The notes beneath the pieces were generated by a model. That model was not told where the DNA came from, did no database searches, and saw nothing but the letters and a program-made list of their open reading frames with translations. Source: a virus (lineage: Duplodnaviria; Caudoviricetes). Taken from it: 64,000 nucleotides of DNA. Position 1 is the stretch's first letter. Every line of letters starts with the position of its first letter. This document shows positions 1 to 64,000 of this stretch, one piece after another. The stretch lies in IMG/VR virus record IMGVR_UViG_3300027689_000001, positions 32,001 to 96,000 of that record; one strand, given 5' to 3'. Both the position numbers and the translations under genes were made by a program.

Positions 1-447
1 AAAGTCAATAACTGCTCGTTGCCCGTTATACTCGGCGATACAGTCAACGCGACCTGCCATGCGCAAATGGTCACTATACAGAGCAAGTTCTTGACAATGT
101 ATATTGCTGATGGGATCGAGAATGGGTAGAAATTTTGTGAACATCTCAAGGTCAAGCAACGATGCTTTCGTGCTCGTATACGCTTCTTTCAGATCTTCGT
201 TCTTGAGATATGTCTCGGTCAAAGAGTGAATCTTTGTTCCGCGAGTGGATGACTGCCTAGAGATTTTGTCTGCTTCTTCAGCACCAACACGAGCACGCCA
301 TTTGGCAATTCCGTCTCGACTTAATACAGAAAGAACGGTGGTAGCAGAAGGATACGCTACACCAGAGGCATTAACGTAAACTCTGCTACCATCTTCGTTC
401 GTAGTTGATTGAGCGAAATCTTCATATTCATATATCGTTTTAAACAT
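1..447 (-). CDS. PD-(D/E)XK (Cas4-like) exonuclease of T4-like phages, 3'-truncated by the window edge
   Basis: Not in the ORF track. My translation from the ATG at 447 reads MFKTIYEYEDF...YPSATTVLS...WRARVGAEEA...RGTKIH...E..LYSDHLRMAGRVDCIAEYNGQRAVIDF and stays open to position 1. An early promoter lies directly upstream. Confidence 0.85.
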   Translation of the reverse strand, partial: MFKTIYEYEDFAQSTTNEDGSRVYVNASGVAYPSATTVLSVLSRDGIAKWRARVGAEEADKISRQSSTRGTKIHSLTETYLKNEDLKEAYTSTKASLLDLEMFTKFLPILDPISNIHCQELALYSDHLRMAGRVDCIAEYNGQRAVIDF

Positions 448-452
448 AATTC

Positions 453-481
453 ATTATACTATAATTTTTACGAAAAGTCAA
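453..481 (-). promoter_or_regulatory. sigma70-type early promoter TTGACT-N17-TATAAT
   Basis: Exact hexamers with a 17-nt spacer, 5 nt upstream of the exonuclease ATG. Confidence 0.75.
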
Positions 482-768
482 GCCATTTCGTCAATAAATT
501 CTTTCAATTTAGTTTGATAAAAATAAAAGTAATTAACATCATTCTCTAGTATGGAATAATTTTCATCTTCAACCACAGTATTTGCTTCTGTAATTTCTCT
601 GTTCAATTTTGCAATAAAATCTGCATTAGCAGGATCTTCTGCATCTAATCCATCCAATTGCGCCTGCAACTGAGACGGACGATCTAGTGCAAGTTGTTTT
701 GGTTGGGTTGGCAGACCTGTAAATGCATCACCAAGTGATGCGTGGAAATCTTCTAGTAGTGTTGACAT
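478..768 (-). CDS. hypothetical protein
   Basis: 96-aa ORF with GGAG SD, directly downstream of phoH. Confidence 0.6.
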   Translation of the reverse strand: MSTLLEDFHASLGDAFTGLPTQPKQLALDRPSQLQAQLDGLDAEDPANADFIAKLNREITEANTVVEDENYSILENDVNYFYFYQTKLKEFIDEMA

Positions 769-777
769 TTTTATCTC

Positions 778-1536
778 CTATGCTGCGTAGCGACTTTCGT
801 AATCTAGTCTTGCAATTATGTATTCTTTTACGAGTTTTGATCGAACGATATCGTCTACTGTAAACTCAACAGTTTTAAATGAAGGCATCATATCTGCGAT
901 CGCAATAAACTTTTGCAACCCAGACATATCGTTCTTCTTATATAGGTCAGTTTGACGGAAGTCTCCACAGAAAATGACTTTTGAGTTCTTACCAATACGA
1001 GTCATGATAGAATTAAGTTCCATGTCTGTCATGTTCTGACATTCATCGACAACTACGATCGAATTATCTAGAGTGATACCACGAACGAATGATGTAATAA
1101 GGAAGTGAACCATTTTTTGTTCTTGTAAGCGAGCAAATGGTTGAATATGATTGAAGAGATCTTCGCAGATTTCAACATACGGTAAAGTATAGACTTCTGT
1201 TTTTTCTTTTTCGTCACCTGGAAGGTGACCGATATCTCTTGATGGCACTGCTGAACGTACAATAACGAGACGTTCGAAATTGCTGGAACTATCTAATACT
1301 TCTTCTAATGCTTTATATAGGGCGATGAATGTTTTACCAGTGCCAGCGACACCATGTAGTAGGACTGCGGATGCTTGCTTATCATAAATTTCGAAAAAAG
1401 ATCTTTGATTGAAATTTAGAGGGGAAATTTGTTTCAAATCATTATATGAAACTTTGCATTTAGAACTTCTCTCTTGTTGAATGATAGTTTCGGATGGGGC
1501 GACGAGTTGTAGATTATTTTGCTTTCTTCTCGACAT
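778..1536 (-). CDS. phoH: PhoH family ATPase
   Basis: GVAGTGKT Walker A, RSAVPSRDIGHLPG, RGITLDN, DECQN, GDFRQTD and DIVRS motifs. Confidence 0.95.
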   Translation of the reverse strand: MSRRKQNNLQLVAPSETIIQQERSSKCKVSYNDLKQISPLNFNQRSFFEIYDKQASAVLLHGVAGTGKTFIALYKALEEVLDSSSNFERLVIVRSAVPSRDIGHLPGDEKEKTEVYTLPYVEICEDLFNHIQPFARLQEQKMVHFLITSFVRGITLDNSIVVVDECQNMTDMELNSIMTRIGKNSKVIFCGDFRQTDLYKKNDMSGLQKFIAIADMMPSFKTVEFTVDDIVRSKLVKEYIIARLDYESRYAA

Positions 1537-1572
1537 TTGCAGTCCTTATTTTAACTAGAGGGTTGGTACGAA

Positions 1573-1605
1573 AAAGGCGACTCCACGCAAGGTAGAGTCG
1601 CCTTT
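1573..1605 (-). terminator. intrinsic terminator-like hairpin (potentially bidirectional)
   Basis: Minus strand reads AAAGGCGACTCTAC-CTTGC-GTGGAGTCGCCTTT followed by a T-tract. Confidence 0.7.
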
Positions 1606-1671
1606 ATTTTCCGAGGACATCGGAATCTAAAACTGGGATGGGAGTTCTTTTTTGTTCCATACAAGTATTTA

Positions 1672-2211
1672 TTAAACTGTATCGCTCCACCACTCTGGAA
1701 TCGGACGATTTTTCCATTTTGCAAAACTTTTTTTCGCGCCGATATAATAGTTCTTATATGCCTGAATTGAGTCGAGTGTCTTGTATTCTTCTGGCATACA
1801 CTGAGGCATAGGAGTTATATCACCATCTTTGATATTGGTAGGCAGATTACCCAAATAGGGAATCAATCGTTCAGAAACATGATGCCTACCGTAACGAAAT
1901 GTGTATTCGTCCATAAGATTCCGCCAAAGGGTATACAACCACATGTAGTTACCTGTGGTCTCTCTGCACCAAATGCCTGAAGGATGTTTCATGTGAGATG
2001 CAAGGTATAGATTACTATCACGATCGTCTTCCAATTTCCAACGCATTGCTTTGCGTCCAGAAATAGATTTACCCACATATTCATCACCATCAAGAAGTCG
2101 ATGAGCAGTTGATAGAAGTTGCGCATATTCTAGAATCATTTTGACAACATGTTTGTCAACATGCATCACTGCACACGTCTTGGGGTCTGGATGTAGATAA
2201 AAAATATTCAT
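1672..2211 (-). CDS. pyrimidine-dimer DNA glycosylase / DenV-related phage protein
   Basis: MNIFYL...DKHVVKMILEYAQLLSTAH, HPSGIW, PQCMP and AYKNYY motifs typical of this family. Confidence 0.7.
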   Translation of the reverse strand: MNIFYLHPDPKTCAVMHVDKHVVKMILEYAQLLSTAHRLLDGDEYVGKSISGRKAMRWKLEDDRDSNLYLASHMKHPSGIWCRETTGNYMWLYTLWRNLMDEYTFRYGRHHVSERLIPYLGNLPTNIKDGDITPMPQCMPEEYKTLDSIQAYKNYYIGAKKSFAKWKNRPIPEWWSDTV

Positions 2212-2217
2212 AATGTA

Positions 2218-2496
2218 TTACTCGTCAAATGGAATCTCTTCCATGTTATTAATTATGTTTTGTATCGCATCTTTAGCGACATTACTTATTATACTGTTTC
2301 CTATCGAAAAGTCAAGTGCTTTTCTAACAAAAATTGGATCTAATGCATTCAACATATCTGGTTTATATCTCTTATCACATTCTGGATAAGTATTCAATGC
2401 AGCAAGGACAAGTTCTACTTCGAAGTCCGTATATAAAGATATACGATACCTTCTGTGCGATAGAAATCTATCTGGAAAATTAACTACTCTACCCAT
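2218..2496 (-). CDS. hypothetical protein
   Basis: 92-aa ORF preceded by an AATAAATA late-promoter-like motif. Confidence 0.6.
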   Translation of the reverse strand: MGRVVNFPDRFLSHRRYRISLYTDFEVELVLAALNTYPECDKRYKPDMLNALDPIFVRKALDFSIGNSIISNVAKDAIQNIINNMEEIPFDE

Positions 2497-2510
2497 AACA
2501 ATATTTATTA

Positions 2511-3938
2511 TTAAAAGACCTTCACATTATAGATATTTTGGAACATTGCAGCATCTTTCTTATCATTTACCATTGGAAATCCCTTTACGTTTAAACTGGT
2601 GTTGAGTAACATGGGACAACCTGTTTCTTTATACCATCTTGTCAACAATTCAAACAATCCTGGATGCTGCTGCTCGTTTACAGTTTGGACGCGAGATGTG
2701 CCATCAACGTGAATGATAGCAGGGAACTTTGCAGGAAATTTACATCTTGCAGTAAATTGCATGTAAGGGGATACTTCAACTGGCATCTCAAAATATTCTG
2801 CTGCATGTTGCTCAAGGATGACTGGGGCGAATGGTCTAAACTTTTGTCTGCGCTTAATTGCATTTACTCTGTCCTTAATGTCTGGTCTAGTAGGATCGGC
2901 GAGGAGACTTCGGTTACCAAATGCTCTCGGACCAAACTCCGCCTTTCCACTAGCAACTCCAACTATACCCTCTTTAAGCAAAGAAGTCAATAGTTTTTCT
3001 ACAGGATATTCAGTATCAATATTCTCGCCAAGGTATGGACCTTGCCAGTTTAGTTTTCTGCGATTGTTTGCAGCAATAGCACCAAGAGAACTACCAGCGT
3101 CTCCTGGATTCGGAATGATCCAAATATTCTTGAAGTATTTCAATGCGATATGATTCGCAGAGCAGTTAAGTGCGCAACCCCCTGATAACACTAGGTTATT
3201 TTGTAGAGGGTCTATTTCCTTGGCACGACGAAGCAGTTTATCGAATTCTTCTTCATAAATCTTCTGCGCAGAAGCAGCAAGGTCATAATAATCAGGATCT
3301 TCGTTTTTCAACCACCATTTACAACCACGATGTAAATTAGTTTTTTCGTAGAGTTCGCGCATGTCCCAATAGTGTTTATTGGGATTACCATATGCTGCCA
3401 TACCCATCAGGATATATTCATCTTCGTTTGGTTTCAATCCAACTCTGTCTGTTATAGCGGAATAGAATAGGCCAAGAGATTTCGGATAATCCATATTCCA
3501 CTTTTTCTTAAGAGTCTCATCGGCGCATAACCAAATAGATGCTGTATCAAATTCACCGATGGCATCAATTACTAGAGCAGTTGCAGATTCAAACTGAGAA
3601 GTATAATACCCAGCAGCAGCATGTGATTCGTGATGCGACGCAAATTCAACAGGAACTTGGAGTCCAAATTCATCCTCTAGATATCGCCGAACACTGAAAC
3701 GAACCAGTCCTTGCCCTGAAAGTAATCTACGCATTGCTCGTAGTTTTGGTTTCTCATACCAGTGGATTTTTTCTGGTTTACCAAACTTCAGCGCTGCTTC
3801 GATAAGATCTAGATTCAGATACTTGTCATTTTTGATTCCGCTATACCGTTCTGCGCTTGACGCGAATAGGATTTCTCTGCCACTGACAACAGTCAAAGCA
3901 GCATCATGTGCACCAGCAGAGATTCCCCACTCAATCAC
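2511..3938 (-). CDS. carbamoyltransferase (NodU/CmcH family)
   Basis: HDAA, ERYS..KND, HHESHAA, DAIGE, SLGLFY, EYILMGMAAYG, GGCALNC, GDAG, EFGPRAFGNRS, FRPFAP, HVDGTSRVQTV and LLNTSLN motifs. Confidence 0.95.
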   Translation of the reverse strand: MIEWGISAGAHDAALTVVSGREILFASSAERYSGIKNDKYLNLDLIEAALKFGKPEKIHWYEKPKLRAMRRLLSGQGLVRFSVRRYLEDEFGLQVPVEFASHHESHAAAGYYTSQFESATALVIDAIGEFDTASIWLCADETLKKKWNMDYPKSLGLFYSAITDRVGLKPNEDEYILMGMAAYGNPNKHYWDMRELYEKTNLHRGCKWWLKNEDPDYYDLAASAQKIYEEEFDKLLRRAKEIDPLQNNLVLSGGCALNCSANHIALKYFKNIWIIPNPGDAGSSLGAIAANNRRKLNWQGPYLGENIDTEYPVEKLLTSLLKEGIVGVASGKAEFGPRAFGNRSLLADPTRPDIKDRVNAIKRRQKFRPFAPVILEQHAAEYFEMPVEVSPYMQFTARCKFPAKFPAIIHVDGTSRVQTVNEQQHPGLFELLTRWYKETGCPMLLNTSLNVKGFPMVNDKKDAAMFQNIYNVKVF

Positions 3939-4782
3939 TATACATCTGTTCTAGTTTTTCAATTACAAGGTTTGCATATTTTTGATGGGATTCAATTCGG
4001 GGGTGTCCGAATACATGATGATTCTTAACATTAGTAATAGGATTTCCGGAAATTACTGTAAGACCAGTGGTATTAATCTCATTATTTGACGGCAGCATAG
4101 AAGCACACAAATCAACGAACTCAGAAAAATTCTTAGTTTTCAGTTCTTCTGAGAACGTATACGGTAAAAAGGTATCTTTACCAAAAACATAGCATAGTTT
4201 AATTCGTCCATCTAATCTGTCAGATAGAGTAGACAAAATCATAAGTTCTTTATAGTAATTATATAGTATATTGTAGGCATTAACCCAATGATGTTCTATT
4301 TGTGTTTTGAACTCACTGGAGAAGTTGGATTCCCATGTAGACTCTGTAAACTTAGAACCAAAAATCCCTCCACCAACATCGCCAGTTTCTAAAAATTGAA
4401 ACCATCTAAATGGAGAAGTAACTCCTGCTAAAATAAAATCATCGTTCTGTATTTTAGAATTGTGTAAATCGGATAAAATTCTATATGTTGCATCTGCTAA
4501 ACTGGATCCTGCTCTTGCTCTATTATGCAGAGGTTTATCAAATCTTTTTGCGACATAATTCGGCCAACTTTTAGTTGCATTAAGACGTAGTATATCGCTA
4601 ATTGTATTTGATGATACGTTTAAACTTTCATACAAATCGCGAGGACCTGTTATGTTAGCGTTTTTTACATGAGCAAACAGATCCCTTTCTGACATATTAA
4701 AAAATTCGTGATCCGTCAATTCGGATCCTGCAGTCATACTACATCCATAACTAATGATTCTGTTATACGGAAACTTAATCAT
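3931..4782 (-). CDS. SGNH/GDSL-like hypothetical protein
   Basis: YGCSMTAG block, SWP, ARAGSS and C-terminal GHP...H; overlaps the carbamoyltransferase start. Confidence 0.55.
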   Translation of the reverse strand: MIKFPYNRIISYGCSMTAGSELTDHEFFNMSERDLFAHVKNANITGPRDLYESLNVSSNTISDILRLNATKSWPNYVAKRFDKPLHNRARAGSSLADATYRILSDLHNSKIQNDDFILAGVTSPFRWFQFLETGDVGGGIFGSKFTESTWESNFSSEFKTQIEHHWVNAYNILYNYYKELMILSTLSDRLDGRIKLCYVFGKDTFLPYTFSEELKTKNFSEFVDLCASMLPSNNEINTTGLTVISGNPITNVKNHHVFGHPRIESHQKYANLVIEKLEQMYSD

Positions 4783-4879
4783 ATATGAAAGGGTCCATTT
4801 TTCTTATTTTTTGTAATCTCTTTTTTACTCTTCTAGATTGTAAATAAGAACGAATTATCGTTAATATTTTTTTAAACAT
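4775..4879 (-). CDS. small basic protein MFKKILTIIRSYLQSRRVKKRLQKIRKMDPFIYD (34 aa)
   Basis: Below the ORF-track cutoff. It exactly fills the gap and overlaps both neighbouring genes; ends in DPFIYD. Confidence 0.6.
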   Translation of the reverse strand: MFKKILTIIRSYLQSRRVKKRLQKIRKMDPFIYD

Positions 4880-6404
4880 AATAGTTATATCCTTTTAACT
4901 CATCACTAATATAACCTGATTCCATCGTCGCTGGGTCGCCCGCACGACTGCTGATTTTGCTATCTACATACTTATTTGTTAGTATTTCATCTTTTGTTGG
5001 AACCGCAACATCAATGTTATCTATAAAGTGTGCAAACTCTGGAAATGTTGTTTTGAAATCTTTGCCACGACGCACGTCGTATTGTATATAGAAGTTCTTA
5101 AAGTCGTTCCAAAGTTTTCCTTCTTCTGCTGTATCACTGTGCGGCGTTTTAATAATGTCTAGATAATCTATCAATCGTTCAACTTGTGCATATTCCCACT
5201 CACCAAGTAACGGTTGAGAGTTGCAGTCGTTGTCTGTTAAGTGTTTAGATTTTCTATTATCATACCATGTCTGTAGTTTGTCCCGATAAAATTCTTTGAT
5301 ATTGATCGGAAGGATAGCAGGACTTTGGAAACTTGGGAATCGTAGTATGTTCAATGAAATTTGGCAGTAACGATTACCATACTTGCGCTTAAACTCAAGC
5401 ATCTCATCCATAAATTCTGTTATGCTTGATAAACATAGACCGTTTATTGTCATCATCACAACAATCGACTTAAAATTTCCCTCGACGATAATCCGTTCTA
5501 AGTTTATTATCCATTGTTTGTAATCCATGCCATCGCGGATGTATTCGCTATGCGCACCAACTGATTCATTACTAGTGTATAAATCAAGATGTGGTACATG
5601 ATGACTTACCTCAATAAACTTATCAAGTAGATCCTGTTTGGGAACTAGATTGGAGTTTACAGCGTAACGCAGTTTCTTACCCTTTTCAGGATTGTTTTTG
5701 AACCAGTCAAACAATTTCCACACTGATGCTGCCATCAAAGGTTCACCGCCAGTGATGCGGATCTCTTCTAAGTTGTCCTGTAGTCCACTTTCCCACCATT
5801 TCCAAAATGCTTGGATGTAAGGATTGTTTCCTTCTTTGTCTGCTGCACTCGCCGCCCATGGTGCATCGTCTACGTAGTGTCCGCGAGAATCGCTGATGAT
5901 GTTACGGTATGGACCATGCTTCTTAATATCTTTGACCCAACTTGTGCTGAATGATGGGTTGCAATATGAACAAGCAAAATTACAGGTGCGGTCAAAACTA
6001 ACCTCTAGTATCTTGAGCATCACATCTTGCTCCCACGGCATGTCAACGGTGGTCTTTATATCTTCTTCCTTATAGATGTGAGTTTTCATCACACGGTCAG
6101 AAATCAAATCCTTACCAATATCTTCGACCTTCCAACAATACTCACATTCGTTGGGTCTTTTACCTTCTTGCATCAACTTACGCATCTTCTTCTTATGCTG
6201 CGTATTATGAATTGCAGATGGATTGGTCTTGATTTCTTCAGGATCAATCTTGTGCGCTGGAGGGTGATGGCATGATGTTGTCTGACCATGACCTAACCAA
6301 ATCGTAGCATTGTACCATTTTGCGGCGCAGTAACTTTCGCTGATGGGATCTATCACTCGAACTTTATATTGTGACAGTGACTCGTCTGGTTTATATGTCT
6401 TCAT
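4872..6404 (-). CDS. twitch/SPASM-domain radical SAM protein (array copy 6; paralog of 10183-11739)
   Basis: CAAKW...SCHH, CEYCW, CNFACSYC (CxxxCxxC) and ITGGEPL. Start placed at MKTYK (6404), overlapping the upstream stop. Confidence 0.9.
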   Translation of the reverse strand: MKTYKPDESLSQYKVRVIDPISESYCAAKWYNATIWLGHGQTTSCHHPPAHKIDPEEIKTNPSAIHNTQHKKKMRKLMQEGKRPNECEYCWKVEDIGKDLISDRVMKTHIYKEEDIKTTVDMPWEQDVMLKILEVSFDRTCNFACSYCNPSFSTSWVKDIKKHGPYRNIISDSRGHYVDDAPWAASAADKEGNNPYIQAFWKWWESGLQDNLEEIRITGGEPLMAASVWKLFDWFKNNPEKGKKLRYAVNSNLVPKQDLLDKFIEVSHHVPHLDLYTSNESVGAHSEYIRDGMDYKQWIINLERIIVEGNFKSIVVMMTINGLCLSSITEFMDEMLEFKRKYGNRYCQISLNILRFPSFQSPAILPINIKEFYRDKLQTWYDNRKSKHLTDNDCNSQPLLGEWEYAQVERLIDYLDIIKTPHSDTAEEGKLWNDFKNFYIQYDVRRGKDFKTTFPEFAHFIDNIDVAVPTKDEILTNKYVDSKISSRAGDPATMESGYISDELKGYNYYV

Positions 6405-7584
6405 AGTTGATTGCTTTACAAAACTCAGGGAAAACATCAGAGAACAGTGTATTTCTGTAAGTGTCCAGTCTTTTATTATATGAAATAAATTGCCGAAACT
6501 TAGTTTCGTTACCATCTTTACGTAATGTCTGTGTTATGTTGTTACGAACATAATCAGGCATGGTTTGAATTTTCTCTATTACTTTTTCTTTAACTTCAGT
6601 AGGTAGATTCCAAGGACTTAGAAAATCTGGATCATAACACCAGTTATGATGTACCTTATATTCTTTGAAATAATCGAAAAATTCTTTGACATAAAATATA
6701 TTGTAACTGCTAATAGTTTGGCAAATACTTAAATCTATCCAATCTGCACCATTTAATTTAGAAAGATTAACAAGAAGTTCTTCCCAATTACTACCAGACC
6801 GTATGTAAGTATTTCTCTCATGAATATCATCAATACTAGCAGTGATAGAAGATTTCTTAAAATTCTTTAGTATTTCGAACAGTCTTTGTGGAATAGAAGT
6901 TAAATTGATATTATACCAAAGTTCGATATTCTGAGAAAGTCCACTTTCAACAAGCATGTCAAGATAATCTAAATGATGCATCATCAATGTTGGTTCGCCA
7001 CCATTGACATAGATTCGTTTTAGTTTAGAAGACTTATCATATAAATCTGCCCAGAAATCTTTATTGAGATACCAATCAACCTCAAACACTTTATAGTTGG
7101 TAACAAAATCTAATTCAGTTTGAAGTTTGTTATAATCTTTAATCCACTTAGAACTTGATATTGGATTGCAGGTTCTGCATTTTAAATTGCAAATATTACC
7201 AAGTCTCAATTCAATGAATTCTAGATCGATTTCAGTGATCCTACCATCAACTTCCATCTTCTCAACAATAGCAGGAACAGAAGAAAGATATCTTCCATTT
7301 TCTTCAAGTCGTTTGCTCTTAATGCCCACTCGTTCTTCATCATAACATCTAGTGCATGCTGCAGGTTCTATTCCTTGCAGCATTTCTAGTCTTGCAGTTT
7401 TAAATGTTTCTGAGTTTAAGACATCGTCAACCTTAGAGTTATTTAAAGTTAAGATTTTACCGTCATTTTTAGCATGACTAGCACAGTTCTTGTGATCGCT
7501 AATACAACATAGACTTACATTTCCATTCGGATGTGTTGCTAGATGTAGAAATGGTAATGCACAAACTTTAGATAAATTTATCAA
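6391..7584 (-). CDS. twitch/SPASM-domain radical SAM protein (copy 5)
   Basis: CALPF...LCC, CTRC, CNLKCRTC and NGGEP. Probable TTG start at 7584 with GGAG SD. Confidence 0.88.
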   Translation of the reverse strand: MINLSKVCALPFLHLATHPNGNVSLCCISDHKNCASHAKNDGKILTLNNSKVDDVLNSETFKTARLEMLQGIEPAACTRCYDEERVGIKSKRLEENGRYLSSVPAIVEKMEVDGRITEIDLEFIELRLGNICNLKCRTCNPISSSKWIKDYNKLQTELDFVTNYKVFEVDWYLNKDFWADLYDKSSKLKRIYVNGGEPTLMMHHLDYLDMLVESGLSQNIELWYNINLTSIPQRLFEILKNFKKSSITASIDDIHERNTYIRSGSNWEELLVNLSKLNGADWIDLSICQTISSYNIFYVKEFFDYFKEYKVHHNWCYDPDFLSPWNLPTEVKEKVIEKIQTMPDYVRNNITQTLRKDGNETKFRQFISYNKRLDTYRNTLFSDVFPEFCKAINYEDI

Positions 7585-8809
7585 AACTTTTCTCCATCCA
7601 TGGATAAACACTTCTCCAACTTTGTCCCCTGCGTTGGTCAAGTCGATTTAAGTAGTTTTTCAGACGTTGTAATTTTACAGGGTCAGGTTCAGTCGAAACG
7701 ATCATATTACCAAAACCAGCAATATATGCTGTTGCATCTTTCCAGGGGCTGTTGGCAAGCGAATCATTCAATTTGTCTACAAACGGTTTCAATTCAGAAC
7801 CGAAAATTGCTGGATCCATAAACGTAGGAGAAGCAACAATATTAGCACCATAATTAATATGTTTTATCTTAGACCATTCGATTAATTTATCGACCAAAAC
7901 ATAAGCAGTCGGTAATGTTACTGACGATAATGTCGCCTGAATCGAGATCTTAACATTTTTTGATTGCAATAGAATGTTAAAATTATCTTGCCAGTTTTCT
8001 AGGGACATACCATGTCTAGCAAATTCTGCTTCTTTATCCCAGCAATCTATACTACAAACAATTTCAACCGATTTCAATTTACCATCTTCGACAAGTTTAT
8101 CGAGTTTTTGTATCGTTGCAATAAATTTAGGAGTAGGATGTTTGAGGTTTGAAAAGATTTTCCAATTTAATCTTGGGTGAGATCTTTGTTCAAAGAAACT
8201 TAAACATTCATAAAATTCTGGTTGGTATAATGGTTCACCGCCGAGCACTTGAAAGTCAAACAGTTCTTTGGAGTTGAAGTCCATCCAACTCCAAAATTTC
8301 TCTTTTATTTCAGCATAATTATCGACTGGTTTAAACGAACCGTCTAAATCATATTCGGATTCTAATGGACCATATTTCTTAATTTCTTGTTCGATTACGG
8401 AACTAAAAAGAGCATTGCAGTATACACATGCTTGATTACAAAGATTAGTAAAATAAACTTCTAAAATTCTTGGAGTAACTTTAGTTGCAAATGGATTATC
8501 TTTTAGTTCTGGGGGGCAACAATCGGCATCATTAATATATGCAGTGCGCTCACTCTCTCCACCAGCATCTTCAATTCTCTTGCAATATTCGCAACCGTTT
8601 CCAGGCCATTGTCCGTCAAGCATCTTCTCTCGATCTTTGACCTTTCCTGGATGGTTGTGGAAATCTTTAAAATCGATTTCATTCAAATCCCAACTATTGC
8701 ATCTGTGACAACTAGAGGTTGTGCCCTTTGAGAGAAAAATAGTACTCCACGTCCATTTGAATTGACATGCAGTTTTAGTTTCTATTGGAAACTTATGATA
8801 ATCAGTCAT
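7568..8809 (-). CDS. twitch/SPASM-domain radical SAM protein (copy 4)
   Basis: CQFKW...SCHRC, CEYC, CNQACVYC and LGGEPL. Confidence 0.9.
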   Translation of the reverse strand: MTDYHKFPIETKTACQFKWTWSTIFLSKGTTSSCHRCNSWDLNEIDFKDFHNHPGKVKDREKMLDGQWPGNGCEYCKRIEDAGGESERTAYINDADCCPPELKDNPFATKVTPRILEVYFTNLCNQACVYCNALFSSVIEQEIKKYGPLESEYDLDGSFKPVDNYAEIKEKFWSWMDFNSKELFDFQVLGGEPLYQPEFYECLSFFEQRSHPRLNWKIFSNLKHPTPKFIATIQKLDKLVEDGKLKSVEIVCSIDCWDKEAEFARHGMSLENWQDNFNILLQSKNVKISIQATLSSVTLPTAYVLVDKLIEWSKIKHINYGANIVASPTFMDPAIFGSELKPFVDKLNDSLANSPWKDATAYIAGFGNMIVSTEPDPVKLQRLKNYLNRLDQRRGQSWRSVYPWMEKSFDKFI

Positions 8810-10199
8810 GTCTTGTCCACCAATCGTATAATTCTGGATCTTCAGAATATATAGTTCTCAAATTAAGATTAGAATCATTTCTAATATGATCTAATAATTT
8901 TTGGTAATTCAATCCATTTTTAAATGATTGTTCTGCCTCATCGGGCCATTGTTCTTGAAAAGTTGGTCTATTCTTCATTTCCTGTAATGTTTTAATCAGA
9001 GTAAGTTGTTTATTCGTTCCACGGGGAATCATATACTCCAACAGAGAATCAATATGACGATCCAGAATATGTCGAGGCCAAGCAAACGGACTGAATACAA
9101 TATCTGCATGAAATGCAAACATAATTTTAGTTTCAATTCTAACGTCTAGTTCTTTACTGAGGTCGAAAAGGTTTTTGAGACTAAACATTCCTGGACCAGT
9201 AATGGTTAGATCAAGAACCATACGATCTTTGCCGTGTGGTAACTCGAGTCCTTTCTTAAAGTTCTCTAACCACTCTTTCCAAACTATTCCTTTGCGAATA
9301 AACTCTACGATCTCATCAGTTCCATCTATGCTTGCACAGATCAACCAGTTCTTAAACTGCGGGAGATAGTCATAAAGATTCTTACCGAAATAATCAACTC
9401 TACTTAGATTTGTATTATAACGTAAGTGGCAATTCTTTGCGCTGCCATTATCTACCATTTCTTGTAACGCCCACCAGTGGATATCATACATCAATGGTTC
9501 GCCGCCAACCCAGTAGCACTCTTCCACAATACCTCGAGTTACAGCATCGCGAAATTCTTCCTCTACCACTTCGGTCTGAAATTTTTGCATCTTTGCTTTG
9601 ACTTCTGGAATCATGAATGGTTGATTCTGTTTCGACCACATATTATGCTTACGCTTTTCTGCTTCCCAAGAAGAACTTAACTGTTCTCCGCACATGCGAC
9701 ATTTGAAATTACACAGATTACTAAACCGATAATCAAACGAAATAGGTTCCATTGTGGTATGACCTGTTTCGTCGGTTGAGTCAAAACATTCTTGAATCTT
9801 ATCATTAAATAGTGCGCCAGTGAACCAACTGCGATAGTTACTTACGCTGAGAATATCGTCGTTGCAAACATCGCACTGCGAGATACGTTCTCCCGCCATT
9901 AACTTGCGACGAATGTCTTTCATATATTCGCTGTTCCAGTGTTCCTTCAACGAGACTGGATTAAAATCATCTACCTCTGTTTTGCTTTCAGTAACTTCAC
10001 CATACTTGGAGTCATTACTCGCGTCGATGTATTGTTTCTGGAAACTATGCTGTTCTCTACTTGCACAGCACAGTCGTCTTTCCGCCTGTGGACTAATATA
10101 GGTGTGAGTCCACGGAGCAGTGCAAAAGACTTTATTTGGACTGTCTTCTTTTACTTTACCATGTTCCCACACAGGAAGAATTTTATCGCTCATTGACAC
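8802..10199 (-). CDS. twitch/SPASM-domain radical SAM protein (copy 3)
   Basis: CTAPW...LCC, CDVC, CNFKCRMC and VGGEPL. Confidence 0.9.
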   Translation of the reverse strand: MSMSDKILPVWEHGKVKEDSPNKVFCTAPWTHTYISPQAERRLCCASREQHSFQKQYIDASNDSKYGEVTESKTEVDDFNPVSLKEHWNSEYMKDIRRKLMAGERISQCDVCNDDILSVSNYRSWFTGALFNDKIQECFDSTDETGHTTMEPISFDYRFSNLCNFKCRMCGEQLSSSWEAEKRKHNMWSKQNQPFMIPEVKAKMQKFQTEVVEEEFRDAVTRGIVEECYWVGGEPLMYDIHWWALQEMVDNGSAKNCHLRYNTNLSRVDYFGKNLYDYLPQFKNWLICASIDGTDEIVEFIRKGIVWKEWLENFKKGLELPHGKDRMVLDLTITGPGMFSLKNLFDLSKELDVRIETKIMFAFHADIVFSPFAWPRHILDRHIDSLLEYMIPRGTNKQLTLIKTLQEMKNRPTFQEQWPDEAEQSFKNGLNYQKLLDHIRNDSNLNLRTIYSEDPELYDWWTRHD

Positions 10200-11739
10200 C
10201 TAAACTATCTGTTTTGGTATTCCATCCATGTGCGATTTCGTCGCTGATATACCCTTCTTCGGTAGTAGCAGGATTACCAGTTCGTTCTTTCAATCCAGTA
10301 TCTTCTTTATAATTTTTACCAAGAATTTCTTCAGTTGTTGGAACTGGAACATCAACACTATCAATAAAGTCTACAAAAATTTGTGGGAATGTTTCGCGGA
10401 AGTTCTTACCACGACGCACATCATATTGTAGATAGAAATTCTTAAAGTCGTTCCACAACTTTGATTCTTCGCTGGTGTTTATATGTGGTGTTTTAATTAC
10501 GTCAAGGTAATCAATCAAACGCTGAACATGAGAACGTTCCATAAGAGAAAATAATTGTATGCCGTTTTTATCTCTTTCATCTTTACTTACGATGTCCAAC
10601 AACCATTTTTCCAATTTGTTCTTATAAAATTCCTTGATATTAATCGGGAGGATAGCAGGACTTTGGAAACTAGGAAACCGCAAAAGATTCAGGGTCATTG
10701 TTGGAAACTCTCTTCCATATGTTCGTTTTAGGTCGAGCATATCATCCATGAATTCAGTAATCGACGCCAAACAAAGACCATTAATTGTCATCATTATGTG
10801 CAATTTCTTTAGATTTCCTTCAGTAACTAATCGATGGATATTTTCTTTCCACTGATCGTATATCATACCGTCACGAATATAATCTGAGTGTTTTCCAAGA
10901 GATTCGTTACTGGTATACACTTCGAAATCAGGCACGTGATGCGACATCTCAATTAGTTTATCTAGTAACGCTTTCTTAGGAACAAGATTAGAATTCATCG
11001 CATATCTAAGTTTCTTGCCCTTCTCAGGATTGTTTTTGAACCAATCGAATAATTTCCACACTGATGCTGCCATCAAAGGTTCACCGCCAGTGATTCTAAT
11101 TTCTTGCAAATTGTCTTGAAGATCTGATTCCCACCATTTCCAAAATGCCTGAATGTAAGGATTGTTTTCTTCTTTTTCTGCAGCTGGTTTTGCCCACGGA
11201 GAATCATCGATAAAATGCCCTCGCCCATCACTTTGAATGTTACGGTACGGACCAAACTTCTTGATGTCTTTAACCCATGTAGTAGAAAATCCTGGATTGC
11301 AATATGAACAAGCAAAATTACAGGTGCGGTCAAAACTGATCTCGAGAGTTCTAAGAGTTACATCTTCTTCCCAAGGCATGACTGCAGCCTTTTGAATATC
11401 TTCTTGTGAGTAAATCCCTGTCTTGTATACTCGGTCAGAAACATTATTTCGACCAATGTCTTCCACCTTCCAACAATATTCACATTCATTTGGTCGCTTA
11501 CCTTCTTGCATCATCTTACGCATAAGTTTTTTATGCTGCGTATTATGAATTGCAGAAGGATTGTTTTCTAGTTCTTTTGGATCGATATTATGTCCAGGAG
11601 GGTGATGGCATGATGTTGTTTGTCCATGTCCTAACCAAATGGTAGCATTGTACCATTTTGCGGCACAAAATGTATCCGAAATCGGATCGATAACATTCTT
11701 CTTATACTCAAGAAAAATATCGGTCTCTTTTGTGTCCAT
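10183..11739 (-). CDS. twitch/SPASM-domain radical SAM protein (copy 2)
   Basis: CAAKW...SCHH, CEYCW, CNFACSYC and ITGGEPL; start MDTKE overlaps the upstream TAA. Confidence 0.9.
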   Translation of the reverse strand: MDTKETDIFLEYKKNVIDPISDTFCAAKWYNATIWLGHGQTTSCHHPPGHNIDPKELENNPSAIHNTQHKKLMRKMMQEGKRPNECEYCWKVEDIGRNNVSDRVYKTGIYSQEDIQKAAVMPWEEDVTLRTLEISFDRTCNFACSYCNPGFSTTWVKDIKKFGPYRNIQSDGRGHFIDDSPWAKPAAEKEENNPYIQAFWKWWESDLQDNLQEIRITGGEPLMAASVWKLFDWFKNNPEKGKKLRYAMNSNLVPKKALLDKLIEMSHHVPDFEVYTSNESLGKHSDYIRDGMIYDQWKENIHRLVTEGNLKKLHIMMTINGLCLASITEFMDDMLDLKRTYGREFPTMTLNLLRFPSFQSPAILPINIKEFYKNKLEKWLLDIVSKDERDKNGIQLFSLMERSHVQRLIDYLDVIKTPHINTSEESKLWNDFKNFYLQYDVRRGKNFRETFPQIFVDFIDSVDVPVPTTEEILGKNYKEDTGLKERTGNPATTEEGYISDEIAHGWNTKTDSLGVNER

Positions 11740-13271
11740 TATAGTTCCTTGCACTTTTTATAGAAATTATTTAATTCAGGAAAGGTCGTCATAAAATCAG
11801 TATTTCTTCTTTTGTCCATTTCGTCTACATACTCAGAAAAACGTTTCATGTCTAGTTGTTTCTGGCGAGGATCCATTCCTGATTTCAGTATATCTAGGTC
11901 TCGTTGAACCTTGTCGATTTCATATGGTTTGAATCCACGCAAACTTCTGTTATAATCTTCTTGCTGAACGTTATCGCGCATGAATTGTAGGCAGTCTTCG
12001 AATTGTTCAATCATCTCAGTTTCTTCGTGTAGTAATTTCATATTCAACCAAGAAGGACTGTGGAGCATAGGTATGTCGAACCAAATTCTTTGTGCGACAT
12101 TACGAATGAATGGAGGATGCTTGAAACCATCATGATCAGGTGGTTGAATTACTTTTCGTTCTTGTTTATCGAAAGCAAATTCTTCGCGAAGTTCTAGGAT
12201 CCATTCTAAGAATCCTCGCAGTCCAGGAACACTCAGAATATTAAATGTATTGATAATAGTAATACTTGTTCCTTGTGTTGAATGAAGAAACTTCGATACA
12301 TTTGATTTCAAGACAGCATAATCCATACCAGTTCGGATATATTCTGCTTGTTTACCAACACTATCGCAACTTACAAACAACGAGAAGTGTTTGATTGCTG
12401 GAGCAACATACCAATAATTACCACTATCTGGATTTAAACGGTCAGGGTTTTCCCACACTCTGACTTCTTCCAGTTTCTGAACCTTAGAAATAAACTTATC
12501 GAAAATATCAGGTTTTGGAGGACATAAGTTACTGGTAATGCTCACCTCAAGCAGAGAGTTGGGATGTTTATCAACATACTCCAGAACCTTCCACGTATTA
12601 TGATCCATCAAAGGTTCACCACCTGTCATGCGGAAAATCTTAAGATTCTTATAGAGATCTGGCCACCATTTCCAAAATGCCTCAACGTAGGGATTGTCTC
12701 GGTTCGCAACCTTCTTGGGCATCAGATTTATACGAGCGAGTGCATCAAGATCGTTATGCCTTGCATCGGTTAGTGGTATTGCACCATACTTTACGATTTC
12801 TTCTTCCCAAGCAGAACTTAGGTGTGGACTACAGTAAAGACATTTAAAATTACACGCCTGATTGAAGTTGACTTCCACGTATGCGGGAGTCCACGAGGCA
12901 TCTAATTCAGCATCTCCGAGAGTAATCTTCTCGAAGTCAGGAGAGTTCCACCATTCGCTACTACGATAATGTCGATCGCTCGTATGACCTGCATCTTCAA
13001 TACGCCAACAGTACGAACAACCTTTTGGTCGCTCGCCCTTGCGCATCATAGCACGTTCTTCAATTTTCTGGGGAGTATTGTGGAGTAATCCTGGATTTTC
13101 AGACAATCCTTCTAGAGGAATATCGTGTGTCGGCGGATGGTAGCAACTATGCGTCTTACCGTTAGTAAGATGCATACTGACCATATTCCATTTTGCAAGA
13201 CACATCGACGAACTAGCAGACTTCAGTCGCTCTTTCATCTTTTCTGTCACATCATGATATTCATTACTCAT
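11739..13271 (-). CDS. twitch/SPASM-domain radical SAM protein (copy 1)
   Basis: CLAKW...SCYH, CSYCW, CNFKCLYC and MTGGEPL. Confidence 0.9.
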   Translation of the reverse strand: MSNEYHDVTEKMKERLKSASSSMCLAKWNMVSMHLTNGKTHSCYHPPTHDIPLEGLSENPGLLHNTPQKIEERAMMRKGERPKGCSYCWRIEDAGHTSDRHYRSSEWWNSPDFEKITLGDAELDASWTPAYVEVNFNQACNFKCLYCSPHLSSAWEEEIVKYGAIPLTDARHNDLDALARINLMPKKVANRDNPYVEAFWKWWPDLYKNLKIFRMTGGEPLMDHNTWKVLEYVDKHPNSLLEVSITSNLCPPKPDIFDKFISKVQKLEEVRVWENPDRLNPDSGNYWYVAPAIKHFSLFVSCDSVGKQAEYIRTGMDYAVLKSNVSKFLHSTQGTSITIINTFNILSVPGLRGFLEWILELREEFAFDKQERKVIQPPDHDGFKHPPFIRNVAQRIWFDIPMLHSPSWLNMKLLHEETEMIEQFEDCLQFMRDNVQQEDYNRSLRGFKPYEIDKVQRDLDILKSGMDPRQKQLDMKRFSEYVDEMDKRRNTDFMTTFPELNNFYKKCKEL

Positions 13272-13864
13272 TTAATACCAGTCACCATAAATCTGTAAAA
13301 ATGCCCACACTTCAACATACCAGCGTATTCTGGTTCTCTGACTCTGTTGATCAGCAGGAATTCCTCTAGAGTATCAGCAAGTCGAACATGCTCAGGATTA
13401 ACTAGATTATTTCCTTGGACTATGTATTTAGTCCCAGCAGGGATAGAGTTCCACCATGCATCGTAAACCTCTTGTGTTACATGTTCACTGCTGGTGTTGA
13501 TAACGAGATTCGGATATGGTTCATAAGACACCATACCATTGCTCATATCATGTTGTTGGTATTTAACATTCCTACTGAGATTGATTTGGTCAAATACAGT
13601 TTCACATTTAGAATCAAGATCTGTTGTTATGATATTAGTTTCAGGAAATCGTTCAGCAATAAATTGCGCCAGAATACCATACCAACCGCCGAAGATAACG
13701 ATAGATTTTGTCTCTTCTGGAATGCATTCGAGCAACCACTTCTTACTCTCGATCTGACTTGACCAGAAGTTTTCGGAGAATCTGTATGCATTATTCGGAT
13801 TATTGCGGATGTACTCCATCCACTTCATTACAATATCAAATTCAACCACGGCGCATTTTCGCAA
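13268..13864 (-). CDS. class I SAM-dependent methyltransferase-like protein
   Basis: IFGGWYG motif I, acidic TTDLD and INTSSEH. Confidence 0.75.
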   Translation of the reverse strand: MRKCAVVEFDIVMKWMEYIRNNPNNAYRFSENFWSSQIESKKWLLECIPEETKSIVIFGGWYGILAQFIAERFPETNIITTDLDSKCETVFDQINLSRNVKYQQHDMSNGMVSYEPYPNLVINTSSEHVTQEVYDAWWNSIPAGTKYIVQGNNLVNPEHVRLADTLEEFLLINRVREPEYAGMLKCGHFYRFMVTGIK

Positions 13865-14243
13865 TCTCTAAAATTTGTTCATTATTGGTGACAGGAACAG
13901 CATTGCTCTTATGCAAGACACTGATGCCCTTGATTAATGTTCCAGTATATGTATTCTCTTTGCGAGCAAAGGTAACGCCAATACCATCACCAGAAGGATA
14001 CTTTTGACGATGATCGCTGACTTGATAGTCAGGAAGAGGGGTGCCACGCAACTTGGGATTGTAATTGCCTTGACGATAAGAGACATACTCATCGAACGTC
14101 TTAGTTTTAGAACCAATGCGCTTCATCTGCTTGTTGTAATCGATCCAGTCTTGGGAATACTTCGCAGTCACGCCCTTGTTAGAAGTTTTGCGCTTGCGAG
14201 TGCTGGTAGTAGTGAAGGCATGTGACATAAGTTGCATAGACAT
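13842..14243 (-). CDS. conserved T4-like phage hypothetical protein
   Basis: C-terminal YTGTLIKGI...HKSNAVPV motif familiar from T4-like phages; has its own early promoter. Confidence 0.7.
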   Translation of the reverse strand: MSMQLMSHAFTTTSTRKRKTSNKGVTAKYSQDWIDYNKQMKRIGSKTKTFDEYVSYRQGNYNPKLRGTPLPDYQVSDHRQKYPSGDGIGVTFARKENTYTGTLIKGISVLHKSNAVPVTNNEQILEIAKMRRG

Positions 14244-14273
14244 AATATAATCCTTTTCATAGACGACATAGTC

Positions 14274-14302
14274 AGTATACCCGTATTCGAGACAAAAGTC
14301 AA
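14274..14302 (-). promoter_or_regulatory. early promoter TTGACT-N17-TATACT
   Basis: Consensus match; divergent from the plus-strand promoter at 14336. Confidence 0.8.
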
Positions 14303-14335
14303 TGGAAAAAAGATTTTATTTTGACAAATAAGAGC

Positions 14336-14364
14336 TTGACTTTTCCGCAAGAATGGGGTATAGT
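14336..14364 (+). promoter_or_regulatory. early promoter TTGACT-N17-TATAGT
   Basis: Consensus match upstream of the only credible plus-strand genes. Confidence 0.8.
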
Positions 14365-14379
14365 GGTAATAATAAATAA

Positions 14380-14616
14380 ATGGAGATTGTTATGAATGAT
14401 TTTGAAATTTCTACTGAAGCAGAAACTCTTTTGACTACGCTCGGTTATGAGTGGAATGGTTGGGGATATATCGCCGAAGATTTCCTCGAAGTCAACTTCG
14501 AATTGGAAGCGAATGGTATTCCGCAGTATCAGTCGTTCGAAGAGTTTCTTCGTCGTAAATTGGAATGGAAACAGTCGCTGAAGAGCGACATGATTGATGA
14601 AAAGGTTGTAGCATAA
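14380..14616 (+). CDS. hypothetical early protein
   Basis: Follows the plus-strand promoter; GGAG SD (true start may be 14392); acidic ORF. Confidence 0.7.
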   Translation: MEIVMNDFEISTEAETLLTTLGYEWNGWGYIAEDFLEVNFELEANGIPQYQSFEEFLRRKLEWKQSLKSDMIDEKVVA

Positions 14617-14786
14617 TGAGTACATCTATCCACGATCAAGAACTTGATCAACATTTTGGTCGAGTTGAAAGCGAACTTAACACGCAAGAAGTAACAGAAA
14701 CTCCTGTTGTATTTTTCCGATTCAACGAGGACAAGGACAATCCCCTACTTACATGGACGTGGCACGGTAAACCCCATCGAAGTTAG
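14616..14786 (+). CDS. hypothetical protein (56 aa, MSTSIHDQELDQHF...)
   Basis: TAATG overlap with the previous gene; below the ORF-track cutoff. Confidence 0.55.
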   Translation: MSTSIHDQELDQHFGRVESELNTQEVTETPVVFFRFNEDKDNPLLTWTWHGKPHRS

Positions 14787-14834
14787 CAGGAGGTTCGCCC
14801 TCCATGCGCTCGAGCATCATATCGTAGTAATTGT

Positions 14835-15505
14835 TTAACTCTCTTTGCCAGCAATGCTGGCAAACTTTTTAGCATTTTCGACTACTTGGTATACATCCCT
14901 AACCAGTTCGGCAGTTTGCGGTCCGACGATGAGTTTGACTCCATAAGACTTGGTTTGACCTTCCAGACGAGCAGCCAGATTAACGCCATCACCCAAGCAA
15001 TTACAGTCAAAACGCTGAGTGCTGCCCATATTACCAACAACCACAGTGGCAGTGTTAATACCAAGACCCATCCCAAAAGCGGGCACACTTTCTCCTTTAA
15101 TTTCGTCATTGAAAATCTCCAAATCTTTTAACATTAAAAATGTCGTTGTGTGTTAATAAATATACTGGAAGATAGTAAAAATTACAGAGAATCAAACCGA
15201 GAGAGGAAGATAAATGCCAGAGCAAGAACAAGAAAAGAAACAAGACCCACAATTGTTGACAAATTCGGAATCGACACAGAATCACCACTCAGGAGAATTT
15301 CTAATAGATTGGTCTGTAACTGATGGGGATGTTGGGCACCTGAGAGAGTCGCTACAAGATTCGCAATTCCAGCAGCAGATACGCCAAGAATCACTATCTT
15401 ACCAGCCAGACCAGAAAGTGGTTCGCCAATTTCGACCGACTGAAATCGGTAGTTCGGATTAATGAAAACCCGACTGTATTCATCAGTCGGTACTTTCTTT
15501 AGCAT
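14835..15505 (-). pseudogene. CHASE2-domain adenylate/guanylate cyclase pseudogene (multiple deletions, frameshift)
   Basis: Fragments PTDEYSRVFI...GKIVILGVSAAG...TM (CHASE2 C-terminus) and GMGLGINTATVVVGNMGSTQRFD..LGDGVNLAARLEGQTK (class III cyclase C-half). The metal-binding N-half is absent. Confidence 0.85.
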
Positions 15506-15564
15506 TCTCTTCCTTTTTCTTTTCGGAAGAAAAACTAAACTCAAAACAGAATACTTTGAGGATC

Positions 15565-15828
15565 TCAATTTTTAGATTTATCGTCATTGTGATCCTCTTT
15601 TATTTGCAATACGGTACTCACCTTTTGGTTTAATCTTATCAAATCGTTATCGAGCATACGAACTCGATCGATCAACGCAATCAAAATTACATTCGTTTCG
15701 CCAATCAACGGCATTAATTTATCGGTTACGAACTTATAAATGAACCAAACAAAATAACCCATACCGACAGAAGCGACAATAGGAAATCCATACTGCTTTA
15801 CAAGTTCCGCAATGATAGAAGGATCCAT
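15565..15828 (-). CDS. small membrane protein (paralog of 15828-16115)
   Basis: YGFPI + TM + LIDRVRMLDNDLIRL coiled coil. Confidence 0.8.
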   Translation of the reverse strand: MDPSIIAELVKQYGFPIVASVGMGYFVWFIYKFVTDKLMPLIGETNVILIALIDRVRMLDNDLIRLNQKVSTVLQIKEDHNDDKSKN

Positions 15829-16115
15829 TAGTCCTTCCTTGCGTCATTCTTCCCGTCGGCTCGTGCGATTCTGTCTAGATCTGGTTTCAGACCGAGAGCG
15901 GAACTTACAACTGCATCAACGCGAATAATATCATGGTTCATGGTCTTCACTCGGTTATCTAACCCCATGATGATACCCTGCATTCCCTTGAGTGCTTTAA
16001 CAACACTTTCAAGAATATAGTTGATGACAAAATATACGAATACACCTGCAAGCAATGCGCCTGCGATCGGGAAACCAACGTCTCCGATTAATTTAAAGAT
16101 AACATCGTAACTCAT
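15828..16115 (-). CDS. small membrane protein
   Basis: VGFPI + TM + LDNRVKTMNHDIIR; late promoter upstream. Confidence 0.8.
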   Translation of the reverse strand: MSYDVIFKLIGDVGFPIAGALLAGVFVYFVINYILESVVKALKGMQGIIMGLDNRVKTMNHDIIRVDAVVSSALGLKPDLDRIARADGKNDARKD

Positions 16116-16120
16116 ACGAT

Positions 16121-16128
16121 TATTTATA
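16121..16128 (-). promoter_or_regulatory. T4-type late promoter TATAAATA
   Basis: Exact gp55 consensus 5 nt upstream of the ATG at 16115. Confidence 0.65.
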
Positions 16129-16133
16129 AGAAG

Positions 16134-17249
16134 TTATCTTATAATGTCAATTTTTTCAATTGAGTCAGCATTCCAAACTTCTAGATCGCGGCGTAATCGA
16201 CCTTCTGCAACCAGATTATCATATCTAGAAGTTGCTTTACGCTTCCACCACGAAATAATATTATCCATATAATGTTTATCAAAGTTTTGTCCAGGAATTA
16301 ACTTATCCTGCTTGCCGAGAATAACTTCCTTGGAATTTTCATACCCGTATGTTGAAATATAGAAACGCTTCTTGGTGGTAATCTCTTTATTTAGTTTAAG
16401 CGCATCGCAGAACACCGAATACTGTTCGGATTCATGCTCCTTCAGTGATTTGCTGATGATGCTGTTCATCTTGTTCTGCATCTTCATCTTATATGATGCA
16501 ACACCCTCACGACCAAACAATGGCGCTCCACTATTTTTCTCGTAGAACCATTCCATGGTCTCGTCCCAGAAATCGTCGGAGAAAGAAAGAACAAAATTGC
16601 TAAGAGTGTCGCCTGTGTAACGGATAAACGGTTTCAATCCATCGTACTGAGATGCTTGCTTGATGCTACCATATAATGAGGTGGTTTCAAATAGACAAGT
16701 GTCCATGTTATACTTCTTGTTAAACATCTCGCGGAACTCATGCGAGGTGCAAAGAAGTGCAAGAAGTTTACCGCCCAGATAATTAAATCCGAACGGTTGA
16801 GCAGGAACAATGATGAACCCCATGACAGCATGTTTGTTGAACGACCGAAGATCGGGAACTTGTCCGAACCATTCATTACGTGGTCGTGAGTTTATGAATG
16901 GACTGGCAACTCGGCAGAATCCTACGTGCTTGCCAGTATTCTTTTCTCGTACGATGAACTTGATTTCCTTACCGAACGAATTCTCATTACAAAAGGAAGA
17001 AGTGATTTCTACCATTGTAGAAAATTCGCTCGGTGAAGGTTCATAGATCTCAAGATCCATGTCTTCAGGGTGCATATTAAAGTCGGAGAACAGATTGTTC
17101 TCAGGTTCAAACCCTGGAAGAGAGTGAGGAAGGGTTTTCAACCGCTCCAGTTTTTTCATGCGCATATGATCGTCAATACGACCATAATTTGACATGTAGT
17201 CAACGAATCGTTTTGCGATGTATTCTGCGTCGTGTTTTTCTAATATCAT
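16134..17249 (-). CDS. DUF4338 / DruA-like protein
   Basis: VPAQPFGFNYLGGKLLALL, ETTSLYG and SQYDG motifs. Confidence 0.7.
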   Translation of the reverse strand: MILEKHDAEYIAKRFVDYMSNYGRIDDHMRMKKLERLKTLPHSLPGFEPENNLFSDFNMHPEDMDLEIYEPSPSEFSTMVEITSSFCNENSFGKEIKFIVREKNTGKHVGFCRVASPFINSRPRNEWFGQVPDLRSFNKHAVMGFIIVPAQPFGFNYLGGKLLALLCTSHEFREMFNKKYNMDTCLFETTSLYGSIKQASQYDGLKPFIRYTGDTLSNFVLSFSDDFWDETMEWFYEKNSGAPLFGREGVASYKMKMQNKMNSIISKSLKEHESEQYSVFCDALKLNKEITTKKRFYISTYGYENSKEVILGKQDKLIPGQNFDKHYMDNIISWWKRKATSRYDNLVAEGRLRRDLEVWNADSIEKIDIIR

Positions 17250-17792
17250 TTAACCAGTATAAAGCATTTTTTTAATAAAGTCAATGATTTTTTGCTGATC
17301 GTCAAAAGATTCATTAAGAAACTCGGTCATCTCCATCTGAAGAACGAAGTTAGAGCGAATGTTGTTAATTTTACTCTCACGACCCTTCAACCAAGTCTCG
17401 TCTTGATTGCTACCACGTTCTGCATAGCGAACATTCCGAGTTTCCTTAGTGGTTTGTAGATAAACGATACAGGTGTCATACTTATCGACGCATTCTTCTA
17501 GGAATGAACCTGTGCAAAGACGATCGCCTTCGAATAGAACAATGTCATTGGGAGCACGAGATGCGAGAAACTTCACTGCCTCTGGTTGAACTGCCATTGA
17601 CATCTTGTCAGTGCCGCCAAACACTTCGCCTTCTTCATACTTACCTAAAACGTAAATGTTGTCCTTATTATGATAGGGAACCAACTTTACATCAGTCTTC
17701 ACTTCGCGAGAAATGCCAATCTCGTCGAGCAAACGTTTCATAAGGGTTGACTTACCGCTTCCAGGTTCGCCGAAAATTGCAATTACATTCAT
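17250..17792 (-). CDS. P-loop kinase, 5-hydroxymethylpyrimidine-DNA kinase-like
   Basis: GEPGSGKST, GKY...GGTD, FEGDRL and R..ERGSNQ..WLKGRESK; coupled to the aGPT-PPlase gene. Confidence 0.75.
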   Translation of the reverse strand: MNVIAIFGEPGSGKSTLMKRLLDEIGISREVKTDVKLVPYHNKDNIYVLGKYEEGEVFGGTDKMSMAVQPEAVKFLASRAPNDIVLFEGDRLCTGSFLEECVDKYDTCIVYLQTTKETRNVRYAERGSNQDETWLKGRESKINNIRSNFVLQMEMTEFLNESFDDQQKIIDFIKKMLYTG

Positions 17793-18811
17793 CCAAATAA
17801 ATCCTCTAATCCAACTGGTTTCTGTTCAACATCAAACATCCAATTCATTCTATCTAGTGTTCTAGACCGAACGTATTCACCACACTTGTCCTTATTAACA
17901 CCATACCGCGAAAGCAATCGAGAGTCAAGGATTTCTTCGCGAGATTGCCATAAAACATTCCACTCAATACCATACCAACCGTCTGCTGCTACTTTATTAA
18001 TCTCGTCTGCTTGACGATCTAGATAAAATCCTAGATATCGCGACGACCTTTCTCGAAAGATTTTCTTGAACGAGCAAAGACAGGTTTCCATAGTAAATGC
18101 GTCGAACTGTGGCGCAAGAGTTGGATAGCGATGACGTAATTCATCCAGAATCGACTGAGACTGATCTTCCAACCACTGATATTCCGCTTGAGTGAGTTTA
18201 CCATTAATCCATTCTTCCTTATCGAGAGCATAACAGAGACCATTGCGGTGTGACTTGCTACCTGAATAGTCATTCAACATTAGACTGGTAGGTTCGATCT
18301 TAATTCCTGCAGTATGCTTTAGATGCTGCATATAGAACCAAGTCGTGTAGCGACCGAACTTATGATAATTGGTATTGATAACCTTCCAAAGATTATCGAA
18401 GTTTTGAGTTTCGTTATCGCCGTAGTGAGATTCTAATACATCACGTTGAAGTTTCTTACCCATAAACTTCTGATACGACTCAAACATAGAAGGCAAATGC
18501 CCTTTATTGTATTTGGTATCTGTTTGATAACGAAGTCTTTTATAGTTTTCGTTATTCCACCATGTAATACGGTCTACAGTCGCAAGTTCGTAGTCTGGGA
18601 ACTCATTCTTGAGCACCCAAGATGTTGGAAGGTAATAGGTGTTACCGTATAACCAGCACAACCAAATACGTTCCTCGTCATTGTGTTCATATCGCTTATT
18701 GAGGTAGTTGGTCTGCCAGACCGAAGGATCACAATCCTTGTGACTAACAGACCAAGCATACCAGCGAATGAATAATTCTCTGTTAGATACTTCGATCCCA
18801 GAAAGACTCAT
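17789..18811 (-). CDS. alpha-glutamyl/putrescinyl-thymine pyrophosphorylase clade 2-like amino acid:DNA transferase
   Basis: DCDP, EERIWLCWLYGNTY, YQTDTKY, FGRYTTWFY (HhH-like), GSKSHRNGL, METCLCSFKK and RYLGFY.DR. Confidence 0.8.
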   Translation of the reverse strand: MSLSGIEVSNRELFIRWYAWSVSHKDCDPSVWQTNYLNKRYEHNDEERIWLCWLYGNTYYLPTSWVLKNEFPDYELATVDRITWWNNENYKRLRYQTDTKYNKGHLPSMFESYQKFMGKKLQRDVLESHYGDNETQNFDNLWKVINTNYHKFGRYTTWFYMQHLKHTAGIKIEPTSLMLNDYSGSKSHRNGLCYALDKEEWINGKLTQAEYQWLEDQSQSILDELRHRYPTLAPQFDAFTMETCLCSFKKIFRERSSRYLGFYLDRQADEINKVAADGWYGIEWNVLWQSREEILDSRLLSRYGVNKDKCGEYVRSRTLDRMNWMFDVEQKPVGLEDLFG

Positions 18812-20321
18812 ATTTCCTCACAATAATATTGCGAGCAGTGCTTGTAGTCATATTAAACAAATGTAACGGAGAATTGGTATCCAACTTAGTACCAGTCACA
18901 TCGAATACAATATCTTCGTCGATGATTTCATCAGAAAGATATTTATCGAAGCAATAGGCAATCCATCCACAATATAGTGCACGGTCGACTTTATTTTTAG
19001 AAGTCTTAGTTGCACCATCAGGAATAATGCGACGCGAAGTCCACATATTATTCACGTGAGGATTAGTAGTACCATGAATGGAATCTGAAGTTTGCAACTC
19101 GTCCATCATAATGAACAGATTGATCATCGAGGGATATTTCAACGTCGAATAAAATCCATTTACATAGGTTTTATTGGATGGTCGAGTAAACGGAAAATAT
19201 CCTGCTTTTAGATAATCCACCAAACGATTGATACCTTCTATAACCTTGTCGCGTTGCTCACCCTTAGTGGTCATGAGATAACGAATTAGCATTCCCATCA
19301 ATGGAGAAGTCAAAGACTTAGGAACATTATCGCGAGAAATAATATTACCAAGAGTAACAAATTCTTCAATGAAGTAATCAAGAACTTCAGTGGTCTTGAT
19401 TGCCTTTTCCTGCATATCATTCGAGTTAAGTCCCGCGAGATTGATGGGGTCATGTTCACCAACAGGAACATACTGATCGACGGCAACAACTGCAATGTCA
19501 TAAACCTTCTCACCCTTTTGAAAAACTGTAGGGAGATTCAAATGGTAATTCTTGTAACGAAGATAACCGCTCAGTTTTTCAGAGAAAGTTTCCGCAGTAT
19601 CGCTGGAGTCAATTGAGTGGTAAAGACGTTCTGCTTCTTCTTTATCATTTACAGGATAGAAAAGAACAGTCCAATTCTCAGGTTTGACATAATCAGGAAA
19701 CTGAAGGTTGTTATTGAAGATATGAGTTCGCGTGTTACCGTCAAGACGTTCAATTTTTCCGTCAGGATAAACCGCAACTTGCATTATACCATGCGTCGCT
19801 AAAGAAACATGCCCAATTGCACGCTTAGTCTTTTCCCAACGCAATGTTTCATTACGCTGGCACCAGACTGCAGCCCACGACTGAGCAATTTCTGCAGGAA
19901 CATCAGTTCGAACAGAAATCTTTTGACTCTTCAATTCAGCAAAGATTTGGGAAAGATCATAATTAATTACATTAGACGTTGATGTTTCAGATCCAATAAG
20001 AGTATCGATGATACCATTATCATACCAAAGTTTAAGAAGTTCGGTCGACTTCTCTGTCAGTTTCGATCCCTTGCGAAGATTATCTTCACGAGAAATCCAT
20101 TGTAAGTTGTCATCGCGACAAATTACCGAAACTGGGATATTGTGCTCGTAACCAAACTTGATCGAAATAGTATGGTCTAAATTTAATTCTTGACCATAAG
20201 ATCCGATCGGAAGAGGAATATTTTTCTTCTTCAAATCAGTAAGTTCGCGAGCTTTTGTTTCATAAGACTTGTAGTCACTGCTGACAGTGTTAATAAAATT
20301 AATCATAAAAAATACTTTCAT
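18783..20321 (-). CDS. HNH-like nuclease domain fused to a ParB/DGQHR-like domain
   Basis: N-terminal LDHTISIKFGYEHNIP...NLQWISREDNLRKG; central CQRN...VAVYPDG...RLDGNTR; has its own early promoter. Confidence 0.5.
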   Translation of the reverse strand: MKVFFMINFINTVSSDYKSYETKARELTDLKKKNIPLPIGSYGQELNLDHTISIKFGYEHNIPVSVICRDDNLQWISREDNLRKGSKLTEKSTELLKLWYDNGIIDTLIGSETSTSNVINYDLSQIFAELKSQKISVRTDVPAEIAQSWAAVWCQRNETLRWEKTKRAIGHVSLATHGIMQVAVYPDGKIERLDGNTRTHIFNNNLQFPDYVKPENWTVLFYPVNDKEEAERLYHSIDSSDTAETFSEKLSGYLRYKNYHLNLPTVFQKGEKVYDIAVVAVDQYVPVGEHDPINLAGLNSNDMQEKAIKTTEVLDYFIEEFVTLGNIISRDNVPKSLTSPLMGMLIRYLMTTKGEQRDKVIEGINRLVDYLKAGYFPFTRPSNKTYVNGFYSTLKYPSMINLFIMMDELQTSDSIHGTTNPHVNNMWTSRRIIPDGATKTSKNKVDRALYCGWIAYCFDKYLSDEIIDEDIVFDVTGTKLDTNSPLHLFNMTTSTARNIIVRKYESFWDRSI

Positions 20322-20425
20322 TGTAAACTACGAAAGGAATTTGCGTGGTGAACCATTAACGGTTGTGACAAATCAACATTCGGAGTTTTGTTTCATGTAA
20401 TAAGGGACATCCTCATTACAATACC

Positions 20426-20454
20426 ATTATACTAAACTTTACAGGGAAAGTAAA
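20426..20454 (-). promoter_or_regulatory. early promoter TTTACT-N17-TATAAT
   Basis: Overlaps the 3' end of the GNAT gene and points at the 18783-20321 gene. Confidence 0.65.
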
Positions 20455-20984
20455 TGGTTTTCTTCAATTTTTACAAATACTTTTACGCATCCACCCTTAC
20501 CTTTTCTATATACTGCTTTATTAATAACAGTATCGTTGATGTCATATAAACCATCGCGGTAGGTTGGACCATTGAGTTTGAACATAGACAGTTGACTGCC
20601 TGACTTCTGCTCACCGAGGAAAGTGAATCCACATTTCTCGTAGAATTGCACTGCATCTGCTTCTGCTGACACTCGGAAGTATGTGGCATTGTATCGATGC
20701 GCTTCAGCAATGGCAAAGTCACATAACGTCCTACCAACACCCTTGCCCCGCGAAGCATAGAATGTATGGAGCAACTGCAGGTTAGCAATGACGGGAGTTC
20801 GCTTAGAGAATGATACGATGATGGCGCCGAGAAGATTATCATCTTCCCAGACGCCCATACAGTTATCCCAGAGTTCTTGCATGTCTGCCTTTGCGACAAA
20901 AGTCTTTGCAAAGGAATCTTGCTTCTGAGTTGTAATATGTTTAGTAAATTCCTCGCGGGTTGTCGAACGCAACCTAGACAACAT
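20439..20984 (-). CDS. GNAT family acetyltransferase
   Basis: RGKGVGRTL acetyl-CoA motif A and AVQFYEKCGF motif B; start at MLSRL (20984) overlapping the amidoligase stop. Confidence 0.85.
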   Translation of the reverse strand: MLSRLRSTTREEFTKHITTQKQDSFAKTFVAKADMQELWDNCMGVWEDDNLLGAIIVSFSKRTPVIANLQLLHTFYASRGKGVGRTLCDFAIAEAHRYNATYFRVSAEADAVQFYEKCGFTFLGEQKSGSQLSMFKLNGPTYRDGLYDINDTVINKAVYRKGKGGCVKVFVKIEENHLLSL

Positions 20985-21858
20985 CGTGGAATTCTCGTTT
21001 CTTTTCACCACGAGACTTATCATACTTGGTTTTAATCCAACCAGCATATTCATTTAGATCCCAGATGAATGGTGGGAACTTGAAATCATTGTTAGCAAGG
21101 ATTTCTTTGACACTCGGTCCATCATTCAATGCTGCATCAATAAATGCAGTTGCAAACTTGAACTGATCTTCCATCTCACGACGATTTACAGTTGAACGGA
21201 AGCAACGGAACTCAATTGTGCCAGTATGCTTCATGCAATACATGTTGATCGCATAACGGAAGGGTCGACCCATCGAAACGCCATCTTTACCTGCTGCATG
21301 CATCTTGATAAACGAATTAAAATCTGTTGCAAGGTTGGCAATATTGTCACACATGTAATCAGGCATCTCACGACCACCGTCGAACTTGAGATATGTTGTA
21401 GCACCCTTTGCCGACTTCATACCACCACCATCGCGGAACTGGTAACATGCTTCGATAGTGTCTTTCTGATTTACCTTGATATATGCAGTGAGACGCTTCA
21501 ATGCATCAATGTCATCTTTCAGTCCTGGAACAAAAACGTGAAGGTGACCATGATTGACACAGGAAGCAGTTGGTTCATTACCAAAATCTTCGAACAGCAG
21601 ATGAATGTCCATGATACGATCAACCTGCTCCTCCCACGTACGAGTAGGTTTGGTATTAATCTCACCACCGAAGGCAGGTTCCTTCCCCAACGGATCACAA
21701 GCGATGTAGCGATAGGGTGCATGAATGTTTACAATATCAGTTTCCGCAAACTCCCATGCACCAAGTTCTTCTGGAATTTCAACGCGACGATCTATGTCAC
21801 CCCACTCAATTTCGTACCCATAAGTGAAGTCTTCAGGATTATATTTCATATTTACCAT
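20974..21858 (-). CDS. putative amidoligase (COOH-NH2 ligase, Amidoligase_2-like)
   Basis: FTYGYEIEW, GEINTKP, GHLHV, RYAIN and GTIEFRCF. Confidence 0.8.
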   Translation of the reverse strand: MVNMKYNPEDFTYGYEIEWGDIDRRVEIPEELGAWEFAETDIVNIHAPYRYIACDPLGKEPAFGGEINTKPTRTWEEQVDRIMDIHLLFEDFGNEPTASCVNHGHLHVFVPGLKDDIDALKRLTAYIKVNQKDTIEACYQFRDGGGMKSAKGATTYLKFDGGREMPDYMCDNIANLATDFNSFIKMHAAGKDGVSMGRPFRYAINMYCMKHTGTIEFRCFRSTVNRREMEDQFKFATAFIDAALNDGPSVKEILANNDFKFPPFIWDLNEYAGWIKTKYDKSRGEKKREFHDVV

Positions 21859-22534
21859 ATTGCAAGTCCTTATTGTTAGTATTTACCGCTGTTTCAGTAA
21901 TTTCACCATTAGAAACAGTATAAACTATATTCATGTTACAGTCAATAGTTTTTTCTACACCTGCACGATTAAAAATATCATGTGTAGAAGCAACAATTAC
22001 GCCATTTTCAGTTCTATACTGTGTAAGTGGGCGTTTACCGTTGCGGTAGAAGCGAAAAATCTTGTCAGAATGAACTTCACACGCTGAAATTGACGCATCA
22101 GGCCAACGTTCAAGTGGATTTTCACCATTTTCAACGGTTTTTAGCAAAAGTTCGCTGTCATTTCGTGTTTCAGTCGCGTAAGAACTGATTTTTGACCAAT
22201 TTTCGGGCAATTCTTGTGTAATTACACCATTATGAACGATTGCAACCTTGTCAGTGAACAATGGTTGGTTAAATTCTAGGTCTGAAGTGCTATAACGACA
22301 GTGTGCAACCATGTAAAGGTTGCCATCTTCATTCAGCATGCTATACATGTCAATGCCATCAAGGAATTCATCTGCTGGAAGTGGTGCTTTGATGGTAAAG
22401 ATGTGATTTTTACGAACAAACGACACACCTGTTGCGTGCAATCCCCGAATACGAGACTCAGAGATAACACGCTTCAGGAGCATCATGTCTTCAGCACTGG
22501 GATTTCTAAGAAATGCTCCAACAACACCACACAT
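21839..22534 (-). CDS. class II (Ntn) glutamine amidotransferase
   Basis: N-terminal MCGVVG, RG..ATG, HCRYST, NQP, VHNGVI and NDSE. Confidence 0.9.
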   Translation of the reverse strand: MCGVVGAFLRNPSAEDMMLLKRVISESRIRGLHATGVSFVRKNHIFTIKAPLPADEFLDGIDMYSMLNEDGNLYMVAHCRYSTSDLEFNQPLFTDKVAIVHNGVITQELPENWSKISSYATETRNDSELLLKTVENGENPLERWPDASISACEVHSDKIFRFYRNGKRPLTQYRTENGVIVASTHDIFNRAGVEKTIDCNMNIVYTVSNGEITETAVNTNNKDLQYGKYEI

Positions 22535-23871
22535 TAGAACAAATCTGCCAATGAAGACTCCACCGTGAACGCTGTAGGGTGATACTTCTCTAAGATTTCA
22601 GTGCCCATCTTGTTCTCGAGATATTCATACCACTCAGGTTCGTCCCACATTCCAGGCGAAACGCCATTCCAGAGTGGGCGATAGAACTTGTGGTTACGAT
22701 CCATTCGACGATCGGTTACAAACTGTTCACGAGTCTGCTCATATTCCCATGGTCCAAGATCTAGCATTGCTTCGCGAAAATAGCAAACCAACGAAATACG
22801 TTCAGCATCTGGAGTATCTAGAACAATCTCAGTATTAGCATGCATAATCTCGTGATTGTTAACCAGCAAAAGATCTCCTGGCCGAACATTCACTGCCATA
22901 CGATATTCTGGGAATACCAGATAACCACCAGTATAGTTACCCTTACCAACTACGAGAAGATTCGACAATCCACTGTCTAGATCGCCAGCATCTCGGTGAC
23001 ACGCAGTGCGGAAAGTCTTGTTAACGGTAATGGTGGTAAACACTGTCTCGGGAACGAGGAAGCGAGGGTCCAACTTGTCTGCCGCTGCTCGCTGATTACC
23101 CCAACGCCATGGTAGGAGTTCCTTAAAACCTCTGTCCAGCGACTGGAGGAACGGGAACGAGAGAGCAAACTTCTCTGGTTCATCGCGAGTGTATGAGGTG
23201 GCGCGACCGAAGGGAATGCGAGGATAACGGTCGAACCATCCAGCAACGCCAGAAAATACTGACTTCGCGTAGTTGGTCTGTGAAACCCACTTAGTGGCAA
23301 TCATCTTCGCTTCTTCTGCGCACTGTTCCTTGGTCTTATTATGAAGACCGTCGACCCACTTGTCAAACCATCCGAAGTATTCGGGATATGTCTTACAGAC
23401 CTGACTGCGCAACCAGACTTGACCACGAGTCTCGTCCTCAGTAGAACGACCTGCGCCTTCATACTTCTTACGAATGGACTCAATGGAAAGGTCATCAATC
23501 AAACGACCGTCTGTATTTAGCAGGAAGTCTAGAACCTCGAGTTCGTAACTGGTAACCCAATCACGTCCACCGCGACCTTCGACACCGAGAAGTTCTCCGC
23601 GAGGTCCAGCAGCGAGTCCACGATTCTGGGATTCTTTTGCTGCCTCGCGGAGACCGATGTATGCTGAATCTCGTTCTTCCTGTGTAAACCAGTTCTTGCG
23701 GAACTTGAACGCAATACGCTGCTCATTCCCAAGACTGGGTGAACCCATGACCGATTCCATGTAGCAATCTGTGTCTTCATTAATAACAATATCATAATGA
23801 CTGTCATCAACATATTGACCAAGCAAATGCTCACAATCGAGTTTAGAATCTGCAACAATAATTCTTACCAT
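22534..23871 (-). CDS. TET/JBP-family 2OG-Fe(II) dioxygenase (5-methylpyrimidine dioxygenase)
   Basis: TVFTTITVNKTFRTACHRDAGD (HxD), GGYLVFPEY..AV.VRPGDLL, MHANT (distal His) and RISLVCYFRE. Confidence 0.8.
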   Translation of the reverse strand: MVRIIVADSKLDCEHLLGQYVDDSHYDIVINEDTDCYMESVMGSPSLGNEQRIAFKFRKNWFTQEERDSAYIGLREAAKESQNRGLAAGPRGELLGVEGRGGRDWVTSYELEVLDFLLNTDGRLIDDLSIESIRKKYEGAGRSTEDETRGQVWLRSQVCKTYPEYFGWFDKWVDGLHNKTKEQCAEEAKMIATKWVSQTNYAKSVFSGVAGWFDRYPRIPFGRATSYTRDEPEKFALSFPFLQSLDRGFKELLPWRWGNQRAAADKLDPRFLVPETVFTTITVNKTFRTACHRDAGDLDSGLSNLLVVGKGNYTGGYLVFPEYRMAVNVRPGDLLLVNNHEIMHANTEIVLDTPDAERISLVCYFREAMLDLGPWEYEQTREQFVTDRRMDRNHKFYRPLWNGVSPGMWDEPEWYEYLENKMGTEILEKYHPTAFTVESSLADLF

Positions 23872-23911
23872 AATATCTCCAAAACTTTCTTACATTATAT
23901 GTAGGCGACTT

Positions 23912-24379
23912 TTAAACCGCATTGTGTGCAATCCACTTATGATTTAAACCTACTTCGCGACCATATGCTTCGATCTCCCAAGGAGCATCGAAATAGGCAT
24001 CTTCCTTGCCCTTGGGTTTCCAGATCTGTCCCATCCACTTGCTGTAGATTTTAAGTCCACCACGTGCGGCGACCGCATGTCCTGTCGCGAGTTCGTTCTT
24101 GGCATGCTGCTTGACGTGAACCATCTCGTGACCAAGAACCTTGATCATCTCATCGATATCTTGGTTCTTCAGACCGATGGTGAACCATCGTGGGTTCTTC
24201 GTGCCGTCCTCATCGACACACTCGCCCTCAAGGTCAAAGTTTTTCCAAACTTCGATATCTAGTGTTAGGTTACGAACCATCCGAGGATCCATTAGTTGCG
24301 CCGCAAAAAACTCTGCTGCTTCGATTAACTTCGCCTTTTCCTTGCGCTTACCAACCATACCTGTTACTGTGATATCCAT
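23912..24379 (-). CDS. zincin-like metallopeptidase (HEXXH), early gene
   Basis: LGHEMVHVKQ and YFDAPWEIEAY. Confidence 0.7.
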   Translation of the reverse strand: MDITVTGMVGKRKEKAKLIEAAEFFAAQLMDPRMVRNLTLDIEVWKNFDLEGECVDEDGTKNPRWFTIGLKNQDIDEMIKVLGHEMVHVKQHAKNELATGHAVAARGGLKIYSKWMGQIWKPKGKEDAYFDAPWEIEAYGREVGLNHKWIAHNAV

Positions 24380-24407
24380 AATCAATTCCTTCATAACCAA
24401 TACAGAC

Positions 24408-24436
24408 AGTATACCCTAAAACGAGGCAGAAGTCAA
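24408..24436 (-). promoter_or_regulatory. early promoter TTGACT-N17-TATACT
   Basis: Consensus match. Confidence 0.8.
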
Positions 24437-24642
24437 GCCCCTAAATCATCGAGGAGACGATTAATTATATCTTCGAAGTCATCATCAGGGTGAAGGCGAT
24501 AGTCAATAGAGACGCTTTGATAGAGATCATTGACATACTCAAAGAGTTCGTTGCCATGACTTCCAGAGATACAATCATAGATGTAGTCGAATGCATCAGG
24601 CGCATTGGCGAGACCACGAGCGAGGACTTGTTGTTCAATCAT
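24433..24642 (-). CDS. hypothetical early protein
   Basis: Lies between two early promoters; AGGA SD; LHPDDDFE motif. Confidence 0.7.
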   Translation of the reverse strand: MIEQQVLARGLANAPDAFDYIYDCISGSHGNELFEYVNDLYQSVSIDYRLHPDDDFEDIINRLLDDLGA

Positions 24643-24670
24643 TTTATTTTCCTTTTCAAATTATATACAC

Positions 24671-24699
24671 AGTATACCCCAAAATGAAGATAAAGTCAA
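24671..24699 (-). promoter_or_regulatory. early promoter TTGACT-N17-TATACT
   Basis: Consensus match; downstream leader near-identical to that of the 38175 promoter. Confidence 0.8.
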
Positions 24700-24703
24700 G
24701 CCC

Positions 24704-25171
24704 CTAATTTGCTAATTTGTATTTTATTCTTGCAGATAAAGATTCATATGTCTCATCGAAGATGGATATCTTGAGCATAATACGCTCGGTATCTCCGTTC
24801 GTCACGGAGTGTGGCAATGTAGTGTTTAGCAATGCTTGTTGATACGTATAGTCAATACCCTCAACGGTAATCGGAGCAGGATTCTCGGTTATGATCAGAT
24901 TGATAGAACACTGCGTCCCATTGTCTACATGCTGCGGTATATCTGCGAAAGGTTCTAACCAATAGAATCTTGGACTTCCATCAACTTCGAAATCGCGCAT
25001 TATCTTATCGATATGCTCATCAGTATATCGCCCAATATACCAATCCTCTTTCCTTTGTCCTGGATACCGCGAATCAGTATATGGTTCAGCACACAGTTTC
25101 GCATTCACTGCTGACTGTAGTAGAGCGACAGTGTCCAAAGGATAATCTAGTAGAGTAAGTGGATTTGTCAT
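24704..25171 (-). CDS. 2OG-Fe(II)/cupin-like protein
   Basis: PQHVD (HxD), CSINL, PHSV and RIMLK. Confidence 0.55.
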   Translation of the reverse strand: MTNPLTLLDYPLDTVALLQSAVNAKLCAEPYTDSRYPGQRKEDWYIGRYTDEHIDKIMRDFEVDGSPRFYWLEPFADIPQHVDNGTQCSINLIITENPAPITVEGIDYTYQQALLNTTLPHSVTNGDTERIMLKISIFDETYESLSARIKYKLAN

Positions 25172-25983
25172 ACTTTATCTAAGAATTTCTGAGTGACTGC
25201 TTCGTGCCATTCTTTTCCTGGATGCATCAGATCTCGACCCATTGTTCCCGTCCATCCTTGGTCAGTCATAAGAGTTGTTAACTCTATTTTATCCAGAGGT
25301 TTTTCTATGAGTGCTGCACCGATGCTGTTGCATATAGACTGCACACCCAAGGAACACTTCAATAGGTTCATTTCGGCATTAGCAGGGTGCGACAACCAAG
25401 TATTATAAAACGGTTCAACCTTTTCTCTGACGCCAGTTCTTTCAAGATGCTTCAAATAGTTTGGCATTAATTGAATAATCGCTTTGTCCGCCAATATCTC
25501 CATTCTTCCCCCGTAGGGTGTGAGCATCATCACATATTTCGGACGAAGTCTAGGGATCCAGTGGTGCGCCAAACGGAAACACATATCGGGTCCACCACCT
25601 CCCACACCAAGGTTATATCGACGAAGTCCAAGTCTGCTCGCCACTTTATACGCCCAAGTACTCTCCAAATCTACGCCAATACCGACAGTAAGGGAGCAAC
25701 CGAGGAAAAGCACGGAGTCGTCTGGTTCGTAAGTAAACTCCTCCGAGCGAAACCCGTCTTTGTTAAAGGTATACGTAATATTGTCTTTCGTCCACCCGTT
25801 CTTCTCCAGCAATGCACGCTGCTTCGGGTCTGCCATGTTCTGGTCGAACAGTTCTTCGAAGTCACTGGGGCACCAATTAACTGTCGTGTCGATATACTTG
25901 TTTAAACCATACCAACTCTGCCCGTAACTATCACATGTTTCACTCACTAGCAAATCTCCCCTTTGTAATATCTTTCCACTCAT
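25168..25983 (-). CDS. SGNH-like hypothetical protein
   Basis: FLGCSLTVGIG, NLGVGG and RDLMHPG. Confidence 0.6.
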   Translation of the reverse strand: MSGKILQRGDLLVSETCDSYGQSWYGLNKYIDTTVNWCPSDFEELFDQNMADPKQRALLEKNGWTKDNITYTFNKDGFRSEEFTYEPDDSVLFLGCSLTVGIGVDLESTWAYKVASRLGLRRYNLGVGGGGPDMCFRLAHHWIPRLRPKYVMMLTPYGGRMEILADKAIIQLMPNYLKHLERTGVREKVEPFYNTWLSHPANAEMNLLKCSLGVQSICNSIGAALIEKPLDKIELTTLMTDQGWTGTMGRDLMHPGKEWHEAVTQKFLDKV

Positions 25984-26578
25984 CTGGTGATACTCTTTCC
26001 TTATTCGCCATAAAATCCTTATAGAGATCTACCTCATTCTGCAACTCCTCTAGGGAATATCCCACATTCTCCACATATACATCCTCTGCTGTAACAGAAT
26101 CTCCGACATACGAATCCGTGCGACGAGACTGAAAGAGTTCGTCTCTTCTAGGAACATAGTTATTCAGTTCGTAGAAGTCTATAATACGAAAATTCACTCC
26201 CACCAAGATATTATACATGTATGGAAAGGAGTGAGAATATAACGCATGCAGAGATTGTCTATAGTTTTCTTTCCCAAGTTCGACAGCATATCTAAAGGTC
26301 TTCGCCTCACTCCACTCATCCTCAGCGAGAGCAACCAAATCCCTATGCATGTCTGTAGTCAGTAGTATCATGTCTTGTGTAGCATAGGAAGTCGCAGACC
26401 TAACACGATCCAATGGATGGCGAAGAACTACGATGGGATTGTGGTGTTCTTTCCATTCCTTTACGCTATGTGTATGCATCTCAGAATACGCTTCCATACC
26501 ATGATAGTAATACATGTTGGTATGCCCACAGCGAGTCGCTGCTAGTATCGCGTATTTACTGTTACATCGAATGAACAT
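25940..26578 (-). CDS. sulfotransferase-like protein (paralog A)
   Basis: RCGHTNM (5'-PSB-like) and VLRHPLDRVRS (3'-PB-like). Confidence 0.5.
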   Translation of the reverse strand: MFIRCNSKYAILAATRCGHTNMYYYHGMEAYSEMHTHSVKEWKEHHNPIVVLRHPLDRVRSATSYATQDMILLTTDMHRDLVALAEDEWSEAKTFRYAVELGKENYRQSLHALYSHSFPYMYNILVGVNFRIIDFYELNNYVPRRDELFQSRRTDSYVGDSVTAEDVYVENVGYSLEELQNEVDLYKDFMANKERVSPDEWKDITKGRFASE

Positions 26579-27095
26579 GGTTATCTCTCTGTGTGTTCGT
26601 CAATTTTTTCCATTCTTCTACTGATACTCTGTCCTTGGTTACCATAAATTCGTTATAGATGTCCAATTCGGTTTGCAACATCTGAAAGGAGTAGAACTCA
26701 TTCGCGACATAAACATCCTCAATCGTTGCATCTCCGACACGCGAATTGCTGCGATATGACTGCATCTTTTCCCTAGGAATATACTGCTCAAGGTCATAAA
26801 AATCTATGATGCGAAAATCAAATCCTATCATATTGTGCATATAGGGTAAAGAGTGTGTACCAAAAATTATGAGATTTTGTTCCTCATCCTTAATAAGTTC
26901 GCAATACGCTGCAGCAGACATCACACGGTCTAAAGGATTACGAAGAACTACTATAGGATTGTGATGCTCTTTCCAATGCCGAAAAAGAAACCCAGTGTCA
27001 GAATGTAGTGCCCGACCGAAGTAATGATACATGTTGGTATGCCCACAGCGAAGTTTCACCATGACAGCACAATTACTGGAGCAGAGAATAAACAT
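26562..27095 (-). CDS. sulfotransferase-like protein (paralog B)
   Basis: RCGHTNM and VLRNPLDRVMS; similar to paralog A at the DNA level. Confidence 0.5.
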   Translation of the reverse strand: MFILCSSNCAVMVKLRCGHTNMYHYFGRALHSDTGFLFRHWKEHHNPIVVLRNPLDRVMSAAAYCELIKDEEQNLIIFGTHSLPYMHNMIGFDFRIIDFYDLEQYIPREKMQSYRSNSRVGDATIEDVYVANEFYSFQMLQTELDIYNEFMVTKDRVSVEEWKKLTNTQRDNHVHSM

Positions 27096-27281
27096 GTTGA
27101 ACCTTTTCGAACCCTGTATCTGGCCGCAAAAAAATTAAAGACGCATTATATAGGAAAGTGTGTAGCGGGAGAGCGATTGCGTTTTTCAGACGATGTTAAA
27201 GCAAGTCGTCGCTTAACCCCTCGCACCGCTCGGGTACCTTGTCCAACTTTCCATAGCTCACTTTCTCTAGAGCCAGTACTA

Positions 27282-27524
27282 CTACACGCCACGAGGGACG
27301 CGAAGGAGGCGCATTACATCTTTGTCAAGATAGTTACCCACAGCGGACCACTGACGGAAGGCGACACACTCGGTCGCTCGAGCAGCGCAACGGTCGATGT
27401 TGGCGCAACCCTCACAGGGAACATCGCGGACGTTCTCTGGGGTGTTCAGGGGAAGGAGGGCATTCGCTGATCGACCCTTGATGTAATCTTGTTCACAACC
27501 AACTGAGAAATATTCGGTATTCAT
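27282..27524 (-). CDS. small Cys-rich hypothetical protein
   Basis: PCEGC..IDRC...EC..F pattern; AGGA SD. Confidence 0.6.
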   Translation of the reverse strand: MNTEYFSVGCEQDYIKGRSANALLPLNTPENVRDVPCEGCANIDRCAARATECVAFRQWSAVGNYLDKDVMRLLRVPRGV

Positions 27525-27542
27525 AATAACTTTTCCTTTGCT

Positions 27543-27686
27543 TTATTGTGAATCAATTTCTATTATCCTGTCCCAATTTATGCTGTACGGTAATTTTAGG
27601 TCTCTAAACTCTATGAGCTGTGCTACCTTGTCGGTCGCTTGTTGATATATCTTATAAACGTCTGCTAGGGTGTATTCGTAAGCCAT
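27543..27686 (-). CDS. small hypothetical early protein (47 aa)
   Basis: MAYEYTLADVYK... downstream of an early promoter with AAGGA SD. Confidence 0.55.
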   Translation of the reverse strand: MAYEYTLADVYKIYQQATDKVAQLIEFRDLKLPYSINWDRIIEIDSQ

Positions 27687-27719
27687 AATTTAATCCTTCA
27701 TTTCATAGACGACATAGTC

Positions 27720-27748
27720 AGTATACCTCGATTTGCTGTATAAGTCAA
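27720..27748 (-). promoter_or_regulatory. early promoter TTGACT-N17-TATACT
   Basis: Consensus match; shares a 26-bp -10/leader block with the 14274 promoter. Confidence 0.8.
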
Positions 27749-27780
27749 CACTTTTCTTCATCTTTCTACAAATAAAATGA

Positions 27781-27806
27781 TCCCCCTGCCATCGCTGACA
27801 GAGGGA
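27781..27806 (-). terminator. intrinsic terminator
   Basis: TCCCTCTGTCA-GCGA-TGGCAGGGGGA (11-bp stem with G-U pairs, GNRA loop) followed by a T-rich tract. Confidence 0.65.
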
Positions 27807-27843
27807 CCAGTAGGTGCACAGAGAGAGAAAGGAAGGAAACTCC

Positions 27844-28137
27844 CTATGCAGTAACACCAAATTCTTCGTCAACCCACGCCTGTCGACGAGCATCAGCACG
27901 CTTGTTGTATTCGCGCACTTCGATCTTCTGGTTGGTGTAGTCCACCGCAGAGACCAGTTCGTCGATCCCGTCCTTGGCGACCGCAGCAAGCACTGTCTCG
28001 AGGTAACCAGCAACGTAAGAGTAGTGATTCCCCGAGAGGTCCAGCAGGTTGTTTACCAACTGCCGAGCGAGTTCGGAGGAGGTGTAGACACGAGTCACAG
28101 CAGGGTGAGTGTAAGGGACAAAATCAGTCATAATCAA
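27844..28137 (-). CDS. hypothetical early protein
   Basis: 97-aa ORF coupled to the upstream gene. Confidence 0.6.
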   Translation of the reverse strand: MIMTDFVPYTHPAVTRVYTSSELARQLVNNLLDLSGNHYSYVAGYLETVLAAVAKDGIDELVSAVDYTNQKIEVREYNKRADARRQAWVDEEFGVTA

Positions 28138-28427
28138 TTGCTCCAGTAAGATTCAGAGGCAGGTGAACAATGGTAAGGAGTATTCTCACGTTCGAGGAAC
28201 TTCTTACCAGTCATCATATTGGTTTTTTCGACCATAGTAGTATTACCTAGTTCCAACGCATAAGCGATGGCGAGGTGCTTGCGAGGAAAGGTACGAAGCG
28301 AATTGGTCACCCCAGCGACGGTTTCAAGCACGTGGAAACCCTTGAACATTTTGTCATAGGGAGTAACCGAGAAGCGCGAGTGGCGGAGGACATTGGTAGA
28401 ACGAAGCATAATTTTTTTCCTTTTCAT
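28134..28427 (-). CDS. hypothetical early protein
   Basis: C-terminal NMMTGK.F.E..NTPYHCSPASESYWS motif familiar from phage early proteins. Confidence 0.7.
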   Translation of the reverse strand: MKRKKIMLRSTNVLRHSRFSVTPYDKMFKGFHVLETVAGVTNSLRTFPRKHLAIAYALELGNTTMVEKTNMMTGKKFLERENTPYHCSPASESYWSN

Positions 28428-28438
28428 ATTATATACAC

Positions 28439-28467
28439 AGTATACCTTATTTTTAGGATAAAGTCAA
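28439..28467 (-). promoter_or_regulatory. early promoter TTGACT-N17-TATACT
   Basis: Consensus match. Confidence 0.8.
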
Positions 28468-28929
28468 CACTTATCTTGCTTCCCGACAACTTTTTTTTGT
28501 GCCCTGTCGCGGTCAGTGGCGAAGTGTGAGCGGACTAAGACAAACCTCGACACACCCCAAAACGCCCCATTTCGCTCCATTCGATTCAAGAACAGGACTA
28601 TGCGTAAAACGTACTAAATGTTAGCGAAAAGTACTAACATTCACATTTTATTCATATTAGAGACATCAATATCACACCAGCAGCGAATGCATTCAGTAGT
28701 GATACCTTACGTATAGTATCATTCTTCACATCTTTCCATACATAATATGCATTCAATAACAATAATAGTACACCAATTACATTCCATATCATTTACTTTA
28801 CTCCAAACAGTTCATTTAATGCTTTTTCTTTAGATTCATTATCACGGAATTCAGGATAGAAATCATCATAAGTTCTCTTAAAAGACTTGTTCAATGCTTC
28901 TGTATATTCTTTTTGCATGTCGTTATTAT

Positions 28930-29466
28930 TCATATCACAAACGACCACAGAGATGTTTCTGGGTATAGAGTTGCAGGAGTTCCCAGCATTTCTTCTAAGT
29001 TCTTTACATTTTCTATCACATCAGGCCAGTCAAGGGAATAATCATGTCCGCAGAGTAGACCACCACTCTTTATATTGTTTATACCAAACAATATGATATG
29101 CCAATCATTTGGATTAGAGTGTGTAGCATCTACGAAGAATATATCTGCAGGTTTGTCTACGTATCTGGAGTATTTAAAGAATGGGCAGACTGCCATGATT
29201 GGATGGATATTAGAGATATCTTTAGTGTTCTCGCGGAACTCATCATAGAAGTCTACATCTTCTCGTGCATCATAAAATCCATCCACGCAATATACATTCA
29301 CGGAGGGATCGCAGGACTTTGCCCATGCGACTGCGCTGCGTCCATACAGACTGCCTACCTCTACGATGACACCACCTTCTGGTACTGCACTCGCCCATTT
29401 CTCGATGACCTGGAGTTCGGTCTCATCCATGTGTCCCTTGATTGACATATCATACATCGTCTTCAT
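28930..29466 (-). CDS. class I SAM-dependent methyltransferase (Methyltransf_24-like)
   Basis: VEVGSLYGRS, CVD, FFVDATH and GGLLCGHDY. Confidence 0.85.
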   Translation of the reverse strand: MKTMYDMSIKGHMDETELQVIEKWASAVPEGGVIVEVGSLYGRSAVAWAKSCDPSVNVYCVDGFYDAREDVDFYDEFRENTKDISNIHPIMAVCPFFKYSRYVDKPADIFFVDATHSNPNDWHIILFGINNIKSGGLLCGHDYSLDWPDVIENVKNLEEMLGTPATLYPETSLWSFVI

Positions 29467-29748
29467 CTCCCATTTCTTCCAGCATTTCCAGCAGTTGCCT
29501 GACGGTTAGATCATAATATGCATACTCACGATCATACTGATTAGGATATTTCTTCTCGAGTTGCGCTCGTATGCGTCCTGCAAGTTTAGATAAATCAGTC
29601 ATAATATATTTCCTTTAAAAATGATACTCAACCCAGTAATAGGCAGTCTTGCCACTAGACCATGTTACCTTGCTGCCTCGATATCGCTTATACGGAACCA
29701 GAGGTGATTCAGTTGGTAGTGGTAGTTGCTTCCATTCTTTCTCAGTCA

Positions 29749-30165
29749 TTAGATACCAGACTTCTTTACCAGATCCTTGTATCCACGCCATGATGGATGG
29801 ATTTTGTCAGGTTGGACGTAGGATGTAGAGATGGTGACATCATTGTATTGTGCAGCAATCTGCTTTACGACGGCATTTACCTTGGGTTTACAGAATCCAC
29901 TATTACACGGAGGCATGACCCACACAACCTTCACAGAGCGAATACGATATCGAATCTTCTGTAGTTCTTTATATGTGTTTACACCAGAGTGGTCGTTGGT
30001 GCCCAGACTGATTACTACAGTCTTTGCCTCGAGTGGAGTGCTACCCCAGCGTTTGTTCCACTGCCACGTGTTGTATCCACCCTTGGAGTGGGATACGCAC
30101 TCAGTGGGTGCAAACATCTTGGTGCCAACTGCGATACTATCGCCCATGATTAAACACTCTAACAT
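29749..30165 (-). CDS. SGNH/GDSL hydrolase-like protein
   Basis: MGDSIAVG, ISLGTND and DKIHP. Confidence 0.75.
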   Translation of the reverse strand: MLECLIMGDSIAVGTKMFAPTECVSHSKGGYNTWQWNKRWGSTPLEAKTVVISLGTNDHSGVNTYKELQKIRYRIRSVKVVWVMPPCNSGFCKPKVNAVVKQIAAQYNDVTISTSYVQPDKIHPSWRGYKDLVKKSGI

Positions 30166-30452
30166 TATATGCTCTCTCTATCACGGTTTTCGTTCATGCG
30201 CTTGATATCAGCAGCACGTTGCTTCTTGAGTTCTTCAGCAGTGGCAACAGCATTCTTCTGCACGGCATACTCAATCAGTGCATCTTTACTCATGCTGGAC
30301 TGAAGATCCGCAATGATAGACTGAAATCGTTGGACTTCGCTACTCGTAGGAGCATAGCGAGTGACCGACTCGAGTCGAGTCTCGGCGAGTCGCAACTTAT
30401 CGAATGCATTAAACGTTTCGGCAGTCTTGGTGTTAATCATAATATCAGGCAT
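30165..30452 (-). CDS. hypothetical protein
   Basis: 95-aa ORF after the early promoter at 30485. Confidence 0.6.
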   Translation of the reverse strand: MPDIMINTKTAETFNAFDKLRLAETRLESVTRYAPTSSEVQRFQSIIADLQSSMSKDALIEYAVQKNAVATAEELKKQRAADIKRMNENRDRESI

Positions 30453-30484
30453 AATCTAGTTTCCTATTCAATCTTAGAATTACC

Positions 30485-30513
30485 ATTCTACCCGATAATT
30501 GAGCAGAAGTCAA
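30485..30513 (-). promoter_or_regulatory. early promoter TTGACT-N17-TAGAAT
   Basis: Consensus variant. Confidence 0.7.
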
Positions 30514-30842
30514 TAGTTTTATTCATTGTCTGATATTATATATGTCATGATGCTCTGATAGTTTGTCACTCTTCAGTGCTTCCTCAGCAATATTGGCACA
30601 TGTATACCCATGTCCATGTCCATTCGAGTGACCGAACTTCTGTATACGTTCTAGTGCTTCTTTGTATCGTTGTTCAGTTTTACTTGTCATCATCAACCCA
30701 TTCAATCTGATGAAATGCTACCACTCGCTCAGAGATATTACCATCATCGTCTTCTAGATTCAGAGTGACTCCAGTCGAGTTTGGACGAGACTTGAGAGAA
30801 TGCACAAAGTAAACCTTATCGACATCCTCCCACATATCATTG

Positions 30843-31031
30843 TTAATCGTGCAGCGCATGTTCTTCCTCCGTGTCTACAATATGTAATAGGTTTGGTTCG
30901 CGGGATGCGAAGAATGCTCGATTAAACTGCTGGTTGATTGCTGTGTAATCTTCTGACGTCTGTCGCACTACATACTCAGTTCGACTCTGGTCTGTCCATC
31001 TACGTAACTCATACCTCATTAGAAGTTCCAT
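30843..31031 (-). CDS. small hypothetical protein
   Basis: One of several tiny coupled ORFs at 30523-31031. Confidence 0.45.
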   Translation of the reverse strand: MELLMRYELRRWTDQSRTEYVVRQTSEDYTAINQQFNRAFFASREPNLLHIVDTEEEHALHD

Positions 31032-31591
31032 CCTCTTTCCATAAATTTATCAAATCTCAGTTGAGACATCGAAGACATCGGTTGTTGATGCTTTGGATTT
31101 TTAATCAGCGTCTTGCTCTTGATAGCATCATACTGCTGACGAGAGATGAATAGTTGCTGCTTTGCCATGTCGAAGTATGGCATCGTATGCACAAAGTCGA
31201 ATGTCTCACGATGCTTCTTATCCGTCTTGATGATGACCTGTAGTCCATTCTTAAACGTAATGGCATTGGCAGTCACTAACTTACCGCCAACATTGGTTAT
31301 GGTCATGTATTCAGAAGTAACATCTGCAACCTCATTTAAAGTGGGAGTGTCACTCATTACGAATGATTCGAACCGAGATATAGTCACAGAATCCCTTAGA
31401 TAGACATCCCAGTCATGGACTTCTTCATCGAGGAATAAAGACGCAAAGCATCCACCAGTCAGGATGGATTCCTTAAAGAAGGGATAGTTGTCGGTTGGTA
31501 GATCAGATAGCAGTTCGCGCAGTTTCTTCTGCACGATATCTTTTACGGATTCGATCTCAGCACGTTCAGCGTCATTGAATACAGATGTCAT
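31019..31591 (-). CDS. pol-beta-superfamily nucleotidyltransferase-like protein
   Basis: LTGGCFAS...HDWDVY (hG[GS]...DxD), FDFVH and terminal R..K..ERGW. Confidence 0.65.
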   Translation of the reverse strand: MTSVFNDAERAEIESVKDIVQKKLRELLSDLPTDNYPFFKESILTGGCFASLFLDEEVHDWDVYLRDSVTISRFESFVMSDTPTLNEVADVTSEYMTITNVGGKLVTANAITFKNGLQVIIKTDKKHRETFDFVHTMPYFDMAKQQLFISRQQYDAIKSKTLIKNPKHQQPMSSMSQLRFDKFMERGWNF

Positions 31592-31614
31592 ATCAATCCT
31601 CTCATAATATAATC

Positions 31615-31643
31615 ATTCTACCTTAAATTGGTCGAAAAGTCAA
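31615..31643 (-). promoter_or_regulatory. early promoter TTGACT-N17-TAGAAT
   Basis: Consensus variant upstream of the nucleotidyltransferase. Confidence 0.7.
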
Positions 31644-33079
31644 GCGATATTTGGAATTAATCCGAACGTAGATGTTTCTTTTTTGATTGTTGCTGGGATA
31701 AGTGCGTCTGTCAGACTACCCATGTTGAATATCTGCGGCACTGCCAGTTGCAGGATATCGCATGCTGTAAATGGATTCTCTCCACGAACGATCTTTACGA
31801 CCTTTTCGATGCATGTGTAGATAGAATTGACAATAGGAATTGCCTTTATTAGCGCAGAAGCAGAATCAATAATGTCAAAGATAGCACCAATAAGACTCGT
31901 GCGGAAGATCATTCTTGCCTTGTCAATCAGATGATCGAACGCATCCTCCAGATGATGTAGTAGATACTCCTTGGATATAATCACCTTGGTTTTCTTCAAC
32001 TCAGTTGCTTTATCATCTATACCTGCAATGCTACCAACACCAAGACCTATCAATGGAATCTGAATAGACAACAGTGTGTCAATACCGCCATCAATAAGAT
32101 CCTGTGAGAGTTTTACCTTGGCATCTATCTGTTGCTGCACTTCTTCTCGTGCAACATCAGTGATGGTGGTATTCTCGACGGACGCTGCTAATGTTTTGGC
32201 ATCAGTAATATGTCCAGCAGCAGTTGATTTTACTGTCGCGATTGTTGCTTTGACTGATGTTTCAATGGCAATGGTAGGATCAACGCCACTTAGAACTGCC
32301 TTGATTGCAATACCAATACCTGGAATGTCTTCCAATGCACCGACAATGGCATTGATTACACTCAGAGTCCAGTTGTTGAGTGTAGTATTCAACCAATTGA
32401 GGATCTTCTGCCATACTTCCTCAGCAGTCATCTCAGGTACGTCGACACCCAGTTTACCATCAAACTTGTTCGTCACATCAAAATATCCAGCAACAGTGGG
32501 TTCTGTTGCTATCGCTGCTTTGATGATTGCATTACCAGATGTTGTGAACATGTCACCCACCGTGGCAGATGGCAGGAATGGTAATGGGATATCTAGTGGT
32601 GTCGAGATACCAAGCAGTCCAATAATCTCGGACAGAATCTCGACTATCTTTTTCTTGAAGAAATGCTCGATGTTCTTGAACACCTCTCGTCCACGATATC
32701 GTGCCTCCAACTCTTTAGAATGAAGAGCGGAGAATGGACGAGGTGATAAGAACGATTCGATCTGGTCGATTAGATCCTCGACCTGCGTCATCTTATCTAG
32801 AACATCAGTAATCTGATCATCTGTTAGAGTTTCCAACGCAGATGTAATCGCAGCAGCATCAGCATCGCTGATAGAACCTGCCAATTTCTTGGCATCCCGT
32901 ATCTTACTTAACCTATCATCGTTGGCAGCATCCACCGCAGTGGATAACTGAGACTTAATCTGTCCTGGAAGTTGTGCTACGCTGCGGAAATACCCATCGA
33001 GGTTTCCGAGCGATAGATCTCCACCTGCTGCAGCGCAGTCAAGTTCAGTTACAGTGGGAAGTTTGATTGTTACGGTCAT
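31640..33079 (-). CDS. Ala/Ile-rich helical protein, possibly virion-associated
   Basis: 479-aa ORF preceded by an AATAAATA late-like motif; function not recognised. Confidence 0.55.
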   Translation of the reverse strand: MTVTIKLPTVTELDCAAAGGDLSLGNLDGYFRSVAQLPGQIKSQLSTAVDAANDDRLSKIRDAKKLAGSISDADAAAITSALETLTDDQITDVLDKMTQVEDLIDQIESFLSPRPFSALHSKELEARYRGREVFKNIEHFFKKKIVEILSEIIGLLGISTPLDIPLPFLPSATVGDMFTTSGNAIIKAAIATEPTVAGYFDVTNKFDGKLGVDVPEMTAEEVWQKILNWLNTTLNNWTLSVINAIVGALEDIPGIGIAIKAVLSGVDPTIAIETSVKATIATVKSTAAGHITDAKTLAASVENTTITDVAREEVQQQIDAKVKLSQDLIDGGIDTLLSIQIPLIGLGVGSIAGIDDKATELKKTKVIISKEYLLHHLEDAFDHLIDKARMIFRTSLIGAIFDIIDSASALIKAIPIVNSIYTCIEKVVKIVRGENPFTACDILQLAVPQIFNMGSLTDALIPATIKKETSTFGLIPNIA

Positions 33080-33088
33080 AAGACATAT

Positions 33089-33292
33089 TTATTCCTTATT
33101 CATAAGGCTCTTATGAATTTCCGCCATACGAATTATAAGATTGGCGACAGCAAGTACGAAGCAGAAAGGGAGCATTGCAAAGAAATTACTTTGTCCAATT
33201 GCAGTACCGACAATAATGAAATGCACAACCGCAATGCCAAGTGCGAGCAAGACTGCATCACCTGCGACCTTTAAGAATAGATTAAAAAACAT
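33089..33292 (-). CDS. small membrane protein
   Basis: Two hydrophobic segments. Confidence 0.55.
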   Translation of the reverse strand: MFFNLFLKVAGDAVLLALGIAVVHFIIVGTAIGQSNFFAMLPFCFVLAVANLIIRMAEIHKSLMNKE

Positions 33293-33831
33293 TATCGACC
33301 GACCAATATATCTAAACCACGCTCCTGCCAGTTATCACAGATATCGGAAGAGTTTTCCCATAGCATGTCGTAATACTCGTCGCTACCCTCTTCCAGTTCC
33401 TCGAGAGCGGGAACCTCACGTCGAATCATTGCTTCGATTTGGTCTGAATCTAGGGAAGAACCTGTATTACCAAGAGCAGTAAAGATGTGGTATCCAATGA
33501 AGTTCGGACACTCATCCTCATATTCCACTTCGAGTCTTGCATCGGGATCGATTACGAGAATCTCTTCTGTCATCCACTGCACAAAATGCTCAGGCCAATC
33601 CCATGCGCTAACTAAACGCACACAATTGTCCCATATCGTGTCGACATAGCAATATTTCGCTCCGATGTTTTCTAGCATCCAGTCCCATGTAATGTCTTCC
33701 TTAGCAACATCGAACAATGAGGTTACTGATGCGTGCGGATCAGTATCAATCTTGGCGAACCACTGATTGACGAGATCCATTGCCTGTTCATTACAAACAA
33801 AAGCAACCCGAGTAGTAACATTATTCGCCAT
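33292..33831 (-). CDS. DUF1281/Api92-like ferredoxin-fold hypothetical protein
   Basis: ENIGAKY, VSAWDWP and YEDE..NFIG. Confidence 0.5.
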   Translation of the reverse strand: MANNVTTRVAFVCNEQAMDLVNQWFAKIDTDPHASVTSLFDVAKEDITWDWMLENIGAKYCYVDTIWDNCVRLVSAWDWPEHFVQWMTEEILVIDPDARLEVEYEDECPNFIGYHIFTALGNTGSSLDSDQIEAMIRREVPALEELEEGSDEYYDMLWENSSDICDNWQERGLDILVGR

Positions 33832-33856
33832 AACAATCTCCTTAACGTATACACAC

Positions 33857-33885
33857 AGTATACGTCATTTTAAGACAATTGTCAA
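33857..33885 (-). promoter_or_regulatory. early promoter TTGACA-N17-TATACT
   Basis: Near-perfect sigma70 consensus. Confidence 0.8.
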
Positions 33886-34550
33886 GCCATTTTTGAGTAA
33901 TTTTCTGAGGTTTTTTTGAAGCATGCCCATGCTGCTTCTTGGAACTCATCTGTCATATGAGAGCAGAGTCCATACTTATCGACTGCGATAGAGATATCCT
34001 TATACTTAATCTCGCACCAGCGCCATACATTGTTTTTGATATATGCATCGTAGTATTCGTTGTCAATCACGTAGTCGTGTGCCATAATAATATCATCTGT
34101 CTTCAGAATACGAGAAAACAGATTAAACTCAGCAATTTTGTTACCACCATCGCATAGTACGAGAGTTTGTCCATCACTCTGAATGTAGTCACAGATGTAA
34201 TCTAAATCCTCAAATGCATCCATCACTCGAACATCGACTTGCCTATTGCGCAGTCTATCTGCGTGTCGAGTTTCTATGATGTCATATGTGGTAATTGGAG
34301 CATCGCGGACCTCTACGCCGCTGGCGAAAGTGATGTCTGTAAGTGCAAGTGTGAGTCCACCCCAAGCAGTTCCTATCTCTAGGACACGAGCGATGTTCTC
34401 TTGTGCAAACAGTTTCTCGAAAGCAGTGTAGAAGTTTTTGTTCTGTTGCGTGAAGATACCTTTGTAAACACCACCTGCCCACTGGTGGTTCCAGTTGGGA
34501 AAATCGTGCTCTGGATCATATGCTTCTTTGGGAACAACAAATGAAATCAG
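33882..34550 (-). CDS. class I SAM-dependent methyltransferase (CmcI-like) with non-canonical start
   Basis: The frame is open 108 codons upstream of the track start (34226) and contains VLEIGTAWGG motif I; also CDGGNK and AHDY. The only plausible starts are CTG (34550) or ATT (34547), behind GGAGG. Confidence 0.75.
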   Translation of the reverse strand: MISFVVPKEAYDPEHDFPNWNHQWAGGVYKGIFTQQNKNFYTAFEKLFAQENIARVLEIGTAWGGLTLALTDITFASGVEVRDAPITTYDIIETRHADRLRNRQVDVRVMDAFEDLDYICDYIQSDGQTLVLCDGGNKIAEFNLFSRILKTDDIIMAHDYVIDNEYYDAYIKNNVWRWCEIKYKDISIAVDKYGLCSHMTDEFQEAAWACFKKTSENYSKMA

Positions 34551-35113
34551 AATCCTCCATACGACCAGTGGACGGTGGAGTAACGAATACCCCCAGTAAT
34601 ATCATCGACTTGGTGCTTTACATAAGACGGAAACACCAGTAGATCTCCTTGATTAAAGTCGAATGAAATACGCTTCTCGTCAACGAATAGTGCAAGTTTA
34701 CCACCCTCAAATGTCTGACGATCAGAGAGTAATACGATTGCACTGATTTTTCGGATTGGTCGCGACACGTGGTTTGTATAGTTTGTTGGGAAGATAATGT
34801 CTGAGTGCATCTTAAACTTACCACCATCACGATACCGAATAAAGTTGTTCTCGCTGCAGTGCTCGAACACATTGATATTCCACATCTCTTCATTGAGTTG
34901 TACTACTGCTTGCTTAATCTTTAGGCAGTATGGATTGGTTGGATTAATCGAGCACTGCTCTGAGGTGCGTGCCTCGGTGATCCCAGAGTTATACCCACCA
35001 GTCGTCTGACTGTCAACTAGTGGTTTCTCAAGTTGCTCTTTGATAAACTCTTCTGCTTCCTGCATCATATAACCACGCCAGATAAAGGCAGGACCAATTT
35101 TCTCAAACGCCAT
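34547..35113 (-). CDS. 2OG-Fe(II) oxygenase (prolyl-hydroxylase/PKHD-like)
   Basis: HSD, RKIS, FEGGKL, VFPS..KHQV and GIRYS. Confidence 0.85.
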   Translation of the reverse strand: MAFEKIGPAFIWRGYMMQEAEEFIKEQLEKPLVDSQTTGGYNSGITEARTSEQCSINPTNPYCLKIKQAVVQLNEEMWNINVFEHCSENNFIRYRDGGKFKMHSDIIFPTNYTNHVSRPIRKISAIVLLSDRQTFEGGKLALFVDEKRISFDFNQGDLLVFPSYVKHQVDDITGGIRYSTVHWSYGGF

Positions 35114-35436
35114 CAGTAATATATTCCCTTGAATACCTCTACTGGAATCTCTCCTCTGGGAATGCGATCATTAACATCGTATTCTAGGGTGTCCAGTGCA
35201 TATTGTGTAATAGATACTGCCCATTTTTGTTTATCTCCCAAGGCAGAAGTCAAAATATTTTTGGAGATAACTTGAAGCATAGAACCGATGGCAATTAGAT
35301 CCTGTGGATCATCGCAATACTGAATAGACTCACAGATAAAATCGTCAATTTCTTCGATCATAACATGCAATTTATCTCTCTTCTCAGAGAGAGTTAAACG
35401 TCGATGCTGACGAGATGGTATGTTTTCTTCGCTCAT
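35113..35436 (-). CDS. hypothetical protein
   Basis: 107-aa ORF after an AATAAATA motif. Confidence 0.6.
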   Translation of the reverse strand: MSEENIPSRQHRRLTLSEKRDKLHVMIEEIDDFICESIQYCDDPQDLIAIGSMLQVISKNILTSALGDKQKWAVSITQYALDTLEYDVNDRIPRGEIPVEVFKGIYY

Positions 35437-35447
35437 GCATCTATTTA

Positions 35448-35627
35448 TTACTCGTCAATACGACCTAATCTGTGAAGTAGATTAGAAATAACTACCACAT
35501 CTGGATGTGGGTCGCGTTCACTGACACCTTCTGCACGCAAGCACTCAACAAGATACGAGTGCAATGCACGCTTGATTACAGGGTAATCTGCTGGTGCAAA
35601 TGTTCCGCCTTTTGATTCTTTAACCAT
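35448..35627 (-). CDS. small hypothetical protein
   Basis: TAATG-coupled; LLHRLGR C-terminus. Confidence 0.55.
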   Translation of the reverse strand: MVKESKGGTFAPADYPVIKRALHSYLVECLRAEGVSERDPHPDVVVISNLLHRLGRIDE

Positions 35628-36268
35628 TAGTCCCACAGTCCTTGATAATATTTACCGAACAATATTGTTCCACGTTGAATGCGTTCTGAGTGTTTGACAT
35701 GACCTTCTTTGTCATACACATATGGTTTCACAGAGTGATCAAAAAACTGAGATTCATGATCTTCATCAACGATCTGTTCGAATGCCCAGATCATTTCGCC
35801 GAGCACCCATTCCCACCGCTTATGGTAGTTATCGTCGATATCATGATCAACGACAACAGGAACAGCAGTAGAGCGGCGAAGTTCCTCGGGAACATCAACA
35901 TCATCGACTTGACAAGAACTATGTGTTGATTTTCGCAGTTGCTTTAGCATTGGCAGAATGATTAGAGCAAGACTATGGTCCATGCTCCATGTATCATATT
36001 GATCGATACGTACCTTGATCTTTCGATCCGTTCTATCAATGATCTTGTTTACAGTAAGATTAAGCAAATCCTGCCAGATATCAGAAATCTTCTGAACGCT
36101 ACGATCCAACCAGTCACCAGTTTCTAGATCACCTATGCCCTCGATAGCGACAAGATTGACACCATTCCAGTAAGGAACTTGTTTGTTGCCATACTTGATG
36201 CGAATATAGCATTGCTCAAACCTCAAGGTTGTCCAGCGATTTCTATATGGTCCAATATTAATCTTCAT
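35627..36268 (-). CDS. conserved phage hypothetical protein
   Basis: DTWSMDHSLALIILPMLKQL, RWEWVLGEMIWAFE and LFGKYYQGLWD. Confidence 0.75.
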   Translation of the reverse strand: MKINIGPYRNRWTTLRFEQCYIRIKYGNKQVPYWNGVNLVAIEGIGDLETGDWLDRSVQKISDIWQDLLNLTVNKIIDRTDRKIKVRIDQYDTWSMDHSLALIILPMLKQLRKSTHSSCQVDDVDVPEELRRSTAVPVVVDHDIDDNYHKRWEWVLGEMIWAFEQIVDEDHESQFFDHSVKPYVYDKEGHVKHSERIQRGTILFGKYYQGLWD

Positions 36269-36446
36269 GACACTTCTTCGAAAGTCCAGTTAAATACTCA
36301 TCACTTCCAAAATCAAGTGGATAATCCAAATCATTGACTGCTCGCACAATTTTGGTGATGCCATATACTGCCAGTGCCGCTACTCCGAACACTGCAACAT
36401 ATGGAATTACTTCAATTGCTTTTTGTTTAATATCATCAGCCCTCAT
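36258..36446 (-). CDS. small membrane protein
   Basis: Single TM segment; coupled ORF. Confidence 0.5.
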   Translation of the reverse strand: MRADDIKQKAIEVIPYVAVFGVAALAVYGITKIVRAVNDLDYPLDFGSDEYLTGLSKKCHED

Positions 36447-36681
36447 TGCCATAGACCTCCTCTATTTGCTTTTCTGTTCCAAACCACTTGATCAACTGAT
36501 CAAGCGAATCAATATGCTTCTGAATCTCGATGTCATCTGCTTCTTGGTCACCATATACAAACACATGATTGTTTGCGCCGAGATCGTTCAGAAATGTCTG
36601 GCGAGTTCTGATAAGTTCTTCTACAACCATTGTGTCGAATTGATCAGTGGTAAGTGTTACTTCTACTTTATGCATCTTCAT
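36436..36681 (-). CDS. hypothetical protein
   Basis: Coupled 81-aa ORF. Confidence 0.55.
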   Translation of the reverse strand: MKMHKVEVTLTTDQFDTMVVEELIRTRQTFLNDLGANNHVFVYGDQEADDIEIQKHIDSLDQLIKWFGTEKQIEEVYGNEG

Positions 36682-37063
36682 TCACCTTCTTATATCGATT
36701 GTAACTACCGTCTGCCTCGACCACCATAATCTCGCCAAGATTTTGTGCCATCACACGCTGCTCGCCTTCTGCTACGATATATTCATACTCGCGCAGAGTT
36801 CGCATCACAGCATTGGCAATGCCAAACTTGTTGCGACCAGTGTCCATAGCATTTTGTGCTGCCTCTGCACATTCATTGTAAACTTCATCGGGCAGAGACC
36901 ATGAGATATCCATCGCATTGCTAAAATCGCCCACACGACGCAAATATTCTTGCCCACCATCAACTGCAACTGCACCACATGTGCAATTAACAAAGTCATG
37001 TCGATGCTTGGAGACAATCTTATCTCCGCAACTCAAACATAGTGCTGCATTCTCAACGATCAT
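36668..37063 (-). CDS. Zn-binding phage protein
   Basis: CLSCGDKIVSKHRHDFVNCTCGAVAVDGG..YLRR. Confidence 0.7.
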   Translation of the reverse strand: MIVENAALCLSCGDKIVSKHRHDFVNCTCGAVAVDGGQEYLRRVGDFSNAMDISWSLPDEVYNECAEAAQNAMDTGRNKFGIANAVMRTLREYEYIVAEGEQRVMAQNLGEIMVVEADGSYNRYKKVNEDA

Positions 37064-37341
37064 TCTGCATCCCCATAGTTCAGAACATTCACGAAATCCA
37101 GTTTCTGGTCTTCATCCCAATCTTTAAGATAGACATTATCTTCATCAAACATACGAAGATATTCTTTCTTATCAATCTTGCGTGTAGATGTAATCATCTC
37201 ATCAACATGGAGTTGCGAGAACTCTTTAAAATCATCACCCATGCTCATGGTGACTTCATCCTTCGCGTCGGACGCATTCTTTGCCTCTACGACATACCGC
37301 ATACGGAATACGCTAACAGTTTCTACAAGATATTTTGGCAT
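37060..37341 (-). CDS. conserved T4-like hypothetical protein
   Basis: YLVETVSVFRMRYVVEA...EFSQ.H. Confidence 0.65.
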   Translation of the reverse strand: MPKYLVETVSVFRMRYVVEAKNASDAKDEVTMSMGDDFKEFSQLHVDEMITSTRKIDKKEYLRMFDEDNVYLKDWDEDQKLDFVNVLNYGDAE

Positions 37342-37511
37342 TATTTCAACTTTCCATCATAAGTTCGCAACCATGGTTGCCCGACAACATACTTCGCTTC
37401 GAGGTCATCAGCAACCTTGTGCCAATAATCCTCAAACCATTCATTATTAGCATTATACGCTATTTGGCGACATTTGTCAATAGATTTAAACATCTTTGCA
37501 TAATTAATCAT
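37341..37511 (-). CDS. small hypothetical protein
   Basis: Coupled ORF, start re-placed at MINYA. Confidence 0.45.
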   Translation of the reverse strand: MINYAKMFKSIDKCRQIAYNANNEWFEDYWHKVADDLEAKYVVGQPWLRTYDGKLK

Positions 37512-37716
37512 AGGGAATATCTTCGTCCTGCTTACGACCCATATAATGGTCATCGCTCACACAATAGAACTGTGCTTGCAGTTGACTGTTAACAATAGTA
37601 CGAGTGACATCGCCCGCAAAAGCAACGCATTGCTCTTTGTTTGCAGACTCGTAAACATCCTTTGCTACAAACTCACCCTCAGCGGTAAACAGGAATACAA
37701 TCAACCAATAACTCAT
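37504..37716 (-). CDS. small hypothetical protein
   Basis: Coupled ORF with two Cys. Confidence 0.55.
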   Translation of the reverse strand: MSYWLIVFLFTAEGEFVAKDVYESANKEQCVAFAGDVTRTIVNSQLQAQFYCVSDDHYMGRKQDEDIPYD

Positions 37717-37946
37717 TTCACAACTCCATACAGAAGGATGGCGGTAATGAAACCATTGACCACGATCAGAGGTTTATCTTTCATCTCGTAAGCGGCATAA
37801 CCCCACAAAGCAGCACCAAAAATCGACAGAATCAGGTCTACCGTATGAAACTCAAATGCGCGACAGGTCGCGGCGACGATGACACAGGCAGTACCAATCC
37901 ACTTTACAGTTTCGAGGAACATATTTTTTTCTACAACTTCACTCAT
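37713..37946 (-). CDS. small membrane protein
   Basis: Three hydrophobic segments. Confidence 0.6.
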   Translation of the reverse strand: MSEVVEKNMFLETVKWIGTACVIVAATCRAFEFHTVDLILSIFGAALWGYAAYEMKDKPLIVVNGFITAILLYGVVK

Positions 37947-38146
37947 GCTAATTCATCATTCTTCAAAAACATTGCACCACCAAGCATCATCAGAAACCCG
38001 ATAATCATCTGGAGACCGAAAGCGACTGCGCTAGGGGGATCCCCCGCAACACAGTCAGCAGCAGCGCGACACTCGAGGTAAAAATCTTCAGCACCGAGCG
38101 CACCAGCGACGAGGAGGAGACCAGCGATAAGCAAAACATATTTCAT
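37943..38146 (-). CDS. small membrane protein
   Basis: Two TM segments; early promoter upstream. Confidence 0.6.
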   Translation of the reverse strand: MKYVLLIAGLLLVAGALGAEDFYLECRAAADCVAGDPPSAVAFGLQMIIGFLMMLGGAMFLKNDELA

Positions 38147-38174
38147 AACAAAATCCTTTTCAAATTATATACAC

Positions 38175-38203
38175 AGTATACCCTAAAACGGAGATAAAGT
38201 CAA
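38175..38203 (-). promoter_or_regulatory. early promoter TTGACT-N17-TATACT
   Basis: Consensus match. Confidence 0.8.
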
Positions 38204-38538
38204 GCTTTAATTTCATGAAATCCAAGGGGAGCACAATAGTATAGAGTTCCATCAACCTCAAGGATGTCACCAACCGACATTGAGGAGCAGGGAGCGAGTT
38301 TGAAAATGTCTTCGAAATATATGCTTTCTTCCCAGAGATTCATTGCTTCGAACGCTTCTTCCATATCATCAACGTCAACGTTAGCAACGTGGGTGTAATA
38401 CTGGAAGTTTTCAGCTTTGAAATTACCTTCGAAACTACGATCGAAGTACGCTTTGATGCGGTCGCTAGTTTCGCCGCTGTTAACAGCAGTGATTTCAGCA
38501 TCGGTCAGTTGAATTTGGTAAACTTTAATCATTTTCAT
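38200..38538 (-). CDS. YodL-like protein
   Basis: KVYQI...Y..V...E.F...N...SMSVGDIL...YYC...GF pattern. Confidence 0.6.
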   Translation of the reverse strand: MKMIKVYQIQLTDAEITAVNSGETSDRIKAYFDRSFEGNFKAENFQYYTHVANVDVDDMEEAFEAMNLWEESIYFEDIFKLAPCSSMSVGDILEVDGTLYYCAPLGFHEIKA

Positions 38539-38558
38539 TTCCTTTTCTTAGTATTACC

Positions 38559-38587
38559 ATTCTACCCCAAAACGTGGTAAAAGTCAA
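38559..38587 (-). promoter_or_regulatory. early promoter TTGACT-N17-TAGAAT
   Basis: Consensus variant with the GGGGC upstream element shared with the 24408 and 24671 promoters. Confidence 0.75.
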
Positions 38588-38616
38588 GCCCCTAAATGAA
38601 AATGATTGAATTATTT

Positions 38617-39270
38617 TTAGTAAACTCGCATTTTTCTGACTATTCGGTTCATTATATCTTCGGTCGCACATACATTTAACACTAGCATGGTGCATCCATC
38701 AACATAGGAAAATAGCGAATGCGCCTTGGTCGTATTCATAAAATATGTGATACCTTCTCTTAGTTGCACAACCTTACCATCAAAAATCCAAGACATGTTT
38801 GATGAGTGAAATTTATAGAACGGCACGATAATTCTAAGCATATTATTAGGTAAACTGAATTCGTGATCTCTGTGCGGCGGAAAGAATCCACCTTTATCTA
38901 ATCGCAAGAAGTGTGAACGTCCCAAGGAATCACCGAAGAAATCAAACAATTCTGAGATCTCTGGTATCTCATATGAGAGTGAAGTTCTGACTTTGAAGTC
39001 TCTATCATAATAGAGTTTTTTTGTATGCATGTAGTATTCCATCAGACTTTCTAGGTCGGGAATACCAGAGTATCCACCATCCAAACTGGTCATCGATAAT
39101 CCGTAGCGATTAAACCCCTGCTTATATGTGTTATATTGCTTCCATTCTGGATGATTGACGATAAGATCTCTATATGCATTTACATCGATCTTGTGAAACC
39201 CCAGTTCCACCAGATCTCCATATGAGACGACAAATTCAGTAAGCGGATTAAAAGTTGCATTTTCCATCAA
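38617..39270 (-). CDS. aspartyl/asparaginyl beta-hydroxylase-like 2OG oxygenase
   Basis: GGFFPPHRD, LRIIVP and NTTKAHS. Confidence 0.65.
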   Translation of the reverse strand: MMENATFNPLTEFVVSYGDLVELGFHKIDVNAYRDLIVNHPEWKQYNTYKQGFNRYGLSMTSLDGGYSGIPDLESLMEYYMHTKKLYYDRDFKVRTSLSYEIPEISELFDFFGDSLGRSHFLRLDKGGFFPPHRDHEFSLPNNMLRIIVPFYKFHSSNMSWIFDGKVVQLREGITYFMNTTKAHSLFSYVDGCTMLVLNVCATEDIMNRIVRKMRVY

Positions 39271-39938
39271 TTGGTTCCTGGATCAATTTTACCGAGTTGG
39301 TCAAATGCCCATTGTCGTTCATGACAATGATAGCACACATTACATCGACCCGCATTCAGTTGCGTGCAGGAGTGTGACAACTCTAGTAGTCGTTCTGTGT
39401 TGAACATGAAATGTAAATCTATTGTATGAGATTTATAGAGGTCGTTGAATGGCAAACTTATAATTTCTGGATATGGATTTTCTGTCACTCGAAACGGATC
39501 GACTGCAATATCAGATTCAAACGGCCAAGGTTGTGGTACTGCTCTCTGGTCTGCTAGGAAAACATGTAGGTCTGTGAACGTAGGATCGTACTTATCGAAA
39601 ACTGCTCGAACACTTTCGCTAATTTGCACCGAATGGTGTAGATCTTGCACATTTTCTGCACCAAAGATTATTGGTTGTAGTAGATTAATATCGAGTTTCT
39701 CATTTATCCAGTTTACGATGCCTGCGCTATGCAGTTCAGCACCATCTGTTTTCGGGACAGTGAAAATATATTTAATTTCATCTGTAGATCTTCCAGTTTG
39801 CATCAACTCGAGGCACATCAGATAGAGCAATATTGCACTATCAGCACCACTGCTCAACATTATACCAATGCTTCTATTTTCTGGAATCGTTAATTCAAAC
39901 GAATCTCTGCTATTTTCTGGTCCACACGTAACAATCAT
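39267..39938 (-). CDS. QueC-like PP-loop ATPase
   Basis: SSGADS PP-loop; SHSC...RCNVCYHCHER Zn motif. Confidence 0.7.
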   Translation of the reverse strand: MIVTCGPENSRDSFELTIPENRSIGIMLSSGADSAILLYLMCLELMQTGRSTDEIKYIFTVPKTDGAELHSAGIVNWINEKLDINLLQPIIFGAENVQDLHHSVQISESVRAVFDKYDPTFTDLHVFLADQRAVPQPWPFESDIAVDPFRVTENPYPEIISLPFNDLYKSHTIDLHFMFNTERLLELSHSCTQLNAGRCNVCYHCHERQWAFDQLGKIDPGTN

Positions 39939-39959
39939 AAATCACCTCTGCAATATTTA

Positions 39960-41558
39960 TTACTGTATAACATCAAGTTTTTGCTGTTTGTATTTCTCGA
40001 TAAAATCGACTTTTGTGTGTAATGGTGGTCTAATACCACCTAGATCTCGATACGACCCTAGCATATCCTGATCAGTTTTACCTGCAACATACCATTCGGA
40101 CATTTTCCAATGTTCTGCGCCAAAGTCCATCCAATCTTCTTTACTCCAGAAATTGTTGATAATCCACAATATTGCATCTCTTTCTGTCATACCTGTATTA
40201 CTTTTCCATTTATGTAGCATTACAGATGGGACGAGGTTGCGAGCAGTCATTTTAATTTGATACTTCATTTCAGGAGCAATAAAATTGCTTTGAAATACTC
40301 TTTTGAGATCAGGATGAGATTCATCTAGTTTAACTTCTTGCGGATCGATTAAAGTATAACCCTGCTTTTCATATGTCGTGGATAATGTGTTTTGTTTAAC
40401 ATTATTATGAGTGCTCGCGATGACCAATGGATTTAAATGCACATGATTCGTTTTCCAATGTTCGTAAATCCATTTTCGAGTTTCATTGAGCGTTTCGTCA
40501 GTTTCATACGGCAATCCTACAATGAGAGCGATACTTCCCCTATAATACCCATTATGTTTCATAAAATAATCTTTGGTATTAAGAATTGCTTGCTGAATCT
40601 TAGCAGGTTCCATCCCCTTACCGATAGCAGCAGCACTAGCACGATTAAATGACTCAACACCGTAAAAATGACCATTAAACTGCATACGAGCAAGATGCTC
40701 AATGTCTTGTGGTCTGGTATGTAGTAAGTCTGCTCTAATATATCCACCAAAGTTTGGTTTAAACGGCAGAGTTTCTACTACATTTGCATACTTTATAATC
40801 TTCTCGCTGTAATCATTAAAAGTTTCGTCTGCGATTGAATAGCGTTGTATACCATAATTGTCATAATTTCGCATAAGGTTATCTCGGAAATCTTCAGAGC
40901 ATCTAGTATGGTCATCTTTAACTCCCAGAACGGGATATGTGCAGAACGCACATTTAAACCTGCATCCACGACTTGTTTCTATAGTAACTGATTCGAACGA
41001 GTTCATGAAATCTCGTTTTTCATAATCAACTGAAAGGTTACGCATCGGATACGCAGGATATTGTTTTAGTGCATGAACAGTTCTTCTTGTATTGCCTTCT
41101 TTATCGATTATTTCTTCTGTGGACTTTACAGTACCTTTTAAGATTTCTAAAATTGCAAGTTCACCATAACCTACTACCATGTAGTCTGCTGGAATAAAGT
41201 GCAGATTGTAAAAATCAGTTGCTCCTGTTACTAATATAACATCTGGATAGGTCTGCTTCAACCAAGTAAAACAACGAACGAGAGTTTTTGTATTCATGTT
41301 GAATATTGCTCCCAGACCAACAAACTTCATTTTTGAAGTCATCCGCGAACGAATCAATTGTTGGAATTCTTCAAATTTCCAAGAAGGAGCAAAATCTACG
41401 ACTTCAATGTCGAGACCATGTTGGCGCAAAAACGAGGCAATTCTATGAGAACCTGCGCTTCTGTGAAGAGAACTATAACTTAGACCATCAATATCCTGTA
41501 TTCGTGTGTGTTCATCTACATTTATCATTCCACCAAAAATTATACCATCTAATGCCAT
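39960..41558 (-). CDS. cobalamin-binding-type (class B-like) radical SAM protein
   Basis: N-terminal B12-binding-like domain, ETSRGCRFKCAFC, ADETFN, GVESF and IVGLPYET. Confidence 0.85.
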   Translation of the reverse strand: MALDGIIFGGMINVDEHTRIQDIDGLSYSSLHRSAGSHRIASFLRQHGLDIEVVDFAPSWKFEEFQQLIRSRMTSKMKFVGLGAIFNMNTKTLVRCFTWLKQTYPDVILVTGATDFYNLHFIPADYMVVGYGELAILEILKGTVKSTEEIIDKEGNTRRTVHALKQYPAYPMRNLSVDYEKRDFMNSFESVTIETSRGCRFKCAFCTYPVLGVKDDHTRCSEDFRDNLMRNYDNYGIQRYSIADETFNDYSEKIIKYANVVETLPFKPNFGGYIRADLLHTRPQDIEHLARMQFNGHFYGVESFNRASAAAIGKGMEPAKIQQAILNTKDYFMKHNGYYRGSIALIVGLPYETDETLNETRKWIYEHWKTNHVHLNPLVIASTHNNVKQNTLSTTYEKQGYTLIDPQEVKLDESHPDLKRVFQSNFIAPEMKYQIKMTARNLVPSVMLHKWKSNTGMTERDAILWIINNFWSKEDWMDFGAEHWKMSEWYVAGKTDQDMLGSYRDLGGIRPPLHTKVDFIEKYKQQKLDVIQ

Positions 41559-42181
41559 TATTCAATCCATTCCAAAGTTTTTAATTTTGTGATCAATTGT
41601 TCTTCATAGGAAGAATCCCACAAATGATATATAATCCACTGTTTTACATTTTTTAAGTTAATTGGATAATCATATGGCATAGTCGGAGAGATTTTTCTAT
41701 CTTTCCTCGCCCACCACTGACCAGTTTCGTCACGAAAAGATGTCTTGAAATTGGCAGGATCATTGATTTTATTATATCCATAGACAAATCGTTTATTGTA
41801 TTCATTCATCGAGATAAAAAAACCTGCCATGCCATTTTCTCTGGCAACATCAAAAATGAAGTCTTTGATGTCACCCTGTAATGCATGACAATTTATACCT
41901 GGAATAGTATAAGTACGACATCCCATGCACACCATTCTATCTATTTCCGAGACATAAAATCCATGCCCGCAAACAATTCGTCCTTCTTTTTTACATACCA
42001 CATACCCATTGGTAGGACCATCGAATCTCTTCTCCTTATACAGAAGATACAGTAGAGTGTGTGGTTTGTTTTCCCAGTCGACAAAATCCATATTAAAAGC
42101 AGCAGGACGTATGTCGTTCTGGGATTCCTTACAGAATTGTAATATTTCTTCTATGGGATAATTACTGTCAATACGAATCAT
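41558..42181 (-). CDS. hypothetical protein (possible GNAT-like fold)
   Basis: 207-aa coupled ORF; the fold call is a guess. Confidence 0.5.
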   Translation of the reverse strand: MIRIDSNYPIEEILQFCKESQNDIRPAAFNMDFVDWENKPHTLLYLLYKEKRFDGPTNGYVVCKKEGRIVCGHGFYVSEIDRMVCMGCRTYTIPGINCHALQGDIKDFIFDVARENGMAGFFISMNEYNKRFVYGYNKINDPANFKTSFRDETGQWWARKDRKISPTMPYDYPINLKNVKQWIIYHLWDSSYEEQLITKLKTLEWIE

Positions 42182-42813
42182 AAACCCAACCGTGCTCTTG
42201 CTGCGCTTAAATCTTCATCAAATAATATATTATAATTCTCTGCAAGTAAGAACTTAGCATTCTTTCCTCGTAAATATGCTTTTTGTATCAAACCAATGTC
42301 AGAAAGTTTCATTCCTCTATGAACGAACCCAACAAATGAAATGAGCAACCAACCAAGCGATTTAGTTTGTGCGAATGAGAACATTGCGAGGCACATCTCC
42401 CCCAATATCTGGGTGTCATAACCTGTTAGTACATGCCATGTGTCGTGTGTATCTCTGTATCTTCTTGCCATCCAATTGTAAGGATGTTTCGCTTCGATCC
42501 AAACATCATTAGATTTTCGTTTGCTTATTCTTATAAGCAGTTCTTGATTTGGAAATATCTCATGACAGCGTTTGCCAACGGAACCTTCTGGTCGATCACC
42601 GAGAGTAGGGAAGTATTCGTATACTTCTTCAGAGTTGTATGCAACCTCGCCACCGTGTTCTGTTTCCAGAAGTTTGTTGTATGTCCACTTCAAAGAAGGT
42701 GCGTTCGTAGCATGCAGTAACTGAAACAGAAAGATTGTGTTATGTGGTTTTTTAATCAATTTACCCACAATCTTTATTGCTGTTTTCAGATCTATTTTAT
42801 ACTGCAGTCTCAT
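42178..42813 (-). CDS. Coq4-like protein
   Basis: PEGSVG and RYRDTHDTWHVLTGY.....GE (HDxxH...E metal motif). Confidence 0.8.
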   Translation of the reverse strand: MRLQYKIDLKTAIKIVGKLIKKPHNTIFLFQLLHATNAPSLKWTYNKLLETEHGGEVAYNSEEVYEYFPTLGDRPEGSVGKRCHEIFPNQELLIRISKRKSNDVWIEAKHPYNWMARRYRDTHDTWHVLTGYDTQILGEMCLAMFSFAQTKSLGWLLISFVGFVHRGMKLSDIGLIQKAYLRGKNAKFLLAENYNILFDEDLSAARARLGL

Positions 42814-43549
42814 TCAAAATGACTTTCAATTCTTTAAGCACTTTCTTAATTTCAGACGCATTACTCAAGAAGGTATGAAAATTGCCACTATCTTCCAAGT
42901 CATACACATAAAGATGCTCATCCGTTAGAACATAATTTATGTCTGAATTATAGTATAATTTATAAGATGCAACGATGTCCTCTGAACCAATAAACTTCTC
43001 ATCGAAATTGAAAGTATTAACTGCCTTATTAGAATATAACAGCATTCGATTATACTGCAAATTATCTAACAATAATTTACCGAGTTCTAATAATCGAAGT
43101 TTATGCGCACCCTGCACGTCAGCAAATTTGAACACATTACCATTAGACAAAAATGCATTACTGGTTGTTGCACTTCCATTATATGTCACGAAACCATCAA
43201 TCAAACCGACAACATCAACGTCTGGTTTATTGTTCACAATATTAACAAGTTTGGTCAATGCATCAGGAGCAAGATAGTCATCCGCATCAACTTGCATGTA
43301 ATATGCATGTGAACGAGATCGGAAAATCTCTAGAACAGAATTTTTTCCCTTCGCTGGTGTTCCGTTAGATTCAGTTACCAGAAACTCTACATTGTATTCC
43401 TCTGCAACAGATCTCGCTTGCTCTACAAATGAAAAATCGAGAGTGTTGCATACCACAACCACATCACTGGTTTGAGGTAGAACACTCTCGATACAACGTT
43501 TTAATTTTTCAACATCCCTTGAAGTAAGGACTGCAACCAATAGATTCAT
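42797..43549 (-). CDS. glycosyltransferase family 2
   Basis: CIESV, GKN, VDADD (DxD) and SED. Confidence 0.8.
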   Translation of the reverse strand: MNLLVAVLTSRDVEKLKRCIESVLPQTSDVVVVCNTLDFSFVEQARSVAEEYNVEFLVTESNGTPAKGKNSVLEIFRSRSHAYYMQVDADDYLAPDALTKLVNIVNNKPDVDVVGLIDGFVTYNGSATTSNAFLSNGNVFKFADVQGAHKLRLLELGKLLLDNLQYNRMLLYSNKAVNTFNFDEKFIGSEDIVASYKLYYNSDINYVLTDEHLYVYDLEDSGNFHTFLSNASEIKKVLKELKVILNETAV

Positions 43550-43863
43550 CCTATCAATGAACCTCCTGCTTTCCTCTTCGCCTTGGCGACTGCTGCTTGG
43601 GTTTTGATAGTCTTACTGTCTTTTTTGCCATAGTCTTGAGCAAGAGGACTGTTGGGATTTGCGTCTGAAATTTTTGCCATCACTTCCTTGAAGTGGTCTG
43701 GTGGTCTAACGCCATCACCTACGCCACCGATAATATTCGGTGCAGTTATGCCTTGGATAAGGTGTGGATTTTTCTCTAGAAACTCTTGTAATGCATCAAA
43801 TGAACCCCAGAAATCATCCTGGGGTTCACGTGTTTCTACATCTAAAACAGTATATAAGGGCAT
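43546..43863 (-). CDS. conserved T4-like hypothetical protein
   Basis: MPLY...FLEKNPHL...FKEVMAKI...NPNSPLA. Confidence 0.65.
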   Translation of the reverse strand: MPLYTVLDVETREPQDDFWGSFDALQEFLEKNPHLIQGITAPNIIGGVGDGVRPPDHFKEVMAKISDANPNSPLAQDYGKKDSKTIKTQAAVAKAKRKAGGSLIG

Positions 43864-43900
43864 TATTATTGATCTCTAATTATTGTCAAACTACACTCTA

Positions 43901-43929
43901 TATATACTATAATTTCTCGTATAAGTCAA
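43901..43929 (-). promoter_or_regulatory. early promoter TTGACT-N17-TATATA
   Basis: Consensus variant. Confidence 0.55.
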
Positions 43930-43940
43930 TAGTTTTTTAA

Positions 43941-44129
43941 TTACTTCGAATCTGTTTGCGGAGTCGCTTCCGCCGCAAAAACTTCTACAGTTTCTGTTGC
44001 ATTTGCTGTAGCAAGTGCTTCATCTGCTGCTGGGCCAGCGGCTTCTGATACAGTTGGGGTTTCCTCGCTAGGAGTACACGCTGCTGTAAGTGCAATAACT
44101 GCTGCTGCCATAAAAGTCTTGATATTCAT
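43941..44129 (-). CDS. small lipoprotein
   Basis: Signal peptide with lipobox LTAAC followed by an Ala/Glu/Thr-rich tail. Confidence 0.7.
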   Translation of the reverse strand: MNIKTFMAAAVIALTAACTPSEETPTVSEAAGPAADEALATANATETVEVFAAEATPQTDSK

Positions 44130-44170
44130 AATTTATTCCTTGGTTGTTAAATGGTACCCTGATTGGGTAT

Positions 44171-44244
44171 TGGAGCGGATAGTGAGACTCAAACTCACCT
44201 CTTTAGCTTGGAAGGCTAAGGCACAATCTCTATACCATACCCGC
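44171..44244 (-). tRNA. tRNA-Gly(TCC)
   Basis: Cloverleaf; anticodon arm TTAGC-CTTCCAA-GCTAA; encoded CCA; T-loop variant TTTGAGT. Confidence 0.9.
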
Positions 44245-44258
44245 ATTAAACTTCTTAA

Positions 44259-44341
44259 TGGTACGCCTAGAGGGACTCGAACCCCCACGCTTTCGCACTG
44301 GTACCTAAAACCAGCGTGTCTACCAATTCCACCATAGGCGC
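44259..44341 (-). tRNA. tRNA-Leu(TAG)
   Basis: CTGGT-TTTAGGT-ACCAG, variable arm, GTTCGAGT, CCA. Confidence 0.92.
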
Positions 44342-44351
44342 ATAAAAGAGT

Positions 44352-44462
44352 GACCACCTAAGTGTGCCTTGATTGCTTACTTCGCGACGTTGCAATCTTC
44401 CCAGATAAACAATACGGTTGCAACCGTATTTTTACCCCTTCACGGGTTCAGCATAGGTGGTC
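44352..44462 (-). ncRNA. unidentified structured RNA between tRNA-Asn and tRNA-Leu
   Basis: Closing helix GACCACCTA/TAGGTGGTC enclosing three hairpins; no credible ORF. Confidence 0.5.
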
Positions 44463-44477
44463 TATTCGTATTCAAAC

Positions 44478-44552
44478 TGGCTCCCTAAGATGGATTCGAA
44501 CCACCGACCAATTGATTAACAGTCAACTGCGCTACCGCTGCGCCATTAGGGA
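44478..44552 (-). tRNA. tRNA-Asn(GTT)
   Basis: GTTGA-CTGTTAA-TCAAT, GTTCGAAT, CCA. Confidence 0.93.
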
Positions 44553-44559
44553 ATAAAAC

Positions 44560-44635
<76 letters not shown>

Positions 44636-44645
44636 GGAAACTTAT

Positions 44646-45047
44646 TTATTCTTCCAACCACTTCTTGATAGAACCATACTTGAGATCGAGACGATACTCA
44701 AGAGATTCCCAACCATAGAAGCGCATTTCTTCGTCATCAATGCCTTCTGCTTCACAGATAATGGCGACTGCTGCCGCATTATCAAAGCAGTTCTTGACCA
44801 AACCCATGATGCCGTCTACACGACAAACGAACTCAGCGAAGTTACGATCCTGACGAATCTTTTCTTCGTCGATCTGCACAGAGAGTATCCCGACGAGACG
44901 CTCGTATTCAGCATCAAACTCTTCAGTTGAAGAGAAGGTAACATCACGAGGACGGAAACCATACACATCTTTGTGTAGGTCTGAAAAGATGTTGCCATCC
45001 TTAGAGTTGGTAGCGACATTAATATCACGAAGAGTCAACATAGTCAA
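44646..45047 (-). CDS. conserved phage hypothetical protein
   Basis: SDLHKDVYGFRPR motif; early promoter upstream. Confidence 0.7.
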   Translation of the reverse strand: MTMLTLRDINVATNSKDGNIFSDLHKDVYGFRPRDVTFSSTEEFDAEYERLVGILSVQIDEEKIRQDRNFAEFVCRVDGIMGLVKNCFDNAAAVAIICEAEGIDDEEMRFYGWESLEYRLDLKYGSIKKWLEE

Positions 45048-45069
45048 TTTCCTTTCAAACTATACACAC

Positions 45070-45098
45070 AGTATACCTCAAAACGTAGAAGAAGTCAA
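45070..45098 (-). promoter_or_regulatory. early promoter TTGACT-N17-TATACT
   Basis: Consensus match. Confidence 0.8.
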
Positions 45099-45125
45099 CA
45101 CTTATTTTCATTTTATTTCAAAAAA

Positions 45126-45201
45126 TGGTGAACCCTGCTGGATTCGAACCAGCGACCTTGAAGTTAAAAGCATCCTGCTCTACCTACTGAGCTAAGGGTC
45201 C
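45126..45201 (-). tRNA. tRNA-Lys(TTT)
   Basis: Loop CTTTTAA, GTTCGAAT, CCA; imperfect anticodon stem. Confidence 0.85.
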
Positions 45202-45206
45202 AATAC

Positions 45207-45294
45207 TGGAGGAAGCGGTGGGATTCGAACCCACGGTACCTTTCGGTACGCTAGTTTTCAAGACTAGATCAATCGACCACTCTGACACGCTTCC
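45207..45294 (-). tRNA. tRNA-Ser(TGA)
   Basis: CTAGT-CTTGAAA-ACTAG, long variable arm GTACC-GAAA-GGTAC, CCA. Confidence 0.93.
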
Positions 45295-45310
45295 AATTAG
45301 TTAGAGAACC

Positions 45311-45339
45311 AATATACGCTTTATTTAAGATGAAGTCAA
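45311..45339 (-). promoter_or_regulatory. early promoter TTGACT-N17-TATATT for the tRNA cluster
   Basis: Consensus variant 16 nt upstream of tRNA-Ser. Confidence 0.65.
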
Positions 45340-45351
45340 TACTTTTTTAAT

Positions 45352-45846
45352 TTATTTGTATGGATCGTAATGTCTCCCCCATAACCATCCACTCGGTAGA
45401 CTGAACGATCTTGGGTCGACCAGATGCGTCTTGCCACTAGGTTCAACACACCACTTTCGCACACGCATACTTTGCATAAGACTCATCTTGCGGCGAGTCT
45501 CGTAGGAGTGCCTCCGATTATACATCGGATTATTCTCTCCTCGACGAGTTCCCTTCATCGTCCTGCTAATCTTTGCCCGATGCTCATCTGACAATCCATT
45601 GGCATTTGGGTTTTTACTACCCTTCTTTGCCTCGGCAATTTTTTCTCTGCCTTCTGGAGTGTGCAATTTATTACGTTGACGAGTTACCTTGTCGACGACT
45701 TTAGAGATCTTTTGTTGTTTAGAAGCAGTTTCGCGAATCAACTCAATATTGGTTGTTTGTAGAATCAACTCACGAGGTTTTGGAACGATAGTTGGATCCT
45801 TTACGATCCACAGTTCCGTCTTATGTTGAAAGAGGTAAAACCTCAT
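45352..45846 (-). CDS. NUMOD3-motif DNA-binding protein
   Basis: HTPEGREKIAEAKKG, SDEHRAKIS and GENNPMY.RRHSYETRRKMS. Confidence 0.7.
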   Translation of the reverse strand: MRFYLFQHKTELWIVKDPTIVPKPRELILQTTNIELIRETASKQQKISKVVDKVTRQRNKLHTPEGREKIAEAKKGSKNPNANGLSDEHRAKISRTMKGTRRGENNPMYNRRHSYETRRKMSLMQSMRVRKWCVEPSGKTHLVDPRSFSLPSGWLWGRHYDPYK

Positions 45847-46231
45847 TTACAATGCCTTTATCAATCAACGTCAAATCATGCTCACGATCAATGTACTTAA
45901 ACTCGACATGATCTGGATCAAATTCCTGGAGCGCCTCGAAAACATCCTTCGTATTCAGCGCTGAACACGTATAGACATCAAGTTGCATAAGAGCAGGAGA
46001 AACTTCATCCCACACATGCATAGCAATATGACTAGTTTCGATAATAGTAACTGCGGTCAGACCACGATTACCTTCCATATCCGAGTAAATCGCATATGGA
46101 CCCATCAGTATTTTCATACCAATTTTAGAAACTAATGTCTTCATCCAATCTTGAATCGCTTCTGCACAAGTTGGAGGATTGTTCAATTCAGCCCTGATAA
46201 TCAGGTGTTTGTGTTCAAGAATTTGCCCCAT
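45821..46231 (-). CDS. speD: S-adenosylmethionine decarboxylase proenzyme (pyruvoyl-dependent)
   Basis: HLII, GLTAVTIIETSHIAMHVW and LDVYTCS. Confidence 0.85.
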   Translation of the reverse strand: MGQILEHKHLIIRAELNNPPTCAEAIQDWMKTLVSKIGMKILMGPYAIYSDMEGNRGLTAVTIIETSHIAMHVWDEVSPALMQLDVYTCSALNTKDVFEALQEFDPDHVEFKYIDREHDLTLIDKGIVNEVLPLST

Positions 46232-46264
46232 CGATGTTCCTTCTTCGTAGGTGCTGGAAAGATC

Positions 46265-46272
46265 TATTTATA
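46265..46272 (-). promoter_or_regulatory. T4-type late promoter TATAAATA
   Basis: Exact consensus overlapping the stop of the upstream gene, pointing at speD. Confidence 0.6.
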
Positions 46273-46852
46273 TGGGCAAACTAGTGCTATAATTAAAGTT
46301 GCCAAAATCTTCTTCAAATAGATTAAGGATCAATTTCTCTCTAGATTTATCATAGTAATCCAAATAATTATATGGAGGAGTAACATTCATTTTTTGAGAT
46401 ATCTTAAAACCTAATTTATCTTCAATGTCAGCATACCCATCTTCATATTTAAAAATATTTGGAACGATACCTTTACTTCCTGTTAGAAATTCAGTTTGCG
46501 TAGTAGTTGGAATATGAAAGTTGTTATCTTTTTTTGTATACAGTTCTTCAAAAGTCAAGTCAGGAAGGTTATCTTTAAAATCATATATGGTTTTTAAAAA
46601 TACATAAAAACTTACAGCTCTGACAAACGGATTTCTCACAACAGAAAACACCCATCGATCTTCAACCAACGACTCCCAATAAGAGTAAGGATTATGCATC
46701 TGCATTAACTGTATCCAGTCCGTACTTTCTTCGCTGAACGGATCGACAGGCATGTATTTTGCATCAGGGCAATTTGATTTTATACTCACCTTTATACTCA
46801 TCCCAGATGTTTTTGGAATGTGTATAAAGGCAAATTTATCTGTGTAGATCAT
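46268..46852 (-). CDS. sulfotransferase family protein
   Basis: FIHIPKTSG, VRNPFVRAVS and EDF..FNY. Confidence 0.8.
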   Translation of the reverse strand: MIYTDKFAFIHIPKTSGMSIKVSIKSNCPDAKYMPVDPFSEESTDWIQLMQMHNPYSYWESLVEDRWVFSVVRNPFVRAVSFYVFLKTIYDFKDNLPDLTFEELYTKKDNNFHIPTTTQTEFLTGSKGIVPNIFKYEDGYADIEDKLGFKISQKMNVTPPYNYLDYYDKSREKLILNLFEEDFGNFNYSTSLPI

Positions 46853-46919
46853 ATCTTCTGTTTAACCCCCCAAACAACCAAGAGTTCTCTACTCTCGCGT
46901 TTGCGAAATAAAGTAAAGA

Positions 46920-47417
46920 TTAATTTACTAAAGACTTTTTTGATCGTGACGACTTCTTAACCTCAGGTGCTTTCCATCCAATAAGAAAAGATTCTAGAAC
47001 AGTCGCCAACGTGGGATACTTTTCGAGAAGTTTCTGGTCCTTTACAAGATCAAGAATTTCTACTTCAGTAGAAACTACACCCTGACAGATTTGCATCCAA
47101 ATTTCCTCTCTGCGGAATTGCGGTACTTTACTGGCGCTGCCTTCTGGTAGTAGAGTTAGAATGCGACGGAATTCCTGTGTAATGGTAGTATCGCCCATAT
47201 TTTCTGGGAGACCCTCATCCTTAAAAGGAGTCTTACCTTCTGGTAGATTCCATGGACCCTGCTCGTAACCAACACCCCACGCGACAAGTCGCATAAGAAT
47301 AGAGTTGCTTACTGAGATTGCACGAACACGTGCGGAGAGTTCTTCGGTTGTCTTTGCTTCAACTGCCCAGTCAAGAGCCTCGTTGATCTGCCTAAATTTC
47401 TGAGGTATTATTGCCAT
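46920..47417 (-). CDS. conserved T4-like hypothetical protein
   Basis: LPEG.TPF, RREEIW.Q and KDQKL..KYP; usual neighbour of rnh. Confidence 0.65.
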   Translation of the reverse strand: MAIIPQKFRQINEALDWAVEAKTTEELSARVRAISVSNSILMRLVAWGVGYEQGPWNLPEGKTPFKDEGLPENMGDTTITQEFRRILTLLPEGSASKVPQFRREEIWMQICQGVVSTEVEILDLVKDQKLLEKYPTLATVLESFLIGWKAPEVKKSSRSKKSLVN

Positions 47418-48299
47418 TTAAAATTCATCCACTAGTTCAATTAATTGTGTCATACGATTCGCGATAAAATAATTCAAAAGACCAGAACGATCGCCCTCTT
47501 TCTGCATCTCATAATTATCTATAATACTTTCCTTGATGTCCTCAGGAATGCGCGATAGGTCAACCAGTTCACGGTTGCGCTGGTAGTTCCGCCACATTTC
47601 GTCGCTGTTGATAAAGTCTTCAGGTTTCTGCGTCTTCCAGAGTGCAAGTGCTTCCTTGCGAATAGGACGCTGACGGTCGCCATTAACAAAGGTGTCGTCA
47701 CCAGAAAGAATATTGGGGACACCATCGCCCTTATCGCCCATGATAATATGTTCCATGAGAACTGCATCAGGAGTTTCAGTCAACTTAATAAACTTTTTCT
47801 GAACAGGAGCATACTGCTTAACGTTGCTCCACTTCTGCAACTGATTGAAGTCATGGTCACCAGAGAGAACAAGGAAAGGTTCAGCGCTGGGTATGAGACC
47901 ATCGGTATTCATGGTCTGACTATACTCAGCGAGCACTGCGATGACATCATCTGCCTCTGCACCATCAACATCGATTACAGCATATGGAAAGTGTTCAGCA
48001 AGTTCAGCACGAACAAGATGCAGTGCCTCGAAGATAGAGTTCCAATCGAATCCACTATCAGCACGAGACTTCTTACGGTTTGCCTTGTAGTTCGGGAAGT
48101 ACTCACGACGCCAATAATGGCGATTGTCACATGCGATAACCATTTCGCCAAACTCAGGACCGAACTTCTTACGATATGACCGAAGTGCATTTATAATCAT
48201 GTGCCGAACTAGAGGAACATTTATCTCAACGTCTCGACGACCTCCCAAATTTACCATTAGACTGCTAATTGCAGTCTGATTATAATCTACAACAATCAC
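47418..48299 (-). CDS. rnh: T4-type RNase H (5'-3' exonuclease)
   Basis: VDYNQ, YWRR..FP.YKANR, EADDVI, SGDHDF.QL and GDKGDGVPN. Confidence 0.92.
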   Translation of the reverse strand: MIVVDYNQTAISSLMVNLGGRRDVEINVPLVRHMIINALRSYRKKFGPEFGEMVIACDNRHYWRREYFPNYKANRKKSRADSGFDWNSIFEALHLVRAELAEHFPYAVIDVDGAEADDVIAVLAEYSQTMNTDGLIPSAEPFLVLSGDHDFNQLQKWSNVKQYAPVQKKFIKLTETPDAVLMEHIIMGDKGDGVPNILSGDDTFVNGDRQRPIRKEALALWKTQKPEDFINSDEMWRNYQRNRELVDLSRIPEDIKESIIDNYEMQKEGDRSGLLNYFIANRMTQLIELVDEF

Positions 48300-48646
48300 G
48301 TTTCTTCATCCCCATTATTTAAAGTCGTATCAAGAGCATTACGAATATCAGTTAGCATAACTGTTTCCGGAGTATCCATCCCACGTTGGCGCAAGAACAT
48401 GCCGTATACCAAAACAGAAACCACTGCTGCATCAGCATAGAAACTTTCATGGTGTGTAATACCAAACTTCTCAGTGCACACCTTGGTAATTCCTGCCATA
48501 ACTGCTTTACCAGCACGCTCGGCGTCTTGATAAGAACTGTACTCATCAATCCCCCCCAGGAAGTATGATAGAGATTCCTTGTCTGGATTTGGATCCTCTG
48601 CTTTCTTCTTAGGATTAAGAAATGTCACGTTATCATTATCGCTCAT
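48296..48646 (-). CDS. hypothetical protein
   Basis: Coupled ORF. Confidence 0.6.
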   Translation of the reverse strand: MSDNDNVTFLNPKKKAEDPNPDKESLSYFLGGIDEYSSYQDAERAGKAVMAGITKVCTEKFGITHHESFYADAAVVSVLVYGMFLRQRGMDTPETVMLTDIRNALDTTLNNGDEET

Positions 48647-49767
48647 CAAAACACTTTCAAAATTAAGGTAGTCGGAGTTAGTCGTGCACGCACAGGAGAA
48701 GACTTACTTCTAACGGCTGAGTACCATTTAGTCAAGCCATTTTTCGCAAGACTAACAAATTCTTTTACTTGAGTCTCTGGTTTACGCAGCAGTCGGGAGT
48801 TGGAGAAGTTCTCATCAAATCCTACAAGACTTGCACCCCTAACTGTAATGCTTCCGCTGACTGGACTGAAGTATTTAGAGATCTTTCGTGTCTTGGTGTC
48901 AAACGTCCACACTTCACTGCAGTTTAGTAGATTGATAGGTTCGACGCTGGTGACACCAAGTGCAGTATCTTCCACGAGGAACTTTAGGTTCTGGACCAAT
49001 TTGGTCTTATCCTTTGGTTTCTTCTTACGAACCTTGGCAACCTGCTTGCTGACATATGACTTCTTGAGATCGTTGACATATGATTCGAGTAACTTAACGA
49101 TATCCTTGACAATCTTCATACCCGTCAGATGTGCATAACTATCGAGCAACTGCGACTGCATATCAGTTAGGTTTGCTTTGGGTGTCCGACGAATCTCTAC
49201 CAATTCAGCAAACTCAGCAAGGATAGGTTGAATCTTTTCTACGCAGTCAAGGTAATGTCTATCTGTCATACGATATGGCATAAGAATCTGCGGCATGTTC
49301 TTTACATCTTCGCCGATGACAAGATTCTCAATCTCATCATTAACATCAGATATAATGAAGTGACCTGCAATCAACGGTTTCTTAGCAACCTTGACTACAG
49401 GTTCAGGAGAAGCATCATCCTCTTCGAGTTTGATACGCTTATTGACAGTTTCCTCAACCTTCTCCCAAATACGAGACTTATCTCTTTCGTTGAGAGGGAA
49501 CCCACGCATAGCAATACGAGCAGAATTGGCATAGGTGCGTGGAAGCAACTTGTCAGGAACTTTACTAAGAGTCTTCAGTTTATCCTTATCTTCCTTGAAC
49601 CAGTCAACGAGAAACGCACGACAATCTTTCTGGTCAACAATAAAGTTATACCAACTCAATGCATTACCATATTCAGACTGGTAATTCGTGGGTTCATAAT
49701 CGTCAACCCAGATTGGTTCTACGCCCATAATCTTAGAATCAGCAATCGGAACTTTCAACTTATACAT
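48646..49767 (-). CDS. conserved T4-like hypothetical protein
   Basis: 373 aa with WYN, SVEP, FDTKTRK and LRKP motifs; early promoter upstream. Confidence 0.7.
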   Translation of the reverse strand: MYKLKVPIADSKIMGVEPIWVDDYEPTNYQSEYGNALSWYNFIVDQKDCRAFLVDWFKEDKDKLKTLSKVPDKLLPRTYANSARIAMRGFPLNERDKSRIWEKVEETVNKRIKLEEDDASPEPVVKVAKKPLIAGHFIISDVNDEIENLVIGEDVKNMPQILMPYRMTDRHYLDCVEKIQPILAEFAELVEIRRTPKANLTDMQSQLLDSYAHLTGMKIVKDIVKLLESYVNDLKKSYVSKQVAKVRKKKPKDKTKLVQNLKFLVEDTALGVTSVEPINLLNCSEVWTFDTKTRKISKYFSPVSGSITVRGASLVGFDENFSNSRLLRKPETQVKEFVSLAKNGLTKWYSAVRSKSSPVRARLTPTTLILKVF

Positions 49768-49794
49768 CTGTTCGCCCTATTCAATTTATAAGTT

Positions 49795-49823
49795 ACTATA
49801 CCTCGTTTCCGTGGAAAAGTCAA
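49795..49823 (-). promoter_or_regulatory. early promoter TTGACT-N17-TATAGT
   Basis: Consensus variant. Confidence 0.75.
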
Positions 49824-50077
49824 GCTATAAATTTCACATTTGTAATTGAATCATATCTAAACGAGCGCCAACCTGCATTTTCCGTGTCCCAAACAGGCAG
49901 AGCATCGGGATTAATCACCTTACTTTCGGCCTTAGCAGTAGTTTTCTTTGGCACTACAGTTTCCTGTAGAGTGCATCGAATAACTCGAACATCCCCATTA
50001 CGTTTTGTAAACGTCACTTCAGCGTCCATCTTCTTGAGGTTCTTTACGAGCATTTCACGGTCGATTTCCATAATCAC
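49820..50077 (-). CDS. SH3/WYL-like small phage protein
   Basis: VTFTKRNGDVR...CTL and VWD....GWRSFR. Confidence 0.7.
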   Translation of the reverse strand: MIMEIDREMLVKNLKKMDAEVTFTKRNGDVRVIRCTLQETVVPKKTTAKAESKVINPDALPVWDTENAGWRSFRYDSITNVKFIA

Positions 50078-51054
50078 ATTCTCCTAATATTGGTTTTATC
50101 AATTTCAACTTTACCATCTCTCCAAGATTTTCTGGGAGGATCTGGTGCGGGTATATCGTGGGTAGACATATGTTTTTCCATAGTGAAGAAGTCTGTTGGA
50201 TTTTCTACCACCACTTCGGGTTTCTTCATCGGTTTATGTTTCTTAACAACCTTCTTCGATGCTCCTGTTGTTGGAGTTGGATCAACCTCAGCAGCAACAA
50301 ATTCTACTATACCCGTTTCTTCTTTCTTTGTCAAGCTTAAAATCGAAATATTTGCTGCAATAACCAAAAGAATTGCCAGAGGGTCGAATACGAAGATAAG
50401 AACAATAATCATCAGACGCACTGCTTTATCGATAGTAGCAGTATCGCCACTACCGTAGAACAGTTCTGCGATATATTTTATCGGACCTACTTCTGCTTCG
50501 AGTTTGAGGTTTTCTGTTTTGAGCGGTATGAGATCAGTCTCAATAGTCTCAATGTCTGCAGTCGCACTCTTAATTTCATTATCGAGGGACGCACGTTCTC
50601 TTTTCTGTCTGTTTCTAATAAAATTAGCATCGAGCACATCCTCTGCAGTAGTGAGTCTGTCCAGAGTATCCAACGATGTTTGTGCATTTTTCAGTCTCCT
50701 TTCGGCAGATGCTTTCTTGCTCTCGAGTTGTTCTATTTTAAATACTGCTGAACCACCAACAGTAGTATGTTCAATATGTGCTCCACTGAGATAACCAAAT
50801 ACCCCAATACTTGTGATGAATGATAGCACCACAATTGCGATTGTAAAGTATGTCTTCAACAGTTTGTTAGCAGTTTTCCAATTCCGATACACCCAACTCG
50901 CAGTGACGAGTTTAGCAAATTCTAAAGATCCACCCATAGCTGCAACAGCAATAGGAGATGCAGGGAAAATCGCCATCAAACCTAATATCGAAAAGTAACC
51001 AGCAACTGATGTAATCGCCAGCGCCGCCAACATTAATAGTGCTATGAATAGCAT
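50074..51054 (-). CDS. membrane protein with coiled coil
   Basis: Three N-terminal TMs, a coiled coil, EVGPIKYIA and a VFDPLA TM. Confidence 0.75.
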   Translation of the reverse strand: MLFIALLMLAALAITSVAGYFSILGLMAIFPASPIAVAAMGGSLEFAKLVTASWVYRNWKTANKLLKTYFTIAIVVLSFITSIGVFGYLSGAHIEHTTVGGSAVFKIEQLESKKASAERRLKNAQTSLDTLDRLTTAEDVLDANFIRNRQKRERASLDNEIKSATADIETIETDLIPLKTENLKLEAEVGPIKYIAELFYGSGDTATIDKAVRLMIIVLIFVFDPLAILLVIAANISILSLTKKEETGIVEFVAAEVDPTPTTGASKKVVKKHKPMKKPEVVVENPTDFFTMEKHMSTHDIPAPDPPRKSWRDGKVEIDKTNIRRM

Positions 51055-51389
51055 CCAGGTCTCCAATCAGGTAATTTTAATTCTTTCAAGTGATCAAGTC
51101 TCAGACGCACATTCCACATTTGATTGATGCATCTGTCGTCGAGTCTATGCTCCCATTGCAGGATATGCTCAACTGCCTTGGCATGCGATTTGCTGTCGTA
51201 TTCAGCGACAACTTCTTTGCGCATTTCGCCTTCATAGTTAGTCACATAAGAGGAACTTCCGAAATATGATTCGAATAGTTTCTCAGTTTTACATGAATAC
51301 CCAATATAAAATTTGCCGTCGTCGAAGTAAGTGCAATACACTCTGTGCACCTTCTTCGCCAACGGCTTACGTTTTTTTCTAATTACCAT
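51042..51389 (-). CDS. GIY-YIG-like small endonuclease domain protein
   Basis: VYCT...KFYIG, YFGSS, conserved E and IN. Confidence 0.6.
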   Translation of the reverse strand: MVIRKKRKPLAKKVHRVYCTYFDDGKFYIGYSCKTEKLFESYFGSSSYVTNYEGEMRKEVVAEYDSKSHAKAVEHILQWEHRLDDRCINQMWNVRLRLDHLKELKLPDWRPGCYS

Positions 51390-51412
51390 AATCTACTCCG
51401 TAAGTAGACTAT

Positions 51413-51568
51413 TTATTCGCTTTCTTGATCGGTGTCAAAGTCATATTCTTCTTGATCGATTCCCTCGCCGCAGAAAGGACAGTGTAATACTCTATAATAT
51501 CTGCCATCCATATCGTGGTCTACAGAAAATAGAGCATTACAACTGTTGCATTCATATTCCTCGTCCAT
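51413..51568 (-). CDS. small Zn-ribbon protein (51 aa)
   Basis: CNSC...CPFCG with an acidic tail; below the track cutoff. Confidence 0.65.
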   Translation of the reverse strand: MDEEYECNSCNALFSVDHDMDGRYYRVLHCPFCGEGIDQEEYDFDTDQESE

Positions 51569-51573
51569 GACGA

Positions 51574-51876
51574 TCAAATATCTTCTAATACAGATTCATA
51601 AGTTATATTATTTTCTTGACAATACTGAATATATCCTGGAACGACATTTGTCTCGACCCTTGCCACCCACTCTTGATACGTTTGTTCGTCTGCGAATGTC
51701 AATGTTATAATGTTCTTATATCCCTGTGCAGCAAAGTATCCAGATTGTTCGATTTTATCTTGATTTTCCTGGATATACTGATTCATTGTATTTTCTTCTA
51801 ATCTAGATGGTACTTGCCAATACCATAGAGTGTTCAAATCATCTCTAGTATATGTGATTGTTAATCTCTTAACCAT
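51574..51876 (-). CDS. hypothetical protein
   Basis: 100-aa ORF with AAGGA SD. Confidence 0.6.
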   Translation of the reverse strand: MVKRLTITYTRDDLNTLWYWQVPSRLEENTMNQYIQENQDKIEQSGYFAAQGYKNIITLTFADEQTYQEWVARVETNVVPGYIQYCQENNITYESVLEDI

Positions 51877-51900
51877 ATTAGATCCTTTTCTTGGTTAATT

Positions 51901-52875
51901 TTACGCAGCAATTCCCCAGACGTCATCCCATTTACCTGAGAGTGCACCCTTTGCATAGTCGGTAGCACGATTCTCAAAGAAGTTGGTATGCGTTGGAGCA
52001 TTGATCATTTCCTCAACCCATGGAAGAGGATTTTTCTTGACCTTAAAGATACCCTTTAGACCAAGACTGATAAGTCGACGATCACAGATATAACGGATAT
52101 ATTTCTTGACATCAGCAGATGTAAGATCTTGCATCTCACCCATCTCGAATGACAAATCAATAAACTTGTCTTCTAGTTCTACCATTTTCTCGGCGATAGT
52201 ATAGATACTGGATTTTAGTTCGTCGTTCCAGAGTTCTCTGTTCTCTTCAACATAAGTACGGAACAACTTAATCATCGACTCGGCATGCATTGTTTCATCA
52301 ACGATTGACCAAGTAACGATCTGTCCCATACCCTTCATCTTTCCGTGACGAGGGAAGTTGAGGAGCATAATGAAGGATGAGAACAGTTGCATACCCTCAG
52401 TGAATGCACTAAATGCAGCGATATTGGTCGCGACTGATTCAGGAGTTCCATTTGTGTTCGACAAATCCATAAAGTAGTCGTGCTTTGCTCGCATTGAGTC
52501 GTATTCCAGGAATTCCTGATACGTTGTTTCTGGCATGCCCAAAGTTTCAATGAGGTGAGAATACGCTGCAACATGGAGTGCCTCCCTTGCCGCAAACCCC
52601 ATCAACATCATACGAATTTCAGGTTGAGGGAAATACGGTAGATAGTTCTTCACATAACCACCAGCAACATCGATGTCACCCTGTGTGAAGAAGCGGAAAA
52701 TGTTAGTCAGAAAATGCTTTTCACCATCGGTAAGACGTTTCTTCCAGTCGTTGACGTCTTCCGACATCGGGACTTCAGTGTGCAACCAATGTGACTGCTC
52801 GTGCTTTAACCATGCGTCATATGCCCATGGGTAGTTGAATGGTTTAAAATATGCTCGTTCTGCCATTAATGTCAT
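51901..52875 (-). CDS. nrdB: ribonucleotide reductase class Ia beta subunit
   Basis: FFTQGD, EALH..AY, EGMQLFSSF, DETMH and NFFE.R.TDY. Confidence 0.95.
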   Translation of the reverse strand: MTLMAERAYFKPFNYPWAYDAWLKHEQSHWLHTEVPMSEDVNDWKKRLTDGEKHFLTNIFRFFTQGDIDVAGGYVKNYLPYFPQPEIRMMLMGFAAREALHVAAYSHLIETLGMPETTYQEFLEYDSMRAKHDYFMDLSNTNGTPESVATNIAAFSAFTEGMQLFSSFIMLLNFPRHGKMKGMGQIVTWSIVDETMHAESMIKLFRTYVEENRELWNDELKSSIYTIAEKMVELEDKFIDLSFEMGEMQDLTSADVKKYIRYICDRRLISLGLKGIFKVKKNPLPWVEEMINAPTHTNFFENRATDYAKGALSGKWDDVWGIAA

Positions 52876-53030
52876 GGTCGACCCTGACCCCTATACTTTT
52901 TAAAGTTTTGCTTTTTATTTTTATTCATTGTGCTGGTTTTGATTTTTCCATTACCAATCGAAGTGCCATTTTTATGGGTTGCGTTGATACTGTTTTTCGT
53001 TGTCCCCGAGGACTTACCGCCTTTTGCCAT
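52872..53030 (-). CDS. small basic protein ending KKYRGQGRP (52 aa)
   Basis: Fills the gap between glutaredoxin and nrdB with overlaps; YRGQG motif typical of T4-like phages. Confidence 0.7.
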   Translation of the reverse strand: MAKGGKSSGTTKNSINATHKNGTSIGNGKIKTSTMNKNKKQNFKKYRGQGRP

Positions 53031-53266
53031 TAGTTATTCTCCGCCCATTTGATTAAATCATCATAACCACCGACGTGATGTCCATTAATCCAAATTTGCG
53101 GAACTGTTGTTATCCCAGGAGCTGCGGCAACTACATCTTCCCATAATACATCTTCACCCACCAAACTTTCAACATACTGAATTTCCATACCAGTCATAAA
53201 TTCTTTTGCCAGTACACAGTACGGGCAATCTGGTTTGGTATAAATTTCTGCAAAAAACTGTGACAT
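53030..53266 (-). CDS. nrdC: glutaredoxin
   Basis: CPYC, TVPQI and GGY. Confidence 0.9.
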   Translation of the reverse strand: MSQFFAEIYTKPDCPYCVLAKEFMTGMEIQYVESLVGEDVLWEDVVAAAPGITTVPQIWINGHHVGGYDDLIKWAENN

Positions 53267-53269
53267 GTT

Positions 53270-55072
53270 TTATCCTTCGCATGCAACACAAGTGTCGCCT
53301 TCTATCATTGCTTTGAAGTCAATCTCTTTGATTACTTCTCGTTCAATGCGCTTCGATACCTTATCTGCCTTACCGATCTTCTCAGAACGACAGTAATACA
53401 TCGTCTTTAAACCCTGCTTCCATGCAAGATAGTGAACAGCATGCAGATATTTGATATTCGCATCTGGGCGGAAGAATACATTGAGGGACTGCGCCTGATC
53501 AATAAACTTCTGTCTGTCTGCTGCATGCTCAATAACCCAACGCTGATCAATTTCCATGGAGGTCTTATAAATTTCCTTGGTTTGACTGTCCATCCAAGTC
53601 AGATGCTGCACCGAACCATCGTTGGCGATAATCGAAGACCAAGTCTCATCATACCATCCAGTAGGTCTACCGAGTGCTGCTTCTTCTAGAATAATACCAT
53701 CGAGGTATTTATTCTTATTGAGAAATGAACCAGACAAAGTATCCTGTCGATATGCATTTGCTCGCCATGGTTCAATCGACGGACTTGTATTACCCATGAT
53801 GATTGATGACGATGCGTTAGGTGCAATAGCTTGCATATGCGAGAACCGACGACCAGTGCCAGCCGCATCAGGTGCTTCACCACGTTCTGCACCTAGTTCT
53901 AGATTTGCAGTGTCGAGACGAGTCTTGATGTGTTTAAACACTCGCATATTTAGACCCTTGGCAACTGCAGACTCCCACGCAATACCCTTGCGTTGTAGAT
54001 AAGCATGGAAACCTAGCGCACCGATACCAATTGAGCGCTCACGCTTTGCTGAATAGATCGCACGACCTACCTGCTTGGGAGCATTATCAATGAAGTATTG
54101 CAATACGTTATCTAGCATCTCTGCCATGTCCTTGAGGAACAACGGATCTTTCGACCAAGAATCATAGTATTCTAGATTGACTGACGAGAGGCAGCAAACA
54201 GCAGTACGCTTCCTATCCGTCGGAAGAATGATTTCCGAACAGAGATTCGACTGATGAATCTTTAGACCAAGATCTTTCTGGAACTGCGGCATTGCACGAT
54301 TCGAAGCATCGATGAAGTGTAGATATGGTTCACCTGTCATCATACGAAGTTCTAGAATCTTCTGCCAGAGATCCTTTGCCGAAACTGTATCGCGGATTTC
54401 GCCCGACTTAGGATCGGTAAGGTTCCAACTGTCATCAGCTTCTTTGTCTGCCATACAACGCTCAACGATTTCCATAAACGCATCCGAGATGTTGATCCCA
54501 TGATGCAGGTTTAATGCACGCATGTTGGGATCACCAGTCGGTTTGCGCATTTCTAGAAATAACCCAACATCAGGATGAGAAATATCCAGATAAGCAGCAT
54601 AAGAACCACGACGAGTGCGACCTTGACGGTAAGCCATAGAAGAAGCATCATAAGTGCGAAGGTGAGGCATAACACCAGTAGACTTATCATCTGCGGCGCG
54701 AATACCAAAACCAATACCAACGCCGCCACCAAGCATAGACAACCAGTTAGTTTCTGAAAGATTTTCAACTAGACCCTCCGCAGTATCATCAATGAAGTTT
54801 AGGAAACAACTGATTGGCATACCACGCTTTGACCGACCAAACGAGAGGATCGGAGTGGCGTATGACAACCAGTGCTTTGATGCATATTCGTATAGACGCT
54901 GCGCATGTGCAGGATTAGAACCGAACGTCTTTGAAACAAAAGCGAATCGATGTTGCGGAGACGTTTCGTCGTCCTTCATGTATGATTCTTGAAGTCGCTG
55001 AATACCTAGTTTGTCAAACAGGGAGTCCCGTGATAGGTCAATCTGAATATCCAGATAATTCTCTCTTGCCAT
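53270..55072 (-). CDS. nrdA: ribonucleotide reductase class Ia alpha subunit (short, no ATP cone)
   Basis: ISCF, SNLCSEI, CCLSS, APNASSS, KTMYY and C-terminal CVACEG. Confidence 0.95.
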   Translation of the reverse strand: MARENYLDIQIDLSRDSLFDKLGIQRLQESYMKDDETSPQHRFAFVSKTFGSNPAHAQRLYEYASKHWLSYATPILSFGRSKRGMPISCFLNFIDDTAEGLVENLSETNWLSMLGGGVGIGFGIRAADDKSTGVMPHLRTYDASSMAYRQGRTRRGSYAAYLDISHPDVGLFLEMRKPTGDPNMRALNLHHGINISDAFMEIVERCMADKEADDSWNLTDPKSGEIRDTVSAKDLWQKILELRMMTGEPYLHFIDASNRAMPQFQKDLGLKIHQSNLCSEIILPTDRKRTAVCCLSSVNLEYYDSWSKDPLFLKDMAEMLDNVLQYFIDNAPKQVGRAIYSAKRERSIGIGALGFHAYLQRKGIAWESAVAKGLNMRVFKHIKTRLDTANLELGAERGEAPDAAGTGRRFSHMQAIAPNASSSIIMGNTSPSIEPWRANAYRQDTLSGSFLNKNKYLDGIILEEAALGRPTGWYDETWSSIIANDGSVQHLTWMDSQTKEIYKTSMEIDQRWVIEHAADRQKFIDQAQSLNVFFRPDANIKYLHAVHYLAWKQGLKTMYYCRSEKIGKADKVSKRIEREVIKEIDFKAMIEGDTCVACEG

Positions 55073-55618
55073 TTATAGTCCCTGTTCCTTCAACACTTTT
55101 TCGATGTCTGGTTTGAAATATGATTCTGGTTTAAGAATCTTACCATCTTCCCGCTTCTTAATCTTACCATTATCAGAAACCTTGCTCATGTTAGAAGCAC
55201 GAACTTCTTTCCACACTTCTTCAAAGTTGATACCAAGAGTTGCAAACAATCCCTGAACAACCCAGACTAGGTCGGCACCACCGTCAGCAATGTCTCCAAT
55301 ATGGCGACGAAGAAAACCATCGCAAAGTTCGCGGTATTCTTCGTCGATTAGATTAATATATAGGTTTGCTTGCGCCAAATTATCATCATTTAGATGCGGA
55401 GTTGTGCCGACATATTGATCTGCTGCAATCATAAATTCGGTAACGTCTTTTTGGTTATTCATAATATTTTCTTTCTTCGTCAATGCCCAAGATCCATCAT
55501 TTTTTTCGGACCATACCAGTTCTGTGTCTTCATCCCAGCGAAGAGTCTTCAATAGATCATGCGGGAGTTCTATATATAATTCACCGTCATCATTTTCCTT
55601 AACAACGACTGTATTCAT
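55073..55618 (-). CDS. AbrB-like N-terminal segment + MazG-like/PRA-PH NTP pyrophosphohydrolase
   Basis: N-terminus GELYIELP..LL..L.W; C-terminus LIDEEYRE, DGGADL, EVRASNMSK and REDGKILKP. Confidence 0.75.
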   Translation of the reverse strand: MNTVVVKENDDGELYIELPHDLLKTLRWDEDTELVWSEKNDGSWALTKKENIMNNQKDVTEFMIAADQYVGTTPHLNDDNLAQANLYINLIDEEYRELCDGFLRRHIGDIADGGADLVWVVQGLFATLGINFEEVWKEVRASNMSKVSDNGKIKKREDGKILKPESYFKPDIEKVLKEQGL

Positions 55619-56331
55619 GCTCGCACCTCTTCAAGAATGTGATATTTAGGTTCCCATCCGAGTCTGAATATTTCATCGATATTGGCATGAGTGACTTCTC
55701 TCTCACCAACAACATCTTTGAACGGAACATCTCGGTAACCATAGGCATCCAAAACTTCACTAACAGAGATCGGTTTATCCGATCCAATATCTACTATACC
55801 CGAATAATTAGGATTAGTCAATAGAGTTTCAATCGCAGAGCAAATATCTTCAACGTGCGTCCAGTCTCGAAGATGTTTTGTCTTATATTCGATTTTATTA
55901 TTAAGCATCATATCATAGAACATGTCAGGTCGACTATCTGGACCATAAACTGTATGGAACCTCATACCAATCGAGTTATATGGTGCATGTTCTTCCATCG
56001 CTTTCTTACTAGTAGCATATGGATTCTTCCACCACTCATAAACTGATGAGGAAGATGCATAGATTACCTTGACACCATTGATTGTGCACCAGTCAAAAAT
56101 TCTCTTGGATGCAGTCACGTTGGTGACCCAATAACCTTCTGGATCATCCCAACTCTTACGAACACCAGCGAGTGCTGCTAAGTGCAACACTACATCTGGA
56201 TAACCGTAAGATTCCGTCATCTTCCATTCGCGGATATCTCCTTCATATGGAATTACCGTGTGATTCTTAGAAAGAATACGAAGCGCATTCCTACCTATAA
56301 ACCCTTCGTGTCCAGTTAGTAGAATTCTCAT
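55615..56331 (-). CDS. NAD-dependent epimerase/dehydratase
   Basis: TGHEGFIG, HLAA, YASSSS, YATSK and RFHTVYG. Confidence 0.9.
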   Translation of the reverse strand: MRILLTGHEGFIGRNALRILSKNHTVIPYEGDIREWKMTESYGYPDVVLHLAALAGVRKSWDDPEGYWVTNVTASKRIFDWCTINGVKVIYASSSSVYEWWKNPYATSKKAMEEHAPYNSIGMRFHTVYGPDSRPDMFYDMMLNNKIEYKTKHLRDWTHVEDICSAIETLLTNPNYSGIVDIGSDKPISVSEVLDAYGYRDVPFKDVVGEREVTHANIDEIFRLGWEPKYHILEEVRA

Positions 56332-57026
56332 GGTAGTTTTCTTTCGAATTCTTTCTGCGCTGCCATGTCATCTAGTGCTTTGATTACATCGGGGAAGTGT
56401 TGACCGATAATCTCCCAGCACTGTTCAGCAACGATACGATGTTCTTTCTGTGTCGCTTTATCCATGCGCAACTGACAGTAGTGAACCCATGAACGTAACG
56501 AACCTGCCATAATGATAGTCGATTCAGTTAGTCCTTCAGGCAGCAAGGCACGTGCTTGTTCTTTTGCTATACCAAGTTTAATAGCAGTATTATACTCTTT
56601 CTTGGCATGATAGATCATACGGCGCTGAATGTGTTCCCAGTCAGTGTCAATGATTTTATCATCTACTTCAATAGAGTTCTGTCGATTCTTAACGTCTTGT
56701 AGTCTTGGTTCTCTAGTGCCGAATCCAAGGTCTGTAGTCGGATCTGCATATCTCTGTGAAAATTCTTGGAACGAAAAGGATCGATGGCGAAGTATTTGCC
56801 GAGCGATGTCACGAGTTGTTTTAATTTCCATTGATACATGGACCATCTCCAAAGGTGACCAGTGTTGGTTCTTAATAAGATACTGAACCAGTTTAGGTGC
56901 TGTTGCTGTATTGTTCTGGTTAGAAGGATTAGATACTCTTGCTGCCCATGCAACCAGTTCATTGGCAGTACTACATTCTGTATACGCACTTGGTTTTGTA
57001 AGTCCGATCAGATTTACTTCGCTCAT
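56328..57026 (-). CDS. thyX: FAD-dependent thymidylate synthase
   Basis: HWSPLE, RHRSFSFQEFSQRY, EQARALLP and TQKEHR. Confidence 0.95.
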   Translation of the reverse strand: MSEVNLIGLTKPSAYTECSTANELVAWAARVSNPSNQNNTATAPKLVQYLIKNQHWSPLEMVHVSMEIKTTRDIARQILRHRSFSFQEFSQRYADPTTDLGFGTREPRLQDVKNRQNSIEVDDKIIDTDWEHIQRRMIYHAKKEYNTAIKLGIAKEQARALLPEGLTESTIIMAGSLRSWVHYCQLRMDKATQKEHRIVAEQCWEIIGQHFPDVIKALDDMAAQKEFERKLP

Positions 57027-57568
57027 TCAACTCTCCATGATGTTGTATTCAATTTAATATTAGTTGGCCAATCGCCTTCAGTATAAGATTTATCATGAAA
57101 TCTCAACTCGTTTGTAGGCATAATACAAAGTCTACCGTTGTCTAGTTCTACAAACATAAACTCCTTAGACTGTGAGGGATGCATACTGTAACCATCGTTC
57201 ATCGGAATAGCAGTAAACAGATAGCGACCAAACTCTCCACTGCTACGAATCTCTGCACGCTGAGTGTTTAGATAATCATAACAGACAACTGAGAACTGAT
57301 CACCATAGCAATCCCATACCTGTGTATCTTCAAGTCCCCAGAGTGGTTCTGGGTCTGCTGAAAATGCTAGAGCATGCGGCGGAACACTGCGCCAGACAGC
57401 ACCACATTCCAACATCACATGACATCCCCATGAGTGTCCAGGTTTTGAATGTAATGCAAACCAAATACATGGTTCAAAGGTATATGGTTCTACACCCTTG
57501 CGAATGAATGATGAGTCTACCCAACAGTAGATATGATTCGGAATGTTACCCGATCCAGTATAAAGCAT
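57023..57568 (-). CDS. conserved phage hypothetical protein
   Basis: 181-aa ORF with WDC and KE..F.ELDNG motifs. Confidence 0.65.
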   Translation of the reverse strand: MLYTGSGNIPNHIYCWVDSSFIRKGVEPYTFEPCIWFALHSKPGHSWGCHVMLECGAVWRSVPPHALAFSADPEPLWGLEDTQVWDCYGDQFSVVCYDYLNTQRAEIRSSGEFGRYLFTAIPMNDGYSMHPSQSKEFMFVELDNGRLCIMPTNELRFHDKSYTEGDWPTNIKLNTTSWRVE

Positions 57569-57834
57569 TACTCGACTTCAAACTCTTTGACCGTCTGGAA
57601 CTGTGCCTTACTTACGAAACCGATACCCAATAGATGGTCTACACGGTCAGTTGCGTCGGCATAATCTGCATATCTACCATCATCGAACCACCACCAGCGG
57701 TCGAGACCAAGGAACCAGCGAGGTTCGCGTCGGTATTCGACCAACCACATATCGTCTGTTCGATGGATACGCAACTTTGTAATTCTGGTATGACGGATTT
57801 CTACGCCATATTCATTAGCGACCAATTCGCTCAT
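57568..57834 (-). CDS. hypothetical protein
   Basis: ATGA-coupled to the primase. Confidence 0.55.
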   Translation of the reverse strand: MSELVANEYGVEIRHTRITKLRIHRTDDMWLVEYRREPRWFLGLDRWWWFDDGRYADYADATDRVDHLLGIGFVSKAQFQTVKEFEVE

Positions 57835-58862
57835 ACTTTCCTCCACATGGCATACTTTGCCTTTGCTGATAGACCTTGAAACGTATTATCATTTATAATA
57901 CCCTGAATTTCACCAGAAGTCAACCCATTTTCAATCATTTCATTAATATCTTTTCCAGGAACATCTGGCCAAATTACCATCTTGTATCCCATATCAATAT
58001 ACTTATTCATCAACTTACCGACTTCTCGGTTTTTAGGTTGGTTGTCAAAAATAATTGTTATTTTTTCTTTTGGTATCGGGAGTTGGTCGATTTTTCCGAA
58101 TGACGTTCCAGCGCAAGCGATAGAATTATCCAGAAAAAGGGAGTCAAGGGGCCCTTCGACAACGAGTACTTCTTTTGTAGGATCGACCTGATCCAAACCA
58201 AAAATCGATTGTGCATCTTCATCTACCTTAATGTTAATATAACGTAATGACTCGCCTCTGATTCCGCGAAGGCTAACAACAAGGAGTTTACCAGCGCCAT
58301 CAAAAAAAGGAATCGCAAGTCTCGGTTCAGATGTAATGATCGACTCTTTGTATTTGGCATTAAGTTGAATGACATCTTTAACATTAGGAATGAAATACAA
58401 CCGATCAAAAGCATCGCGAGGAATTTTGCGGTCAGTAACATATTTAATTACCTCATGATCATCTGGTAGCGTATCAAGTCGATCCATAATCGAGTCGAGT
58501 AGTTTAGGTTCTGGTTTTTTAGCAAACTTCGGTTCTTCAAACTTTAGAACTGATTCTACGGTTTTATGAGAACTCTTGTTATGCGCCCCATCTGCATATC
58601 GTTCTACGACATATTGACTGTAGAGGGTTGCATCAAAGTTCTTGAGGAATGTTCCAAAGTGTTGACTCGCGCCACATTTATGGCACTTGTAATATAGATC
58701 CTGTTTACCGCGATAGAAATATCCTCTCGCCTTGCGCTTTAGACGCTGCGAATCACCACAGATTGGGCATCTGCAGTTGAATAGATCTTGGGTTTTCTTC
58801 TTGAAATTCTCGAGTCGATACGAAATCGAATGGAGATACTTGATATCAATATATAAACTCAT
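57831..58862 (-). CDS. DNA primase (T4 gp61-like)
   Basis: CRCPICGDS...KARG, CHKC, VEGPLDSLF, FDNQP and KDINEM. Confidence 0.95.
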   Translation of the reverse strand: MSLYIDIKYLHSISYRLENFKKKTQDLFNCRCPICGDSQRLKRKARGYFYRGKQDLYYKCHKCGASQHFGTFLKNFDATLYSQYVVERYADGAHNKSSHKTVESVLKFEEPKFAKKPEPKLLDSIMDRLDTLPDDHEVIKYVTDRKIPRDAFDRLYFIPNVKDVIQLNAKYKESIITSEPRLAIPFFDGAGKLLVVSLRGIRGESLRYINIKVDEDAQSIFGLDQVDPTKEVLVVEGPLDSLFLDNSIACAGTSFGKIDQLPIPKEKITIIFDNQPKNREVGKLMNKYIDMGYKMVIWPDVPGKDINEMIENGLTSGEIQGIINDNTFQGLSAKAKYAMWRKV

Positions 58863-58868
58863 AATACA

Positions 58869-58897
58869 GTTATACCCCATTATGGGGTGGAAGTAAA
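58869..58897 (-). promoter_or_regulatory. early promoter TTTACT-N17-TATAAC with an inverted repeat in the spacer
   Basis: Consensus variant; ACCCCA-TAA-TGGGGT palindrome. Confidence 0.55.
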
Positions 58898-58902
58898 GGG
58901 AT

Positions 58903-59370
58903 TTATTGAAAAAACTTTAACAATACAGGAAGAATTTTCGTTATAAGTGCACCCAGTACCAAACCACCACCGATCATAATATACTTGGTTCTTTCCAATT
59001 GTTCAATACGTTTTTTGTTTTTTTCTTCTTCTTTATCGACCGATCCCTTGAGTTCTTTGATCGATGCCATGATTTTATCTTCAGTCTGATCAACCTTATC
59101 CGAGAGTTCTCTCGTTGTGGTTGTTATGCGAGAATGAAGTTCTTTATTGTTTTCAGTGGATTCTCTACGATGGACTTCCATCGCATCGTAGAGATCTTTA
59201 TTTACAGCTTCTTGTCCGTTTAGTTTTAAATCGTGCACGACAAGCATTTTATTGATTGAGTTAGAAACATCAGTCATCTTTTCTATTACGGTATCTAGAC
59301 GACCGAACACGACCTGCATTTGCTTCAGGTCGTGTTCTAGAATCGCGACTTTAGTTTCTAACTCTACCAT
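58903..59370 (-). CDS. coiled-coil protein with C-terminal TM (lysis-cassette associated)
   Basis: Heptad-rich body with a single C-terminal TM; downstream of the endolysin. Confidence 0.65.
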   Translation of the reverse strand: MVELETKVAILEHDLKQMQVVFGRLDTVIEKMTDVSNSINKMLVVHDLKLNGQEAVNKDLYDAMEVHRRESTENNKELHSRITTTTRELSDKVDQTEDKIMASIKELKGSVDKEEEKNKKRIEQLERTKYIMIGGGLVLGALITKILPVLLKFFQ

Positions 59371-59541
59371 TTACTTTGCTTTTGTCTTGCGGATTTTCTT
59401 GACTACTTCTTTGACAACCGCTACTTCTGCTTCTGCCTTATCGACAACAGCAGTAAGTTCAGCAACGTCTATTTTACCATCTTTATTTGTATCTGCAAAA
59501 CCAAATAGAGTTTTGATGAGTTCTTTAATCTTGTTAAACAT
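59371..59541 (-). CDS. small EF-hand-like protein
   Basis: DTNKDGKIDVAE canonical EF-loop. Confidence 0.6.
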   Translation of the reverse strand: MFNKIKELIKTLFGFADTNKDGKIDVAELTAVVDKAEAEVAVVKEVVKKIRKTKAK

Positions 59542-59546
59542 ATCTG

Positions 59547-60722
59547 TTATCCCCATGCTGCGAATTGTTTAGTTTTCTTAATGCGGTCATCTAGACCATG
59601 CGTTCCACCATTTACACGACGAGTAATCTGACCAATAACTGCATCGGTTACACCCTTAGCAGCGATTGCGAACAGACCGTTCTTGTTAAAGAACCATAGT
59701 GCTGACTCGAATGCGAGTTCTGTTGCAACGACGTCAGGATTTGTTACAACATCAGGACGACCGATGTCTTGAGCGAATTGAGTGTAGTTACTCTTACCAG
59801 TTAACTGGATTGGTCCACGACCACGGAACTTATACCCATCACCCGATGACTCTGGTCCATTGCCCATGCGATTAGCATAGACCTTGTTAGCAATCTTCTC
59901 TGGTTTGCGAGCATACCCTGCAGTCGATGCGATTGTTGGGAAGTACTTCTTGAAGATGCCATTCAGACCCTTATCTGAATAGTTTAGATTCTCAGAGAAC
60001 ACTTTGAAACCACCCGACTCGTGAGCGCACTGACCGAAGAAGTGTGCTGCTTGTGCCGTCGATAGTTTAAAGTAACCCTTCGCTGCTTTGAATGTTCCTG
60101 GACCCCATTTACCATCAGCAGAGACACCACATTTTGCTTGTAGTGATTGCATTGGTCCGAGACCAGTAACAGTTGGTGCTTGGACTGCTGCCTTAGCAAC
60201 CTGCGCGACTGCTTGAACGGCAGGAGCACCTGCTTCTTTGGTTGTACGCGGATCAAAATCTTTAACAGGAGTATATTTTGTTCCACTTGCCTTAGATTTA
60301 GTAGCAACCAGACGCTGCTTGCGGTTTCCGCCTTCCTTCTTAATAGAAGCATGAACCCAACCAGAGTTCTTGTCACCAGCAGCATAGAATTCTAGGATGA
60401 CTTGGTCAAACTCTAGATTGTCAGCAACCCAGTCAGCAACCTTCTTATTGTCCACACCCTTGACTTCAAAGTCAATTGCTTGACCATTAACATGCTGAGA
60501 TGTTTTAGATCCACCAACTGCCTTATTGACAAGTGGTGCGCGATATGATGAGTTGATTGTTACTGGACCAAACTTAGCGCGAACAGGTTCGAGAATCTTT
60601 TCGCAGCAGTAACGCATGTTCTCAATGTGTGCAGCAGTAGGTGTGTTAGGAATACCAAGACGCTTTGCGGTTGGCGATACAATCATTTCTCCGAGAGTAA
60701 AATGTTCAGTTAGTTGTGTCAT
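59547..60722 (-). CDS. endolysin: peptidase M15A domain + GH19 (chitinase-class) glycosidase
   Basis: N-terminal SSYR...N.AVGG...SQH..GQAID and WVHAS; C-terminal FFGQCAHESG, ENLNYS, FRGRG.IQLTG..NY and ITRRVNGG. Confidence 0.9.
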   Translation of the reverse strand: MTQLTEHFTLGEMIVSPTAKRLGIPNTPTAAHIENMRYCCEKILEPVRAKFGPVTINSSYRAPLVNKAVGGSKTSQHVNGQAIDFEVKGVDNKKVADWVADNLEFDQVILEFYAAGDKNSGWVHASIKKEGGNRKQRLVATKSKASGTKYTPVKDFDPRTTKEAGAPAVQAVAQVAKAAVQAPTVTGLGPMQSLQAKCGVSADGKWGPGTFKAAKGYFKLSTAQAAHFFGQCAHESGGFKVFSENLNYSDKGLNGIFKKYFPTIASTAGYARKPEKIANKVYANRMGNGPESSGDGYKFRGRGPIQLTGKSNYTQFAQDIGRPDVVTNPDVVATELAFESALWFFNKNGLFAIAAKGVTDAVIGQITRRVNGGTHGLDDRIKKTKQFAAWG

Positions 60723-60732
60723 TATCTACTCC

Positions 60733-61188
60733 TTAGAATGGACCGAAGTCGTCGTCGCTGTCTTTATACTTATCGATCGCTGCCATCAGTTTAATTTCAT
60801 TGTCTGCCTCAATCGACTCTGCCTTAGCATGTTCAGTGTGCGCTTCTGCGAGATGCTTATAATCAGTCTTGCCGAGTTCTTGAACCTTGACGTTCGGATC
60901 GAATTCAGTAACCTTCATGTTCATCATCGTAGCAAATGCGCCAACAAATGCACCGACAATCATCGAGAATGCTGGACCAATGATCTTAAAAATTTCATTA
61001 TTGTCAATAATATCATTTGGCATAAACATACCAATCAACATCATAACAACAACAGATAGCATTATGGAACCCAAAGTGAGCGCCGCCATCTTCATAATCA
61101 TGATTTGGACTTTGCCCTTTTCAATCTCTAGTTCCTCTAGAGTATTGACTTCTTTCGATACCGAAACAAAGTTTAATAATCCCTTCAT
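60733..61188 (-). CDS. two-TM membrane protein (holin candidate)
   Basis: Two TM helices; immediately upstream of the endolysin. Confidence 0.55.
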   Translation of the reverse strand: MKGLLNFVSVSKEVNTLEELEIEKGKVQIMIMKMAALTLGSIMLSVVVMMLIGMFMPNDIIDNNEIFKIIGPAFSMIVGAFVGAFATMMNMKVTEFDPNVKVQELGKTDYKHLAEAHTEHAKAESIEADNEIKLMAAIDKYKDSDDDFGPF

Positions 61189-61189
61189 A

Positions 61190-61729
61190 TTACTTCCTTC
61201 TAATAATTGTATTCTTTTTGCGATACTTCTTTTGAGCAGCTTTAGAAACTCCAGGTTCCGCTTGGTTTGGAATGCTTGGATTATTTATGCCGATACCAGC
61301 AATAGCACCACCTGCAACACCCATACCATCTTCGGAGATGAAATCTTTGAATGATAACATTGTATTAAATTCCAATTGTTCTGCGAGGGATTTAGTTTCG
61401 TCTTGCTCCATCGTCATATAAAAAATTTCTTCTAGAATATCCTCGTCATACTCGACGTTTTCTCTGATAAGTGCCAACGCAGTGGCGAAAGCAAGGAATT
61501 TACTATTTACAAATGGTACTTTATTTAGAATTCTCTTCAATCTAAAGACCATGCGATGTAAAAGAGTAAATGATTCTCTTTCTTCTTCCGTTCCAAGATC
61601 TGCTTCTTTTCTAATGACAGTGCCATGCGCATCAATAATACCGAGACGATATGCATCAGTCTCGGTAAATGATGTTGTTAACATACGTAAAATACGATAT
61701 GTTATGATTGCATCGACAAACCTTGCCAT
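61190..61729 (-). CDS. conserved T4-like hypothetical protein
   Basis: AYRLGIIDAHG and LHRMVFRLKR. Confidence 0.7.
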   Translation of the reverse strand: MARFVDAIITYRILRMLTTSFTETDAYRLGIIDAHGTVIRKEADLGTEEERESFTLLHRMVFRLKRILNKVPFVNSKFLAFATALALIRENVEYDEDILEEIFYMTMEQDETKSLAEQLEFNTMLSFKDFISEDGMGVAGGAIAGIGINNPSIPNQAEPGVSKAAQKKYRKKNTIIRRK

Positions 61730-62085
61730 TAAATCCCTCTTAACTTGTTAACGATCGTATAATCCATAAAAACATCTGGCAGTTCATTATCTTGCATTCG
61801 GTTTAAGAATAACAGAAAAGGTTTAATTAGAGGCATCAAATCAGAGAGTTTATAAACTATCATATCTGTCGCTGCTTGATTAAACACATTATATAGAACC
61901 AACAAATGATTTATGATAAGACGTTCGTTGAGAACATTAGTATTTTCGTATCGCGTTAATAATCTTCGGAGATAAACAAAACGTTTCAAATCTTCCTGTA
62001 AATCTGAAATGCCAGTACATCCAGGATTATCATAATGTTTAATTGCGAACATTAAAAAAGTTTCTTCATTCAATTCATTAATCAT
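61729..62085 (-). CDS. conserved T4-like hypothetical protein
   Basis: FAIKHYDNP.C, EDLKRF.Y and ERLIINHL..LYNVF. Confidence 0.75.
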   Translation of the reverse strand: MINELNEETFLMFAIKHYDNPGCTGISDLQEDLKRFVYLRRLLTRYENTNVLNERLIINHLLVLYNVFNQAATDMIVYKLSDLMPLIKPFLLFLNRMQDNELPDVFMDYTIVNKLRGI

Positions 62086-62086
62086 A

Positions 62087-62539
62087 TTATGATACCGTTG
62101 CCGTCCCTCCAAGGAAATACCAATTACCACTCAGAAAAATCAAATTAGCAGTGTCACCTGCTGAATTAAACACAATAGAACTATGTCCAATATTAGAACT
62201 GATAGTTAGATTATGTCCTCCACTGTTTGATATCATAACAACAACTTTAACTTGACCCTCTACACCATCTGCGATGGTAAGTGTTCCAGGTCCATCGGGT
62301 GAAGTGATTTTAGTTATTAGAGCAGTCACATTGATAGCACCCGCAGACGTTAAAGTCTGCGTAGTGCCACTCAATACCAGTTTGCTATTTAGAACCACAG
62401 AAACTGGAATACCACCAAACAGATTAGCAACAGTCACTTTGTGATCATATGGTGATGTTGCTGGTTTAACAACATACATTAAGTCTGTAGAAACAAGCGT
62501 TGACGCTGTTGTTAACGCTGAAAGTTTGCTATCTGCCAT
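62087..62539 (-). CDS. virion structural protein
   Basis: MADSKLSALT N-terminal motif, Thr/Gly-rich beta repeats. Confidence 0.7.
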   Translation of the reverse strand: MADSKLSALTTASTLVSTDLMYVVKPATSPYDHKVTVANLFGGIPVSVVLNSKLVLSGTTQTLTSAGAINVTALITKITSPDGPGTLTIADGVEGQVKVVVMISNSGGHNLTISSNIGHSSIVFNSAGDTANLIFLSGNWYFLGGTATVS

Positions 62540-62550
62540 TGTTTAATGCC

Positions 62551-64000
62551 TTATGCGTCTGGGAATTCAATATCATCAGCAGCATCGCTAGATGCAATCG
62601 CATTCTTAGAGAGTGCTACAAGAACTTCATACTTCACACGACCAGCGTAGGCACCAGTTCCAACTGTGCGCTGCACCCAACCAGAGTGAGCGGCAGAAGT
62701 ACCAGTTTCACCAGTACCCTTGGCAGCAGTTGCAGTTGCTTGATCAGCAGATGCTTGGATTTCAAAGTACTGAGCATTGTTGCCTGTAGCACTGATATCA
62801 ATAACTGTTTCAGTTATATAGGTTAGACCAGTTAGAGTACCAGCAGTAGTTACAATTGCGACAGCAGCTTCAGTCGTTAGAGTAAATCCAGTAACATTTG
62901 GTGAGGTTCCAGTTACGGCAGAAACCTTATATGTTGTTCCTGATGTGTATCCAGTAATAGTGCCTGTACCTGCAAGTGTACCAGTAATTGTAAGACGATC
63001 ACCAACTGCAAGAGTTGATGCACCACAAGTAAACTGACCAGCAGTACCAGAAGTAGCAACAGTGGCAACAAGAGTACCAGTACCAGCTGCTGCCTTAACT
63101 TCGAATGCGTTAGCAGTTAGACCAGCAGTGGCAACAAAGTAAGATGTTGCTGTAGTTAAACCAGTAGCAGAAGCGCCACCACCATTGACATACTTAACTT
63201 CTTCATTGGCAACTAAACCATGTGCAGTATAAGCAATAGTATCAGTAGCAGCAGTAATTCCAGAAGTAGGAATAACACGGCGAGGTTTCGCAATAGCAAC
63301 AGTTGGCACAGTTTCATATGACGAACCAGTATTTGTTACTGTGACTGCCGTTACTAATCCACCTGCGATGGAAGCAGTTGCAGCAGCAGATGCTCCGCCA
63401 CCACCAGAGAAGGTAACTGGAGGAACTTCAAGGTAACGTGCTCCGCCTTGGATCAAAGCAACCGAGGCAACATTGTCACCACCAACACTAATTTCAGTGT
63501 TATCAACACCAAAGACTTGAGTTGATTGGAAATCTGTTGTCGAAACCGAAGCAACAGATGTTGGTTTTTCACTAATTGTATATTCTTGAGCAGAGAATAC
63601 AGTAAGAACTGATCCTGGATTCGCATTAATTACTGTAGCAACTGTGTCGCTGGCAACAGCAATAGCAATCATTTCCTGGTTACCAACACGAACAACATCA
63701 CCGACTGCAAGAGCAGGATCGAAGTTAGTTCCGTCGCCTGTTAGAGTGCCGCGACCGTAATCTAGACTTAGTGTGAAGGTATGTGAAGCACCTGACCCGT
63801 CTGTTGAGGCGATTGCGGTTGGAAAATTATGTAGTGCACCTTCTTCAGTAGCAGCAACCATAAAAGTATCTGTAGTAACATTAGTTACATAATATGTGCT
63901 ACCAGATGTTAGACCAACAACAGAGGTTCCTCCGCCGTTTGCATATGCAACAGCATCACCAAGTTGGAATGGATGTGCGGCAGAAGTATATACTCCAGCG
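62551..64000 (-). CDS. virion structural / tail-fibre-like protein, 5'-truncated by the window edge
   Basis: The frame stays open beyond the track start (63861) to the window end. Repeated H....G..V.Y.NGGG....GLT....Y.V modules; C-terminal AHSGWV...GRVKYEVLVA. Confidence 0.8.
   Translation of the reverse strand, partial: AGVYTSAAHPFQLGDAVAYANGGGTSVVGLTSGSTYYVTNVTTDTFMVAATEEGALHNFPTAIASTDGSGASHTFTLSLDYGRGTLTGDGTNFDPALAVGDVVRVGNQEMIAIAVASDTVATVINANPGSVLTVFSAQEYTISEKPTSVASVSTTDFQSTQVFGVDNTEISVGGDNVASVALIQGGARYLEVPPVTFSGGGGASAAATASIAGGLVTAVTVTNTGSSYETVPTVAIAKPRRVIPTSGITAATDTIAYTAHGLVANEEVKYVNGGGASATGLTTATSYFVATAGLTANAFEVKAAAGTGTLVATVATSGTAGQFTCGASTLAVGDRLTITGTLAGTGTITGYTSGTTYKVSAVTGTSPNVTGFTLTTEAAVAIVTTAGTLTGLTYITETVIDISATGNNAQYFEIQASADQATATAAKGTGETGTSAAHSGWVQRTVGTGAYAGRVKYEVLVALSKNAIASSDAADDIEFPDA

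Follow-up and report, generated by a model that had tools for sequence, protein, structure and literature searches.

Eight co-oriented genes occupy the minus strand between positions 16134 and 23871 of the window, which is the whole 64,000-nucleotide stretch of DNA analysed here. The window belongs to a 150-kb record, 92% complete, that derives from an uncultured T4-like phage. The series runs in the order TET/JBP, Ntn GATase, amidoligase, GNAT, HNH-ParB/Srx, AADT, P-loop kinase and DUF4338/DruA. These genes and two further features are as follows.

22534-23871, minus strand: TET/JBP-family (5mYOX) Fe(II)/2OG dioxygenase, 445 aa, predicted to oxidise thymine to 5hmU on DNA
21839-22534, minus strand: stand-alone class-II (Ntn) glutamine amidotransferase (GATase), 231 aa; Pfam GATase_6, Met-Cys start
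20974-21858, minus strand: divergent Amidoligase_2-type carboxylate-amine ligase, 294 aa; family-level profile and Atlas feature matches
20439-21053, minus strand: GNAT acetyltransferase, 204 aa on the longest ORF; Acetyltransf_10, Acetyltransf_7, Acetyltransf_1
18783-20321, minus strand: 512-aa protein with HNH region (about 10-105), ParB/Srx-like domain (131-243) and helical C-terminal domain (AF2 fold), in the GNAT-AADT slot
18779-20422, no strand: swapped module of 1644 bp that spans the slot gene and about 100 nt of upstream sequence (blastn breakpoints)
17789-18811, minus strand: amino-acid:DNA transferase (AADT, formerly aGPT-Pplase2), 340 aa; Pfam ADDT, Glu/Cys pair, GLEDLFG tail
17250-17792, minus strand: P-loop kinase (Ploopntkinase3), 180 aa, predicted 5hmU-DNA kinase
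16134-17249, minus strand: DruA/DUF4338 protein, 371 aa; Pfam DruA, GNAT fold closest to phage Mu Mom
56328-57026, minus strand: ThyX flavin-dependent thymidylate synthase; PF02511, E=1.6e-43 in a profile search of the record

All eight open reading frames of the series are present as the initial annotation had described them, overlapping or abutting on one strand. The TET and GATase genes have 1 nt in common, and the GATase gene overlaps the 294-aa ORF by 20 nt. The overlap of that ORF with the GNAT gene is 80 nt on the longest frame, or about 11 nt if Met24 is the GNAT start, and the true start probably lies near this residue. A 117-nt gap separates the GNAT gene from the 512-aa ORF, which overlaps the AADT gene by 29 nt. 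The AADT and kinase genes overlap by 4 nt, and the kinase and DruA genes abut.

Protein families and conserved residues

The family assignments made earlier hold when examined with Pfam profiles and with structure and feature searches, and the amidoligase and HNH-ParB proteins took extra work. The dioxygenase matches Tet_JBP (PF12851) at 2.9e-23 (82.3 bits against a gathering score of 34.9). Its residues H292, D294, H344 and R358, which align with the HxD...H...R residues of CcTET, are invariant in 72 homologues. The AADT matches ADDT (PF18724) at 1.3e-19 (71.3 bits, cut-off 26.2), and its E242 and C246 are invariant in 13 sequences that include CBA120 orf248 (28% identity, E=5e-25). The counterpart Glu and Cys residues are essential in M6 gp51 and ViI gp247 (PMC8989533). 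A single AADT is found in the 150-kb record.

The kinase matches Ploopntkinase3 at 7.5e-15 (55.4 bits, cut-off 27), carries the Walker A sequence GEPGSGKST, and always accompanies the AADT in related loci. It has no BLASTP similarity to CBA120 orf243, a protein annotated as guanylate kinase and matched to the ViI kinase gp243 on the assumption that the gene numbers correspond. The GATase scores 1.3e-9 with GATase_6 (38.6 bits, cut-off 27) and begins with MCG. The catalytic residues are intact in the TET (H292/D294/H344/R358), AADT (E242/C246), GATase (Cys2) and kinase (Walker A).

The GNAT matches Acetyltransf_10 above the curated cut-off (1.6e-12, 48.0 bits). The amidoligase itself falls under the cut-off of 22 bits for Amidoligase_2 (PF12224; E=0.029, 14.7 bits). 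Its relatives match this family and no other (39 of 39, best 9.4e-5), and its closest ESM-Atlas clusters in a feature search are amidoligases (score 0.98). It has 597 homologues, and no other protein of the cassette is as well conserved: its identity is 60-73% where the TET has 55-70%.

Cassette boundaries and the GNAT-AADT slot

Of 80 related viral loci, about 20 repeat the order TET, GATase, amidoligase, GNAT, nuclease-ParB, AADT and kinase, which is also present in other T4-like backbones. The DruA gene, which had been counted as a member of the cassette, probably lies outside it and belongs to the backbone of marine T4-like phages. It is carried by 31 phage records and by none of 13 with a TET homologue, and it has 5913 homologues. 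The protein matches PF14236 at 7.7e-12 (45.4 bits, cut-off 27). DUF4338 has been termed a GNAT (PMC10853773), and the top 50 structural matches to the AF2 model (pLDDT 84) are all GNATs. Mom of phage Mu shares this fold and is the best match with the widest coverage (8bv8, Z 9.4, 172 residues aligned). However, its Z score is less than 1 away from those of ordinary GNATs, and the window DruA lacks a Pfam Mom match and has extra N- and C-terminal helices.

The 512-aa protein has no Pfam match, ParB_N included. Structure matches made via its AF2 model (pLDDT 86.5) identify residues 131-243 as a ParB/Srx fold (PadC Z 6.5, pNOB8 ParB-N Z 6.1) and residues 10-105 as HNH-like (Z 3.5-4.8). The NBD-like domain is followed by a 270-aa helical region with no fold assigned. 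Invariant positions in 47 relatives are D49, H50, N72, N81 and the boxes D194-R198 (DGNTR) and Q155-R156. The initial annotation regarded this gene as an insert, a description that is rejected by its distribution. The slot between GNAT and AADT is filled by a nuclease-ParB gene in 19 of 20 related cassettes. Homologues with 42-47% identity occupy the same slot in other phage backbones, and distant homologues are always found there.

The gene is also readily replaced. Loci L006, L008 and L083 have flanks 92-94% identical to those of the window, yet carry a different nuclease-ParB gene in the slot, and blastn places the breakpoints of this swap at the same positions (18778/18779 and 20422/20423). 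The slot proteins of family B have a GIY-YIG-like head. Families A and B have nothing in common except the ParB NBD-like core, which suggests that this core is the selected part of the gene.

Such exchange is also what might be expected of a selfish, free-standing homing endonuclease that settles at the GNAT-AADT junction and has no chemical role. An HNH or GIY-YIG-like head followed by a putative DNA-binding region recalls the T4 Mob and Seg proteins. Three unrelated or distant versions share one site and the same breakpoints, and one site (L014) is empty. In addition, TET orthologues with 64-77% identity reside in cassettes that lack any ParB-like gene across 69-147 kb of record, and short relatives of the ParB-like domain occur in unrelated phage contexts. 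Against this explanation, occupancy is not sporadic, as homing endonucleases would require; every copy is intact, with its catalytic and ParB-box residues invariant; and the part shared by families A and B is the ParB NBD-like core rather than the nuclease head. Furthermore, ParB homologues in such clusters activate their cognate TETs (O'Toole et al., PNAS 2026, PMC13229309). A purely selfish element is a tenable explanation, though one that we would bet against. The nuclease-ParB protein is a conserved yet exchangeable accessory of this cassette type. It could serve as a TET helper, as a nuclease acting against unmodified DNA, or as a resident homing nuclease.

Proposed 5hmU source and pathway

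The phage makes ordinary dTMP because it encodes ThyX, whose previously noted gene is confirmed as the only one of its kind in the 150-kb record. Profile searches of this record, which is 92% complete, found neither a C5-cytosine methyltransferase (PF00145) nor a ThyA-family dUMP hydroxymethylase or dCMP methylase (PF00303). The remaining 8% of the genome is missing, and a methyltransferase or hydroxymethylase gene could therefore sit there. Because ThyX is present, and the record has no ThyA-family hydroxymethylase and no C5-methyltransferase, the best reading is a post-replicative route from T through 5hmU and phospho-5hmU to an N-substituted base. The initial proposal that the TET forms 5hmU after replication, followed by the kinase and the AADT, fits this gene content. 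Lee et al. (NAR 2021, PMC8989533) drew the same inference, with TET in place of the hydroxymethylase, for similar metavirome contigs. Thymine dioxygenase activity has been demonstrated for phage relatives of the TET family (PMC13229309). Against the proposal, some clade C1 TETs that lacked ParB showed no activity on T or 5mC in E. coli (PMC13229309).

It is very improbable that the dioxygenase instead acts on 5-methylcytosine and that the pathway hypermodifies cytosine. Oxidation of 5mC is known from clade A and clade B phage TETs, and kinase-linked 5hmC routes have been put forward (PMC8256090). However, the enzymes that could supply the methylated base, a C5-methyltransferase or a ThyA-family dCMP methylase, are those missing from the 150 kb, and the AADT family has been characterised on 5hmU. 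A thymine substrate is also what the literature infers for clusters without a C5-methyltransferase (O'Toole 2026; Lee 2021).

Most likely, then, the cassette acts on DNA that has already been replicated, oxidising its thymine and adding a side chain that carries nitrogen. Replication would proceed with ordinary T, and the TET/JBP enzyme, to judge from the activity of its phage relatives, would hydroxylate T within DNA to give 5hmU. The P-loop kinase would phosphorylate the hydroxymethyl group. With its Cys/Glu pair, the AADT would next remove the phosphate and join a nitrogen (or oxygen) nucleophile to the 5-methylene, a mechanism demonstrated for the M6 and ViI enzymes (PMC8989533). Finally, the GATase, amidoligase and GNAT may tailor the product to a side chain that is acetylated or of the amide type.

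These last steps could follow more than one order. In the scheme first proposed, phospho-5hmU receives a free amino acid from the AADT; the GATase and amidoligase then jointly amidate the carboxylate of this amino acid, whose amine the GNAT acetylates. The window AADT is nearest to ViI-type enzymes (25-28% identity), and among characterised proteins the ViI/CBA120 serine transferase is its closest relative. An O-linked serine would leave its amine and its carboxylate both free. The GATase and amidoligase genes are neighbours that overlap, and asparagine synthetase likewise pairs an Ntn-GATase with an ATP-dependent ligase. However, identities of 25-28% do not fix the substrate, and co-occurrence disfavours the proposed partnership of GATase and amidoligase. 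Wherever the window-type AADT clade occurs (24 of 24 loci), the GATase is present as well, even in four loci that lack both the amidoligase and the GNAT (L016/17/69 and L074), whereas all 15 loci with the other AADT clade are without it. This co-travel, behind which stand only about two independent amidoligase-less lineages, suggests from gene content that ammonia is the transferred nucleophile. The free amino acid scheme is accordingly judged somewhat unlikely. We lean slightly towards an order in which the GATase passes glutamine-derived ammonia to the AADT to give 5-aminomethyl-U, the amidoligase acylates the amine, and the GNAT caps the product.

Ammonia transfer could also lead to a known base. 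In PaMx11, a GNAT-like acetyltransferase converts 5-aminomethyl-dU to 5-acetylaminomethyl-dU (5-AcNmdU) (PMC8989533), and a GATase, an AADT and a GNAT could arrive at the same product. This ending is improbable, since it leaves no role for the amidoligase, the best conserved protein of the set.

The TET and AADT also carry polymerase-like C-terminal tails. The TET ends in SLADLF, a clamp-binding type of sequence kept in nearly all homologues, and the GLEDLFG tail of the AADT is of the same type as that of the phage DNA polymerase. The predicted proteome, 47.5k residues in all, contains three copies of the motif [STG]L[EDA][DE][LF]F, and each is C-terminal: in the DNA polymerase, TET and AADT. 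Shuffles give an expectation of 0.003 C-terminal occurrences by chance for this pattern, which was drawn up after the three tails were seen. In T4, the gp43 tail ASLDFLFG binds gp45 (PMC6212786). Judging by these tails, both enzymes probably travel with the sliding clamp, and modification would therefore follow the fork. A fuller scheme, in which clamp-tethered TET and AADT lay down an undescribed amide-type T derivative behind the fork, with glutamine-derived ammonia delivered at the AADT and the nuclease-ParB protein activating TET on duplex or destroying unmarked DNA, is speculative and, taken whole, unlikely.

Relation to known modification systems

The initial statement that no characterised pathway has this combination of genes is too strong. 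Lee et al. (PMC8989533) described metavirome clusters initiated by TET_JBP with a kinase, AADT, amidoligase and GATase, and O'Toole et al. (PMC13229309) linked phage T-dioxygenases to GATase, kinase, AADT and ParB. The contigs of Lee et al. with TET_JBP, 5-HMUDK and aGPT-Pplase2 (Fig. 2, sequences 22-25) have the same gene set, with TET replacing the dUMP hydroxymethylase, and the authors noted amidoligase and glutaminotransferase genes without assigning them a function. That study differs in giving no product, step order, clamp-type tails or nuclease-ParB slot.

The nearest known systems are the ParB-dependent clade C1 clusters of O'Toole et al., such as 5mYOX176/ParB176 (PMC13229309). These also have a TET_JBP gene without a neighbouring C5-methyltransferase, a linked GATase, P-loop kinase, AADT and ParB-fold protein, and a dioxygenase with an extended C-terminus. 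In contrast, their ParB consists of an N-terminal NBD and a C-terminal dimerisation domain and nothing else, whereas the 512-aa window protein starts with an HNH head, ends in a large helical domain and gives no Pfam ParB_N match. The 445-aa window TET differs by its conserved 240-aa N-terminal region and by having orthologues that do without any ParB-like gene. HNH-type nuclease and ParB-like NTPase domains are paired in GmrSD/BrxU/SspE-type enzymes, which are likewise linked to DNA modification. However, the window protein has the reverse domain order, is phage-encoded within a modification cassette, and shows weak structural similarity to them (BrxU Z 3.2, SspE Z 3.7).

The ViI/CBA120 5-NeOmdU and PaMx11 5-AcNmdU pathways share the kinase and AADT chemistry on 5hmU in DNA, and PaMx11 also uses a GNAT-like acetyltransferase. 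Unlike the window phage, they obtain 5hmU from a pre-replicative dUMP hydroxymethylase, tailor it with a PLP decarboxylase or FAD lyase that the window phage lacks, and have neither GATase nor amidoligase. Base J synthesis by JBP1/2 and a glucosyltransferase resembles the proposed pathway in its post-replicative conversion of T to 5hmU by a TET/JBP enzyme, and relatives L009 and L010 have a TET-associated glycosyltransferase at the cassette site. The prediction for the window phage, by contrast, is that the hydroxyl is not glycosylated but phosphorylated and replaced.

The combination of genes has thus been published. In relatives, other tailoring sets follow the same TET orthologue: a TET-associated glycosyltransferase, enzymes of sugar-nucleotide metabolism, or inositol-phosphate synthase together with a different AADT. 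It is likely that the cassette represents a modular, post-replicative thymidine-hypermodification set of a T4-like phage.

Cassette content and predicted chemistry

Hypermodification of thymine after replication, started by TET/JBP enzymes, has recently been recognized as a way for phages to shield their DNA against restriction and CRISPR. The phage studied here is T4-like (IMG/VR virus record of 150 kb, 92% complete, of which the window is bases 32001-96000), and its minus strand carries eight open reading frames from 23871 to 16134. All junctions between them overlap or abut, with the sole exception of a 117-nt gap before the 512-aa frame. Six of the eight proteins pass curated Pfam cut-offs (Tet_JBP, GATase_6, GNAT, ADDT, Ploopntkinase3 and DruA/DUF4338), which bears out the family assignments that the initial annotation had made for them. 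The nearest cultured relatives of the dioxygenase (TET) are in Stenotrophomonas phage DLP6, phage C48C1 and Caulobacter phage Cr30, at 44-49% identity. Megablast of the cluster against the phage collection returned no match.

The 294-aa protein had been called an amidoligase. The protein itself falls under the Pfam Amidoligase_2 cut-off (E=0.029), and a phmmer search against PDB sequences gave nothing useful. Its relatives point to this assignment: all 39 sampled match Amidoligase_2 and essentially no other family, and the nearest ESM-Atlas clusters are amidoligases. By these comparisons it is probably a divergent amidoligase.

The catalytic residues are in place. The iron triad and 2-oxoglutarate arginine of the dioxygenase are invariant across 72 homologues, the GATase begins with Met-Cys, and the kinase carries a Walker A loop. 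The amino acid:DNA transferase (AADT, the aGPT-Pplase2 family) has the Glu/Cys pair that is essential in M6 gp51 and ViI gp247 (Lee et al., PMC8989533). Most dioxygenase homologues also have a Cys-rich, CxxxCxxC-like insert in the N-terminal region, which the protein studied here lacks near residues 40-60.

A genome-wide search, as the initial annotation had proposed, found ThyX encoded in the 150-kb record and neither a ThyA-family enzyme nor a C5-cytosine methyltransferase, 8% of the genome being missing. This combination makes thymine the likely substrate, and 5hmU would then arise after replication. The proposed chemistry, in which the dioxygenase creates the hydroxymethylated base, the kinase activates it and the transferase adds an amino acid, is reasonable.

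In the light of the literature, the claim that the combination is new is overstated. Lee et al. (2021, PMC8989533) list metavirome contigs with TET_JBP beside a kinase and AADT and draw the same inference; they also report co-associated amidoligase and glutaminotransferase genes, whose function was unknown there. Burke et al. (2021, PMC8256090) saw TET together with kinase and transferase, and O'Toole et al. (2026, PMC13229309) showed that T in DNA is oxidized by phage TET/JBP enzymes. The cassette is a real, intact and well-delimited member of this published class. Any novelty would lie in the end base: in the papers examined we found no identification of that base for the GATase/amidoligase/GNAT cassette, nor of the roles of GATase and amidoligase.

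A nuclease-ParB slot within the cassette

The gene between GNAT and AADT had been read as an insert. However, a gene of 1.4-1.6 kb fills this slot in 19 of 20 cassettes, and three types of gene occupy it.

Genes found in the GNAT-AADT slot
Type 1: family A, HNH-ParB; the phage studied here (18783-20321, minus strand)
Type 2: distant HNH-ParB subfamily, 18% identity; related viral loci L083 and L023
Type 3: family B, GIY-YIG-like head and ParB_N-like core

The 512-aa family A protein has no Pfam match, and phmmer against PDB sequences gave nothing useful. Its AF2 model is confident, with an HNH head and a ParB/Srx-fold domain. Foldseek returned ParB rows that were too weak (E 0.03 or worse), and the fold was therefore assigned by VIA-align. 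Across 47 relatives the HNH residues D49, H50, N72 and N81 and the ParB-type boxes Q155-R156 and D194-R198 are invariant. The Pfam ParB_N model finds no match in the phage's own genome. Family B probably has a GIY-YIG head, judging from its motif, one Pfam match (E=0.55) and weak cross-matches of its N-terminus. An hhalign comparison of family A with family B (probability 19%, E=0.0012, ParB-like region only) is suggestive, short of proof, of homology through their ParB NBD-like region.

T4-like phages with very dissimilar backbones carry this cassette too, with family A homologues of 42-47% identity in the corresponding slot. Conversely, flank identity is 92-94% among the window and loci L005-L008 and L083, yet they carry three different slot genes, with identical breakpoints at 18778/18779 and 20422/20423. 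Sigma-70-like sites show no enrichment (27, with 21.5 +/- 4.8 expected). As a promoter for the slot gene alone, the best nearby site (20454-20426) was rejected; it lies in the conserved flank, outside the swapped module.

Three functions may be considered for the slot protein. It may help TET in the way described by O'Toole et al. No ParB-like gene occurs in the 69-147 kb of record around TET orthologues of other cassette types, which argues that the slot gene belongs to the cassette type and not to TET as such. Continuity of HNH-ParB with the TET-linked ParBs gains no support from a profile search of 1.84 billion representatives. This search gave eight matches at E up to 1e-30, and the weaker matches split between stand-alone HNH proteins and 290-340-aa proteins sharing the ParB-like domain only. 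Three of the latter have readable contexts (beside a Dam methylase, near a terminase and in an unrelated element), two further contigs being too short to reveal neighbours, and none of the three has TET nearby. The slot protein may also be a nuclease against unmodified DNA, or a homing nuclease resident in the slot.

Tailoring sets and neighbouring genes

Among 80 related viral loci, the window's gene set follows the TET orthologue in about 20. A second set consists of GATase, a 213-aa protein, AADT and kinase. A third has a distant AADT and kinase, often with inositol-phosphate synthase, as in Cr30. The fourth kind carries a TET-associated glycosyltransferase or sugar-nucleotide enzymes. In the cultured phage Cr30 (record 56426-60681), an AADT-like gene (32% identity) lies about 1.7 kb from the TET orthologue and is followed by inositol-1-phosphate synthase. 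This different, uncharacterized cassette is shared with metagenomic loci L030 and L072, and it is testable in a cultured phage. In three of the related loci, with TET 74-77% identical, the stretch from TET to the DruA-like gene holds other genes, which amount to alternative tailoring sets at this position.

Genes between TET and the DruA-like gene in three related loci
L009, 11377-12186: TET-associated glycosyltransferase (Pfam TAGT)
L010, 5689-6498: open reading frame of the same size and position as in L009
L013, 6487-9452: epimerase and UDP-galactopyranose mutase

GATase accompanies the window's AADT clade in 24 of 24 loci and the other AADT clade in none of 15. In four of the 24 it is kept without amidoligase and GNAT, a pattern at odds with GATase and amidoligase being an obligate pair. 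This tie to the AADT clade rather than to the amidoligase suggests that ammonia derived from glutamine may come in with the transferase reaction, on the thin basis of about two independent lineages. The exocyclic-methylene mechanism of AADTs accepts amines and hydroxyls (PMC8989533).

The DruA/DUF4338 gene, initially counted in the pathway, is a backbone neighbour and probably not a cassette member. The protein has 5913 homologues. Of the 31 phage records with its gene, most are T4-like cyanophages and none is among the 13 records with TET homologues; the gene is absent from family A cassettes in other backbones. In S-SCSM2R, the only region read, it lies between clamp-loader genes. Its model has a GNAT fold, in line with the classing of DUF4338 among the GNATs (PMC10853773). 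The best structural match, which also has the widest coverage, is Mom of phage Mu (Z 9.4, 172 residues aligned), less than 1 Z from ordinary GNATs, and the Pfam Mom model has no match in the phage's own genome. The DruA-like protein may itself be an independent DNA-acylating enzyme. A Pfam Mom-family protein (L091:177-1076) is encoded two genes upstream of TET in another phage that has this cassette, which again connects Mom-type GNATs with cassettes of this kind.

Other genes in the window include six tandem radical SAM genes (4872-13271), two with an N-terminal SPASM match. They are flanked by a complete carbamoyltransferase (2511-3938) and a weak methyltransferase-like frame (13268-13864); no gene of this 2511-13864 run occurs in the 10-kb flanks of the 80 loci. 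At 14835-16115, two paralogous small genes (both phrog_18771) precede short frames that match parts of a single long PHROG family, one with a weak CHASE2 match, and that look like remnants of a larger gene. A single run at 53270-57568 encodes a ribonucleotide reductase large subunit, a MazG/PRA-PH-type pyrophosphohydrolase, an NAD-dependent sugar epimerase/dehydratase and ThyX.

Clamp-type tails and implications

Three proteins share a C-terminal pattern: TET (SLADLF), AADT (GLEDLFG) and the family-B DNA polymerase identified by Pfam (SLEDLFT). These are its only occurrences in the predicted proteome; shuffles give 0.003 at the C-terminus. Nearly all 72 TET homologues keep the tail, and the linker before it diverges. 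The T4 gp43 tail ASLDFLFG binds the gp45 clamp (PMC6212786), and by analogy we infer that the TET and AADT tails would bind a clamp. A gp45-like candidate is a 221-aa frame with a weak DNA_PPF match (genome 117345-117542). Many GATase homologues in related loci end in (I/V)EDLQ, and many GNAT homologues have GL(D/E)xF-type ends resembling the polymerase, TET and AADT tails; the window's GATase and GNAT have weaker versions.

The window offers a complete, intact example of this cassette type with defined parts. Its relatives are natural drop-outs that lack amidoligase and GNAT, lack the ParB gene, or carry a glycosyltransferase instead, and they provide a ready-made experimental design. As tools, new ligases and transferases that act on DNA would be of value too. 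The role of ParB homologues for these dioxygenases is a question to which the exchangeable nuclease-ParB slot is relevant, and the clamp-type tails hint at a means by which a writer acting after replication could cover the whole genome.
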